Assembly: GCA_002269645.1 (NCBI GenBank)
Contig: NIVC01000432.1
Coordinates: 248,001-312,000, forward strand
Direction of reading: 5' to 3'
DNA: 64,000 bases
Source: Macrostomum lignano
Taxonomy: Eukaryota
The notes below the pieces were generated by a model. It had not been told where the DNA came from and made no database searches. It saw only the letters and a list, made by a program, of their open reading frames with translations. A program made the position numbers and the translations under genes. Positions 1-64,000 of this stretch are shown here, piece by piece (within the stretch, counting starts at the first letter, position 1; each line of letters starts with the position of its first letter).

Positions 1-159
1 GTGTTCGATAGTTAGCTAGGCTGCCAGAGAGGCCTCCAAGCTATTGGCCAAGTCAGTATTAATCTGCGTCTTAGCTTCTTGTGCAGACGGGAATCGGACT
101 TAGTCTTCTAGAATTTATCTGCTTTAGCTTCCACCCTGACATAAATAGACACTGCGTCA

Positions 160-570
160 TGGACAGATTGGGTCATAGACAGTTGGGAGATTGGGTCATA
201 GACAGATATGGTCATAAACAGTTGAGGACATAGATTGTGTGATAGACAGATATGGTCATAGACAGTTGGGGGCATAGACAGATTGGGTCATAGACAGATA
301 AGGTCATAGACAGATAAGATCATAGACAGATAAGGTTATAGACAGATAAGGTCATGGACAGATAAGGTCATAGACAGATAAGGTCATAGACAGATAAGGT
401 CATAGACAGATAAGGTCATAGACAGATAAGGTCATAGACAGTTTGGTCATTTTCAAATTGAGGCATAGACAGTTTGATCATATCCAAATTGGGTCATAGA
501 CAGTTTGATCATATCCAAATTGGGTCATAGACAGATGGGTCATAACCAAATTGGGTCATAGACCGATGGG
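160..570. repeat. Minisatellite, about 16-bp unit GTCATAGACAGATAAG
   Basis: Direct tandem copies, diverging at the edges. Confidence 0.9.
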
Positions 571-1119
571 GAGACAGTTTAATGTACTATTAAAAATAGC
601 TTGGCAGATGCTGCGTCAGTTTTTTAAAATCGATGCGGCCAGAGCACACATCATAGTGGCATTAAGTGGAATGGAATGGATTTTTCTGAGTGCATTGGTG
701 AACTGGGGAGGGGTGCGAGATAGATAAGGGAAACCCGGCGGGGGTCGGCCCAACCCCCCCCCCCATAGCACCGGAAGCGGCAATCCATGCAATTTCAAGC
801 CTCCCCTTTTGATGCCAAAATCCCGCTTAGTGGCTACTTCAGTGGCTGCGCGGAAGAAGAAATTAATAGCGGCCAAAAATCCCGAAGTGCCTACCGATTT
901 CTGCTCCCGGGCTGCATATTTTTTTATAAAGCAATTGCCGACAAAGGCAATTGACCCCTAGGAGGGGGACGGTTAGAAGGAATAAAATGAATAGCTTTAC
1001 AGCTGCGGAAATTGCTATATTTTTAGGGATATCGGGTATGGAAGGTATTACAATTATTTAGAAGTCTCTTGGTAGGCTTTGGCGAGCGCAACAGAAGATG
1101 CCTCTTTTTCCTGCAGAGA

Positions 1120-1345
1120 TTGACCCTTGGGAGAGGGCATAGCGGGCTTCAATGACTCCTGGGAGAGGGCATAGCGGGCTTCAATGACCCTTGGGAGAGG
1201 GCATAGCGGGCTTCAATGACCCCTGGGAGAGGACGTAGCGGGCTTCAATGACCCTTGGGAGAGGGCAAAGCGGGCTTCAATGGCCCTTGGGAGAGGGCAT
1301 GGCGGGGCTTCAGTGACCCATAGGAGGGGGTATGGCGGGGCTTCA
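1120..1345. repeat. Minisatellite, 32-bp unit GACCCTTGGGAGAGGGCATAGCGGGCTTCAAT
   Basis: About 7 tandem copies. Confidence 0.9.
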
Positions 1346-1829
1346 GTAAATAAATAGTTATAAAGTAGCGATCGATAAATTTTACCCAAATAATTGCGGT
1401 TATTGCAGAATAAACTGCCGCAGTCAGTTGCCCTCCCAAACCCAATAATAAGTGTTTGCTTCGGGTCAGTCAGAATTCCATTGCGCATGCAAAATGAAAC
1501 AAATGAAGGTCGAAAAGGCTACAGTAAAGAACTTGTGTCCCCGCGCGCCACCAGCCAATATCCCAATCTTCATCAGCCTTCATCAGCGTCGATCTCTAGA
1601 GGCCCATCCATCCACAGAGCGGTTCAAAGAGGCCGAGGTCAAGCAAGTCAAACATCACGGCACCTTACTCCCAACATCCTATTCTGCCGCATCTCGCAAT
1701 CCCCACCCCATCACTGTACAGCTAGGGGAGAAACATTCAGGGGAATGAGGAAAACACAGCCTCACTTTATCTCCCAGTTGTGGGAAGAACTGTTGAACCT
1801 GACATCAGCTGTTGTAGCTCTGAAAGTGT

Positions 1830-3285
1830 TGCTGATCTCTCTCCCCTCTCTGATCTCTCTCCCCTCTCTGATCTCCCTCTCTCCCCTCTCTGATCTCCCT
1901 CTCTTCCCTCTCTGATCTCCCTCTCTTCCCTCTCTGATCTCCCTCTCTTCCCTCTCTGATCTCCCTCTCTTCCCTCTCTGATCTCCCTCTCTTCCTTCTC
2001 TGATCTCCCTCTCTCCCCTCTCTGATCTCCCTCTCTCCCCTCTCTGATCTCCCTCTCTCCCCTCTCTGATCTCTCTCCCCTCTCTGATCTCCCTCTCTCC
2101 CTCTCTGATCTCCCTCTCTTCCCTCTCTGATCTCCCTCTCTTCCCTCTCTGATCTCCCTCTCTTCCCTCTCTGATCTCCCTCTCTTCCCTCTCTGATCTC
2201 CCTCTCTTCCCTCTCTGATCTCCCTCTCTTCCTTCTCTGATCTCCCTCTCTCCCCTCTCTGATCTCCCTCTCTCCCCTCTCTGATCTCCCTCTCTCCCCT
2301 CTCTGATCTCTCTCCCCTCTCTTTTCTCTCTCCCCTCTCTGATCTCTCTCCCCTCTCTGATCTCTCTCCCCTCTCTGATCTCTCTCCCCTCTCTGATCTC
2401 TCTCCCCTCTCTGATCTCTCTCCCCTCTCTGATCTCTCTCCCCTCTCTGATCTCTCTCCCCTCTCTGATCTCTCTCCCCTCTCTGATCTCTCTCCCCTCT
2501 CTGATCTCTCTCCCCTCTCTGATCTCTCTCCCCTCTCTGATCTCTCTCCCCTCTCTGATCTCTCTCCCCTCTCTGATCTCTCTCCCCTCTCTGATCTCTC
2601 TCCCCTCTCTGATCTCTCTCCCCTCTCTGATCTCTCTCCCCTCTCTGATCTCTCTCCCCTCTCTGATCTCTCTCCCCTCTCTGATCTCTCTCCCCTCTCT
2701 GATCTCTCTCCCCTCTCTGATCTCTCTCCCCTCTCTGATCTCCCTCTCTTCCCTCTCTGATCTCCCTCTCTTCCCTCTCTGATCTCCCTCTCTTCCCTCT
2801 CTGATCTCCCTCTCTTCCCTCTCTGATCTCCCTCTCTTCCCTCTCTGATCTCCCTCTCTTCCCTCTCTGATCTCCCTCTCTTCCCTCTCTGATCTCCCTC
2901 TCTTCCCTCTCTGATCTCCCTCTCTTCCCTCTCTGATCTCCCTCTCTTCCCTCTCTGATCTCCCTCTCTTCCCTCTCTGATCTCCCTCTCTCCCCTCTCT
3001 GATCTCCCTCTCTTCCCTCTCTGATCTCCCTCTCTTCCCTCTCTGATCTCCCTCTCTTCCCTCTCTGATCTCCCTCTCTCCCCTCTCTGATCTCCCTCTC
3101 TCCCCTCTCTGATCTCCCTCTCTCCCCTCTCTGATCTCCCTCTCTCCCCTCTCTGATCTCCCTCTCTCCCCTCTCTGATCTCCCTCTCTCCCCTCTCTGA
3201 TCTCTCTCCCCTCTCTGATCTCTCTCCCCTCTCTGATCTCTCTCCCCTCTCTGATCTCTCTCCCCTCTCTGATCTCCTCTCGCTT
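1830..3285. repeat. CT-rich minisatellite (19-23-bp GATC-punctuated units)
   Basis: CTCTCTGATCTCCCTCTCTTCC and CTCTCTGATCTCTCTCCC blocks. Accounts for ORF 1767-3299. Confidence 0.95.
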
Positions 3286-3924
3286 CTATACGGTCTCAAC
3301 TCACTCTCTCAAACTCAGTTCGCTTCCTGGCCGTTCCCCCATGCAGTCAGTGACACATTACTAGTCTCAGCATCGCGAGAGTGAAAAAACAGACAGACTG
3401 CTGCAGCGAAGAGAGTTGTGCGTGGGAGTAGCAAATACTCGTATTTGCCCCCCTCCCCTACTCCTCATCCCCCAGCTTCCCCAGCCAGACTCGCTTTGTT
3501 ATTTTAGCCTATTTCAAACTGCAATCGCAAGTTGTCATTGCACTGCTAGACCTCAGACCCATCCACCGCCCCCACAGTACACTTCGTCAATTCAATGCCG
3601 AGATTGTGCTGCCATGCGGGCACAGGCAGCACAGGCTTGATAAAAAGTGGCCCTCCGAGCCCGCCCTCCCCTGCTGTGCGTTTGAGGTGCCGCCCTCTCT
3701 CAGGCTGAGCTAGGTGTTTCTATTAATAATTTATCAGGATAAAGATGCCTTTGTACACATATTCACGCTCTAAATGTGATAACGGACACAGAGAAGAGGT
3801 GAATGTTCTAGCACCTAACGATGTTGCACCTGTCAATCAATTTTAGTTTTAACAAACTCAGGCACATAAAAAGATCAATATTTGTTAGGAACTCTTGACT
3901 GAGTTTGAATGAGAACGGATGCAC

Positions 3925-4170
3925 AGGACAGGGAGTGACCCCATCTATTGGGGAGTGACCCGTACTGAACGACAGGGAGTGACCCCATCGATTGGGGAGT
4001 GACCCGTACTGAACGACAGGGAGTGACCCCATCGATTGGGGAGTGACCCGTACTGAACGACAGGGAGTGACCCCATCGATTGGGGAGTGACCCGTACTGA
4101 ACGACAGGGAGTGACCCCATCGATTGGGGAGTGACCCGTACTGAACGACAGGGAGTGACCCCATCGATTA
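3925..4170. repeat. Minisatellite, 44-bp unit with internal palindrome CCCCATCGATTGGGG
   Basis: About 5.5 near-identical copies with no spacers. Confidence 0.92.
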
Positions 4171-4615
4171 GGGACTGGCACGTCCTTGAAGCGCGGAGAA
4201 TCACGGCTGTCAGTCAGCAGCAGAGCCTGAAAGCAGCCGGTTTGGAATTTCTCTAAACAGAAAAAGCTCCGATTCTGCCGAAACAGAAAAAGCAGAGATG
4301 AAGACTAATATTACAAACCCAATTCAACAGTGAGTTTTTCGAGCCAGCAACAATGGGTCTTGGGATCAGACAATGGAGATTGTGGAGGAGGCATTGCAGT
4401 TTTACGGCTTCCCAGTCTCCATGCGATTGGGAAAAAAAGCGATTGCCCCGCACTCCAACCCGTTGAGTGGCTGAGCGGAGACAAAAGAAAATTGTTTACG
4501 AATGAGCTGCTGTGGGCTTTTGACATCCTGTCTGCCTCTGCTCATGGATGATGCATCAGCACCTTGCGATGGCGCTGTCTGATTTTGTCCCCTAATTGAT
4601 TCCCATCAGTTGCCT

Positions 4616-4891
<276 letters not shown>

Positions 4892-4907
4892 CCGCCCGAA
4901 CCCGCAG

Positions 4908-7900
4908 AGCTGTACTCTCTCTCGGTGTTGCATAATGACAAAGCTCGGGACCGCAGCACTGTGAAGCATTATCGAATCCGTCAATCAACTGAGGTGGTCG
5001 ACGGCGTCGGCTGCTGCCGCTACTTCATCACCAGCCGCAAGAAGTTCGCCAGCCTGCAATCGTTGATTGACAATTACAGCGCCGACGCTGACGGCCTCTG
5101 CTGCCGCCTGTCCGGCCCGTGCCCCCGGCCCGTGCCCACTATCGCTGACCTGTCTTATGAGACCCGCGATCAATGGGAAATTCCCAGGTGCCAGATTGCT
5201 CTAATTAAGCTAATATGCATAAATGCTTGTACCTGAAACTGGCGGCTATGGCTCAGGACTGTGACCAATAACTCCAAAAGTATCCATGGCCATGACTGAT
5301 GTCTTACGATTATAATGTATATAAACATGAAATCCAATAATGTCTCAATGGCCAAACACTCTCATCAGCAATAGTGTCTATGGCCAAGCACTCCTATCAG
5401 CAATAGTGTCTATGGCCAAGCACTCCTATCAGCAATAGTGTCTATGGCCAAGCGCTCCTATCAGCAATAGTTTCTATGACCAAGCGCTCCTATTAGCAAT
5501 AGTGTCTATGGTCAAGCGCTCCTATCAGCAAGTGTCTATGGCCAAACACTCATCAGCAATAGTGTCTATGGCCAAACACTCTCATCAGCAATAGTGTCTA
5601 TGGCCAAACACTCTCATCAGCAATAGTGTCTATGGCCAAACACTCCTAATAGTGTCTATGGCCAAACACTCCTAATAGTGTCTATGGCCAAACACTCCTA
5701 ATAGTGTCTATGGCCAAACACTCCTAATAGTGTCTATGGCCAAACACTCCTAATAGTGTCTATGGCCAAACACTCCTAATAGTGTCTATGGCCAAACACT
5801 CCTAATAGTGTCTATGGCCAAACACTCCTAATAGTATCTATGGCCAAACACTCCTAATAGTGTCTATGGCCAAACACTCCTAATAGTTTCTATGGCCAAA
5901 CACTCTCATCAGCAATATTGTTTATGGCCAAGCACAACCCTGTCTGCCCCTCACCAAAATTCCAGAGACCAGATCCATCTGGTCGAACGTCTGGGCGCTG
6001 GTCAATTTGGCGAAGTCTGGCGCGGCCTCTTCAACGAGCGCCACCCGGTGGCAGTGAAGATGCTCCGTGGTGGCGGCATGTCTCGCGCCGAGTTCCTCAA
6101 AGAGGCCAGAATAATGAAACAGCTGCGACATCCCAAACTGGTGCAATTATTTGCCGTGTGCACAGAGAAGGATCCGATGTACATCGTGACGGAGCTGATG
6201 AGCAGAGGCTCGCTGCTCACCCACCTGAGGGACGCCAAGCCGCACGAGTTAGAGCTGAGCGCACTGATTGACATCATGGCACAGATTGCCAGCGGGATGG
6301 CCTACCTTGAGGTGAGGCTGCGGCTAAGGAGGCATAGACGGAGGGTCTGAGTGTTCTAATATGCCTGCATGATGTCGCCTAATTACCTAATTACCCTAAT
6401 ATCCTAATTCGTCTATCCTAATATCAGTGGCAGTCTATCTGAATCTCAGTGAGAGTCTATCTGAATCTCAATGGCAGTCTATCTGAATCTCAGTGACAGT
6501 CTATCTGAATCTCAGTGGAAGCTGGAAGTCTATCTGAATCTCAATGGCAGTCTATCTGAATCTCAGTGACAGTCTATCTGAATCTCAGTGGCAGTCTATC
6601 GAATCTTAGCGGTAGCCTATTGTTCAATTCTGTAAAAAAAATTTTCTGCAAACATCGTTCATTCCCAGCATATTACACTCAGTTAAACAAAGCATTCAAT
6701 TGGTTCAGGTGTCTGAGAAATAGTTGAAGTGCGTGTTCACTGGGCAGGCCCTCCCGTGTTTGCCTGGCTGTAGAGCCAATAAACCTGACTCATTGGTCTC
6801 AAGCTGCACTGTAAATCGGTATATTCAAGCCTAGCTGCCTCACTCCCGTACCACAGAAAGCTGTCACATCGCCTTACAAATGAAAAATCACTCAAGAAGA
6901 TTAATTTTTTACAGCTAAAATACGCAGAAATATTATTAATTAAGCACTTATCTATCCTACTACTGGTCTGTGAGTAGCAAGTAAGAAATATACAAATAAA
7001 TTCAGACCTTAAAAAATTGCTTTAAAATAAACTTTAGCCAATTTTCTCTCTTAGGGCACCCCTGTCTCTTAGGGCGCCCCTGTGTCTCTTAGGGTGCCCC
7101 CTGTCTCTTAGGGCGCCCCTGTCTCTTAGGGCGCCCCCTGTCTCTTAGGGCGCCCCCTGTCTCTTAGGGCGCCCCCTGTCTCTTAGGGCGCCCCCTGTCT
7201 CTTAGGGCGCCCCCTGTCTCTTAGGGCGCCCCCTGTCTCTTAGGGCGCCCCCTGCCTCTTAGGGCGCCCCCTGTCTCTTAGGGCGCCCCCTGTCTCTTAG
7301 GGCGCCCCCTGTCTCTTAGGGCGCCCCCTGTCTCTTAGGGCGCCCCTGTCTCTTAGGGCGCCCCCTGTCTCTTAGGGCGCCCCCTGTCTCTTAGGGCGCC
7401 CCCTGTCTCTTAGGGCGCCTCCTTGTCTCTTAGGGCACCCCTGTCTCTTAGGGTGCCCCCTTTTCTTTTAGGGCGCCCCCTGTCTCTTAGGGCGCCCCCT
7501 GTCTCTTAGGGCGCCCCCTGTCTCTTAGGGCGCCCCTGTGTCTCTTAGGGTGGCCCCTGTCTCTTAGGGCGCCCCCTGTCTCTTAGGGCGCCCCCTGTCT
7601 CTTAGGGCGCCCCCTGTCTCTTAGGGCGCCCCCTGTCTCTTAGGGCGCCCCCTGTCTCTTAGGGCGCCCCCTGTGTCTCTTAGGGCGCCTCCTTGTCTCT
7701 TAGGGCACCCCTGTCTCTTAGGGTGCCCCCTTTTCTTTTAGGGCGCCCCCTGTCTCTTAGGGCGCCCCCTGTCTCTTAGGGCGCCCCCTGTCTCTTAGGG
7801 CGCCCCTGTGTCTCTTAGGGTGCCCCCTGTCTCTTAGGGCGCCCCCTGTCTCTTAGGGCGCCCCCTGTCTCTTAGGGCGCCCCCTGTCTCTTAGGGCGCC

Positions 7901-8889
7901 CCCTGTCTCTTAGGGCGCCCCCTGTCTCTTAGGGCGCCCCTGTCTCTTAGGGCGCCCCTGTCTCTTAGGGCGCCCCCTGTCTCTTAGGGCGCCCCCTGTC
8001 TCTTAGGGCGCCCCCTGTCTCTTAGGGCGCCCCCTGTCTCTTAGGGCGCCCCCTGTCTCTTAGGGCGCCCCCTGTCTCTTAGGGCGCCCCCTGTCTCTTA
8101 GGGCGCCCCCTGTCTCTTAGGGCGCCCCCTGTCTCTTAGGGCGCCCCCTGTCTCTTAGGGCGCCCCCTGTCTCTTAGGGCGCCCCCTGTCTCTTAGGGCG
8201 CCCCCTGTCTCTTAGGGCGCCCCCTGTCTCTTAGGGCGCCCCTGTCTCTTAGGGCGCCCCTGTCTCTTAGAAATCCCCTGTCTCTTGGGTGGGTACCTAC
8301 ATCTACCTAAATCTACCTAAATCTGCAACTGGAACCATCGATAGCCTTAAATCCTCTTTAATCGTTTTTGCAGGCCGAAAAGTTCATCCACCGCGACTTA
8401 GCCGCCCGCAACATCCTAGTTGGCGACAACAACAGTGTCAAAGTTGCCGACTTCGGACTTTCCCGAGCTATCGGCGATGGCGAGAACGGCGAGTACACGG
8501 CTAAACAGGGCACCAAATTTCCGATTAAATGGACAAGCCCGGAGGCTGCCCTGTTGGGTCGATTCTCCATCAAATCCGACGTCTGGTCCTTCGGCGTGGT
8601 GCTGTTCGAAATCGTCACCAAAGGCCAGGTGCCGTACGCCAGCATGTCGAATACGGAGACTCTGACAGCCGTGGAGAACGGCTACCGGATGCCGAGGCCG
8701 GCAGACTGTCCGCAGGCGTTGTACGACCTGATGCTCAGCTGCTGGAATGTCCAACCAGACTTGCGACCAACTTTTGCTTTCTTGCAGGCCAACTTTGACG
8801 ACTTTTTGCCAATAACGGAGTCCAGCTACCGGCCTGCGAGCAGGGACGACTGTGGAGCCGCCACTCAGGTGCGGTGCACATCCTGCTAG
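4908..8889 (+). CDS. Src-family non-receptor tyrosine kinase, Src42A/FRK-like (5'-partial: C-terminal SH2 plus kinase domain)
   Basis: Exons 4908-5187, 5966-6311 and 8374-8889 join in frame at GT-AG sites. Motifs: SH2 (YSLSV...VKHYRIR...DGLCCRL), [45 protein letters not shown], activation loop [21 protein letters not shown], and tail Tyr (TESSY). SH3 and N-terminal SH2 exons were not found in the window. The first acceptor is ambiguous (4619, 4889 or 4907). Confidence 0.93.
5345..5925. repeat. Intronic minisatellite, 26-32-bp unit CTATGGCCAAACACTCCTAATAGTGT
   Basis: Tandem copies in Src intron 5188-5965. Confidence 0.93.
6425..6600. repeat. Intronic minisatellite, 22-bp unit AGTCTATCTGAATCTCAGTGGC
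   Basis: About 8 copies. Confidence 0.9.
7045..8285. repeat. Intronic minisatellite, 19-bp unit GTCTCTTAGGGCGCCCCCT
   Basis: About 65 copies, with a duplicated block of variant units (about 7400-7560 and 7670-7830). Confidence 0.97.
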
Positions 8890-8929
8890 GAATTCCTTGT
8901 CAATGCTATTGTCCTTGCTGTCTTACTGA

Positions 8930-9800
8930 GAATCCTAGTGCCCTTGCTAGCCTATAATTACCCGAGAATCCTATAGTGCTCTCACTAGCCTATAATTACC
9001 TGAGAATCCTAGTGCTCTCGTGCTAGCCTATAATTACCTGAAAATCCTATAAAGTGCTATCACTAGCCTATAATTACCTGAGAATCCTAGTGCTCTCGTG
9101 CTAGCCTATAATTACCTGAAAATCCTATAAAGTGCTATCGCTAGCCTATAGTTACCTGAGAATCCTATATAGTGCTATCGCTAGCCTATAATTACCTGAG
9201 AATCCTAGTGCTCTCGTGCTAGCCTATAATTACCTGAAAATCCTATAAAGTGCTATCGCTAGCCTATAGTTACCTGAGAATCCTATATAGTGCTATCGCT
9301 AGCCTATAATTACCTGATAATCCTATATAGTGCTATCACTAGCCTATAATTACCTGAGAATCCTAGTGCTCTCGCGCTAGCCTATAATTACCTGAGAATC
9401 CTATATAGTGCTATCGCTAGCCTATAATTACCTGAGAATCCTATATAGTGCTATCGCTAGCCTATAATTACCTGAGAATCCTAGTGCTCTCGCGCTAGCC
9501 TATAATTACCTGAGAATCCTAGTGCTCTCGCGCTGGCCTATAATTACCTGAGAATCCTATATAGTGCTATCGCTAGCCTATAATTACCTGAGAATCCTAG
9601 TGCTCTCGCTGGCCTATATAATTACCTGAGAATCCTATATAGTGCTATCGCTAGCCTATAATTACCTGAGAATCCTATATAGTGCTATCGCTAGCCTATA
9701 ACTACCTGAGAATCCTAGTGCTCTAGCTAGCCTATAACTACCTGCAGAGAATCCTATAGTGCTCTCGCGCTAAACCTATAAGTACCTGAGGATCCTAGTG
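8930..9800. repeat. Minisatellite, 38-40-bp unit GCTAGCCTATAATTACCTGAGAATCCTATATAGTGCTATC
   Basis: About 22 copies immediately 3' of the Src stop codon. Confidence 0.93.
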
Positions 9801-10259
9801 CTCACCCTGATACACAATTCGATATCCTATCCGTTTTCAGTCGCCATCCCGGCAAGTGTAGCCATCATAATGGAACAAATAAATCCAATCATCGACGACA
9901 AACAAGTTGGGGTGTGCTCCAAACTGACAGCGTGGACCCACCGGTTCGACTTACAGTATACATAAGCTGTCGAATATTCGCGCTCATTACTTGTTGCGGT
10001 CGTACAGGTTCCGCTTTCATTGCCAATTTAATGCTGTTTGTTCCCGCCTCTCTCTAAAAGTGCATTTTTGCTGACTAGCGGCGAATACTTATTATTGAAA
10101 TATGATTAATTAATTCTTACAGTGCGAAAAAGTTGCTGCATCGTAAAAATTTTTATTGTTCAAAGTTAAAGGATCTTCTCAAATATATATACTAGATACT
10201 TAAACTGTTGCTTAAATTGTTGCTTTTTCGCAGATACACGTTCCATAAAACTAGTAGAT

Positions 10260-10993
10260 AGGTCACTTAGGCATGGCTTGATAAAAGTTTCGCTACTTTA
10301 AGTAGTAGGAAAGCATACGTAACCTTTTTTGAACAGAAAGCCAGTTAGAATGACTTGCAGATGTAAACAACTCGCTAATGTACATTAATTAGCAGCGCCA
10401 CTGAAAATGTACATGGCCGCTTTAGGCTTGAAAACCGACGAAGGCAATAAAAATTGGGCGGCGGGGCGGGGGTAGAGATTTTGTGCGGAAAGACGCATTT
10501 GAGTTCAGCTGGTGGACCCACTTGACTAGTCGGGTGCGATGGGCTGCCTGGATAAATCGAGGAAGACCATAAAAATTGGGCGGCGGGGCGGGGGTAGAGA
10601 TTTTGTGCGGAAAGACGCATTTGAGTTCAGCTGGTGGACCCACTTGACTAGTCGGGTGCGATGGGCTGCCTGGATAAATCGAGGAAGACCATAAAAATTG
10701 GGCGGCGGGGCGGGGGTAGAGATTTTGTGCGGAAAGACGCATTTGAGTTCAGCTGGTGGACCCACTTGACTAGTCGGGTGCGATGGGCTGCCTGGATAAA
10801 TCGAGGAAGACCATAAAAATTGGGCGGCGCGGCGGGGGTAGACATTTTGTGCGGAAAGACGCGGTTGTCTTTTAAGGACGATGTAATTTAAAGGTCAATA
10901 AATGAGTCTTGCCCTAAAGTACATTTATAATGCTTCATACAGAACATTCTTCTGAACTGATAGTAGCTTACACGGAAATATGCCGAGTGGCTC
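10260..10993 (+). mobile_element. MITE-like inverted-repeat family, copy 1 (carries the internal 120-bp tandem array)
   Basis: Ends GGTCACTT...CTACTTT and TGAACTGATAGTAG...AAATATGCCGAGTGG. The internal TGTACAT..AATAAAAATTGGGCGG block is shared with 12031-12426, and the AAAAATTGGGCGG core with 13999-14252. Boundaries are approximate. Confidence 0.55.
10450..10862. repeat. 120-bp tandem repeat, about 3.4 copies
   Basis: Near-identical units starting AAAATTGGGCGGCGGGGCGGGGGTAGAG, inside MITE-like copy 1. Confidence 0.93.
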
Positions 10994-11215
10994 ATAAAGT
11001 TATCGCATCCGGTTTTTCAGATTTTTCTCAATAGGCAGCTCGGATGATTGATAAATGCATAGTTCACTGATTCCAGTAAAATATTGTTTAAAAAAACATA
11101 ACATATTAAACTAGTGATGAAATCAGATACATTAAAGGTCACTAAGAATGTGAAGAAGCGGTCACGCAGTCCGAGCAGTCAGTAATTTGGGGTTCATGCA
11201 CTGCACAGCAATGGG

Positions 11216-11629
11216 GGGAGGCTTCACAAGCTCTAATTTTCATAACCGCTAACTCACTTACTTTCACAAGCGCTAAACTTCATAATAGCTAAAATTCACT
11301 ACCTACTTCCACAAACGCTAAACTTCACAACCGCTAAAACACAAATGTCGCCTACTTTCACAAGCGCTAAAGTAGTATATTAGTGTATTAGTATAGTATA
11401 TTAGTATTAGTATATTAGTGTATATAGTATATTAACATTTTAGCGCTTGTAAAAGAAGCCGACATTCGTGTTTTGGGGATTGTGAAGTTTAGCGTTTGTG
11501 AAGTTTAGCGTTTGTGAAGTTTAGCGCTTGTGAAAGTAGGCGGCAAATTTTTAGCTATTATGAAGTTTAGCGCTTGTGAAAGTCAATGTCGTTAGCGGTT
11601 ATGAAAATTAGCGCTTGTGAAAGCGACCC
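11216..11629. mobile_element. Non-autonomous Mutator-like MITE (long TIRs, 9-bp TSD)
   Basis: A near-palindromic 414-bp element whose ends (GGGAGGCTTCACAAGCTCTAATTTTCATAACCGCTAAC and GTTAGCGGTTATGAAAATTAGCGCTTGTGAAAGCGACCC) are inverted repeats. It is flanked by an exact 9-bp direct repeat AGCAATGGG (11207-11215 and 11630-11638). Confidence 0.85.
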
Positions 11630-12030
11630 AGCAATGGGCTCTTGCTGACGATGTGAGTCAGGACCCCACTCAGGGGTCAGTGGAATGGGCAGAATGGGGA
11701 ATGACTGCTTGTTAACTACTCGCAACTAGTGTGCTAACTGACTAACTAATTATTCATCGTCATCAACCTTCAAGGCAGCCTTCACCGTCTCCACCTGTAG
11801 CAACACACTTTTCCCATCGCTTGAGCATTCCGTGCCTTTGGCCTTCTTTCGATTGCACACTCATGATGGTATCAATAATCACAAAAATCAAAACGCTTGA
11901 CTAAACGAAATTTCGCAAGTCGCAAAATAGTGAGATTTGCTTACAAGTGGCGGAGTGTATAAAATACTCAACACAGAAAGGTAGACGGAGAGTGCTGCAC
12001 CACAGATACTAGAATAACTGGTTACTGGAT

Positions 12031-12426
12031 GGGCCACTCATCACATTTGCGTGTAAACTACTTTCAGTTCAGTAGCAAGTTAAACAGAAGCATTTTACTG
12101 TATTTTTGAAGCTAATTTGTTGGCTTTTACCCCCCAGCCTAAACCCTCCAACCGCCTTTCCACACTACCCCCCGGTCCCGCCCCAATTTTTATTGCCTTT
12201 CTCGGAATTTCAGCCTAAAGCTGCCATGTACATTTCAGTGGACTGGCTAATGTACATTATTGGTGAACCAATTAGCAAATTGTTTGTGCCTGCAAGCTTG
12301 GCTCCTAGTGTAAACTTATCAAAGTTGTTTTAGCTGCCTTCTTATAAAATAGCTTATATATTCTTCTTTGCTACTGAACTGAAAGTAGAAAGCTGTTTTG
12401 CTAAGCATATATGCACGAGTGGTCCC
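12031..12426 (-). mobile_element. MITE-like inverted-repeat family, copy 2
   Basis: Perfect inner inverted repeat CTACTTTCAGTTCAGTAGCA (12058-12077 and 12369-12388), extending outward to GGGCCACTC...GAGTGGTCCC. The interior is the reverse complement of 10375-10480. Confidence 0.65.
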
Positions 12427-12612
12427 CATCTAGTTCTTTAATTTAGTATCTGTGGCATGCACTGTATATTAGAGCCGTTTTGTGTACGCTCGAACTTGCA
12501 TTCATTGGAAAGAAGAGATGTGCCGCTTTAAAATGACGCCAAAGTTTTGCTCTCAGCAGCTACCGCTTTGCTCTGGGATTAAAAGTATCAGAACTTTCCG
12601 GACACCCTCGTA
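12427..12612 (-). mobile_element. Probable Tc1/mariner-type terminal fragment
   Basis: The minus strand reads TA-CGAGGGTGTCCGGAAAGTTCTGATAC, resembling mariner TIR starts with a TA target. The partner end was not found. Confidence 0.4.
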
Positions 12613-13998
12613 ACTTGAGGCTATACAAGCCTTGAGCTGGCAATCCCAAATACCCTACTTAATTCTTTCTAACCTTAAATGACTCCAGTTATTGATCGTA
12701 TTCCACGCTGTTAAATATAACGAATTCTTTAATAAATAAGGAAGTCAAAATAAAGAAGCACATTTTTGTTACTAATTGGTATAATAAACGGAACACGGGG
12801 TTTATTGTTTTGTTTTATTAAAACGCACCGGCAATACACACGCTGGAACAAAACATATCTCCAATTGCTGAACTCATCTTCTAATAATAAATTAGAAGCC
12901 ATCCCATTGATTGATTTATTGCAATATTTTATCATTTTACGAACTACTACTATTAGTAACATTATTATGGTTGCAAATAAACAGTCAATTTTCGACGTCG
13001 AATAAATATTTTACTTATCGATAGGGTGATTATATATAGTCAGCATAAAACTGCTACCGTATACACATAGACGGGACAAATTAAATAAGGTGCTTATAGA
13101 ACAACATTAACTATAAAGAGTACAATTAGACTGTGGACTACCATGCAGCACACACGCATCACTACAGATTATTAAACTATTATAAACTAGATTATTAAAC
13201 ACCAGGCTCGCATAACGAAGCTAAAATAAAAAACACACACTGGGATAACCTGTGCAATGTTGATTCTCAATTTTTTTGCTAATTTGCAAACTAAACAAGA
13301 CAGTAGAGAGATGAAAAAAACGAATTGAAAAAAAATTGCTTAGATATTGGGAGGCGGAGGAGACAGAAAAAAAGTGCATTCAAATAGGATATTATCATAT
13401 ATTAAAGCATTAGCAAAGCGGTGAGCAGAATGACAAACAACACACACAGCTATATAGCAAGCGACAATAAAATATTATCAGTTAATTTTTATTATATTTG
13501 CAAAAAATGATTCATTTCGCTTCACCAAGTGTGCTGAGACAAAGGTGCGTGAAGCCAAGCATAGAAATTCATAACAAGCGGTAACAAGAAATGATAAAAA
13601 ATGTTTTAAAATGTCGAGTCCTACAAGTATAGAAAAAGTGCTATCAGTTTTTAATAATTCGCTTGATCAGTTGTGCTATTTAATATACTACTGAATAACA
13701 GGTGAATATTAGTAGTACAGTCAGGATTAATTTCATTGACATTAATATGCTGGCGGTCAGAAAATTTGTTAAATAAAAAAGCGAGACAAGTTAAAACAGA
13801 GCGGAAAAAGTCGGACAATAAAATAAAAAATATCAGTGCTTTCTCAGTTGGATTAGCGGTCTACTGACAGTAGCTTAGAGAGACACGAATTAAATAAGCG
13901 TTAAAAAGCGACATCAATATTATTATATTATTGAGAAAGCACAACAGATTACAACAGTAAGAATAGAGTAAGGATAAGGATTTATTAAATAACTATTT

Positions 13999-14252
13999 GG
14001 GCCACTCAGGCGTATATTGGCTTGGTAAAGCAGTTTGCCTACTTTCAGTTCAGTAGCAGAGAAGCATGTGTAAGCAATTTTATGAAAACAGCTCGCTATT
14101 GGTGCGGCCATTTTGGTGCATAAAAATTGGGCGGCGTGTCGGGGGCTGAGGGGTCGCCCAATAATTGATATTAAAAGATACATTAAAATGCTTCACCATT
14201 GAACTTTTTACTAAACCGAAAGTAGTATACACGCAAATATGCCGAGTGACCC
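13999..14252 (+). mobile_element. MITE-like inverted-repeat family, copy 3
   Basis: GGGCCACTC...CTACTTTCAGTTCAGTAGCA at the left, ACTAAACCGAAAGTAG...AAATATGCCGAGTGACCC at the right, with the shared AAAAATTGGGCGG core. Confidence 0.6.
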
Positions 14253-14360
14253 AACTAAGTTATTATTACAGTTACTGTGGGCATTCATAAACATTAGAAC
14301 AAAACTGTCAGACCAGAAAAAATGTGAAACTGTCAAAGGTCAATCGATGCTGACAAGATC

Positions 14361-17300
14361 TCAATTGTTTCCAGCGTCAGTTGATGAAGCGGAGGCGGCG
14401 GCAGGGGCGGCGGCAGCAGCCGACGGTTTGGGCTCAACTTTGGGCTTCTTGAACACTGGCTCGCCGGTGGCGGCCCGCGGAGTCAGCACGCGGAGCCCGG
14501 CAGCAGCGGCGGCGCCAACAGGATCGTCGGCGAAGGCGGCCAAGTCGGCCGTGTCGCAGGCGGCCCCGGCCTCGAGGCCTAGGATGGCACGAGCGTCGGC
14601 GTCGTCGTGCGTGTCGGTGACGGCGTCGGTTTTGGGCACGTCGGACGGCGACTGCACAACAATAGTAGGATAGGTGCCGCGGTTCTGGTTCTTCAGTTCC
14701 AGATAATTGCCGTCCTTGTCGCGGTGCTTCTCGTGGAACCGGACGTGCACATTTAGGTTGGATTTCTTGTTGAACCGGCGGCCGCACAGGTGGCACATGA
14801 ACGGCTTCTCGCCTTTGTGAATGCGCACGTGCTCGTTATAATAAGTGGACTTGGTGAACCGCTTGCCGCACACTTCGCACTCGTATTTCGCCTCCTTGTG
14901 CGTCAGCATGTGCATAGCGATCTGCGTTACCACCTGTTGCGATGCGTTGAGATGATATCATAATTTATTGTCTGTAGCACAATAATAAATTGTACTTGAT
15001 TACAACTCACTGACCTGCCGCTGACCCCAGCTCGAATCACTCAGTGAACTGCCGCTAATCCCAGCTCGAACCACTCAGTGACCTGCCGCTAATCCCGCTT
15101 GAACCACTCAGTGAACTGCCGCTAATCCCAGCTCGAAACACTCAGTGACCTGCCGCTAATCCCAGCTCGATGCACTCAGTGAACTGCCGCTAATCCCAGC
15201 TCGATGCACTCAGTGAACTGCCGCTAATCCCAGCTCGAACCACTCAGTGACCTGCCGCTAATCCCAGCTCGAACCACTCAGTGACCTGCCGCTAATCCCA
15301 GCTTGAACCACTCAGTGACCTGCCGCTAATCCCTGCTTGAACCACTCAGTGAACTGCCGCTAATCCCAGCTCGAACCACTCAGTGAACTGCCGCTAATCC
15401 CAGCTCGATGCACTCAGTGAACTGCCGCTAATCCCAGCTCGAACCACTCAGTGACCTGTCGCTAATCCCAGCTCGAACCACTCAGTGACCTGCCGCTAAT
15501 CCCAGCTTGAACCACTCAGTGACCTGCCGCTAATCCCTGCTTGAACCACTCAGTGAACTGCCGCTAATCCCAGCTCGAACCACTCAGTGACCTGCCGCTA
15601 ATCCCAGCTCGATGCACTCAGTGAACTGCCGCTAATCCTAGCTTGAACAACTCCCAAGTACAACATCTCCCAGTCCCCTAGCAGACAGACCTTGCCGCAG
15701 ATCTGGCACTCGTAGCGCTCCGGCCCCAGATTGAGATGCTCAACTCTGATATGCCGCTTCATGGCCATTTTGGACTTGAAGGTGGCCTGGCAGTCAGTGC
15801 ACTGGAATATCTTGGTCCGGAAGTGCTTCTGCCTGTGCTGACTGTAGCAGCGCAGATTTGGGCACTCCTTGCCGCAGATGTCGCATTCAATCTGGCCACT
15901 GTGCATCTCTTTGATGTGCCGGCGCAGTTCGGGTTCGAGTCGGAAACGTCGCTCGCAGACTTCGCATTGGAATTTCATTTCCTGGCCTTCTAGCGAGTGC
16001 ATGCGAAAGATGTGCGCCTTGAGGGCAGACTGCTTCGGGTACTGCTGGCCGCAGTATTCGCAGTTGACTGGCTCCTCCTCGGCGCTGTGATGATTGCGCA
16101 CGTGCTGCAGCAGAGAGGTGCGCATCCGGAAGGTCTTGTCGCAGTAGTCGCACTGATGACACATGGCCATGTTGTGCTTATCCAGATGGGTGCGCCACAG
16201 CTTGCGATCGGAGAAGCGCTCCTGGCAGTGGTGACACTGGTACACTGACGGGTTGGTGTCCTTGTGCACGATCCTGGGTCGGAGGGATGGTATGCGTAAT
16301 TAGGTGTGCGAGTTTCTGATATGTTGTACAGCCAACCCAAGGATGTGGGAGGCTGGCCCAGCAACTGACACTCTGGGAGGCTGGCCCAGCAACTGACACT
16401 CTGGGAGGCTGGCCCAGCAACTGAGGATCTGAGAGACTGACCCAGCAACTGAGGATCTGGGAGGCTGGCCCAGCAACTGAGGATCTGGGAGGCTGGCCTA
16501 GCAACTGAGGATCTGAGAGACTGACCCAGCAACTGAGGATCTGGGAGGCTGGCCCAGCAACTGAGGATCTGGGAGGCTGGCCTAGCAACTGAGGATCTGA
16601 GAGACTGACCCAGCAACTGAGGATCTGGGAGGCTGGCCCAGCAACTGAGGATCTGGGAGGCTGGCCTAGCAACTGAGGATCTGAGAGACTGACCCAGCAA
16701 CTGAGGATCTGGGAGGCTGGCCCAGCAACTGAGGATCTGGGAGGCTGGCCTAGCAACTGAGGATCTGGGAGGCTGGCCCAGCAACTGAGGATCTGGGGGG
16801 GCTGGCCCAGCAACTGAGGATGAAGAAATAGAACCCCAGAAGCCGCAAAGGAATAGCACTCTAGCAACTCAAATCCAACCAACCTTGAATGATCCATCAC
16901 GCTGCGCAGGAAGCCCCAGAACGGGCAGGCGTCGCACTGGAAGATGGTCTGGATGCCGGCATTAACGTACTCGCCGCCGGGCACGTGTACATCTCTAAGA
17001 TGCTCGGACAGACGGTCGGTATTTTCGCACAGCTCGCCGCAGCAACGGCAGATATTATTAATATCAACGTTGAGTCCGTGCTTGGTGCTCAGGTGTTTCA
17101 CGTACTCCTGACCAGTGACGCGTACGTCCGTGTTGCAGAATTTGCAGCTAAACTTTTTATTGCCAGTAGCCTGGTAGGACAGCTCGTCTTTGGCCACTTG
17201 AACTTTGCTGCGCCGTTTCCTGTGCTTGTCGCCGCTCACGCCGGATTCGCCGGCCAGATCGGCCTTGACGCTGGGGGCGATGCCGTGCTCCGCCCACTGG

Positions 17301-20300
17301 TGAAAGTAGAAGTTGTGCTTCGTGCCCTGCCAATTTGTGGGTGTGAGGTGGGGGTGACGAGTAGTAATGAAGCATTGCGGTTGGTGCGGCATTATAAATC
17401 GCGTACTTATAATATGGAAAGCATAGTTAAGGTAGTTTTTTTAAATTTTTCCAATCGTCAGCTATTTTGCTACTGATTGGAGGTATTCTTTATTAGTGAG
17501 TAGAGTGAGTTACTGTGAGTTACTTATTCGATATTGTGTTACTGATGGGAGAATTATGCATAGAATGTGAAAATTCCTTTATACTGATCGTGGAATTATT
17601 GCTTACTGAGGAGAGAATTCTTTATTACTGAATGGGGAATAATTTGTTACTGATCGTGGAATTATTGGTTACTGAGGAGAGAATTCTTCATTACTGAATG
17701 GGGAATAATTTGTTACTGATAAGGGAATTTTTCGTTACTGATAGGGAAGTATTCGTTTTACTGTTAAAGGAATTATTCCACCACTAGGCTGAGAATTCTT
17801 CGTTACTGAGCCGAATAAATAACAAAGAATATTACTCACGTAAAAATCGCCGCACAGATCGCAGTTAAAAATTTTCCTAGGCCCAGGCGCAGTAACGCCT
17901 GCCTCAGAATGAGATTTATAGTGCTGCGACATGCCCTCCATAGTGTCAGCCGTAGCCTGGCAGATCGCGCACTGCATGTGCATGCTAATAAAATGCCGTT
18001 TAAGCCGATCTCGCGACGACAAAGAATAGCCGCACATGCCGCACACAACAACATAGGGATTGTTGCGCTGGCCAGCAAGGCCCCGATTCAGCGGCGTCCG
18101 AGTCTGGAACGAGGCTCCGTCGCACGAACTATTGTGCAAATCGAACGCCTGCGAGCTGGGAAAGTAATCCTTACAGCTGGTGCACTGCCTCGGATCGATG
18201 GCCTGACGAAGTCGTTCAATGTCGTCCTCTTCAAAGTCCGAATCTTCGTCTGGCAGCTTCTGGCCGGCGTGCGCCTCGTCCATGTGGGCTTTGTAGGATT
18301 TGCGATCGTGGAATACAAAATCGGGATGCTCGCTGCAAGAGAATTTATTGCAGCCGAGGTGCCGCATCTCGTGATCGAATAGCGAGCTAAGAGCTTTCAA
18401 TTCTTTAGCGCAGATGCTGCAGACGCCCCATTGTTCCATCTGGGCTGCGGCGGAAGCCGGGGCGTCGGCACCGGTAGCTGAAGCAGCCGCGGCTGCTGCG
18501 GCAGCGGCTCCTGCTGCGGCCGATTGGCCAGTTGATGAAGAAGGAACTTCCACAACTTCCGGTGTGCTAGCCTGGGCCATGCGGAACACCTGATCGTAGA
18601 GGCTAACCTCAACTGGAGAAGCCAGGCTACGCTGTAGAAAGTCGTCTACAAATCTGTCTAGAGCGCGCTGCCACTCGTGGGAAGCGTACCGATCGTATAG
18701 CGCGGCTGGGCTGGACTGTCCGGCTATGGCCGGGTCGCCTTCCATCTCGATGGTCACCTGAAGTGAAAGGAAAAAAATAAAGTATCATTTTATACTACTC
18801 GTAATTCTATTTGAGTAGAAAGTAAAGAAACTATTTGCTACTTTGGAAGATAAAATAACAAAATTAGGTGACCCTGGCGCTATAATCTTGATCTTGGCGC
18901 TGTAATCTTGACTTTGGCGCTGTTATCTTGATCTTGGCGCTGTAATCTTGACTTTGGCGCTATAATCTTGATGTTGGCGCTATAATCTTGACTTTGGCAC
19001 TATAATCTTGAGTTTGGCGCTATAATCTTGACTTTGGCGCTATAATCTTGACTTTGGCGCTATAATTTGAGTTTGGCGCTATAATCTTGATCTTGGCACT
19101 ATAATCTTGATCTTGGCGCTATAATCTTGAATTTGTGCTGTAATCTTGACTTTGGCGCTATAATATTGACTTTGGCGCTATAATCTTGATCTTGGCGCTA
19201 TAATCTTGATCTTGGCACTATAATTTTAACTTTGGCACTATAATCTTGACCTTGGCGCTATAATCTTGACTTTGGCGCTATAATCTTGACTTTGGCACTA
19301 TAATCTTGACCTTGGCGCTATAATCTTGACTTTGGCGCTATAATCTTGACTTTGGCACTATAATCTTGATCTTGGCACTGTAATCTTGACTTTGGCACCA
19401 TAATCTTGAGTTTGGCGCTATAATCTTGATCTTGGCGCTGTAATGTTGACTTTGGCACTATAATCTTGACTTTGGCACTATAATCTTGACTTTGGCACTA
19501 TAATCTTGACTTTGGCACTATAATCTTGACCTTGGCGCTATAATCTTGACTTTGGCGCTATAATCTTGACTTTAGCGCTATAATCTTGACTTTGGCACTA
19601 TAATCTTGATCTTGGCGATATAATCTTGATCTTGGCGCTATAATCTTGACCTTGGCGCTGTAATCTTGACTTTGGCACTATAATCTTGATCTTGGCGCTA
19701 TAATCTTGACTTAAAGCGCCAAAATTACAATAAAATATTATCGCAAGACTTTTGCCTCCATTACTGGAAAAATTCTCTACAATATCTGGACAGTGGTGCC
19801 ACTTAAATAGCATCCCCAATCAGTTATAAGTTACGAATCTATTAAACTACACTGTCTCACCTGTTTACCCTCGGCCTCCCAATAACTGCCCATGGTAGGC
19901 TGGACCATGCCGGGCGACCAGCTGCGCAAGAAATAGCGCAGAGGCAGGATAGACACAGCCTTGGATACGACTAGATTATCGATGCGCAGGGCGTACAATA
20001 GGCCATTGAGGCAGACTAGGCTCAACGGAGCCGACGCGTCAATCTCGGGCACGCGCAGTGTAGCATTGGCCGTCATGACAACGCCAAGCGGAGTCTTTTT
20101 AAACGAATCCAACAGTACGAATTTGGACTGCACCGAGGCGGGAGCAGAGGCTACACTTTTAGATAGCAGTTTCTTGTACGATTTGAATACGGCGTCCGGC
20201 ACAACTAGTAGGCTCTTTTCGGACAGCAGATCCTCCGGATAGGCGGTCACCATGCCCTCCAGGCTGATTGGCACCTCCTTGGAGAATCCGAATCGCTGGT

Positions 20301-21822
20301 ACATGAACCGGTGCTCGTCGATAATGCAGAATATTTGGCCGTCCGGCTTTCGCCCAGTGAACAGTAGCAGTACGTCGCGTTTACCATTGGGCTTGAGTAC
20401 GACAGCGTCTAGCAGGCGGAGTGGCGAGCCGCCGTCGCTGCTCGGAGCCGAGCCGAACGCCGACTCGATAACGTCGGCCTGCTTCAGCCATTCCGCTGTA
20501 CTTTTAGCTGACGATTCGGCCTCTGGCCAGCTGGCTGAAGACAGCGGCGGCTGCGTAGACGTCATCGGTGCGGCCGACGGCTGCTCGTCAACGTCGACGG
20601 AGGCTTCAAAGATTGGCTTCTTGAGCTTGTAGGGCACCGCGGCGGACTCGTCCGGCCGGACTAGAGCTATGGCCACGAGCTGGTTGTCCTCGGTGAGGGC
20701 AACTAACAGCCGGCATTCTTCCGCGTCGCCGCTCTGTATGGCGCTGAATAGGCGTTGAAAAAATGCGTCGCTAACAACTATAGTTGAGATGCCGCCAGAT
20801 TTGTAACCGAGATCGAATCGAGCAGACAGCAGATTAACGTCCGACTCGAGGCTGTAGCCGCAGTCAACTCGGAGCTGTTGATCGCCAGAATGCCGGCCAA
20901 TCTGGGGCAGATACTCGGCGCTGAGCAGCGGCTGTTGAACAATCGGCACAATGTACACCGCCCGATTAACTAAACCGTCCAGGTCGCGAGCCATCAAGTT
21001 GCGCAATATTTCAATAATCTTGTCGTGATTATTAATACGCGACATCATGCTCTGCAGAGCGGCGCTTGGACCGTAGAACATAGAAGAGTGATTGTTGCTA
21101 GGCTTGCACACTTCGGTGTACAGAGCATCCAGCTCATCGTTGCGCACTGAACTCCTTAGAAAACTGGTGTACACGTCCAAGTCGGCTCGACTTTTTAGCG
21201 CCGTAGCGATGCTGCTGTAAATATTGGAGCCCCAACTGGACTTGGCGGTTGTTGAAGACATCGCAGCCGCGGGCGTTGCAGCCGCGTCGCCGGCTCCGCC
21301 AGTAGCGGCGCGACGACCCGAGGCAGCTCCGCCGCCGGGGGGACGGCCGCGTCGCTTCTGACCGGAGGCCGGCGTCCGTCGCTGATCCTCGGAGATGATG
21401 CTCTGAGCATCGAAATCGTAGATGTCTCGCTTAGCTCCGCCAACCACGGCATCGTCGTCTTCGTCCTCTTCGAACAAGTCGGCCCTGGCGCCGGAGCCGT
21501 TGGCGGCGGCGCTGCGCCGCGCGCTGGCCGGTCGGCCGATCTTGCCGCCGCCGCGCCTGCCGGGAGTCCGCCTGGCCGACGAAGCGCCGCCGCGTCCGGG
21601 ATGCTTTGGCGAAGCGTCCGGCTCATAATCTGAGTCCTCTTCTGCTGACAGGGCCGCGGCCGCGGCGTTGGACCGGCCAACGCGAACAACAACCTCCTCC
21701 TCGTCGTCTTCTTCGCTGTCGACGCCTTTTGGCGTGTCCAGCGGCACGTCCTCTTTGACTTTGCGCGACAGGCGACCAGACCGGGTGCGAGTGCCCGAAA
21801 CAGGAGGCTTGCTGTCTGTCAT
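14361..21822 (-). CDS. AT-hook and multi-C2H2 zinc finger protein, 1492 aa
   Basis: Exons 21822-19861, 18757-17840, 17326-16884, 16273-15691 and 14933-14361 total 4479 nt in one frame. Three junctions rebuild split fingers (CDLCGDFY|GTKHNFYFHQWAEH, CDACPFWGFLRSVMDHSR|IVH, CQICGK|VVTQIAMHMLTH). About 18 C2H2/C2HC fingers are present, plus an AT-hook (KRRGRPP). The exon 1 join relies on a CAG|GTGAGA donor at 19861 in phase 0 with the acceptor at 18757. Confidence 0.88.
15005..15650. repeat. Intronic minisatellite, 33-34-bp unit CACTCAGTGAACTGCCGCTAATCCCAGCTCGAAC
   Basis: About 19 copies in zinc finger intron 14934-15690. Confidence 0.95.
16345..16820. repeat. Intronic minisatellite, 28-bp unit GGCTGGCCCAGCAACTGAGGATCTGGGA
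   Basis: About 17 copies in intron 16274-16883. Confidence 0.95.
17575..17780. repeat. Short intronic duplication, about 66-bp unit built of TTACTGA sub-repeats
   Basis: Two good copies plus degenerate flanks. Confidence 0.75.
18875..19710. repeat. Intronic minisatellite, 20-bp unit TTTGGCGCTATAATCTTGAC
   Basis: About 41 copies in intron 18758-19860. Confidence 0.95.
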
Positions 21823-22742
21823 TTTGTTTGTATTCTTTAATATTATATGCTTTGTTATTGAGTAGCCAGGTATTTTATGCAGATGCTAAATGCAGAGAGC
21901 ATAAATAAACGTTGACAACACTAATCTATTTTAAAAGTAAAAGTAATAATTATAGACTCCAATAAACTAGACTTACTACTACATAGTAGTAGGCCAAGAC
22001 TATGAGGATAAATAAACTAATAAATTATAAAATTTTATATGTATGCACAGCATCCTGAATTGTAACTGGCTGGTGCAACAGTTTTTCATAAAAAAAATTG
22101 TCAAAAATATGCTCGTATAACTGTATAGTAAAATAACTTGTTTATAAAAACTATATTATCAATAACAATGGATATAAGCAAGTAAGCATGGCTTTAATTT
22201 AAAGCAATATTGTTTGTGATCTAGTCCACTATACTACAAATGTTAATCTATATTCAAAACTTTGTATTATATAGTGACTACTATTCAAATAGAATTAAAA
22301 AGCTCAATACATTGCACTATCAAGCTTCTATAGACTATTTTTGCTATATTTATAACCTTAATAACCTTGAACTAAGCATTATAAATGACCATTTATTCTG
22401 TTCAATTTTTTGTTTTTACATTGATTTGCTATATAGATTTTAATAATAAAAAGATTTATATTCTTACTATTAAATGTCATATCAATTATTAAAAAGACTA
22501 GGAAATAACCATATAGAGCCTAGAAACAGCCAAAGCTAAGGCCATATAATTATGCAAAGTATATCAAAATAAAATAATATTTTATAATACTCTATTATTT
22601 TATAATATTTATAATATTTATAATAGTCTTATCTTATAATATTTTAATGTATACTAGATATACTACCAAAAAATAAACAAGTATACACCATATATATTAG
22701 TCTTAAATCTTTTATATTATCATATAATATATTTATATAAAA

Positions 22743-23340
22743 TCTCTACATATAAAAATCAAAACTCTGTCTGTCTGTCTGTGTGTGTGTGTACAATTTT
22801 GATTGCTATGGACTCCCAAACCACTCAACCAAATGACACCAAATTTTACACCCACCCTAAAATTGCTACGGAGAATGTCTTAGGCTACTTTTAAATTTCC
22901 TAAATTTGAGTCTTCCTACCTAAAAGTGCAAAAAACTGCTCAAAATGCGCGATTTTTTTACTAAATCCTTCATAGCGCCGCTCCACTTCTACCGATCCTC
23001 TTCAAATTTGACACAATCAATTTTCAACTATTTTGACACAACCGTGTAAAATTTTGAATCTGAAAGTTAATCCTGAACGGCGCTGTACACGTTTAAAGTT
23101 TGGCTGTTTTTTTCAGCGTAGCAACCACCCCAACCTCCACCCGCCTGCCTCTTTCCCGATCCCGATCTGGGCCCAGATGTGTAAAAGGGTTTCAAAATTG
23201 ACTAACTTTCAGCTGCCATAAGTTTGCTCCACGTAAAGCGATTGACTTCAAACTTGACACAATTCTTCATTGACTCATTCTCTATCTAAATGTAAAGTTT
23301 CAACTCTGTAACTCAACCGAAAAACAAACTGTAAGCATGT
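22743..23340 (+). mobile_element. Putative non-autonomous Helitron-like element
   Basis: Begins A|TC..TATAAAAAT followed by (TCTG)n/(TG)n and ACCACTCAACCAAATGACACCAAATT, with related GATTGACTTCAAACTTGACAC-type internal motifs, as in animal Helitron-N 5' ends. The 3' hairpin/CTRR end was not identified. Confidence 0.4.
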
Positions 23341-23959
23341 GAAGTTTGTCTGCTTTTTCTGTTGTTTGTGCCACTCACTCACTCATTCCCCCAGAGCCAG
23401 ACCAAGGGTCATGTGATAGGGCTGAATGTACATGGCAATGTACAGTGTTTTGGAATAGCTTTGTTTATGGCCTTCTCTGCAGCCCCGTGGAGAGGCTACG
23501 TTTAGCCATGACAGTTTAGTGAGAAATTCTAACCACTGTCCTCTGTATTGGCAAACTCTGCAGCAGTTTAACAGTGGATGGCAAATCGAGGGAATCCAGC
23601 ATTGTTTGTAAAAGCGAAAGATTTATGAAAAGGCAATGCAATGCAATACGCTCGTACAACCCTACTAAATTAGTCACACCATGGAAATTTTAGGTTTCTC
23701 TTAAAAATACTTTAAATTTTAAATGTCCTCCTAAGAAATGCGTATTTCCTTGGTTGTTAGACTGATGCAGACTGCAGTGGAGCTGAAAATACACAAATTC
23801 CTTTCAGGACTGCAAATTGGCAAGAAAGATGACATGATCAAAGCATGAGAACAGCCATGAGAGTACTACATCCCACAAACTGGCTTTCCAAGCAGGAATG
23901 GGCAGACTTTTACTTCAAAAGCCAGATAAAGAATCCAGTATCCAGCTTATGTGTGGGCC

Positions 23960-24786
23960 AGATGAGAGTGGAAAGGAGAAGGAATAGACTATTAGAAGAG
24001 AGGAGAGGCGAGAGAGGGGTATGAGAAAACATGGAATATAAGAGGAGAGACAAGTGGTGAGGAGAGCTAGCAGAGAAGAAGGGAGGAAGAAGCGAGAGGA
24101 GGGGAGAAAGGAGGGAGAGGAAAGAGTAAAGGTGAGAAGAGGGGAGAGATGAGACAGAGGATCGATGAGAGGAGAGTAGAGAAGAGTGAGAAGAGAGTAG
24201 AGATGAGAGAGCAGAAAGAAGATGACAGAGGGTCAAGAGGAGAGGAGAGATTAGAGAGGAGAGAGTAGAAAGGATAGAAAAGAGAGGAGATAAGAGGGGG
24301 AGAGAAGGGGTGAGAAGAGAAGAGATAGAGATAAGAGAGGGGTGTAAGAATATGGAGAAAGGAGAGATGAGAGAGTAAAGGGAAGAGGAGAAGAGAGGAA
24401 AAAGATGAGATTGTAGAGATGAGACAGATGAAGAAGAGATGAGAGATGAAAAAGGTGAGAGGAGAGTGCAGAGAGATGAGAGAAGATAATAGAGGAGAGA
24501 GAGAGAGTATAGAAGAGGGAAGAGAAAAGAAGAGAGGAGTAAGGAAAGAAAGGAGTCAGAAAAGGTGAAAGAGAAGAGGACAGAGAAGATAAGTGAGAGA
24601 ACGTATAAGAGAGTAAAGATGACAGATGAGAGAGCAGATGAACAGACAAGAGATGGGAGAGTACAGAGAACAGAGGAGAGATAAGAGAGAAGAGATTACA
24701 AGAGACTAGAGGAGAGAGGAGAGACAGGGAGAGAGAAGAGGAAATAGGAGAATGAAGAGAGGAGAGAATAGAGAAGAGAAGAGAGA

Positions 24787-24823
<37 letters not shown>

Positions 24824-25350
24824 CGCAGAGCCGATAGAAACGAGAAGAGATAAGAGAGAAAAGATAAAAGAAGAGAAAGGAGAGATGAAAGAGCAGACGA
24901 GAGAGAAGAGAGGTGAGGGAAGAGACGAGCGACGAAGGGAGAGAGAAGATATAAAACAAGAAAAGAGATGAGAGGAAAGATAGAGAGGAAAGAGGTGAGG
25001 GAAGAGACGAGAGAAGAGGGGAGAGAGGAGAGAGAGGAAAGAGTAGAGAGGAGAGATGAGAGAGTAGAGGAGAGAGTTAAGAGAAGAGAGAAAAGAATAG
25101 AGAGGAGAAGGAAAAGACGAGAGAAGAGGGGGAGAGAGGAGAGAGGAGAGGAGGGAGAAAACGAAAGAGTAGAGAGGAGAGAGGAGAGCAGATAGAAAAC
25201 GAAAAGTAGAAAGGAGAGAGGAGAGGAGAGGGAAAAGAATAGGGAAGAAAGATGAGGGAAGATACAAGAGAAGAGAAGAGATAGGAGAGAAGAGAGAGGA
25301 GAGACGAGGGATGAGAGAGAAGAAAGGAAAGAGAGTAAAGAGACGATAGA
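23960..25350. repeat. Polypurine (AG-rich) low-complexity tract
   Basis: Almost exclusively A/G on the + strand. Accounts for the L/S/F-rich minus-strand ORFs. Confidence 0.93.
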
Positions 25351-28300
25351 AATTTTAAAGGATGCAAGGGACATAGGGAGAGTCAGGGAGAGGTCAGAGT
25401 TTGCCAATACATGTTTTAGAGTCAGACAGACATTGCCTGGCATTCTGTGGAGTACCCCAGCAAACAATATCAACGTTTGCCTCAAACCCTAATTTTACAC
25501 GAATGTGCTCCATTTTATGTCTACCTCTATCCTACTATTAATTTGTTTGTGTATGGCCTTAGATTTCAGAATACATGCAAAAGTAGTTCCGGGGATTAGA
25601 ATTCCCCGGGTTCAAAATCCGCGGGTTTCAACAGCTTGTATATACCTAAATTGAGGGGGTGTACCAATGATCTTTTACCCATTGGCCATAGAAGCCTTTA
25701 ATTTCATAATGTAGATAGAGCAAAAGGCCTAGCAATATATTAATGTTGCTAGCTTCAAAGCTTTTATTAAGAAAACTCTTTTTAACTTTTTAGGATTAGG
25801 ATAATATTAACTTTTTAGGATTAGGATAATAGGGCTTGAATGGAGATAAATGCAGTCATAACTCATAACTATATTTCTTTGATTTATTGTATTTTTGGAT
25901 ATTTGCTATCAAGGAAAATGCTTAATATCTATAGCCTATAAGATATATACTAATGTTTACTAGCAAGGGGTACTTGCTATTAGAAGGGTGCTTATTATCT
26001 AAGATATATTTGTTAAGCCTATCAAAGCCAAAGGATGCATGCTTTTAAGGGTATTTGCTATTTATTGGATGCTAGCTATCTAGAGATTTTTGCCATCTGT
26101 AGCTTCTTGTTATTTAGGAATGATAAAATGTCGAGGATTGCTAGAAGAATTGCTAAAAATCAAGGCTTATTTAGAGAATTGCTTTAATTTCAAGGCTTGA
26201 ATTGAATTGCTAAGCTAGATTTTGAAGCTTATTAGGAGAATTAAGGGCCTATTAAAGTGTCATGGCTTACTTGGAGGATTATTATAATGTCAAGGCTTGA
26301 ATTTAAATGCTAAGATGTCAATGTTTACTAATGAGAATCCCTGAGATATCAATTAGGCTTATTGGGGGAATTGCTAAGATCTCAATGTTTATTTAAGGGT
26401 AGGCCCCTATTGCTAAGATGTTAATGCTTATTGGGAGAATTGCACCAATGCCAATGCCAAGGCTTATAGGACTCAAATTATTTATTAATAATTTTTTCTT
26501 TGCTTATTGGCTATCTTGAAAGGGGGCACTAAGAGGGATAGGAAATTAATAAGCTATAATAAGGCATAGGGCCCTAGATACAAATATTAGTAGCCTAATA
26601 GGCTATAAAAAATAGAAATAGCAATGCAATGATCTAAATAATAAATTAGGGCCTAAAAATAAAATATAAAAAGAGATATTTAAAATAGGCCCTAATATAA
26701 GCCTACTAGTTTATATTTCAATTAGGCCTAATAAAAAAAATAATATTTATCTTATCTTATTATATTATATTTATAGCCTGAACAAAAAACTTATTGCAAA
26801 TCTATTTAAAAAATTTTCCCTCCCTAACAGAAGTTAGAAATGGCTTTTGGTTTGGAATATTATAATATAAATAATTACAATTAAAAACAATTAAGCTAAA
26901 ATGAAAGTAACAGGGCCCTATTGCAATAATAGGCCTATGAATATTTTTTTTAAAATAGGTCTAGGCCTATAGCAATGAGCAGGCTGGTAATCGCAGACAT
27001 TTATACTTGGGACCTAATCAACCTTCATTGCTCCCAAGACATGAAGATAGGCCTAATCTGCAATTCACAATACTTAATACTAAAATAAAATTCAAAGCAT
27101 TCAAAAGGCATAAAAGCACAAAAATGCATAAAATGGAGGCATATAGAACTAGCTTTAAAATTCTATTTGAATAAAAACAGTCCAATTATACTACTGACTA
27201 CATACTAGTCTACTGATTAGAACGCTGTAAAGTAGTAGTAGTAGTAGTAGTAAGAGAATTTGGCTCAGGCAATTAGCCTGTTTGGCCAATATATTATAGA
27301 GCTATGTATTTGGAATTTTCGAATATAGAAGTTTATAAAGACGATTTGACGACGATTTGCTGAGTTATTGTAAAAGATAAAGTATTTGAAAGCGCGCCAG
27401 AATTTTTACGGTATTTTTAGACGAAAACGTAAAAAATACGGGCGAAAAAAAATTTAAATTTTTACTTTCGCATACTACTGATCAATTCAGCGACCAAAAC
27501 AAAGAAGTGTTGATAAAACGCATAACGACTAACGACGTCGTAATCAAATGTATTTGCTTCAAAGTTACCCTAAACTCACATGTGTGGTTTATTAAGCTTG
27601 AAATATTTAGATAGCTGCCCGATGTATAATTCTGTCTCAAACAGATGAATTTCAAGGCTCTATTGTTGAATTTTTTAAATTTGCATTTTGGGTATAGATT
27701 TTCATGGTTGACTAATTGTCACAATTGTGTTCTACTCAAAGAGTAGACGAAGTTTGCCAGCTAATATGCTGGCAAAAAATATTCTTTATCAGTTGGGAGT
27801 AGGGCCTAGACAATGAATTTATTGCATAACAGATGGATTTGTCATTTTGTCAGAGATTGCGAGTCAGTCAAGTAAGAAGTGATTTAAAACTTATAAAAAT
27901 AGAATTTCGGCCTGATAACCTTTGTCGAAGTTGTATTCGTACACTACCATAATTTCATTGTTTATTTTAAAGTCAAGTCTCAACTATGTTTCACTAACAT
28001 CTTTAGGATGTAGTGCTCTTCAATACAATTGCTATAATTTACGGCGGCTGGGAGCAACCAACCACTTCGATCAAGACCCTACAAAAGGTTTTGATCCGCT
28101 GGCCTGTAAATAAAAAGTCGCTTTATTAATGAAGAGTGCGTTGGGTTTTATAATTTTTTTTTGATTGAAGAACAGATAGTCAGCAAAATATTATTTCACA
28201 ACACAATAAGAAGCTCCGCCATTTAATAGTTTAAATGTTTTTAAGGTCATCTAAGGTCATTTGAAAATTTGACTTCGTGGTATAGTGAGCATATTTCTAT

Positions 28301-28729
28301 AGGCCCCTAGCATTTTCAAATCTTAAGAAGTGTTATTTGTGATTATAGGCATGGTAGAAAAGTGTTTAAGAAGTAATTCTACCACTACTGAAATTGTTAG
28401 ACTGATATTGAAATGATGGCTTAGTATGACTATTATTCCACTCCATGACCGATGAACATGCATGGGCATTGCCGTCTATGCTTAGTCCTTTATTATTATT
28501 ATTGTCTTATTGCCTTTTTGTTGCAGGCTTTTTGCTTAGGCCTAGTGTAGCCTGTAGGTAGTTTATTTCAAAAGCAGAACACAAGACACCATTTTTTGTA
28601 AATGTAGGCTTCCTTAACTGTGAATGAACAATTGGAAAATGGGCATAGTTGGACAGGCATGCCATAGGCTAGACAATAAGCAATCAGACCAAAAGACAAT
28701 TTACAATCAGACCATAAGACAATTATGAG

Positions 28730-29200
28730 CATCACTATTATCTTCATCTGTCACTCTCACTATCTGCCACTCTCTCCATTTATCACTCTCCATCAGCCAC
28801 TCTCTTATCTTGCTACTTTCCATTTGTCACTCTCTCTATCTGCCACTCTTAACCTGCCACTTTCCATCTGTCATTCTCACCATTTGCCACTCTCTCCATT
28901 TGTTACTCTCTCCATCAGCCACTCTCTTATCTTGCTATTCTCCATCTGTCACTCTCTCTAGCCTACCTGTCACTCTCTCTATCTGTCACTTACTATCTGC
29001 CACTTTTTCCATCTGTCACTCTCAATCTGCCATTCTCTTATCTTGCTACTCTCCATCTGTCACTCTCGCCATCATCTGTCATCTCTTCGTCTGTCACTTT
29101 CTCCATCTGTCATTCTCTCCATCTGTCACTCTCTCCATTTGCCACTTTCCATATCTATTCTCTTATCCTACCACTCTCCATCTCCATCTGTCACTCTGCT
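28730..29200. repeat. Degenerate pyrimidine-rich repeat (CCATCTGTCACTCTC-like)
   Basis: Recurrent ATCTGTCACTCT and GCCACTCTC units. Confidence 0.8.
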
Positions 29201-30613
29201 TAATAGATAGATTTTTATATGAAGCATATAGAAGAAAGATTATAAAATATATATTAATATTTTCATAATTTTAATCATAAGAAACAAAATAATTTTTTAT
29301 TTTTGTATGCTCTATAATTTTTATATTAATATTTGTACATCTATATTTACTTTTTGAACTCAAATAATAATGGTTAATATTTTCTGAATATTTGCTATTA
29401 GCTATAATTAAAAGAAGAAAGAGACCTTATACAAATACCAAAAATAATTTTCATAGTTCTTTTCAATATTTTCTTATCCTAGACACCTAGTGAGTACTTA
29501 TCAAAACAAAAAAAATATATATGCTTCAACATAAAAAAACAAACAATTAAATGCAATACACACTTTAACTACAAACTAAAATTTCAACCCAACAACACTT
29601 AAAGCTTTAGTAGAGCTCATATATCTGTATTGAAGATGAATAATTTTTAATCAGGTAAAAATCAAACCCCATCAAGAACTCGCTTATTTCCTATGTCTTG
29701 GTAGTTGATTATTAACCTTTGAGACTATAAGGTGGGTGGTTTCCAATAGGTCAAGAATTAGTATACTTAAACTTAAATAAGGCTTTATGCCTCTATTGAA
29801 CTTAAGACTTATAAAATCATTAATCAATCCCCAGGAAAATCCTTGTGTTATAAAAATTTTGTTCCCTATACTCTAAGTGTTTGGTTTTATGCTACATAGA
29901 TCTAGGCTGAAACTAAATAAAAATATGAAATGAGCATCTCCTTAACCTTTAAAATTTAAAAAATATGATCTTACTACAAGTATGTAAACTTAGCTAGTAG
30001 CAAATCTTGTAAGATTCTAGTAAAAAATATTAGCCAAAATGCTCTAGCATATTTGATTTCTTTTCCCTTTTGAAGGAGACCTTTAAAAATTTTAACTTTT
30101 TTTGCTAAACTCAACTTTTTAACTTTATGGTTGTTAAATAAATGCCAACTTTCTATGCACATTTGATATTTAGTTTTGTATTGAATAATATATTTTTATT
30201 TAAGGCAAAGAAGTATTTTACACCTCTATATCAATATCTTACATTGCAGGTCCTGCTTGTTGTGCAACTCTAATTAATGTTAATTGGAAACAGTTTAAAT
30301 AAGTTTGCAATGTCAACTAATTTACAGGTGAGCTATTTAAGTAGTATACTTCTATCTAGCATATCAATCGAATGGCATGCTTTCATATTGATTTTGTTAT
30401 AAAGTCAGTAAGCCAAATATAATATATTTTAAGGGACTTAAATGAAAAATCGTGTATTTAAAATGAACTCATGAAGAATAATTGATTTTTTTCTCTGTTT
30501 ACATTGTGCATGTGGTGTATTGAAAATTGTGCAGCTGATGCGTCGGTTTTGCTGTCTCTGTTCACTTTATATGTATTATAGTTTTATAAACTCATAGGTG
30601 CAATGCCCAGGTA

Positions 30614-33001
30614 TCATTGCCAGGCTGCATTGCATGGATATGGCAGATTGCTTGACTCGGCTCTCACAGTCGCCTTGCACACAATACGACCATCCTGAAT
30701 GCGACACTTGACTGGATGCCTAGCCGTCATATAGCACTTCACCTGGCCTGATCGAGTAGTAAAGCATTCTATTCGGTGACGCGTTGTTGGACACTGCGTC
30801 ATTGGGAGCGCCCTAGCTTCTGGCGCGGCCGCTGCCGCATTTGGCAGTCTTTTCTGTCTGCTGTAGTCGCCTTTGCTAGTGGCGCTGCTGCTCCTCCGTC
30901 CTAGCCGCCGCCCCCGCTGTGACCGCCTGCTGTCTGTCTCGTCACTAGACGATGATGTCGATGAAGACGCTGTGTCCGCGCTAGGCTTGACCTTACTTGA
31001 CCTGATTGGCGCCTCTTCGTACTCTTCGTCGTCCAGGTCCAGGTCGTCTAGTTCGCCAAGCGAATCCTTGTCGCCTTCCGTAAGAAAATCGTCGCCTATG
31101 TCGTAGTCTTCGTCGTTATCTATTGTGGTTGAGGCCAACGTGTCCGTTGTCGACTGCATATCAGCGTCCAGCTCGCTAGGCCGAGTTCCAACCAGGCCAG
31201 CGAAGCCTTTGGACTTAATTAGCTGTGCCGCTTTAAGCACTTCCACCTGCACTAGCCTAGTAACTATCCCGGTCTGTGGCTCCATGAATTTCGACTCGCC
31301 AACCTCTTGAGCAGTGTAAATAATGCCATCGCCGTCTTCGCTAGCGTCGTCGCTATCTAATAAATTGTTGAATTCTCTGTTCGAATGCATCCTAATCTCC
31401 GGTTTAATAGCGCCTGTTCTCCAGTAAACGGCCGATTTGATGTAGGATATTTGAGCTATGACAATCGGACTACTAATATGGCTCTGGATCTCTTCTTCTT
31501 CCTCCTCGCGCTCGTTTGTTGCTGACGATAGCATCTTTAGCGTTTTAGAATCCGCGCTGTTGTGACAGGTGATCGAGGTGAATGTGCGCAGCCCAAACCC
31601 CTGCTGCTGTTGAAAAGAGATGGTGCTGCTGGTTACGGTTTTTAAATTGTTTGCGGTATTGAAAGCCTGGCCATTGTCGGTTGCTTCTCTAAATTGCACT
31701 TCATTGTTAAAGTTGGCTCTGTCATCGTCCGAGCGAACCTCCTGTTCCGTTGCTGACGGCTCATCGGCTATTAGCCACACGACCGGTTTTGGCAGATTAG
31801 TAGCTTGTTCGTATCGGCATTTTTCCGGCTTGATAAGTCGTACCACGTTGAACTCGTTTCCAAGCGCTTTCTTGCCCAAACTGTTGCAATAACTGGCTAC
31901 ATTGACTTGTGGCCGAACTGTTTCCTCCAAATTTGTCTTATTCAACACTGTGGATCCCTGGTTTTCCGATCCCTGAATTTGCGAATTCTTGAGATGGGGC
32001 ATTGTCAGATTTTGACTGCCTGCTCCGTTTTCTTCTCGGCCAGCCAGCTGTTGTTCCACTTGTTTTTCGCCGGCTTTTTCATTGATATCAAGTGTCAGTA
32101 GTGCTTCAAAGGTATCTTTGCCGGCTACAGCGTCAACCAGACTCCCAGATTGTTGGCGTCGTCGCAGATTCTTTTTTTCCTTGCTTCGCTGTTCCAGTTT
32201 GCGACTGTCGGTTGCCGCGGTCGCTTCTTGCAGACAGTCGCTGTTGCTGCTACCTCTTTGCGCGCACTGAGGCGCAGTGGAGCCCCAGATTGAGGGCCAA
32301 CTTTCTGGCCAATCGATTTCACTTGTCCTCTCTGATTGGCAGTCGACTTTCTTTTGCTTCTGCTGCTGCTGCTGCTGCTGCTGACATTTTACCTTTGCCC
32401 ACTGACAACGCGAGTGCTGTTGCATCGTGTTAGAGAGGCTTAGGTTCCGCCTGCTATGCCGATGCTCGTGATAATGCTGGTGCTTTCGATGCTTTAAATG
32501 CTCCTGATCCAGGCCCGATTCGTTGGGCCGACTGTGAGCTCTGCGCCGATTTTGACACCTGTGCAAGTGGGACGGCAAAGGCGCATCGCCGGCTAGACTG
32601 CTGTCGAAGAAGTCCACCATTGTGGCTGTACGAATTTTTTTATTATTAACCTGTTTGGTCATGCTCGCAGCAAAATACTTTCTACTAGCGCTGCCGAAGT
32701 CCCGATTGCGACGCGTTTCACATGCCGGCTGCTGCTTGGCGCTGTAGTTAAACATTGACGGATCCCGGTCTGGACAGTGCGCTGATTTGTGCCGCGCCCC
32801 GGCTATCGCTTGACGCTGCCACTTTTTATAAAGCCGCTCAGTGGCCCAGATATCGATTGACGCGATCTTATTTACCACTTCGCGCTTGTCATTCAGTGCC
32901 TTGGCCTTGGCCGCTAGTCGTCTATCGTAGTCCTGATAGGCTTGTCGACGCCTGTGCTTGCTCCGATGCTCGGACAGGCCCGCCCGATTGTCAGTGTCCA
33001 T
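30614..33001 (-). CDS. Intronless hypothetical low-complexity protein (about 795 aa) with poly-Q, acidic tract and Cys-rich C-terminus
   Basis: A 2.4-kb stop-free, non-repetitive, GC-elevated frame in AT-rich surroundings. First ATG is at 33001; the track starts at an upstream GTG (33019). No recognisable domain; an upstream exon is possible. Confidence 0.7.
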   Translation of the reverse strand: MDTDNRAGLSEHRSKHRRRQAYQDYDRRLAAKAKALNDKREVVNKIASIDIWATERLYKKWQRQAIAGARHKSAHCPDRDPSMFNYSAKQQPACETRRNRDFGSASRKYFAASMTKQVNNKKIRTATMVDFFDSSLAGDAPLPSHLHRCQNRRRAHSRPNESGLDQEHLKHRKHQHYHEHRHSRRNLSLSNTMQQHSRCQWAKVKCQQQQQQQQKQKKVDCQSERTSEIDWPESWPSIWGSTAPQCAQRGSSNSDCLQEATAATDSRKLEQRSKEKKNLRRRQQSGSLVDAVAGKDTFEALLTLDINEKAGEKQVEQQLAGREENGAGSQNLTMPHLKNSQIQGSENQGSTVLNKTNLEETVRPQVNVASYCNSLGKKALGNEFNVVRLIKPEKCRYEQATNLPKPVVWLIADEPSATEQEVRSDDDRANFNNEVQFREATDNGQAFNTANNLKTVTSSTISFQQQQGFGLRTFTSITCHNSADSKTLKMLSSATNEREEEEEEIQSHISSPIVIAQISYIKSAVYWRTGAIKPEIRMHSNREFNNLLDSDDASEDGDGIIYTAQEVGESKFMEPQTGIVTRLVQVEVLKAAQLIKSKGFAGLVGTRPSELDADMQSTTDTLASTTIDNDEDYDIGDDFLTEGDKDSLGELDDLDLDDEEYEEAPIRSSKVKPSADTASSSTSSSSDETDSRRSQRGRRLGRRSSSATSKGDYSRQKRLPNAAAAAPEARALPMTQCPTTRHRIECFTTRSGQVKCYMTARHPVKCRIQDGRIVCKATVRAESSNLPYPCNAAWQ

Positions 33002-33499
33002 TGTTTCTAGCAATGTCACGGCATACGCATGCTGTCCAGTAATTTGTTGATTTAAAAATCTTTGCCTCCCGTCACATTAGTTACTCTTGTGCTTTTAATC
33101 ATTTAAAAAAATTGATTTTCTGAGCTTTGTCTATGATCGAATTGGGCAAAGGCTGAAGCTATTTTTGTCAGTAGTGCTCTGCACTGTTTATTAGTTAGAT
33201 TTAAATATAGAACTTCATTGTATTTGGAGCATTTTCATAATTTCTATGGTCAAATCTCTGACAAAAACGGCACAGAGTTCAAGCACTAGCCCATGGAGTT
33301 GTATAATATTGACGTTGCGTAGTAGGTAAGGGGCTGAAATAATGGCCAAACACGAGTGCGCGTTGCTTGAACTCGTACGAGCTATATACTCGTAAACAGC
33401 ATTTGGAGTGGACGCTGACGTGTGCCTATAAAGATGAACCTATGGTAGCTAACAGCTTATTGGTTAGGTGTTTAAAGTGTCAGAATCGCAGTGCCATCT

Positions 33500-33720
33500 T
33501 CCATCCTGGGTTCGAACTCTAGTCTAGCGCAGCGCTCTTATGTGCCAGCGGCCCAGGTTCGATTCCAAGTGCAGTCACATTAATTTGGGGGCTAAATTGG
33601 AATCTCGGCTTGGCTCTGCTCTGCTCGTGCAATTTACGCCCTTGAGGGCTCCTGTGTGAGTGTGTGCCTGTGCGTATGGCTGCGTACGTATCCGAGCGCT
33701 TGTGTGCCTGCGGTGTTCGG
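33500..33720 (+). mobile_element. tRNA-derived SINE-like element, copy 1
   Basis: B-box GGTTCGATTCC at 33556-33566 and a second B-box-like GGGTTCGAACTC at 33508-33519. The body is closely similar to the reverse complement of 45530-45750. Confidence 0.6.
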
Positions 33721-33916
33721 TGTTCGAACATAAACCGAACATAAATAGAAAATAGAAACATAAAATTGGCCTAAACTTTTCGGCCTTGCTTTACAGTGGT
33801 TTGTGGCTAACGCTTAAATTTTTGCTCAATAGGATGAAATTGTTCGAAATGTTTATTGTTAAAAACTTCATGATCCGATTATGCAACTAACATTGGGCGC
33901 GGCTACAGACATCGGC

Positions 33917-34019
33917 TAAATAATCAGCGGTCCCAGTGCGTGACAACGATTGTCTGGAGAGCGCCGGTAGGCGAGCCATAGACAAATCGTTGTCACGTGC
34001 TGCGACAGCTGATTCTTTA
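33917..34019. other. 103-nt imperfect hairpin (mini-MITE or pre-miRNA-like)
   Basis: TAAATAATCAGCGGTCCCAGTGCGTGACAACGATTGTCT pairs with AGACAAATCGTTGTCACGTGCTGCGACAGCTGATTCTTTA around a 24-nt loop. Confidence 0.6.
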
Positions 34020-34544
34020 CATTGTTTTTCTGTTTGACGATTCTACAGACAATGCATTTTTTGTAGTAATGAATTGTTCTGCATTAAAAATGTGAAAAAA
34101 ATTATCGTCAAATTGCTAAAACAATGATTGACAGAGCAATAGAGGTTATCTGTTCAGCAGCTCCCCATATCTGTACCCCATTCGCGTACAATAGTAGCTA
34201 TTTTTTCTTAGCCTTACTTGCTAGAAGCCTCTCCGTCTCTTCGCTCTAGCTCGTAAGTTCGTACATCAATGCAAATTTGGCAATCTGTGCAGTTGCAATG
34301 TGAAATACAAATATATGCTCTACAGTCTACATCTACATAGTGCTTACGCTCGGGCTGGCTTTAAATAAACTTTAGCTTAGCTGTTTAGACGTGTCTATCT
34401 TAGTTTTGTGAATATTTATTGAAACTTTCAGCGCCAGCCTCTACTAGCCTGTGTCCAGTGAGACAAAACTCGATTGTTCGCGTGTTCAACTACCTCTCTT
34501 GCCTGTGGTTTATCTAACTGCTATAAATATATCTAACTGCCTGC

Positions 34545-37500
34545 ATGCATCGCTCCGGCTCTGTGCCAATGTCGAACTCAAGCCGGCTGCTCAGTCGGCT
34601 GGCGAGCTGGCGTCGTCAACTCTCCAGCGACTTCGCGCCCAAAGCCAGGCCCGCCGCTCCGGCCGGCCTGCGCATACCCAGATCCTCGCCGTCGGCGTCT
34701 TCAGCCGGCGAATCCTTGCCGCCGCCGCCCGCTCGCACAATGGAAGTGCAGATGTCTCTGTATGAACTGATGCAGGAGAAGTATTCGGCTGCTAAGCAGT
34801 ATGCTCAATTCAGGTGAGGTTAACCCTTGATCTTTCACTGCCCTTGGGTGAATTTAGATATATCCCATTCTCGGTATTCTGGGCAAAATTACTGATATAT
34901 CCCAGTTTTGGGATTGCTGAGACTGAAATATCACGTTTTGGTATTATGGAGATCAGGAATTGAAATATCCCAATTTGGGATTTCAAGAATCGAGAGAGAC
35001 TGTGGTTAGGATTTTATCCTATTGTTGGGATTTTTTCGGCTATTGGAACTGGAGTATCCCATTTTTAGGATTTTAGGGAATAAGGAGTGGAGTGTACCTT
35101 TTGGGATCTTAGGGAATTAGGACTAAATTCAACCGCGAGCAACCCCGCGCAGCCACAAAGGTGGCAGCCTAAATAGGCACGCGCACGCACCAACGCACCC
35201 ACCACCCCACCAGACAGCCAGCACCCAAACAGCCCCCCTTGCACTAACAGCCCCGTTGGATTTTGAGTTTTTAAAGTAGGCATGAAAGGTGAAGAGTTTT
35301 GCACCTTCTGCCTCACTTTCGCCTCCCCTATGCCTATTTTGTGCCACTTGTGCACCTTTTGTTCACCTGAGTGCCTCTGCAGGGGCGGAAGGTGAATTTA
35401 AGGCACGAAATAGGCGGTAGGGGCACAGGTGTCGTAGGGGAGTTAGGTGCATAAAAGGTGCACAGTGTGCGTTGAGGCACAAAAGGTGAATAAAGTAGGA
35501 ATTGGGGGCATTGGGGGAGTGAAATGTGAATAAAAGGTGCGCTGCGGTGGAGGTGCATAAAAAGTGTATAGTGTGCACTGGAGGCACGAAAGGTGAATAA
35601 AAGGTGCACAGGGGGCACTTTAGGCGTAGAGGCAATGCAAGGGGCGTTAAAGTTTCAACTGGCGAAGTTCTTTGCTATCTTTTCTCACTATTGGAAACTT
35701 TTCCTCACTAATGCAAACCTTTTCATCACTTTTCGGAACTTTTCCTGAGTATTTGAAAGTAATTAAGACTTATCAGTATAGGAAATGTTTAGTTTCGTGG
35801 TTTGTCAGGATCAGGAAGGGGATAGCAGCGATTAGTATAGGTGTAAATAAAGCTTTTCTATGTTCAATCTGTGCGTGCAATGTACGAGTATGTAATGTAA
35901 CTCTCAGTTAATTTTTGTTACGAATTATTAATGCGTTAATATTCGTGCATAGGCATGGAAGGTGAGCGAGGTGCACAGAAGAGGCACTTTAGGGGTCTAT
36001 AATTTCGAGCGTGTTTTGAAAATGCACCTGTGTACATATTTACGCCGCACATGTACACCTTATGCACCTCTAATTCACCTTTCGTGCCTGAAATGCACCT
36101 TAAATGCACCTCTAATTCACCTTTCATGCGCTTTCTGCGCCCCTTCAGCACCTCTGGTGCACCTGATGTGCCTCACTTGTGAGCCTACTCTTCACCTTTT
36201 GCGCACCTCCAGTGCCCCTTATATACCTTTACTGCCCCTACCGCCGCAACCAATCAAAATTGAGAATTCACCTACTGCCTGACCACTTCACCGATTTTAC
36301 ACCTTTCATGCCTCTTTTCAAAAATATTGGTGACATTTAGGCATAAAAGGTGCACTCAGGTGCATTTCCAAAACACGCACGAAATAGGCCACCAGGGTGC
36401 CTCTTTTGTGCACCTCGTTCACCTTTTATGCCTCTGCAGGTGCATAACTTTTCCAACGGGAGCGGTTAGCCCTCGCGGGCTCGCGCAAACCGATGCATGG
36501 AATATCCCATTTTTAGATTTCAGGGAATCGGGATTAGAATATTCCTTTTAGAATTTTAGGGAACTGGGAGTGAATATCCTTTTTGGGATTTTTGAGAATC
36601 GGGGCTGAAATATCCCATTTTTGGGATTTCGGAAAGTAAGAATATAGCATATCATATATTTAAGATTTCGCTATCCAGCGCTTTTAGAAATAATGCTAAA
36701 TGTATTTTACAGATCCAAGCGACCCCGTACAGACTATCGCAATTGGACCACCCTGATCTTCACCAACACGGAGATGTCACTGCAGGACATCGATGTGTAT
36801 GGCTTTGACTACGACTTCACTCTGGCCAACTACAACGACAATGTCGCCGCTTTCATGTTCGAATCCGCTAAGCGTCACCTCGTACAGCGGTACAACTATC
36901 CGCGCAACATTATGCACTTTCTCTATAACCCGAGCTTCGCCGCTCGCGGTATGCATTTCGACATCAAACGGGGCCTGTTCTTGAAAACTGACGCTGTGCA
37001 CAATATTCAGCCGGGAACTGTCTATCGAGGCCTTAGGTCGTTGAGCTCGGATCAGGTTGCCAAAATCTACAAGGGCACTCGGATTCCTGACAGCTATCTG
37101 AAAGAGTTTGGCGATGTGAGTCGGTTTGAATTTTTATGATGGGACGATTATCCCAGTCTTTTACTTAAAAAGTGTCCCGAATTGATCCCGAGAATCATCC
37201 CAAATTAATCCCAAAAATCATCCCGAATTGATCCCGAGAATCATCCCGAATCGATCCCGAGAATCATCCCGAATCGATCCCGAAAATCATCCCTAATTAA
37301 TCCCTAGAATCATCCCGAATTGATCCCGAGAATCATCCCGAATTGATCCCGAGAATCATCCCGAATCGATCCCGAGAATCATCCCGAATCGATCCCGAGA
37401 ATCATCCCGAATCGATCCCGAGAATCATCCCTAATTAATCCCTAGAATCATCCCTAATTAATCCCTAGAATCATCCCTAATTAATCCCGAGAATCATCCC

Positions 37501-40500
37501 TAATTAATCCCGAGAATCATCCCTAATTAATCCCTAGAATCATCCCGAATTGATCCCGAGAATCATCCCTAATTAATCCCGAGAATCATCCCGAATTGAT
37601 CCCGAGAATCATCCCTAATTAATCCCGAGAATCATCCCGAATTGATCCCGAGAATCATCCCTAATTAATCCCGAGAATCATCTCGAATTGATCCCGAGAA
37701 TCATCCCTAATTAATCCCGAGAATCATCCCGAATTGATCCCGAGAATCATCCCTAATTAATCCCGAGAATCATCCCTAATTAATCCTGAGAATCATCCCG
37801 AATTGATCCCGAGAATCATGACCAAATTTACCAGTCCCGCTGTTAAATTTCACCCGCCCCCTACAGAGCGAGTACATGGTGCAGCTGTACGACTCCTTTG
37901 CTGCACCCGAGATGAACCTGCTGGCTTATCTTATCGAGGTAAGAGATACTCTTCTTTTGTTGCTTTTCATTCTTTGGGAAATTTTGTCCTGTTTTTGTTT
38001 CTTGTCTTTTAATTTTAATTTTTTGTATAATTTTTCTTCTAGTGTTTGTCGTCTTAGTCTTTTCTTGTCTTTGTTCTTGTCTTCTCAATCTTTGTTCTTG
38101 TCTTCTCAATCTTTTTTCTTGTCTTTGTTCTTCTCTTCTCAATCTTTTTTCTTGTCTTTGTTCTTGTCTTCTCAATCTTTGTTCTTGTCTTCTCAATCTT
38201 TGTTCTTGTCTTCTTGGTCTTTGCGCTTGTCTTCTATTCTCGCTTTGCTTCCGTATACTGTTCTATCCATTTGGCATTTACTAAAAATAGCCAAACGTTC
38301 CCACCCGTCCCCATCTCTGTCTCCCTCTCCAGTACCTGGAGATGCGCAACATCCAATTCGACCCGATGCAGCTGCACGCGGACGTGCGCGCCAGCATGGA
38401 GCAGCTGCACCGGTCCGGCAAGCTTCACGACGAGATCGTGCGCGATCCTGAGCGCTACCTGCGTCGGGACTCGCGCCTGGAGCCGCTGCTATCCCGGCTG
38501 CAGCGCAACGGCAAGAAAGTGTTCCTAGTGTCCAATAGCAACTATAACTTCATGTAAGTTAGCTGCTGTCATCTAGCCAGCTAGCTACTAATGTGCTTCG
38601 TATGCTACTTATCGTAGCTTTAATAGTAGAAAGCTAAGAATCTAATTTTGTTTTTGAAAAAAATTGCAGAGACGGCGGCCTCACCTATTTGCTTGGCAAA
38701 GATTGGCGTCAATATTTCGATTTAGTCATCGTACAAGCCAGGAAGCCTTTGTTCTTTACTAGCACGTCTAAGTGAGTTCATTTCACTTGGGATAGAACGG
38801 GAAGAGTGATTCACTTGGGGATAGAACGGGAAGAGCTATTCACTTGGGGGATAGAACGGAAAGAGCTATTCACTTGGGGGATAGAACGGGAAGAGCTATT
38901 CACTTGGGGGATAGAACGGAAAGAGCTATTCACTTGGGGGATAGAACGGGAAGAGCTATTCACTTGGGGGATAGAACGGGAAGAGCTATTCACTTGGGGG
39001 ATAGAACGGGAAGAGCGATTGATTCACTTGGGGGATAGAACGGGAAGAGCGATTGATTCACTTGGGGGATAGAACGGGAAGAGCGATTGATTCACTTGGG
39101 GGATAGAACGGGAAGAGCGATTCACTTGGGGGATAGAACGGGAAGAGCGATTCACTTGGGGGATAGAACGGGAAGAGCTATTCACTTGGGGGATAGAACG
39201 GGAAGAGCTATTCACTTGGGGGATAGAACGGAAAGAGCTATTCACTTGGGGGATAGAACGGGAAGAGCGATTGATTCACTTGGGGGATAGAACGGGAAGA
39301 GCGATTCACTTGGGGGATAGAACGGAATGAGCTATTCACTTGGGGGATAGAACGGGAAGAGCTATTCACTTGGGGGATAGAACGGGAAGAGCGATTGATT
39401 CACTTGGGGGATAGAACGGAATGAGCTATTCACTTGGGGGATAGAACGGGAAGAGCGATTCACTTGGGGGATAGAACGGGAAGAGCTATTCACTTGGGGG
39501 ATAGAACGGGAAGAGCTATTCACTTGGGGGATAGAACGGAAAGAGCTATTCACTTGGGGGATAGAACGGGAAGAGCGATTGATTCACTTGGGGGATAGAA
39601 CGGGAAGAGCGATTGATTCACTTGGGGGATAGAACGGGAAGAGCGATTCACTTGGGGGATAGAACGGAATGAGCTATTCACTTGGGGGATAGAACGGGAA
39701 GAGTGATTCTCTTGGGGGATAGAACGGGAAGAGCTATTCACTTGGGGGATAGAACGGGAAGAGCGATTGATTCTCTTGGGGATAGAACGGGAAGAGCTAT
39801 TCACTTGGGGGATAGAACGGGAAGAGCGATTGATTCACTTGGGGGATAGAACGGGAAGAGCTATTCACTTGGGGGATTGAACGGGAAGAGCTATTCACTT
39901 GGGGGATAGAACGGGAAGAGCTATTCACTTGGGGGATAGAACGGGAAGAGCTATTCACTTGGGGGATAGAACGGAAAGAGCTATTCACTTGGGGGATAGA
40001 ACGGGAAGAGCGATTGATTCACTTGGGGGATAGAACGGGAAGAGCGATTCACTTGGGGGATAGAACGGGAAGAGCTATTCACTTGGGGGATAGAACGGAA
40101 AGAGCTATTCACTTGGGGGATAGAACGGGAAGAGCGATTGATTCACTTGGGGGATAGAACGGGAAGAGCGATTGATTCACTTGGGGGATAGAACGGAATG
40201 AGCTATTCACTTGGGGGATAGAACGGGAAGAGCGATTGATTCACTTGGGGGATTGAACGGGAAGAGCTATTCACTTGGGGGATAGAACGGGAAGAGCTAT
40301 TCACTTGGGGGATAGAACGGAAAGAGCTATTCACTTGGGGGATAGAACGGGAAGAGCGATTGATTCACTTGGGGGATAGAACGGGAAGAGCGATTGATTC
40401 ACTTGGGGGATAGAACGGAATGAGCTATTCACTTGGGGGATAGAACGGGAAGAGCGATTCACTTGGGGGATAGAACGGAAAGAGCTATTCACTTGGGGGA

Positions 40501-42091
40501 TAGAACGGGAAGAGCTATTCACTTGGGGGATAGAACGGGAAGAGCGATTGATTCACTTGGGGGATAGAACGGGAAGAGCGATTCACTTGGGGGATTGAAT
40601 GGGAAGAGCTATTCACTTGGGGGATAGAACGGGAAGAGCGATTGATTCACTTGGGGGATAGAACGGGAAGAGCGATTCACTTGGGGGATAGAACGGGAAG
40701 AGCGATTCACTTGGGGGATTGAATGGGAAGAGCGATTGATTCACTTGGGGGATAGAACGGGAAGAGCGATTCACTTGGGGGATTGAATGGGAAGAGCGAT
40801 TGATTCACTTGGGGGATAGAACGGGAAGAGCGATTCACTTGGGGGATTGAATGGGAAGGAAGAGAGATTCTCTCGGGAAAAAAAACAAGACAGAAAGGCG
40901 ATTATCTTGTGGATTCAATGGAAAAGATTTATTATGAAAAATCCCAAGTTTCAAACAGACCAAATTTAGCAGCATGCCCTGCTACTGTCAGTACAGTAAT
41001 AGGCACTATAAACTTAACTTTTGTCCCAGGCCTTTCCGTCACTTGTGCACGATCGGCGGCCAGCCCTCATGGCACTCTGTTGAGTCGCTGGAGCCGCACT
41101 CCGTCTATAGCGAGGGCAACGTGACCGCCCTGCACCAGCTCACCCAGTGGAAGGGCGAGAGGACCCTGTTCTGCGGCGATCACGTCTCGTCCGACTTACT
41201 GGACGCTTCGTTGCAGCACGGCTGGCGCACCGGGGCTGTCATACCGGAACTGGCCCAGGAGCTGCGTTCCATGTCGTCGGATCGATACAGGGAGAATGTC
41301 TATTGGCTGGATCAGCTGGAGAGGCTGATCTCAGAGATGCAGGTGCGAATTGCTTGTTTATATTGGCTTCTTTTGTTTATTACCTGCTCCTGTCTCGGTT
41401 TATTACCTGTTCCGGTTTTGGTTGATTACCTGCTCCTGTCTCGGTTGATTACCTGCTCCTGTCTCGGTTGATTACCTGCTCCTGTCTCCGTTTATTACTT
41501 GCTCCTGTCTCTGTTCATCACCTGTTCCTGCCTCGGTTGATTACCTGTGCCAGAATCCATTTACCTGTGCCAGAATCAATTCACCTGTGCAAGAATCAAT
41601 TCACCTGTGCCAGAATCAATTTACCTGTGCCAGAATCAATTCACCTGTGCCAGAATCAATTTACCTGTGCCAGAATCAATTCACCTGTGCCAGAATCAAT
41701 TTACCTGTGCCAGAATCAATTCACCTGTGCCAGAATCAATTTACCTGTGCCAGAATCAATTCACCTGTGCCAGAATCAATTCACCTGTGCCAGAATCAAT
41801 TCACCTGTTCCCCAAACCGCACCTCAGGTGTACGACAGCCACCCTGACTGTCGCGGCCTGCTCGAACTGTGGCTGGAGGAGCGGCGCAACCTGCTAGAGG
41901 ACATCTCCGGCATGACTAACATTTACTTTGGCTCAATATTTCGCACGCACAATCACGTTTCATTCTTTTGCAGGCGTCTGGCCCGCTACGCAGATGTTTA
42001 TATGTCCTCCATCACTAACTTGCTCAACTATAAGCTCACCCACACGTTCTATCCGCCTAGGGTGAAACTGCCGCACGAGCAAGTGCTGTGA
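34545..42091 (+). CDS. NT5DC: 5'-nucleotidase domain-containing protein (HAD superfamily, NT5DC2/3-like), about 547 aa
   Basis: Exons 34545-34813, 36713-37115, 37867-37938, 38333-38553, 38670-38771, 41030-41342 and 41828-42091 total 1644 nt in frame. HAD motif I ([11 protein letters not shown]), [50 protein letters not shown] and [10 protein letters not shown] are present. The start could be 34545, 34569 or 34740. Confidence 0.93.
35130..36490. mobile_element. Foldback-like insertion in NT5DC intron 1
   Basis: Imperfect inverted arms (CTAAC.GC.CCCGTTGGA..AGGCAT.AAAGGTG at about 35240-35300, inverted at about 36400-36475) and many AGGTG/CACCT motifs in both orientations. It interrupts a degenerate GAAATATCCCATTTTGGGATT array on both sides. 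Confidence 0.45.
37180..37820. repeat. Intronic minisatellite, 23-bp unit GATCCCGAGAATCATCCCGAATT
   Basis: About 27 copies, two alternating variants. Confidence 0.95.
38040..38230. repeat. Intronic TC-rich repeat (TTCTTGTCTTCTCAATCTTTG)
   Basis: Tandem variants of about 21 bp in intron 37939-38332. Confidence 0.85.
38780..40860. repeat. Intronic minisatellite, 30/34-bp unit TTCACTTGGGGGATAGAACGGGAAGAGCTA
   Basis: About 66 copies beginning about 10 nt after the donor at 38771. Confidence 0.97.
41380..41815. repeat. Intronic minisatellite, 20-bp unit ACCTGTGCCAGAATCAATTC with degenerate 5' portion
   Basis: Tandem copies ending about 15 nt before the acceptor at 41827. Confidence 0.92.
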
Positions 42092-42128
42092 TCAGTTGAG
42101 ACGGCTGCTCAATTGAGAGCGGAATTCT

Positions 42129-42134
42129 AATAAA
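42129..42134 (+). terminator. Candidate polyadenylation signal of the NT5DC gene
   Basis: AATAAA 38 nt after the stop codon. Confidence 0.45.
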
Positions 42135-42299
42135 ATTGCGCTGGCTTGGCATCAGGCCGACTCAAGCGCTGACTGATTTTTGCCATCCATTGGTCCTCTG
42201 CTCTCCTAGCTGTAAATTATTATTTATTAGCATTTCTTATTTTCCCTCACGCCGTTTTTAACTGCACTTTTGCTTGTGTTGCTGCCGCTCTCTGTTCAC

Positions 42300-42318
42300 G
42301 TGTCTGTCTGTCTGTATG

Positions 42319-42363
<45 letters not shown>

Positions 42364-42376
42364 GCCTGTCTGTATG

Positions 42377-42413
<37 letters not shown>

Positions 42414-42416
42414 GCC

Positions 42417-42451
<35 letters not shown>

Positions 42452-42456
42452 ATGTG

Positions 42457-42507
<51 letters not shown>

Positions 42508-42542
42508 ATGTGTCTGTCTGTCTGTCTGTCTGTCTGTCTGCC

Positions 42543-42577
<35 letters not shown>

Positions 42578-42756
42578 GTGTCTTTCTGTCTGTCTGTCTG
42601 CCTGTCTGTCTGTGTGTCTGTCTGTCTGTCTGCCTGTCTGTCTGTCTGTCTGTCTGTCTTAGTGTCTGTATGTCTGTCTGTCTGTCTGTCTGTGTGTCTG
42701 TGTGTCTGTCTGTGTCTGTGTGTCTGTGTGTCTGTCTGTCTGTCTTAGTGTCTGTA

Positions 42757-42791
<35 letters not shown>

Positions 42792-42920
42792 GCCTGACTG
42801 TCTGTCTCTGTCTGTCTGTCTGTCTGTCTGTCTGCCTGCCTGTCTGTCTCTGTCTGCCTGTCTGTTTGTCTCTGTCTGTCTGTCTGTCTTTTTGTCCTTC
42901 TTTATTTGTCTGTCTGTCTA
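42300..42920. repeat. (TCTG)n microsatellite
   Basis: Interrupted tetranucleotide tract. Confidence 0.97.
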
Positions 42921-44088
42921 GCTAGCTACAGAGTTAGCTAGTCTTTCTCCCTCTTCCAGTAATAAGAGACCTTTTTCAACATCGAAGTGAGTGTAGATGC
43001 AGATTCAATTTGTAAAAGTTATAGTCAAATCTGTGTTTATTGTCTGTTCTCTGGTTGTGCTTTTGTTTTCTCATAAGAAGCATAAAATTAGAAAGATATA
43101 AATTGTCTACTTCATAAATATTTAGCCTCCTAAATATTTATTAATTAAATTTCTCCTGTTTATACTTTTTCATTTCGTTAATTTAGTTTTCACTTCTGTG
43201 TCTATTATATTTTAAATGTAAATTTTTGCACCTTTTACTATAAGTAGCCAGATAAGCAGTACAGTTCTATAATTTGGATTCACAGTGTGTATTTAGAACA
43301 GCTGATTTAGGGGGCAGGAGTTGCTATCATCATCATAAATCTATGTTTTGTATTTACCAATCTGGTACTTTCAACTCTATAGCTCCTTGGCGCCTGGATT
43401 GAATGAGCTTTTTGCGAAAACGGATTTTTTCTGCTAGGATAAGAGATTACAATATGCACTATTGAATATGCGTGTCTGTCAGCTTTAATTAACTGTTTTT
43501 GTCAATTATTGCTGGCATTTTCTGTGTTTAATTATGCACTGCTTTTTCATGTTTAGGATTTTTTATTTGCAAAAACAATATTTTTAAACCGTATTTGTTG
43601 TACGCCAGAAAATATATAGATGTACACTGTCTGTTGACACTTGGATGTCAGAAATAAGATGCTTCATGTCTTACCTCAATATTGTAACCTCGCTTGGATT
43701 GATTTAATTTTTGTTTTAACAGTAGGAATGTCAAGCCATTTTTCCGCCCGTCGAACTACCAAGAGGGGGGGGGGATTTCCGGCGCAGCTGACAATTTTTT
43801 TGCTGCGCCGGAACGGAGCAACGCAGGCACACGAAATTCAAACAAGAATCAAGTCGCCAGCCTTCGGACCGTCGAAATATTCGACGATTCTGCCAGAAGG
43901 TCGGATTTTTCCCATAAGTGCTAGTGTATTCAGTACACCTCTGTGCGCCAATTAGCACTGCGCCTCAGTGCAGCCTTACCAAGTCTGTAAATTTCATCAG
44001 CACGTCGACCACATGTGTCTGCATCAGCTCTGACTTCGTTGGTCACTAGCCTTCATCCAGGTGGAGCTTCTGGACCCTCAACAGGTGG

Positions 44089-45305
44089 CACCAGGTGACT
44101 ATGGACACCCTGATGCGGATTTCTCTAGTTTCGCCGATCAAGCCTCGACAGTGGGCAAAAATCAACCGCCAGACATTCTCAGCTAGTTTCTCAAGCATTC
44201 CGTCATCATCCCGACGCCGTCGGCTCCTTCAACAGATTACACCAGGTGACTATGGACAGCCTGATGCGGATTTCTCTAGTTTCGCCGATCAAGCCTCGAC
44301 AGTGGGCAAAAATCAACCGCCAGACATTCTCAGCTAGTTTCTCAAGCATTCCGTCATCATCCCGACGCCGTCGGCTCCTTCAACAGATTACACCAGGTGA
44401 CTATGGACAGCCTGATGCGGATTTCTCTAGTTTCGCCGATCAAGCCTCGACAGTGGGCAAAAATCAACCGCCAGACATTCTCAGCTAGTTTCTCAAGCAT
44501 TCCGTCATCATCCCGACGCCGTCGGCTCCTTCAACAGATTACACCAGGTGACTATAGACAGCCTGATGCGGATTTCTCTAGTTTCGCCGATCAAGCCTCG
44601 ACAGTGGGCAAAAATCAACCGCCAGACATTCTCAGCTAGTTTCTCAAGCATTCCGTCATCATCCCGACGCCGTCGGCTCCTTCAACAGATTACACCAGGT
44701 GACTATGGACAGCCTGATGCGGATTTCTCTAGTTTCGCCGATCAAGCCTCGACAGTGGGCAAAAATCAACCGCCAGACATTCTTAGCTAGTTTCTCAAGC
44801 ATTCCGTCATCATCCCGACGCCGTCGGCTCCTTCAACAGATTACACCAGGTGACTATGGACAGCCTGATGCGGATTTCTCTAGTTTCGCCGATCAAGCCT
44901 CGACAGTGGGCAAAAATCAACCGCCAGACATTCTCAGCTAGTTTCTCAAGCATTCCGTCATCATCCCGACGCCGTCGGCTCCTTCAACAGATTACACCAG
45001 GTGACTATGGACAGCCTGATGCGGATTTCTCTAGTTTCGCCGATCAAGCCTCGACAGTGGGCAAAAATCAACCGCCAGACATTCTCAGCTAGTTTCTCAA
45101 GCATTCCGTCATCATCCCGACGCCGTCGGCTCCTTCAACAGATTACACCAGGTGACTATGGACATCCTGTTGCAAATATGTCAGGTTTTTCTAATCAAGC
45201 TTCAATAATGGGCAAACCTCAACTGCCGGACATTCTCAGCTAGTCTCTTGAGCCTTCAGTCATCACCCCGACGCCGTCGGCACCTTCAACAGATTACACC
45301 AGGTG
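44089..45305. repeat. 151-bp tandem repeat, 8 copies
   Basis: Units start CACCAGGTGACTATGGACAGCCTG. Seven are near-identical and the last is diverged. Confidence 0.96.
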
Positions 45306-45529
45306 ACTATATTGGGTTCAAACTATAATATTGAACCCAATTTTTATGCAGAAAGGGTTATGCTTTTAAAAAATGAAAAAAACCTAAATTCCATTTGCGT
45401 GCCAGTAAATTCAATCGGGGATTTAGAGAATAAAAAAACAAATATAACCAATTTTTTGTTAGAGGCAAGGGGGCTGGCTGTGTGCACCATGGCGCGAGAG
45501 GCATTGCTGCCCATTCCACCGACTCCCTT

Positions 45530-45750
45530 GAGCAGGCACACTAGCGCGTGGATACTTACTCCGTCACACGCACAGGCACACACTCACACGAGTGTACAAC
45601 GCCCTTTATTTATCGTTAGACATGTATAGTGCCTTTGTGGTTGGGCTTCAAGCGCGTTAATTGCACGAGCAGAGCTAAGCCGAGATTCTAATTTAGCCCC
45701 AAATTAATGTCACTGCGCTTGGAATCGAACCTGGGCCGCTGGCACATCTG
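45530..45750 (-). mobile_element. tRNA-derived SINE-like element, copy 2
   Basis: The minus strand reads ATGTGCCAGCGGCCCAGGTTCGATTCCAAG...ATTAATTTGGGG...CTAAATT.GAATCTCGGCTT.GCTCTGCTCGTGCAATT...GTGTGAGTGTGTGCCTGTGCGT, matching 33540-33700. Confidence 0.6.
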
Positions 45751-46677
45751 GGGATCGCCAGAGGCAGAGCACTAAATATTAGCAGTATTTTTGTTTATAA
45801 AGTTTATTGAGAATACAAAAAATCATTATTTCCGACAACTCATCTGCAACAGCTCCAATCAGGAGGAAACAGATAAATAAAAAATGAATTAGCTGTATAG
45901 ATCTTTTTTGAGACTTTATATCAAGTTCTCAAAGTTAAAGTTATTAATTTCATTAAGTTGAATTAATAATGTGCAATCTTGCGTAAATAAAAATTAAAAA
46001 TAAAACAAGAACTTTAAATTCTGGGATAAAAAAGCTCTGTTTTCTTAAACAAGAAATTAGCATGCTAGAGGAGGGAATATCAGTATCGTGTTGTAGAGAT
46101 CATTGTCTCAAATAGCTAGGTGTTAAATAACATAAAATATACATTAGGTTGACATAGAGCCATTAAAACGGGAAGAAGTCTCTGTTTTAATTAAGATAGC
46201 TTTATCAGTTAATACCAATATTAAATCGAAGGTTGCTGCAGCTGTATTTTGTTCAATCCTTGTTCACTGTAGATTGGATTTTTTCTGACTTGAACGCGAA
46301 TGTACGGAATGTACATACGCTAGCTGAAGTGTACATTCGCTCTAATGCACATTACCATTAACTTCTTCTGGCTGCCTTGTTCCTGGGCATAACAAAACCC
46401 AATTCGATAAAAAGTTACACTACTACGCTTCTAATTGGTGTCCCCTCTGCCGTGATTCAACCAAGAAGCTTGTAAAGTGTACAGCTTGAATGTACATTCA
46501 TCCTTCTTACTCATCTTCGTCAACCTACATTGATTGGCCATGGCTCTTCATGGAATGGACCGGATTTATAAAAAAAGCTCAATTTAATTAGCTGCGACAA
46601 TCAATGTCGACTTAACAAAAGCCGTTATGTTATTAAAAAAATTATTGCTCGCTGGCGGAGACAGACGCAGTTGGGAA

Positions 46678-49600
46678 TCACCTCCTCGGTGGTCGGCCGC
46701 GGCCCCTGCCGCCGGCAGAGTTAGCATTTGCCGTTTGAACTCGCTTGCCCTTGTCTTCCCAGTCCAGATCGGCGTCCTCCTCGGCTGAAACTTTGAACAG
46801 CTTCTTCTGCTTCTTGATGCTGGCCGGCTTCGTGTCGCTGTTGTCGTTCAGGTCGCCAACCGCTGTCACAGCGTTGAGTGACTGGATGGGTAGCGAGTGT
46901 TTATTGTTGAAGGCAATATTGTTGCAACCGGATGCTTTAATCGCCGTTATCGAATCCTACCCATAACCATACGCTCTTAACACCAAGGATATCTCGAGTG
47001 TACCTTTCTTTGAATTGTCCTAGAGGGGCGGGGACTGAGTAACGGAGCGGAAAAACATCCGATTCCGACCATAACCCCTGGTTCGATTTCGTGCGCGGCC
47101 CAAATTCATTTGGGGCTAATTGTGTGCACGAAAATGGTTGTGAGACGATGTAGTCAAAACTGTTGAACCAAGAGGCCACGTATAATTTCGAGTAATGTTC
47201 TGGTATAATCAGCATTTCCAGAATCTTACCCAGTCGAAAAAGGCAGCCGCAGCGGCGCTCTTCAATGCCACCTCCTTCACGTCCAGATTGGACACCAGCT
47301 CTCTCGCTCTGGCCGCAATCGTCGGGTGAACGCTGGCCGGATCTAGCCGGTTAAAGTCGGCAACCTTCAGCGCACGGATCAGGGGCTGACAACGGCGCCA
47401 TTTCTGCAATAGGAACAGCGATAGCGATAGCACTACTACTCGTTCCTTTCCGATTTTCTACCCAGCCAAACACCCACCTCACTCCTTGCCCCTCCCCTCC
47501 CGCGCTCATCCAAGTCTATCCGATTTTCCACCCAGCCCAACACCCACCTTGCCTCTCCCCTCCTGCGCTCATCTAGGCCTTTCCGATTTTCCACCCAGCC
47601 AAACACCCACCTCACTCCTTGCCCCTCTCATCCCGCGCTCATCCAAGTCTATCCGATTTTCCACCCAGCCCAACACCCACCTCACTGCTTGCCCCTCCCC
47701 TCCCGCGCTCATCTAGGCCTTTCCGATTTTCCACCCAGCCAAACACCCACCTCACTCCTTGCCCCTCTCATCCCGCGCTCATCCAGGCCTTTCCGATTTT
47801 CCACCCAGCCAAACACCTACTTTATTCCCTGCCCCTTCCATCATCGCTCATCCAAACAACCCCAAAGTTCTATCTTTTTTCATTGATACCTCTAGGCGGT
47901 CGTTATCTTAGTATGCACTGCACTTACCCTAGTACGCTTCTCATAGTATCCCATGAGGAGCAGCACGGACATGCAGGTGATGTGCACGCACTTATCCGGG
48001 CTGGAATAGGAGGCCAGCTCCAGCTTTGACTTCTCGTCAAGATTCAGCGGCTTTATGGTGATCTTGTCGATTCGATCGAATCGTCGATAGACTTCCAAAG
48101 CGCGGCGCACGTCTGGGTCCAGTTCGGCCAGAATTTCGTCCATAAAGAACTCATTGTCGATCTCTTCTAGTACTTTGCCGATGTACTCTTTGTCTCGCTT
48201 GGCTTTGGCCTCTCGGATGCTGTCTTTTAGCTCTATTTTTGTGAGGAATCGAAAATATTTTTATGCGCGTTCGCCCACTGAAGGAGGTGCAAGATACGTC
48301 CCCAAATTCGGCATCTGCTTCAACCCTTTGGCAACCCAATTCACTCACTCTCTCGCAGCTCCATCATCCGATAGTAGCTCTTAGAGAATATAAACAGATC
48401 GTCATTCAGAGAGAATTTATTCTCCTCCCACTCGTCCATGGCTCGCTTCAGCGGCTTCATCTTCTTGCGGCGCAGGGCCTCGAGCAGCTGGCCGCGGCAG
48501 TATTTCCTTAGTTCGCCTGAATCGGAACAGAGAGGATGATGGGAGCGTGCTATAAGGGCCTAACAGACGTACGAGCGTACATGTGGACTTAATTTTCTAT
48601 ATAGAAAATCGAACTCACGTTTCTCCCGCTCTTCGCGCTTCCTGGCTTTTCGCTCGTCACGTGACTCACCGCCCCCAGCCGCTCCTTTGCGGCCACCGAC
48701 AGCCTTGCCGGACCTTCGGCCCGTTTCGTCGGCCGAGGACTCCGACCGGCTGCGTGACCGAGATCGAGATCTGGACTGGGATTTAGAGTGGGATCGGGAT
48801 CGGGATCGGGACCGGGATCGGGATCTAGACCGGGATCGAGACTCTCGGGCTTTCGACGGCGACGACTGACCCGACTTCTTGACCGGCGATGCCGACTTGG
48901 ACGAAGAAGATTTTTCTTCCGTCGCCTCTCCACCGTCGTGCTTGGAGCCGCCGCTGGACTTCGAGGACGCTGCCGAGCCCGGTCGATGCTGCTTCTTGGC
49001 GCCGCCGCCTGCGGCCTCCTCTGCGGCCTCCTTGCGCCGGCCCTCCTCCTGGCGCTGGCGCTCCTGACGCTCGGCTTCCCGCTGCTCGCTCTGCTCGTCA
49101 CGGCGCCGATTCCGCGCCTCGGCCTCTTTCCCGCCGGCCTCCTCCCGGCGCCGCAGCTCCGCCTCGGTGAGCACCCGGTAGGACAGCAGCGCCTGGCCGC
49201 CGCAGCGAAGCTCAAACCGACTGCCCTCCGCCTCGGTCGGCAGGTCGCCCGTCCAGCAGTCGCCATCCAGTTGAAATGGCGTCTCCCCCGCGAACACGCC
49301 AACGTTTTCACCGTTGACCTCGCCGAGGTCGCCGACACGCAGTCGGATCGGCGCCGCACAGCCCGGCGCCAATTCGCCGTCCAGGCCGCTGCTCTCCAGA
49401 CGGCAGGCCGGGGCTCGCCAAGCCGGTCCGAGTGTCGGGAAGGCAACCGGCGGTTCGTCGAGACGGGCGCAGCTGCGGATCAGGTAGGTGTACACCAGCT
49501 CGCGGTTGCTGTCATCAGCGTCGGCGAACAGCCTCAGCAGATGGCAGCCATTCTCAGCAAAGCGCACCCGAAACTCGGTGCCGTCTCCAACGTCAACGCC

Positions 49601-52600
49601 CTGGTTGAACAGCTGGCCATCAGGCAGACGGCGAAGCGAAGCCGAGCCGACGTCGAATTTGTACAGCTCGGCGCTCAGCCGCTCAGTGGGCCGGTGCCGC
49701 CAGGCCAGGCAGATCTCCGGCTCGCTGGCCCGGATGTACGGTGACTTCGGCTCCGGCCTGGCGTTCATAGCCTTCAGCCTGGCTGCGGCGGCTTCGTCCG
49801 GGCAGGCCAGGCTGCCGATCAGGTGCATCGGCGGCAGCGGGTCCTCCGAGCCGTCGGCGCCGACCTCCGACTCCAGCAGGTAGTCGCACACCGGCTCGAA
49901 TTGGCCTTTTTTGTCGGAGCGGCGCCTGGCGCGGATCGCCAGGCCGAACCGGCCGGCGCCGGGCGCCACCACATGGACGAGGTCGAAGCCGTCCTGGTGC
50001 CACACCAGCGGCTCGTAGTCAGCCAGCGGCTCCGTGTCCAGCTGGCTGCGCAGCTCGCAGCGGTACTCCAACTCGTCCTGCTTAGCCCGCAGCTGGATCG
50101 TCTGCTCGCCGTCCTGCAGCCGGATCTCCGCATCCGGGTGACTCACCGCCTCCACGCCGATCTTCTCCGCTCGGGCACCAAGGCCCCACTCGTCCGCTTG
50201 GTTCTCCGGCATTGGCTCGACGAAGTCGCTGGCCCGACGGCAGTGCAGCACGTAGTGCACCAGGTCCATCATCTGGCCGGCCGCCGCCGAGCCGCCCGCC
50301 GCCGGACTACCATCGCTGTGGCCCTGCGGAGTGGGAGAATCAACGGTTGAATCTGCCTGGAACCCCTGTCCGAAACTACTCCGAACTCTTGTCCGAAACT
50401 AATCTGAACTCCTGTCCGAAACTACTCCGAACTCTTGTCCGAAACTAATCTGAACTCCTGTCCGAAACTACTCCGAACTCTTGTCCGAAACTACCTAGAA
50501 TCCCTGTCCGAAACTACTCCGAACTCTTGTCCGAAACTACCTAGAATCCCTGTCCGAAACTACTCCGAACTAATGTCCGAAACTAATCTGAACTCCTGTC
50601 CGAAACTACTCCAAACTCCTGTCCGAAACTACTCCGAACTCCTGTCCGAAACTACTCCGACCTCCAAACTACCCGGAATATCTGTCCGAAACTACCCTGA
50701 ACATCTGTCCGAAACTACCCGGAGCCATCGTCTGAACCTACCTAGAGCCCCTGTCCGAAACTACCTGGAATCCCTGTCCGAAACTACTTTGAACTCCTGT
50801 CCGAAACTACTCTGAACTCTTGTCCAAAGCTATTTCGGATCCCTGTCCGAAGCTACTCGGAATCACTGTGCGAAACTACCCAGCATCCCTGTCCGAACTG
50901 CCCGGAATCCCTGTCTGAAACTACTCGGAATCACTGTCCGAAACTACCGACTTTTGAAACAACCCGGAATCTCTGTCCGAAACTGCCCGGAATCACTGTC
51001 CTGAACTGCCCGGAATCGCTGTCCGAAACTACCCGGTATCATTGTCCGAAACTACCATAAGCCACTCACCTGCAGCACCAACAGGTACTTGCCCGGCTTT
51101 GGCGGGTAAACCTCAATTTGCAGTTGATTTCCGGCCCGCTTCACCGCCAGAAATCTGGCTAGCTTGATCTGCTTCTGCCGGAAGTTGATGGTGTCGCTGG
51201 AGTGGATGTACAGCAGCGCCATGTACTCGTGAATCTCGCCGGACTCCTCCAGTTCGATGCTCAACCGTCCGGAGTGCGGCACCAGCGCTACGGACTTCTT
51301 GTGGCTGAGCAGCCTCAGGCCGAATGCCTCAACCAGGTCGGGGAAAAGGTAGGGCAGCTGCTCGAACTGATCCTTGGTCAGCGGCTCCGGCAGCAGCTGC
51401 CACTCCGGCCTCTCCGGGAAGTGCTTGAAGATCATCTTCCACGGGTCGGTGAGGAAGTAGGTCTCGTTGCACGAGTACACCACGGTGCCCTGAGTCCTAG
51501 TCGACGTCTGCACTCCGCCGTCTTCCTGGATCCTGTTCCACTCGCCGCTGTTCTCCCCGGACACGTGGCAGCAGCCCCAGTGCGCGTCGACGAATCGCCA
51601 TTCGCCGTCGATTAGCACGGCGAACCAGAGGCCCCGGTCGCGGTTCGGCTCAATGCGCTGCCCGACTCGGTAGGAGGTGCCCTTCTTGTATCCGCGAACC
51701 AGCTCGTAGTCCACGTCTGCGTACCTGCGGGAGCCGGGTTCGGGGGAGTTCGTGGGTTGGGATTCTGGGATTTACGGGTTGGGATTCTGAGATTCGCGGG
51801 TTGGGATTCTGGGATTTGCGGGTTGGGATTCCGGGACTCACGGGTTGGGATTCCGGGACTCACGGGTTGGGATTCTGAGATTTGCGGTTTGGGATTCTGG
51901 GATTTGCGGTTTGGGGTTCTGGGATTTGCGGGTTGGGATTCTGGGATTTGCGGGTTGGGATTCTGGGATTATCAGGTTGGGATTCTGGGATTATCGGGTT
52001 GAGATTCTGAGATTATCGAGTTGGGATTCTGAGATTTACAAGTTAGGATTCTAGGGTTTGCGGTTTGGGATTCTGGCATTTTCGGGTTGAGATTCTAAGA
52101 TTTGTTGTTCGGGATTCTGGGATTTACGGGTTGGGATTCTGGGATTTACAGGTTGGGGTTCGGGGATTTACGGGTTAGGATTCTGAGATGAGTGGTTTGG
52201 GATTTTGGGATTTAATTTTGGGATTCATCGACACATGTAGCTGTTTTTCGATTCTATTACGTTACTCTGTCCAGAACTTATTTTCAGACATCCATGCCTG
52301 CTAGTAACTCTAAAGGTCTGCGTTAAGCCATGTGCTACTGAAACTGTTCGATGAAGCTCAGTTAATTAACGATCCTCCAAGCCAGGCAGGCATCATCAAC
52401 TTAGATTACTTTTTTTCAAAGTCGGACGAGGCTTCAAACTCAGACGATGAAACGAGAAAGAGAGCAGGAGAGGCTGGGAGTTCGTCATTGAGCCCCTTCT
52501 CCCACTTCAAACTGGACTCCGGATGGCAACCCCCCCCCCCAGTTAATAATCGACCCGAGACGGGCGGCCACCTGCCTGCCTAGTTTTTTCTTTCTCTTCT

Positions 52601-54633
52601 TACTTCTCTTTTTCTTCTTCAGTTATGCATTCTTAGAAAGCGACGAGGCGTTGTCAATGGTAACGATGGGCGATTCAGTGAGACGGGATGGAAGGAGGAG
52701 AGAGTTGCCAAAATTTTTTCTTCCCCAGCCCCATCGCCAGCTTCCGGGATCTGAGAACGGGGAAGCTGGAGGATCGGAGAAGTCAGGTTGCAAAAATGAG
52801 AGAGAGGGAAAGTTGAGGGTAAATATCCTGAGCTTGGGGAGATCCTGAGCTGTCTCCACGGACTCCAACAAAGCGATTAATTGGCTTTCCATTTTGACAT
52901 TAAACTGGCACCGGCAGAGAGCTCTCATAGAGATAGATGACAGCCTATCATCCTATGGCTTTGCCTGATAGACAGACAGTGCTGCAGTTGGTTTGCTTTG
53001 GTGTGGCACCAGTGCATTTTGTGTGCTCTCGAGTATCCGGTTTCTATAGCATTGACAGACACTAACCGATAAGCACACAGGACAGACACACACCGATAAG
53101 CACACAGGACAGACACACACCGATAAGCACACAGGACAGACACAAACCGATAAGCAAACAGGACAGACACACACCGATAAGCACACAGGACAGACACACA
53201 CCGATAAGCACACAGGACAGACACAAACCGATAAGCAAACAGGATAGGGACAGACACAAACCGATAACCACACAGGACAGACACAAACCGATAACCACAC
53301 AGGACAGACACACACCGATAAGCACACAGGACAGACACACACCGATAAGCACACAGGACAGACACACACCGATAAGCACACAGGAAAGACACACACCGAT
53401 AAGCACACAGGACAGACACACACCCATACGAGCGTAAGCACACAGGACAGACACACACCGATAAGCACACAGAACAGACACACACCGATAAGCACACAGG
53501 ACAGACACACACCGATAAGCACACAGGACAGACACACACCCATACGAGCGTAAGCACACAGGACAGACACACACCGATAAGCACACAGGACAGACACACA
53601 CCCATACGAGCGTAAGCACACAGGACAGACACACACCGATAAGCACACAGGACAGACACACACCCATACGAGCGTAAGCACACAGGACAGACACACACCG
53701 ATAAGCACACAGGACAGACACACACCCATACGAGCGTAAGCACACAGGACAGACACACACCGATAAGCACACAGGAAAGACACACACCGATAAGCACACA
53801 GGACAGACACACACCGATAAGCACACAGGACAGACACACACCGATAAGCACACAGAACAGACACACACCGATAAGCACACAGGACAGACACACACCGATA
53901 AGCACACAGGACAGACACACACCGATAAGCACACAGGACAGACACACACCGATAAGCACACAGGACAGACACACACCGATAAGCACACAGGACAGACACA
54001 CACCGATAAGCACACAGGACAGACACACACCGATAAGCACACAGGACAGACACACACCGATAAGCAAACAGGACAGACACACACCGATAAGCACACAGGA
54101 CAGACACACACCGATAAGCACACAGGACAGAGACGGACGACTCACGCGATGATTCGCTGGAAGAGCGCTGAGAAAAGTTTCTCCTGCCGACAGCGCGCCA
54201 GAATGTCCAGCGGCGAGTCCTTCTTCCTGCCCTCGGCATCCCGCCCGGCCCTGGCCGGGTCCGCCTGTCCGACCCATTCGAAAGCGGCGCGCACCTTCTC
54301 CAGGTCTGTCTGGCACTTGCAGGTGTCCATCAGTGTGCGAGTGAACGACTCCCAGGTGTCGTCCTCCGTCGGCAGTACCTGTCTGGCCAGCGGGCCGATA
54401 TGTGCCAGGTCCTCCGGCCGGTACAGGTCCGCCCGGCAACGGTTGCTAGGATAGGGCAGCGGCCGCGTGCCCGGCTCGAGCGGTGATTTCAGCGGCTTGC
54501 GGCCGCGGGTCATCTGCACGCGACGGAGCTCGTCAAGGGTGAAGCCGACGCTGGGGTCGCCTAAGCTTTCGGGGTTGATCTCTTCGCCGGCCTGGCCGCT
54601 CCTGTTGGTGTCCTGCTCTGTCGATTCGGCCAT
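46678..54633 (-). CDS. KY/hillarin-like transglutaminase-fold protein with a C-terminal dynein-MTBD-like domain, 1232 aa
   Basis: Exons 54633-54146, 51724-51070, 50323-48619, 48516-48349, 48232-47928, 47403-47230 and 46881-46678 total 3699 nt in frame with GT-AG sites. Family motifs: [64 protein letters not shown]...[15 protein letters not shown], followed by repeated beta-rich P..G.Y.L...Y modules. Confidence 0.9.
47445..47850. repeat. Intronic minisatellite, about 70-bp unit
   Basis: CCGATTTT recurs at 47450, 47520, 47583, 47653, 47723 and 47793. Confidence 0.9.
50365..51050. repeat. Intronic minisatellite, about 22-bp unit CTGTCCGAAACTACTCCGAACT
   Basis: Degenerate tandem copies filling intron 50324-51069. 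Confidence 0.9.
51755..52220. repeat. Intronic minisatellite, 22-bp unit GCGGGTTGGGATTCTGGGATTT
   Basis: About 21 copies. Confidence 0.9.
53060..54130. repeat. Intronic minisatellite, 27-bp unit CCGATAAGCACACAGGACAGACACACA
   Basis: About 38 copies, with a longer CCCATACGAGCGTAAG variant. Begins about 15 nt from the minus-strand donor at 54145. Confidence 0.96.
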
Positions 54634-55147
54634 TTCGAACTCTGATTGGAGCTAGTTGCTATAGAAGTTCTTTAATCGGTGGCTAGTCGGCTAGCATAGA
54701 TTAAAGCTCTGCTCAGAAGTTTTGATTGTAGTTTTTTTCTCTGTCGGACAGGAAGCGTTCGAGCTGTAGTTTTGACAGACACAGCAATTATAAATATATA
54801 TATATATATGCTCAAGGACAACCCGCAGCGATGCGCGCCAATTCAGTCCGTTTTCATTTTTTCTGAGCAAATGCGCGTCACGACTGGCTGCAGCTGCTAG
54901 CAGACAATGGCTGTTTTCAAATAAAATGACTGAAATTTCCCTGGCTGTGTTATAGAATAGTAGAAAACGCACGGCAGCCAATAAAGAGACAGAGGCGGGG
55001 GACGCCTTTTTGAGCACACCCGGGCACACCGGGCCTTTCCACCTCGGTCATATTTAGACTCTCTTCTCTTGCTCTCCGCAGTCACTCTCCTTCGGTGCGC
55101 ACAATCATCGCGTCTCTCCTCTCTGCTTTCTCGCTCGTCTCTTGAGC

Positions 55148-55160
55148 GTTGCTAAGCAAC
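55148..55160. promoter_or_regulatory. RFX X-box (GTTGCTAAGCAAC) in a divergent promoter region
   Basis: Near-palindrome matching the X-box pattern GTTGC(C/T)-N-RGYAAC. It lies about 515 bp upstream of the KY-like ATG and about 2 kb upstream of the 57167 ATG. A CCAAT box (54978-54982) and GGCGGG (54994-54999) are nearby in CpG-rich DNA. Confidence 0.6.
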
Positions 55161-56034
55161 CAGGCAGTCTCCGGCCCGACCCCCTCCCCAGTTCAAACCC
55201 CCCTCTCCTGCCAGGGTCGGGTAGAAGTTTGAAATGAGCCGAAAATTAAGAAGAAAAGAAGAAGGAAAGAGAACGGAATTGAGAGGCTGGTCGCGCTCCA
55301 TCTGTTATAGCTGCTATCTGTCTGGCCAATTTATCTAAATGCGTCTCACCTTTTCTCAGGAAGTGGCCCCGGTCTTTTACCCCCCCCCCCAGGCTGAGAT
55401 TGTGCACCCTCTGTGCTGGATCATGGACAGCATAAAATCTATAGAAGTCTGGAATGGAAACCGAGCTCTGACTATGGATTAGGAATCTCCATTCTCCAGA
55501 GCTCGCGGACAGTTCAGAGATTGTGAAGATTTTTATTTTCAACCTGAAAGCTGCTACAAAGTTGCAAAAAAAGCGTTTCACTCCAGACTCCTAATCTGGT
55601 GCTGTCTGGTGAAAATGAAGCTGACCTACCCCAGGGCATATTGGATTTCATTCAAATACAGATTTTATTGGTTTCGCCACGGAGCGACACTTCTCGTTTC
55701 CTGCCCCGGGGGTTGGAAAGAAAATTAAATAAAAAATCCTTCACGTCATATTCATAATTTTTTGGTTTCACATTTCAGCATCTCATGTTGAGAATGCGAA
55801 TTTCATAATCCAAAATTATCCGTTTATAATTTAAAGACTACAAACGTATCATTTTCTGTGTATGATGAATAAATTCTACTCTCTCAGAGCTTTGAAGTGT
55901 GCTACTGACTACTGTTGGATTGTTGCAGTAGTATAGCTCGTACATCATATTACGCAGCTGGATATTTTATTCCCAGTGCTAGTAGTTTATGAATTTGGAG
56001 TCCGCGATTTAGCTTTGTATAACAATGGGTGTGC

Positions 56035-56380
56035 TAATAATGAGGCATATCCATGTCGGGAATGCTACTGATGAGGCATATCCATGTCGGGAATGCTACT
56101 GATGAGGCATATCCATGTCGGGAATGCTACTGATGAGGCATATCCATGTCGGGAATGCTACTGATGAGGCATATCCATGTTGGGAATGCTACTGATGAGG
56201 CATATCCATGTCGGGAATGCTACTGATGAGGCATATCCAATGTCGGGAATGCTACTGATGAGGCATATCCAATGTTGGGAATGCTACTGATGAGGCATAT
56301 TCATGTTGGGAATGCTTTTGATGAGGTATATCCATGTTGGAAATGCTGTTGATGAGGCATATCCAATGTTGGGAATCCTA
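56035..56380. repeat. Minisatellite, 31-bp unit ATGAGGCATATCCATGTCGGGAATGCTACTG
   Basis: About 11 copies. Confidence 0.92.
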
Positions 56381-57166
56381 ATGATGTTGCATATTCTTGT
56401 TTGGAATGCCATTAGCTCCGAGTGTCTGCACTTAATCTCAGTCTGCCAAAAAAATCTGCCACTTTCAAAACGGCTGCCATCGTCATCAATGCGCGAGCGG
56501 CCTCTCTGTGTCTTTTTGCTAATTGAATTGGATTGTGTGAGAAGAGAATGGCTCTTTTAAACACTTCTACTCCGGCTGCACCCCCGGTAGATGCCCCTAT
56601 TATTGTATCTTACCTTTCGTTTTGGCATTTGTTTGGAGCAAAGTTTGCATAGTTTGCATCATGAGTCCTGCCCTTGCCGCGCACTTTACTGGAGGAATAT
56701 ACGCATTGCTATCTTTTATAAATCTTCAAAGGAAGCAAGATATTATAGCTGCCTTTATTTTGATATCTGATGAGCTACGCAACCTTCTTTGGCGCATGCA
56801 GGCAGGTGACCTATTGTCACATGACCTACCAACTATTCATTTTAATCTATGCTGCTCTATAGGTACAATTACTGGGCGACAGAGACGAGAGACAGGTAAG
56901 AGGTACAGAAAGCAAGCAAACTATACGGCAACTAACAGGCTGCTCAATTTGCAGCTAACAGAGCTTTCTAGTCTCTCTCTCTCTCTCTATTCGAAGCAAA
57001 TCTCTGTCATCCTACGCTTGGCTCTCAGCGCAAAGTTCCATAAATGACGCGGGGCAGAATCTCTCTTTTCAACTCGTCTCTCATTCGCCATCTTATAATA
57101 GTTTGCTTTATTTTTACAATTATAGAAGCGGACAGTTCCGGACGAAAACAAAATTGCTCAATCAAA

Positions 57167-58919
57167 ATGGCCGCCGTCGATTTCGGCCGACTTGGCCGCG
57201 ACTTGCCCGACCTTCGCGGCTACCGGGCGGCCCTGTCTCGGTCCTCGGTGGCGGTGAGCAGCGAGTTCAACCTGCCAGCAGATCGGCACCTGCTGGCTAG
57301 CGGAGGTCCGCACCGGCCGGACCAGCGCCAGCGGTTCCAGCGCCCGTTCAGCGTGGCCCAGCGCGACCTGGACGGCGACGCCGCCAACGAGTTGGGGCGG
57401 CTCAACCTGAGGCCGTTCAGCTCGGCGGGCACTCGCGAGGTCATCGCCGAGGCGCAGCGCATTGTTGACAAGTACAGGGAGCGAACCCTGGCCGGCCGGT
57501 GGCCCACAGATGCGCCCACAAGGCGCAGCCTTCAATCGGCGCGTCGGGTGGCGCCGCGGACAGCGCCCGAAGCGTTCGAAGACGATCAGTTCGACGAGGA
57601 CTTCGTTGATAGCAACGTAGCCGATGCTGGCAGCCAGCGGATGTCAAGGTGGACCCTGGCTAGGTGAAATATTCTCACCCATATTTTTTCCAAAAGATAA
57701 TTAGTTCTTAGTGCGTCTTGACAAAATTTTTATGTGATCAAATCTGCTGAGAAAAGGGTGCTGGCGGCACATCAAAAACACGGGAAATGAGTGTTGGCGG
57801 CACATCAAACACGGGGAAGTTGGGTTGGTGGCACATCAGACACACAAGAAGTGGAGTTAACGGAGTTGGCGGCACTTGAAGTGGAGTTGGCAGCACATCA
57901 AACACACAGGAAGTGGAGTTGACGGCATATCAAAAACATGGGAAATGAGTGTTGGCGGCACATCAAACACACGGGAAATGAGTGTTGGCGGCACATCAAA
58001 CACACGGGAAAGGAGTGTTGGCGGCACATCAAACACACGGGAAAGGAGTGTTGGCGGTACATCAAACACACGGGAAAGGAGTGTTGGCGGCACATCAAAC
58101 ACACGGAAATGAGTGTTGGCGGCACATCAAACACACGGGAATGGAGTGTTGGCGGCACATTAAACACACGGGAAATGAGTGTTGGCGGCACATCAAACAC
58201 ACGGGAAATGAGTGTTGGCGGCACATCAAACACGTAGAGGTTTGGTTTGCGGCATATCAAACACACAGGAAGGGGAGTTGGCGGCACATCAAAGACACGG
58301 TTAAAGTGAGTTAGCTACGGATCGTTAAGCAGGTCAATCAATTTTTAAATAACTTCTATCTTCCAGATCCCAGTCGTCCAGACTGCAGCGTCCTCAGCAG
58401 GCGCAGCAGACGCCGCCGCCGCCGCCTCCGATGCGGTCTCCAGCCGCTCTGCTCTCCACTTCGGCGGATCCCCGACGTCGCAGCTTGGCGACTCCGCTGG
58501 CGTCGCAGGCGAGCCGGTGGCACTCGAGAACCGAGGCGGAGGCGCGCGCCCAGGCGATGCGCATCCTCAGGCAGGTGGGACTGTCAGATGCCTACCGATC
58601 GCAGGCGGAGATGGAGGAGGAGGCGATCGTGTCTGTCCAGCCTCCACCGTCTAGGCAGCTTCATCCCGAGCAGCGGCATCAGAACCAGGAGGAAGCATTC
58701 GCCTCCGGTCCGAGGCCGCTGCGAACTCCGCTAGCGTCTTCCGGTTACGCCAGCTACGAAGATTTTCGAGCAAAAACTCCGGCCAAGTGGCGCCACCCGC
58801 TGCCAGACTTCGTGGGCGCCGGCTACTGCGATGAGGCGACGCGGCAGAAAGTGTGGGAATGGCTGACGGAGCCGATGACGGTGGGGCAGCACGACTACTT
58901 GATGAAGCTGTGCGACTGA
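57167..58919 (+). CDS. Hypothetical protein, 349 aa, 2 exons
   Basis: ATG in an AAAATGG context at 57167. Exon 57167-57663 (AG|GTGAAA donor) joins exon 58367-58919 (TTCCAG acceptor), total 1050 nt in frame. Both exons are GC-rich. An acceptor-like TATAG at 57125 suggests an upstream UTR exon or trans-splice site. Confidence 0.75.
57755..58290. repeat. Intronic minisatellite, 33-bp unit GTTGGCGGCACATCAAACACACGGGAAATGAGT
   Basis: About 15 copies. Confidence 0.92.
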
Positions 58920-58994
58920 GGCTTCGCGTATTAGTCATATTGTTTCTATTGAAGCTTCTTGACCAAAAACTTATTTGCAGGGTAGGGTTGAAGG

Positions 58995-59540
58995 GATGGC
59001 GGCACATCAAACGACTAAATAATCGGGTGCTGGCGGCACAACAAACGATTAGAAAATCGGGTGCTGGCGGCACATCAAACGATTAGAGAATCGAGTGCTG
59101 TCGTCACAACAAACGATTAGAGAATCGAGTGCTGTCGTCACATCAAACGATTAGAGAATCGGGTGCTGTCGTCACAACAAACGATTAGAGAATCGGGTGC
59201 TGTCATCACAACAAACGATTAGAGAATCGAGTGCTGTCGTCACATCAAACGATTAGAGAATCGGGTGCTGGCGGGCGGAAAATCAAACGATTAGAGAATC
59301 GGGTGCTGGCGGCACATCAAACGATTAGAGAATCGGGTGCTGGCGGCACATCAAACGATTAGGGAATCGGGTGCTGGCGGGCGGAAAATCAGACGATTAG
59401 AGAATCGGGTGTTGTCGTCACAACAAACGATTAGAGAATCGGTTGCTGGCGGCACATCAAACGATTAGGGAATCGGGTGCTGGCGGGCGGAAAATCAAAC
59501 GATTAGAGAATCGGGTGCTGGCGGGCGGCACAACAAACGA
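58995..59540. repeat. Minisatellite, about 33-bp unit AAACGATTAGAGAATCGGGTGCTGGCGGCACATC
   Basis: About 15 copies. Shares the GGCGGCACATCAAAC core with 57755-58290. Confidence 0.92.
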
Positions 59541-60627
59541 TTTGGTCGCCCAAAAATTTGTAGTGACCATAAAAATGTAGATAAGAGAATTTTATTGCTT
59601 AATAAGTTTGCGATAGTTACGTGTACGTATATCCTTCAGCTATCTACCGTTTATCACAAATACCACTCTGTAATCTATAGATGTGTCTCAAATATCAGAT
59701 ATTTTTTGTTGATTAAAGTACTCTTGCATCCAATATTGTACTGTATGCGCTTATTATATAAAATAAATATAATGATAAACTCACGCGTCTGCACTGTTGT
59801 TGCGGAAGCACCCATATGTCATATTTGATTAATAATGATATTAGCATGTACTGCGATTAGAGTGAAACAGCTAAAGGTTGTTTTTTGCAACCGTCTTTTA
59901 CTTGGTTGCACAAACGCACAAACAAAAACCTTTCTAATTATTCACAGGTACATGTATATTGGTATATTTATATTATATATGCTGTCCATAGCGCAACCAG
60001 CCCATTGAAACATTGTGAGCATTCACTAAGTTCACTCACTTATTTACAATTAGCCGCTAACAAAAGTCGTTGTTAACTGTGGGCGTCCACTTGACTTTCT
60101 CTTTTCCGGTACATCAAACAGCGCCCCCTCTCTCTCTTTGTTCACCTGTGGAGCCAGATTTCAAGGAATTAGCAGTCGCATCCCCCTGTCACACTGCCTC
60201 GGGCGACAGATAGCTGGCTTCTTAGAAACCGAAGGCTTACCGTCTCTCTCCAGCCGAAAAATCCCCGGCCGTTAATTTTTACCTTTGTGAATTTCCGCTT
60301 AAAGATTTTTTCTCTTTAACGTAGCGCCGCTGGTCACGCGATAGTTCAGGCTAATCACTCCGAGGGGAGAGAGAAAGTTAAGATAAGACTGGACAGGGCT
60401 GTCATCCTATACAGTAAAGTGGACAGTTGGCTGGCGGACTAACTGCTGAGCCACTGCCGGGCTGGGGTAACGTCATGGACCCCTCAAAATGTGTCGTTGG
60501 ACTGGAACGAGCCGAGAAATATTGGTCAAAATGAATGCTTGAAATTTATTGACAGAGAAAAGCACTTTTGCTTCCTTTTTTGCAAGAAGATCGTCTCAGT
60601 TTAAACATTCGAATATATTGAAGTTCT

Positions 60628-61482
60628 TATGTCATGTGCATATATGTCTCACTCGCTTATGTCATGTGCATATATGTCTTCTCACTCGCTTATGTCATGT
60701 GCGTATATGTCTCGCTCGCTTATGTCATGTGCATATATGTCTCGCTCGCTTATGTCATGTGCGTATATGTCTCGCTCGCTTATGTCATGTGCACATATGT
60801 CTCGCTCGCTTATGTCATGTGCGTATATGTCTCGCTCGCTTATGTCATGTGCATATATGTCTTCTCACTCGCTTATGTCATGTGCATATATGTCTTCTCA
60901 CTCGCTTATGTCATGTGCGTATATGTCTCGCTCGCTTATGTCATGTGCACATATGTCTCGCTCGCTTATGTCATGTGCGTATATGTCTCGCTCGCTTATT
61001 TCATGTGCGTATATGTCTCGCTCGCTTATTTCATGTGCGTATATGTCTCGCTCGCTTATGTCATGTGCATATATGTCTCGCTCGCTTATGTCATGTGCGT
61101 ATATGTCTCGCTCGCTTATGTCATGTGCGTATATGTCTCGCTCGCTTATGTCATGTGCATATATGTCTTCTCACTCGCTTATGTCATGTGCGTATATGTC
61201 TCGCTCGCTTATGTCATGTGCGTATATGTCTCGCTCGCTTATGTCATGTGCGTATATGTCTCGCTCGCTTATGTCATGTGCATATATGTCTTCTCACTCG
61301 CTTATGTCATGTGCGTATATGTCACGCTCGCTTATGTCATGTGCGTATATGTCACGCTCGCTTATGTCATGTGCGTATATGTCACGCTCGCTTATTTCAT
61401 GTGCGTATATGTCTCGCTCGCTTATGTCATGTGCGTATATGTCTCGCTCGCTTATGTCATGTGCGTATATGTCACGCTCGCT
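60628..61482. repeat. Minisatellite, 30/33-bp unit TTATGTCATGTGCGTATATGTCTCGCTCGC
   Basis: About 28 copies. Accounts for ORFs 60549-61587. Confidence 0.96.
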
Positions 61483-61884
61483 AATGCCTCGGCTCCGCTC
61501 TCCAGTCCAGGGGCTCGTGAAGGGGTCCATGAACAGCGGCAGATAGAAAAGCCGAACGGATTCAAATATATTCCAAAACCCAAGTAGCTCTTTTATGCTT
61601 CATCGCCCCCTTAGATACCCCCTACCCCCCCCCCGTGTCCATCTGCCTCTGGTTGTCTTTGCGTGCGCTGCGGCCTCTGCGCGCTTCCCCGACCGTCCCG
61701 TCTCGCCTCCAGCGCTCGGCAACGAGCACAGCGCATAGGGAAGCCTTGCTTGCCCGAATTTCTCAATAATAAATCCCCATGGAGATTAGCCGAGCAAAAG
61801 GGAATTAATCTGGGTCACGGAAGCGGTGCGCCTGGTCTGCTGTTGGCTTTTATTTTGGAAAGCAATGTCTCTGGATTGTGCAGA

Positions 61885-62635
61885 TGAATCCAGCTCTGTC
61901 TCTAGATGACTCCAGTTCTGTCTCTAGATGACTCCAGCTCTGTCTCTAGTTGGCTCCAGCTCTGTCTCTAGCTGGCTCCAGCTCTGTCTCTAGATGACTC
62001 CAGCTCTGTCTCTAGATGAATCCAGCTCTGTCTCTAGGTGACTCCAGCTCTGTCTCTAGTTGGCTCCAGCTCTGTCTCTAGCTGGCTCCAGCTCTGTCTC
62101 TAGATGACTCCAGCTCTGTCTCTAGATGAATCCAGCTCTGTCTCTAGGTGACTCCAGCTCTGTCTCTAGATGACTCCGGCTCTGTCTCTAGATGAATCCA
62201 GCTCTGTCTCTAGATGACTCCAGCTCTGTCTCTAGATGAATCCAGCTCTGTCTCTAGATGACTCCAGCTCTGTCTCTAGATGACTCCAGCTCTGTCTCTA
62301 GATGACTCCAGCTCTGTCTCTAGATGAATCCAGCTCTGTCTCTAGATGACTCCAGCTCTGTCTCTAGATGACTCCAGCTCTGTCTCTAGATGAATCCAGC
62401 TCTGTCTCTAGATGACTCCAGCTCTGTCTCTAGATGACTCCAGCTCTGTCTCTAGATGAATCCAGCTCTGTCTCTAGATGACTCCAGCTCTGTCTCTAGA
62501 TGACTCCAGCTCTGTCTCTAGATGACTCCAGCTCTGTCTCTAGATGACTCCAGCTCTGTCTCTAGATGACTCCAGCTCTGTCTCTAGATGACTCCAGCTC
62601 TGTCTCTAGATGAATCCAGCTCTGTCTCTAGATGA
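61885..62635. repeat. Minisatellite, 22-bp unit GATGACTCCAGCTCTGTCTCTA
   Basis: About 34 copies. Confidence 0.96.
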
Positions 62636-62950
62636 AGGAAGGAGATTTTCATGGAAGGAGATTCTCATGGAAGGAGATTCTCATGGAAGGAGATTCTCAT
62701 GGAAGGAGATTCTCATGGAAGGAGATTCTCATGGAAGGAGATTCTCATGGAAGGAGATTCTCATGAAAGGAGATTCTCATGAAAGGAGATTCTCATGGAA
62801 GGAGATTCTCATGGAAGGAGATTCTCATGGAAGGAGATTCTCATGAAAGGAGATTCTCATGGAAGGAGATTCTCATGGAAGGAGATTCTCATGGAAGGAG
62901 ATTCTCATGGAAGGAGATTCTCATGGAAGGAGATTCTCATGGAAGGAGAT
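62636..62950. repeat. Minisatellite, 16-bp unit ATGGAAGGAGATTCTC
   Basis: About 19 copies directly abutting the 22-bp array. Confidence 0.96.
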
Positions 62951-63439
62951 TTTATCTCGTGTCAGTTATTCATAGTAAATAAAAAACTTGTCGCCAAAAT
63001 TCGACCATTATTTAGGCACTTATCTGCGGAAATCTTCTGTCACCGGCTCTCCTTGTAGAATATAGATTAGTTGCCAAGCTAGGGTTGATTGAAATAGTCA
63101 AACAGATGCACACAGCTGTATCCGCAGCTAACACGGAATGGGCTTTGTTAGCCTGTCTGTCCCCTCAACGATTTTTATCTCACCTGTCAAATGACCTCGC
63201 CAATCAATGCTCGGCGTTATATATAAATTTTGTCAAGATTAATATCGAGACCGCACCTTGTTGAGCTGATAATTTCAACCTGGTGTCACAGTCTATAGTC
63301 AGTTGTTTTTGTCTCGCGAGCTTTGATGAGTAGGGGGGGGGGTTGCTGTTGACAACATGAGACCGTCTGTTTTGTAAATACTTTTTCTCCTTCTAGGTTC
63401 TTGTTGAAGCTTTCGCCGTCTGGAGGCAATCGAAATTCT

Positions 63440-63720
63440 CCTACTTGCTCTACTCTATGGCCTATCATCTATCCACTCTATTCTACTCTATGGTCAATCA
63501 TCTGTCCACTCTATTCTACTCTATGGTCTATAATCCATCCACTCTATTCTACTCTATGGTCTATAATCCATCCACTCTATTCTACTCTATGGTCTATCAT
63601 CCATCCACTCTATTCTACTCTATGGTCTATAATCCATCCACTCTATTCTACTCTATGGTCTATCATCTATCCACTCTATTCTACTCTATGGTCTATCATC
63701 TATCGACTTTTTTTCACTCT
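63440..63720. repeat. Minisatellite, 33-bp unit TCTACTCTATGGTCTATCATCTATCCACTCTAT
   Basis: About 8 copies. Confidence 0.92.
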
Positions 63721-64000
63721 ATTCTATCTGTCTACTGTCTACTTTAACCCTCTGTAGCAGTCAATTTAGTATATTCCTTTCTAGTCCATCCCTACTCAAT
63801 TTTTTATATTTCCATAAAAACGACTTGCTAAAAGCAATGTCTGGAACACAATTTATCAAACGAACAATAAAGGGCCGTCTGATGCAATTATTAAACACTT
63901 CATCACAAAAAATTAACAAATGCGATTGCATAAGAAACTTCACTAAACCGCACCTGTTGCACCCAAATCTGTCATTGAAACTGTATTTATTCCGCAAATT

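What the first reader, a model, noticed from the sequence alone, without database searches (positions are those of the whole stretch)
46678..48232. Inactive transglutaminase-fold (KY/hillarin-like) protein carries a free-standing dynein stalk MTBD-like domain
Seen: once spliced, the last exons encode [40 protein letters not shown]...[48 protein letters not shown], preceded by a helical charged segment. Established: the dynein heavy chain stalk-tip microtubule-binding domain (Pfam PF12777 region) follows the pattern EL+S+..PP..V..V..AV..LLG...W...K..L...F...L..FD...I...............V...S.AA..L..WV.A. Inference: this motor-less protein uses a dynein-like MTBD to bind microtubules, acting as a cytoskeletal scaffold rather than an enzyme. 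Invertebrate hillarin-like proteins may already carry this domain as an automatic annotation. I cannot check that, and I know of no functional test.
Basis: partly seen in the sequence, partly recalled or inferred. Interest (0 to 1): 0.72.

Follow-up and report, generated by a model that had tools for sequence, protein, structure and literature searches.

The report
Motor-less protein with dynein microtubule-binding domain
A seven-exon animal gene encodes a catalytically dead transglutaminase-like (KY-type) protein whose C-terminus is a true relative of the small domain that dynein motors use to grip microtubules, here without any motor, and the same module turns up at the cytoplasmic end of many other uncharacterised animal proteins.

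Summary
On the minus strand, seven GT..AG exons (54633 to 46678) give one 1232-aa ORF, and the last three exons encode exactly the quoted peptide. A profile of the window's C-terminus plus 59 relatives hits isolated dynein microtubule-binding domains (MTBDs) in PDB at E=2.7e-11. It also hits about 40 dynein heavy chains, always at the stalk tip, and nothing else is significant. The window's own narrow clade against a small dynein MTBD alignment gives hhalign probability 96.5%. An AlphaFold2 model of a 65%-identical relative (pLDDT 91) returns dynein stalk/MTBD entries as its first 21 Foldseek hits. The protein has three Ig-like_KY domains, no AAA+ domain, and a transglutaminase-like core lacking the catalytic Cys and His. 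Most members have no room for a return coiled coil. About 100 sequence clusters from sponge to amphioxus and tunicate carry the module. In CLCA/VWA/mucin-like members it follows a single transmembrane helix, so it is cytoplasmic. Microtubule binding remains an inference: three of six published tubulin salt-bridge residues are kept in the window protein. UniRef already auto-names two flatworm relatives "MT domain-containing protein". No paper in the searched library describes this.

The parts
54146..54633 (-). Exon 1: ATG at 54633, residues 1-162, first half of the transglutaminase-like pseudo-core
   Evidence: ATG start and GT donor. Aligns with the Transglut_core regions of relatives with no gap at the junction.
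51070..51724 (-). Exon 2: second half of the transglutaminase-like pseudo-core (LWFAV...FVDAHW) and the first Ig-like_KY domain
   Evidence: AG acceptor and GT donor. Ig-like_KY hit. The catalytic His is replaced by Leu and the Asp is kept.
48619..50323 (-). Exon 3: further Ig-like_KY domains, then a Glu/Arg/Lys-rich and Arg-Ser dipeptide linker (residues about 800-949)
   Evidence: One continuous ORF. Ig-like_KY E=5.1e-13. The RS run starts at residue 877.
48349..48516 (-). Exon 4: start of the helical pre-module (residues 950-1005)
   Evidence: Canonical splice sites. Aligned with family members in A1.
47928..48232 (-). Exon 5: remainder of the helical pre-module, the end of a CC1-like helix, and MTBD helix H1 ([31 protein letters not shown])
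   Evidence: Contains the invariant Glu1077, equivalent to yeast dynein E3122.
47230..47403 (-). Exon 6: MTBD helices H2-H6 ([10 protein letters not shown]...[10 protein letters not shown])
   Evidence: Contains the invariant Trp1109. Arg1110 and Arg1117 sit at the positions of yeast R3152 and R3159.
46678..46881 (-). Exon 7: short CC2-like stub ([11 protein letters not shown]), a conserved acidic/basic tail ([30 protein letters not shown]) and the TGA stop
   Evidence: The tail is conserved in P0001 and P0002 and is modelled at pLDDT about 95.
47230..48020 (-). MTBD core, Glu1077 to Trp1165 (89 residues; the span includes the 524-bp intron 5)
   Evidence: Coordinates. Same length as the yeast dynein core (91 residues) and net charge +5. 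Matches dynein MTBDs.
47445..47854 (.). 70/140-bp minisatellite filling intron 5, which interrupts the MTBD coding sequence
   Evidence: Tandem Repeats Finder.

Best explanation
The window holds a seven-exon gene for a 1232-residue cytoplasmic protein of the KY (kyphoscoliosis-peptidase-like) type. It has a transglutaminase-like core that has lost its catalytic Cys and His, three Ig-like_KY domains, a charged and Arg-Ser-rich linker, and a C-terminal module of about 280 residues. The heart of that module (Glu1077-Trp1165) is a homologue of the six-helix microtubule-binding domain at the tip of the dynein stalk. It is preceded by about 110 residues of helices. It is not followed by the long return coiled coil (CC2) or by any AAA+ motor. 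Shown: the gene structure, the homology, the predicted fold, the lack of motor and CC2, and the recurrence of the module at the cytoplasmic C-terminus of many animal proteins. Inferred: the module works as a passive, nucleotide-independent microtubule anchor. Dynein switches affinity by sliding CC1 against CC2, and with no CC2 the domain would be fixed in one affinity state. The pseudo-enzyme and Ig domains would then tether some partner to microtubules, making the protein a scaffold rather than an enzyme or a motor.
For: Gene model: all junctions are GT..AG and give a single ORF. It is collinear with P0001 over three junctions and with P0004 and about 30 long relatives over both ends. Homology: the family profile A1 against PDB hits isolated yeast dynein MTBDs at E=2.7e-11 and about 40 dynein heavy chains of cytoplasmic-1, cytoplasmic-2 and axonemal classes at the stalk-tip position, with nothing else below 1e-3. 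The narrow-clade profile A3 still ranks dyneins as its top 16 hits (best E=0.003). hhalign of A3 against a dynein MTBD alignment gives probability 96.5%, E=7.8e-10, over 100 columns. PF12777 is hit by 22 of 60 members, and the sponge member P0030 exceeds Pfam's own cut-off. Fold: the AlphaFold2 model of P0001 with an MSA has pLDDT 91.1 and pTM 0.80. Its first 21 Foldseek hits are dynein stalk/MTBD entries or chains of over 3,000 residues from dynein-containing complexes. TM-scores normalised to the target are 0.69, 0.64 and 0.58 against the isolated mouse, yeast and DNAH7 MTBDs. Function: the invariant Glu equals yeast E3122, and the window keeps Arg at the R3152 and R3159 positions (residues from PMC7042235). 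The core net charge is +5. In four members with CLCA, VWA or mucin-like ectodomains, one transmembrane helix separates the ectodomain from the module, so the module is cytoplasmic. The 13 KY-type members scanned (window protein included) have no signal peptide or transmembrane helix.
Against: No binding data exist. The window sequence alone does not reach significance against dynein (E=0.26) and gets no PF12777 hit. The dynein 'PP' motif reads 'PD' in the window. Of the six published yeast tubulin salt-bridge residues, R3124 is Ala in the window (basic in 48 of 60 relatives), R3201 is not conserved at the exact column, and K3117 cannot be aligned unambiguously. Foldseek E-values are modest (best 3.3e-4), and superposition on whole stalks has rmsd of about 20 A, so the flanking helices are not arranged as a dynein stalk. 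The structural model is of a 65%-identical relative, not of the window protein. No transcript evidence was available for the splice junctions.
Confidence: 0.6

Rival explanations
1. The domain is a true dynein-MTBD homologue but has been repurposed. It no longer binds the microtubule lattice and instead binds another partner, such as soluble tubulin, another cytoskeletal polymer or a protein ligand, or it acts as a structural cap for the helical region.
For: Tubulin-contact residues are only partly conserved: R3124 is lost in the window clade, and R3201 and K3117 are not conserved in register. There is no CC2, so there is no dynein-type affinity control. The flanking helices pack differently from a stalk (rmsd about 20 A to whole stalks). 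A conserved extra tail is modelled with high confidence.
Against: The one acidic contact residue (E3122) is invariant in 60 of 60 members. Basic residues persist at or next to four of the five basic contact positions in much of the family. The core is net positive. The module always sits in the cytoplasm.
Confidence: 0.3
2. The resemblance is a chance or convergent similarity of a helical, coiled-coil-rich segment and not homology.
For: The single-sequence comparison is not significant (E=0.26). The window protein gets no PF12777 hit. The upstream part of the module is generic charged helix, which can attract coiled-coil matches.
Against: Isolated MTBD constructs that lack most of the coiled coil are the best hits (E=2.7e-11, bias 0.0). 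hhalign gives 96.5% over the globular core only. The invariant Glu, Pro, Trp and Ser-x-Ala-Ala...Trp motifs fall in the same order and spacing, and the core is 89 residues against 91 in yeast. The fold search returns dyneins only.
Confidence: 0.03
3. The gene model is wrong: the MTBD-like exons belong to a separate downstream gene and are not joined to the KY-type exons.
For: No RNA evidence was available. Introns are large relative to the exons and filled with minisatellites.
Against: Exon 3 is one ORF that runs from the Ig-like_KY domains into the linker, up to the residue before the module begins. All junctions are canonical and in phase. About 30 long relatives from flatworm, molluscs, annelids and amphioxus carry the same N-terminal and C-terminal parts in one protein.
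Confidence: 0.05

Closest known systems
Dynein heavy chain microtubule-binding domain (stalk tip; Pfam PF12777 'MT' region; e.g. PDB 6kjn, 6rzb, 3err)
   Same: Homologous globular core with the same order and spacing of motifs (E-[ILM]-x-x-Y/M...P...LLG...W...S-x-A-A...W). Same core length (89 against 91 residues). Same predicted helical bundle (TM 0.58-0.69 to isolated MTBDs). The invariant Glu matches the tubulin-contacting E3122 of yeast dynein.
   Different: It is not at the tip of an antiparallel CC1/CC2 hairpin: only 67 residues follow it (family median 32). No AAA+ ring, linker or tail is present. It lies at the C-terminus of unrelated proteins. 'PP' is 'PD' in the window. Several basic tubulin contacts are shifted or lost. 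Most of the family has a GKTGK-type insertion after helix H2 that dyneins and the window clade lack.
KY / kyphoscoliosis peptidase family (Transglut_core plus Ig-like_KY, PF23265)
   Same: Transglutaminase-like N-terminal core followed by repeated Ig-like_KY domains. Public records name relatives 'KY', 'Kyphoscoliosis peptidase' or 'KY-like immunoglobulin-like domain-containing protein'.
   Different: The catalytic Cys and His are absent, and the window protein does not reach the Pfam Transglut_core model. It carries the C-terminal MTBD-like module. From my own knowledge, not tested here, vertebrate KY lacks this module.
Hillarin (leech, Drosophila Hil) and yeast Cyk3: inactive transglutaminase-like cytoskeletal scaffolds
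   Same: A transglutaminase-like fold used without catalysis in a cytoskeleton-associated protein. This resemblance is drawn from the literature, e.g. PMC3718969 for Cyk3.
   Different: Pfam finds no LIM or SH3 domain in the window protein. Those proteins are not reported to contain a dynein-like domain.
Macrostomum lignano 'MT domain-containing protein' entries (UniRef A0A1I8GMU8 and A0A1I8G7H0; P0003 and P0005)
   Same: Closest named relatives of the C-terminal module (39-46% identity to the window in A3). Their automatic name shows that a PF12777 match was once recorded.
   Different: They are fragments or have other architectures; cluster-mate P0108 is labelled ankyrin-repeat. No study or function is attached. 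The current Pfam release no longer matches them at E<=0.1.

Membership tests
Dynein MTBD (PF12777 region) | Significant sequence-profile similarity to the MTBD core | tested here: met
   The family profile hits isolated MTBDs at E=2.7e-11 and about 40 dynein heavy chains at the stalk tip. hhalign of the narrow clade against a dynein MTBD alignment gives 96.5%, E=7.8e-10.
Dynein MTBD (PF12777 region) | Passes Pfam PF12777's curated threshold | tested here: not met
   The window protein has no hit at E<=10 or E<=0.1. Among relatives, 22 of 60 hit at E<1 (best 7e-7), and the sponge member P0030 passes (26.0 against 24 bits).
Dynein MTBD (PF12777 region) | Compact helical-bundle MTBD fold | tested here: met
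   The AlphaFold2 model of the 65%-identical P0001 has pLDDT 91.1. Foldseek TM to target is 0.69 (6rzb_C), 0.64 (6kjo) and 0.58 (6rza_X), and the first 21 hits are all dynein stalk/MTBD entries or chains of dynein-containing complexes. This is a model, not an experimental structure, and not of the window protein itself.
Dynein MTBD (PF12777 region) | Sits at the tip of a long antiparallel CC1/CC2 coiled-coil stalk | tested here: not met
   Only 67 residues follow the H6 Trp in the window protein; the family median is 32 and the minimum is 4. Superposition on whole stalks gives rmsd of about 20 A.
Dynein MTBD (PF12777 region) | Part of a heavy chain with an AAA+ motor ring | tested here: not met
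   Pfam on the full 1232-aa protein finds only Ig-like_KY. No relative is longer than 2303 aa.
Dynein MTBD (PF12777 region) | Conservation of tubulin salt-bridge residues (yeast K3117, E3122, R3124, R3152, R3159, R3201; PMC7042235) | tested here: inconclusive
   The window keeps E3122 (as Glu1077), R3152 (as Arg1110) and R3159 (as Arg1117). It loses R3124 (Ala1079) and R3201 (Leu1154, with Lys1155 adjacent). K3117 cannot be aligned unambiguously.
Dynein MTBD (PF12777 region) | Binds microtubules | not testable with these tools
   This needs co-sedimentation, TIRF or cryo-EM.
KY / transglutaminase-like family | Ig-like_KY domains (PF23265) | tested here: met
   E=5.6e-25, 88.4 bits against a cut-off of 27, three stretches.
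KY / transglutaminase-like family | Transglutaminase-like core (PF01841) | tested here: inconclusive
   The window protein has no PF01841 hit at E<=0.1. However, its N-terminus matches P0004 at E=3.5e-64 and aligns over the regions that hit PF01841 in seven relatives, four of which exceed the Pfam cut-off.
KY / transglutaminase-like family | Catalytic Cys-His-Asp triad | tested here: not met
   Cys and His are absent in the window protein and all seven aligned relatives. The Asp is kept in the window (FVDAHW) and in six of the seven relatives.
Hillarin | LIM domain (present in the Drosophila form) alongside the transglutaminase-like H domain | tested here: not met
   Pfam finds no LIM domain in the full protein. 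W180 repeats were not tested because no model was at hand.

The most novel reading that the evidence does not exclude
The dynein microtubule-binding domain escaped from a dynein gene early in animal evolution and became an autonomous, mobile microtubule-anchor module. It is now found from sponges to chordates at the cytoplasmic C-terminus of pseudo-enzymes (KY-type) and of type-I membrane proteins (CLCA-like, VWA, mucin-like). That would make it an unrecognised class of microtubule-associated proteins that tether membranes and scaffolds directly to microtubules without a motor.
Probability: 0.45. Interest if true: 0.8.

Novelty: new variant of a known kind. Interest (0 to 1): 0.62.

Why it matters
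To my knowledge, the dynein MTBD fold is treated as a part found only in dynein heavy chains, where a long stalk couples its tubulin affinity to ATP hydrolysis. A family of about 100 sequence clusters across animals that carries the same domain without stalk return or motor would be a natural experiment. It shows what the MTBD does when it is uncoupled from the motor, and it suggests a direct microtubule tether for KY-type pseudo-transglutaminases and for some single-pass membrane proteins. The human KY gene causes myopathy and its mechanism is unclear (PMC6078408). The hypothesis is directly testable with a small recombinant domain. The present evidence is computational only, and part of it already exists as an unexamined automatic label in UniRef.

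Tried and rejected
1. Pfam on the window's C-terminal 299 aa gave no PF12777 hit, so direct Pfam membership was rejected for the window copy.

2. A single-sequence PDB search gave only E=0.26 to DNAH10. That was suggestive but insufficient.

3. The search for homologous proteins with the C-terminus and with the profile A1 returned only 1 and 2 proteins, because the word pre-filter is swamped by coiled-coil words. Both searches were unproductive beyond supplying P0001.

I used P0001 as a stand-in, so the structure model is of a 65%-identical relative.

5. Single-sequence AlphaFold2 of P0001 was useless (pLDDT 42). Only the MSA-based run was used.

6. Seven literature searches found the dynein MTBD papers used for contact residues, but nothing on a dynein-like domain in KY, CLCA or other non-dynein proteins.

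7. I considered whether the roughly 100 upstream residues are homologous to dynein CC1. This was rejected as unproven, because isolated MTBD constructs score as well as full-length chains, so the upstream alignment adds nothing beyond generic helix similarity.

8. The source organism could not be established. The closest hits are all Macrostomum lignano, which suggests a macrostomid flatworm, but this was not verified.

Full report
**Observation**

The region 46678-48232 is coding on the minus strand. Stop-to-stop translation and inspection of the sequence let me build a seven-exon model. Its exons are 54633-54146, 51724-51070, 50323-48619, 48516-48349, 48232-47928, 47403-47230 and 46881-46678.

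Every junction is GT..AG, the phases are compatible, and the product is a single 1232-residue ORF from ATG to TGA. Each intron is largely filled by its own minisatellite array.

**Support for the gene model**

No transcript data were available. The spliced C-terminus is 65% identical (E=8e-122) to a 250-residue UniRef protein of Macrostomum lignano (P0001), with no gap at any of the three junctions it spans.

A local phmmer of the full product against 101 representative relatives shows about 30 long proteins that match both the N-terminal transglutaminase/Ig part and the C-terminal module. One is the 1217-aa M. lignano protein P0004 (E=1.4e-94). Exon 3 itself is one ORF running from the Ig-like_KY domains into the linker, up to the residue before the module begins.

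**N-terminal part of the protein**

Pfam finds three Ig-like_KY stretches (E=5.6e-25) and nothing else in the full product. Relatives have Transglut_core plus Ig-like_KY, and public records call them KY, kyphoscoliosis peptidase, or transglutaminase-like or KY-like Ig domain-containing proteins.

Aligning the window N-terminus with seven such relatives shows that the catalytic Cys and His positions are occupied by other residues in all of them. The Asp is kept in the window protein and in six of the seven relatives. The subfamily is therefore a pseudo-enzyme.

**C-terminal module: sequence evidence**

- Alone, the window sequence gives no PF12777 hit. Its top PDB hit is weak, at the stalk tip of DNAH10 (E=0.26).
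- An exhaustive phmmer search with P0001 against 1.84 billion cluster representatives found 101 clusters at E<=1e-3. None is longer than 2303 residues, so none is a dynein heavy chain.
- A 60-sequence alignment (A1) has the consensus ...LDQxTxxEIRSYxxPPxxVHxVMxATxLLLG...W...SxGAAxFYxW, with an invariant Glu and Trp.
- The A1 profile matches isolated yeast dynein MTBD constructs at E=2.7e-11 with zero bias. It also matches about 40 distinct dynein heavy chains (cytoplasmic 1 and 2; axonemal DNAH2, 6, 9, 10 and 17; protist dyneins), always at the stalk tip. Nothing non-dynein scores below 1e-3.
- Scanned individually, 22 of the 60 members hit PF12777 (best E=7e-7). The sponge member P0030 exceeds Pfam's curated threshold.
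- A profile of only the window clade (six sequences, A3) still ranks dyneins as its top 16 hits (best E=0.003).
- hhalign of A3 against a three-sequence dynein MTBD alignment, built from dynein segments the tools had printed, gives probability 96.5% and E=7.8e-10 over 100 columns.

**C-terminal module: structural evidence**

Single-sequence AlphaFold2 failed (pLDDT 42). With a 53-sequence MSA the P0001 model reached pLDDT 91.1 and pTM 0.80.

Foldseek against PDB returns dynein stalk/MTBD entries, or chains of over 3,000 residues from dynein-containing complexes, as its first 21 hits. TM-scores normalised to the target are 0.69 (mouse MTBD 6rzb_C), 0.64 (yeast 6kjo) and 0.58 (DNAH7 6rza_X). E-values are modest, with a best of 3.3e-4.

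**How it differs from dynein**

- There is no AAA+ domain.
- The MTBD core from the invariant Glu to the H6 Trp is 89 residues, against 91 in yeast dynein.
- Only 67 residues follow the core in the window protein. The family median is 32 and the minimum is 4. That is not enough for a return coiled coil.
It is preceded by about 110 residues of helices that show a two-fold internal repeat pattern in the family consensus.
- In the Macrostomum clade it is followed by a conserved tail (PAS-I-x-x-QKK...EED-x-DLDWED-x-G-x-R) that is modelled with high confidence.

**Does it bind microtubules?**

This cannot be tested here, but three indirect observations bear on it.

First, I mapped the six salt-bridge residues of yeast dynein (K3117, E3122 and R3124 on H1; R3152 and R3159 on H3; R3201 on H6; PMC7042235) onto A1.

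| Yeast residue | Family (60 members) | Window protein |
|---|---|---|
| E3122 | Glu in 60/60 | Glu1077 (kept) |
| R3124 | basic in 48/60 | Ala1079 (lost) |
| R3152 | basic in 29/60 | Arg1110 (kept) |
| R3159 | basic in 10/60; next column 38/60 | Arg1117 (kept) |
| R3201 | basic in 4/60; previous column 30/60 | Leu1154 (lost; Lys1155 follows) |
| K3117 | alignment ambiguous | alignment ambiguous |

Second, the core is net positive: +5 in the window protein, a family median of +3, and -1 for the yeast core by the same count.

Third, a prediction was tested. If the module acts in the cytoplasm, members with extracellular-type N-terminal domains must place a membrane span before it. All four examined do so with one strong hydrophobic helix between the ectodomain and the module: two amphioxus CLCA-like proteins (each also with an N-terminal signal-peptide-like segment), a Styela VWA protein, and an amphioxus mucin-like protein whose helix scores more weakly. 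None of the 13 KY-type members scanned, the window protein among them, has a transmembrane or signal segment.

**Distribution**

Named members come from the following groups:
- a sponge (Oscarella pearsei);
- a flatworm (Macrostomum lignano);
- gastropods and a bivalve;
- annelids (Helobdella, Owenia, Ridgeia, Dimorphilus);
- amphioxus;
- a tunicate (Styela).

N-terminal partners include KY-type, CLCA plus VWA, VWA alone, mucin-like, and, by source labels only, ankyrin-repeat and CARD proteins. No vertebrate or arthropod member appeared among the 30 representatives whose names I looked up. This is not a systematic survey.

**What is already known**

UniRef auto-names two M. lignano relatives (P0003, P0005) "MT domain-containing protein", which is the Pfam PF12777 short name. 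The current Pfam release no longer matches them.

Searches of the paper library found nothing on a dynein-like domain in KY, transglutaminase-like, CLCA or other non-dynein proteins, and the term "MTBD-like" does not occur at all. The domain assignment therefore exists only as an unexamined automatic label on a few entries. The family, its architectures and its possible role are undescribed in the literature available here.

**Verdict**

The functional reading, a passive motor-less microtubule anchor on a pseudo-enzyme scaffold, is the most likely mechanism at about 0.6. It rests on homology, partial contact-residue conservation, charge and cytoplasmic placement, not on binding data. The main rival, at about 0.3, is a true homologue that now binds something else.

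I classify it as a new variant of a known kind: a known domain in a context that lacks the stalk and motor that define its known setting.

Noticed in passing
window 1-64000 (e.g. 1837-3281, 7047-8270, 38782-40858, 44078-45310, 60626-61486): The window is packed with roughly 25 distinct minisatellite arrays (periods 16-151 bp, up to 2 kb each). Introns 1, 2 and 5 of the KY-type gene each hold arrays of their own (four arrays in total: 53054-54131 and 51754-52213 in intron 1, 50360-51056, 47445-47854).
   Followed up: partly
window 48756-48838 (minus-strand coding; residues about 877-915): A run of Arg-Ser dipeptides (RSRSRS...) in the linker between the Ig domains and the module coincides with a GGGATC-type microsatellite. 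It could be an SR-like phospho-regulated linker or simply a coding repeat expansion.
   Followed up: no
window 46681-46836 (residues 1181-1232): A C-terminal tail ([30 protein letters not shown]) is conserved in the Macrostomum clade (P0001, P0002) and modelled at pLDDT about 95. It may pack on the helical region in place of dynein's CC2, but the model coordinates could not be inspected.
   Followed up: partly
P0087, P0100 (Branchiostoma CLCA-like), P0075 (Styela VWA), P0073 (Branchiostoma mucin-like): Single-pass membrane proteins carry the same MTBD-like module at the end of their cytoplasmic tail. This suggests a direct membrane-to-microtubule tether.
   Followed up: partly
P0108 (M. lignano, 1097 aa) and P0116 (B. 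floridae, 1423 aa): Cluster-mates of module-bearing proteins are labelled by UniRef as ankyrin-repeat and CARD domain-containing, which hints at further architectures. Pfam found nothing in P0108 at E<=0.1, and P0116 was not scanned.
   Followed up: partly
window 4610-5236 and 8368-8889, plus strand: These ORF pieces look like the SH2 end and the kinase domain (HRDLAARN...DFGLSR...) of a Src-type non-receptor tyrosine kinase. An ACAG microsatellite is translated at the start of the first piece. The identification is by eye only.
   Followed up: no
window 14361-18757, minus strand: Several ORFs carry C2H2 zinc-finger motifs (one gene or a cluster), interrupted by 28-bp and 34-bp minisatellites.
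   Followed up: no
window 19831-21822 and 30614-33019, minus strand: Two long ORFs (663 and 801 aa) with low-complexity, Gln- or Ala-rich stretches and no obvious family. They were not searched.
   Followed up: no
A1 consensus, module residues 950-1069 of the window protein: The helical region before the MTBD shows a two-fold repeat of about 47 residues (L..A....D...L......A...L..L) across the family. Three members weakly hit DUF7939 (PF25607). Its identity is unresolved.
   Followed up: no
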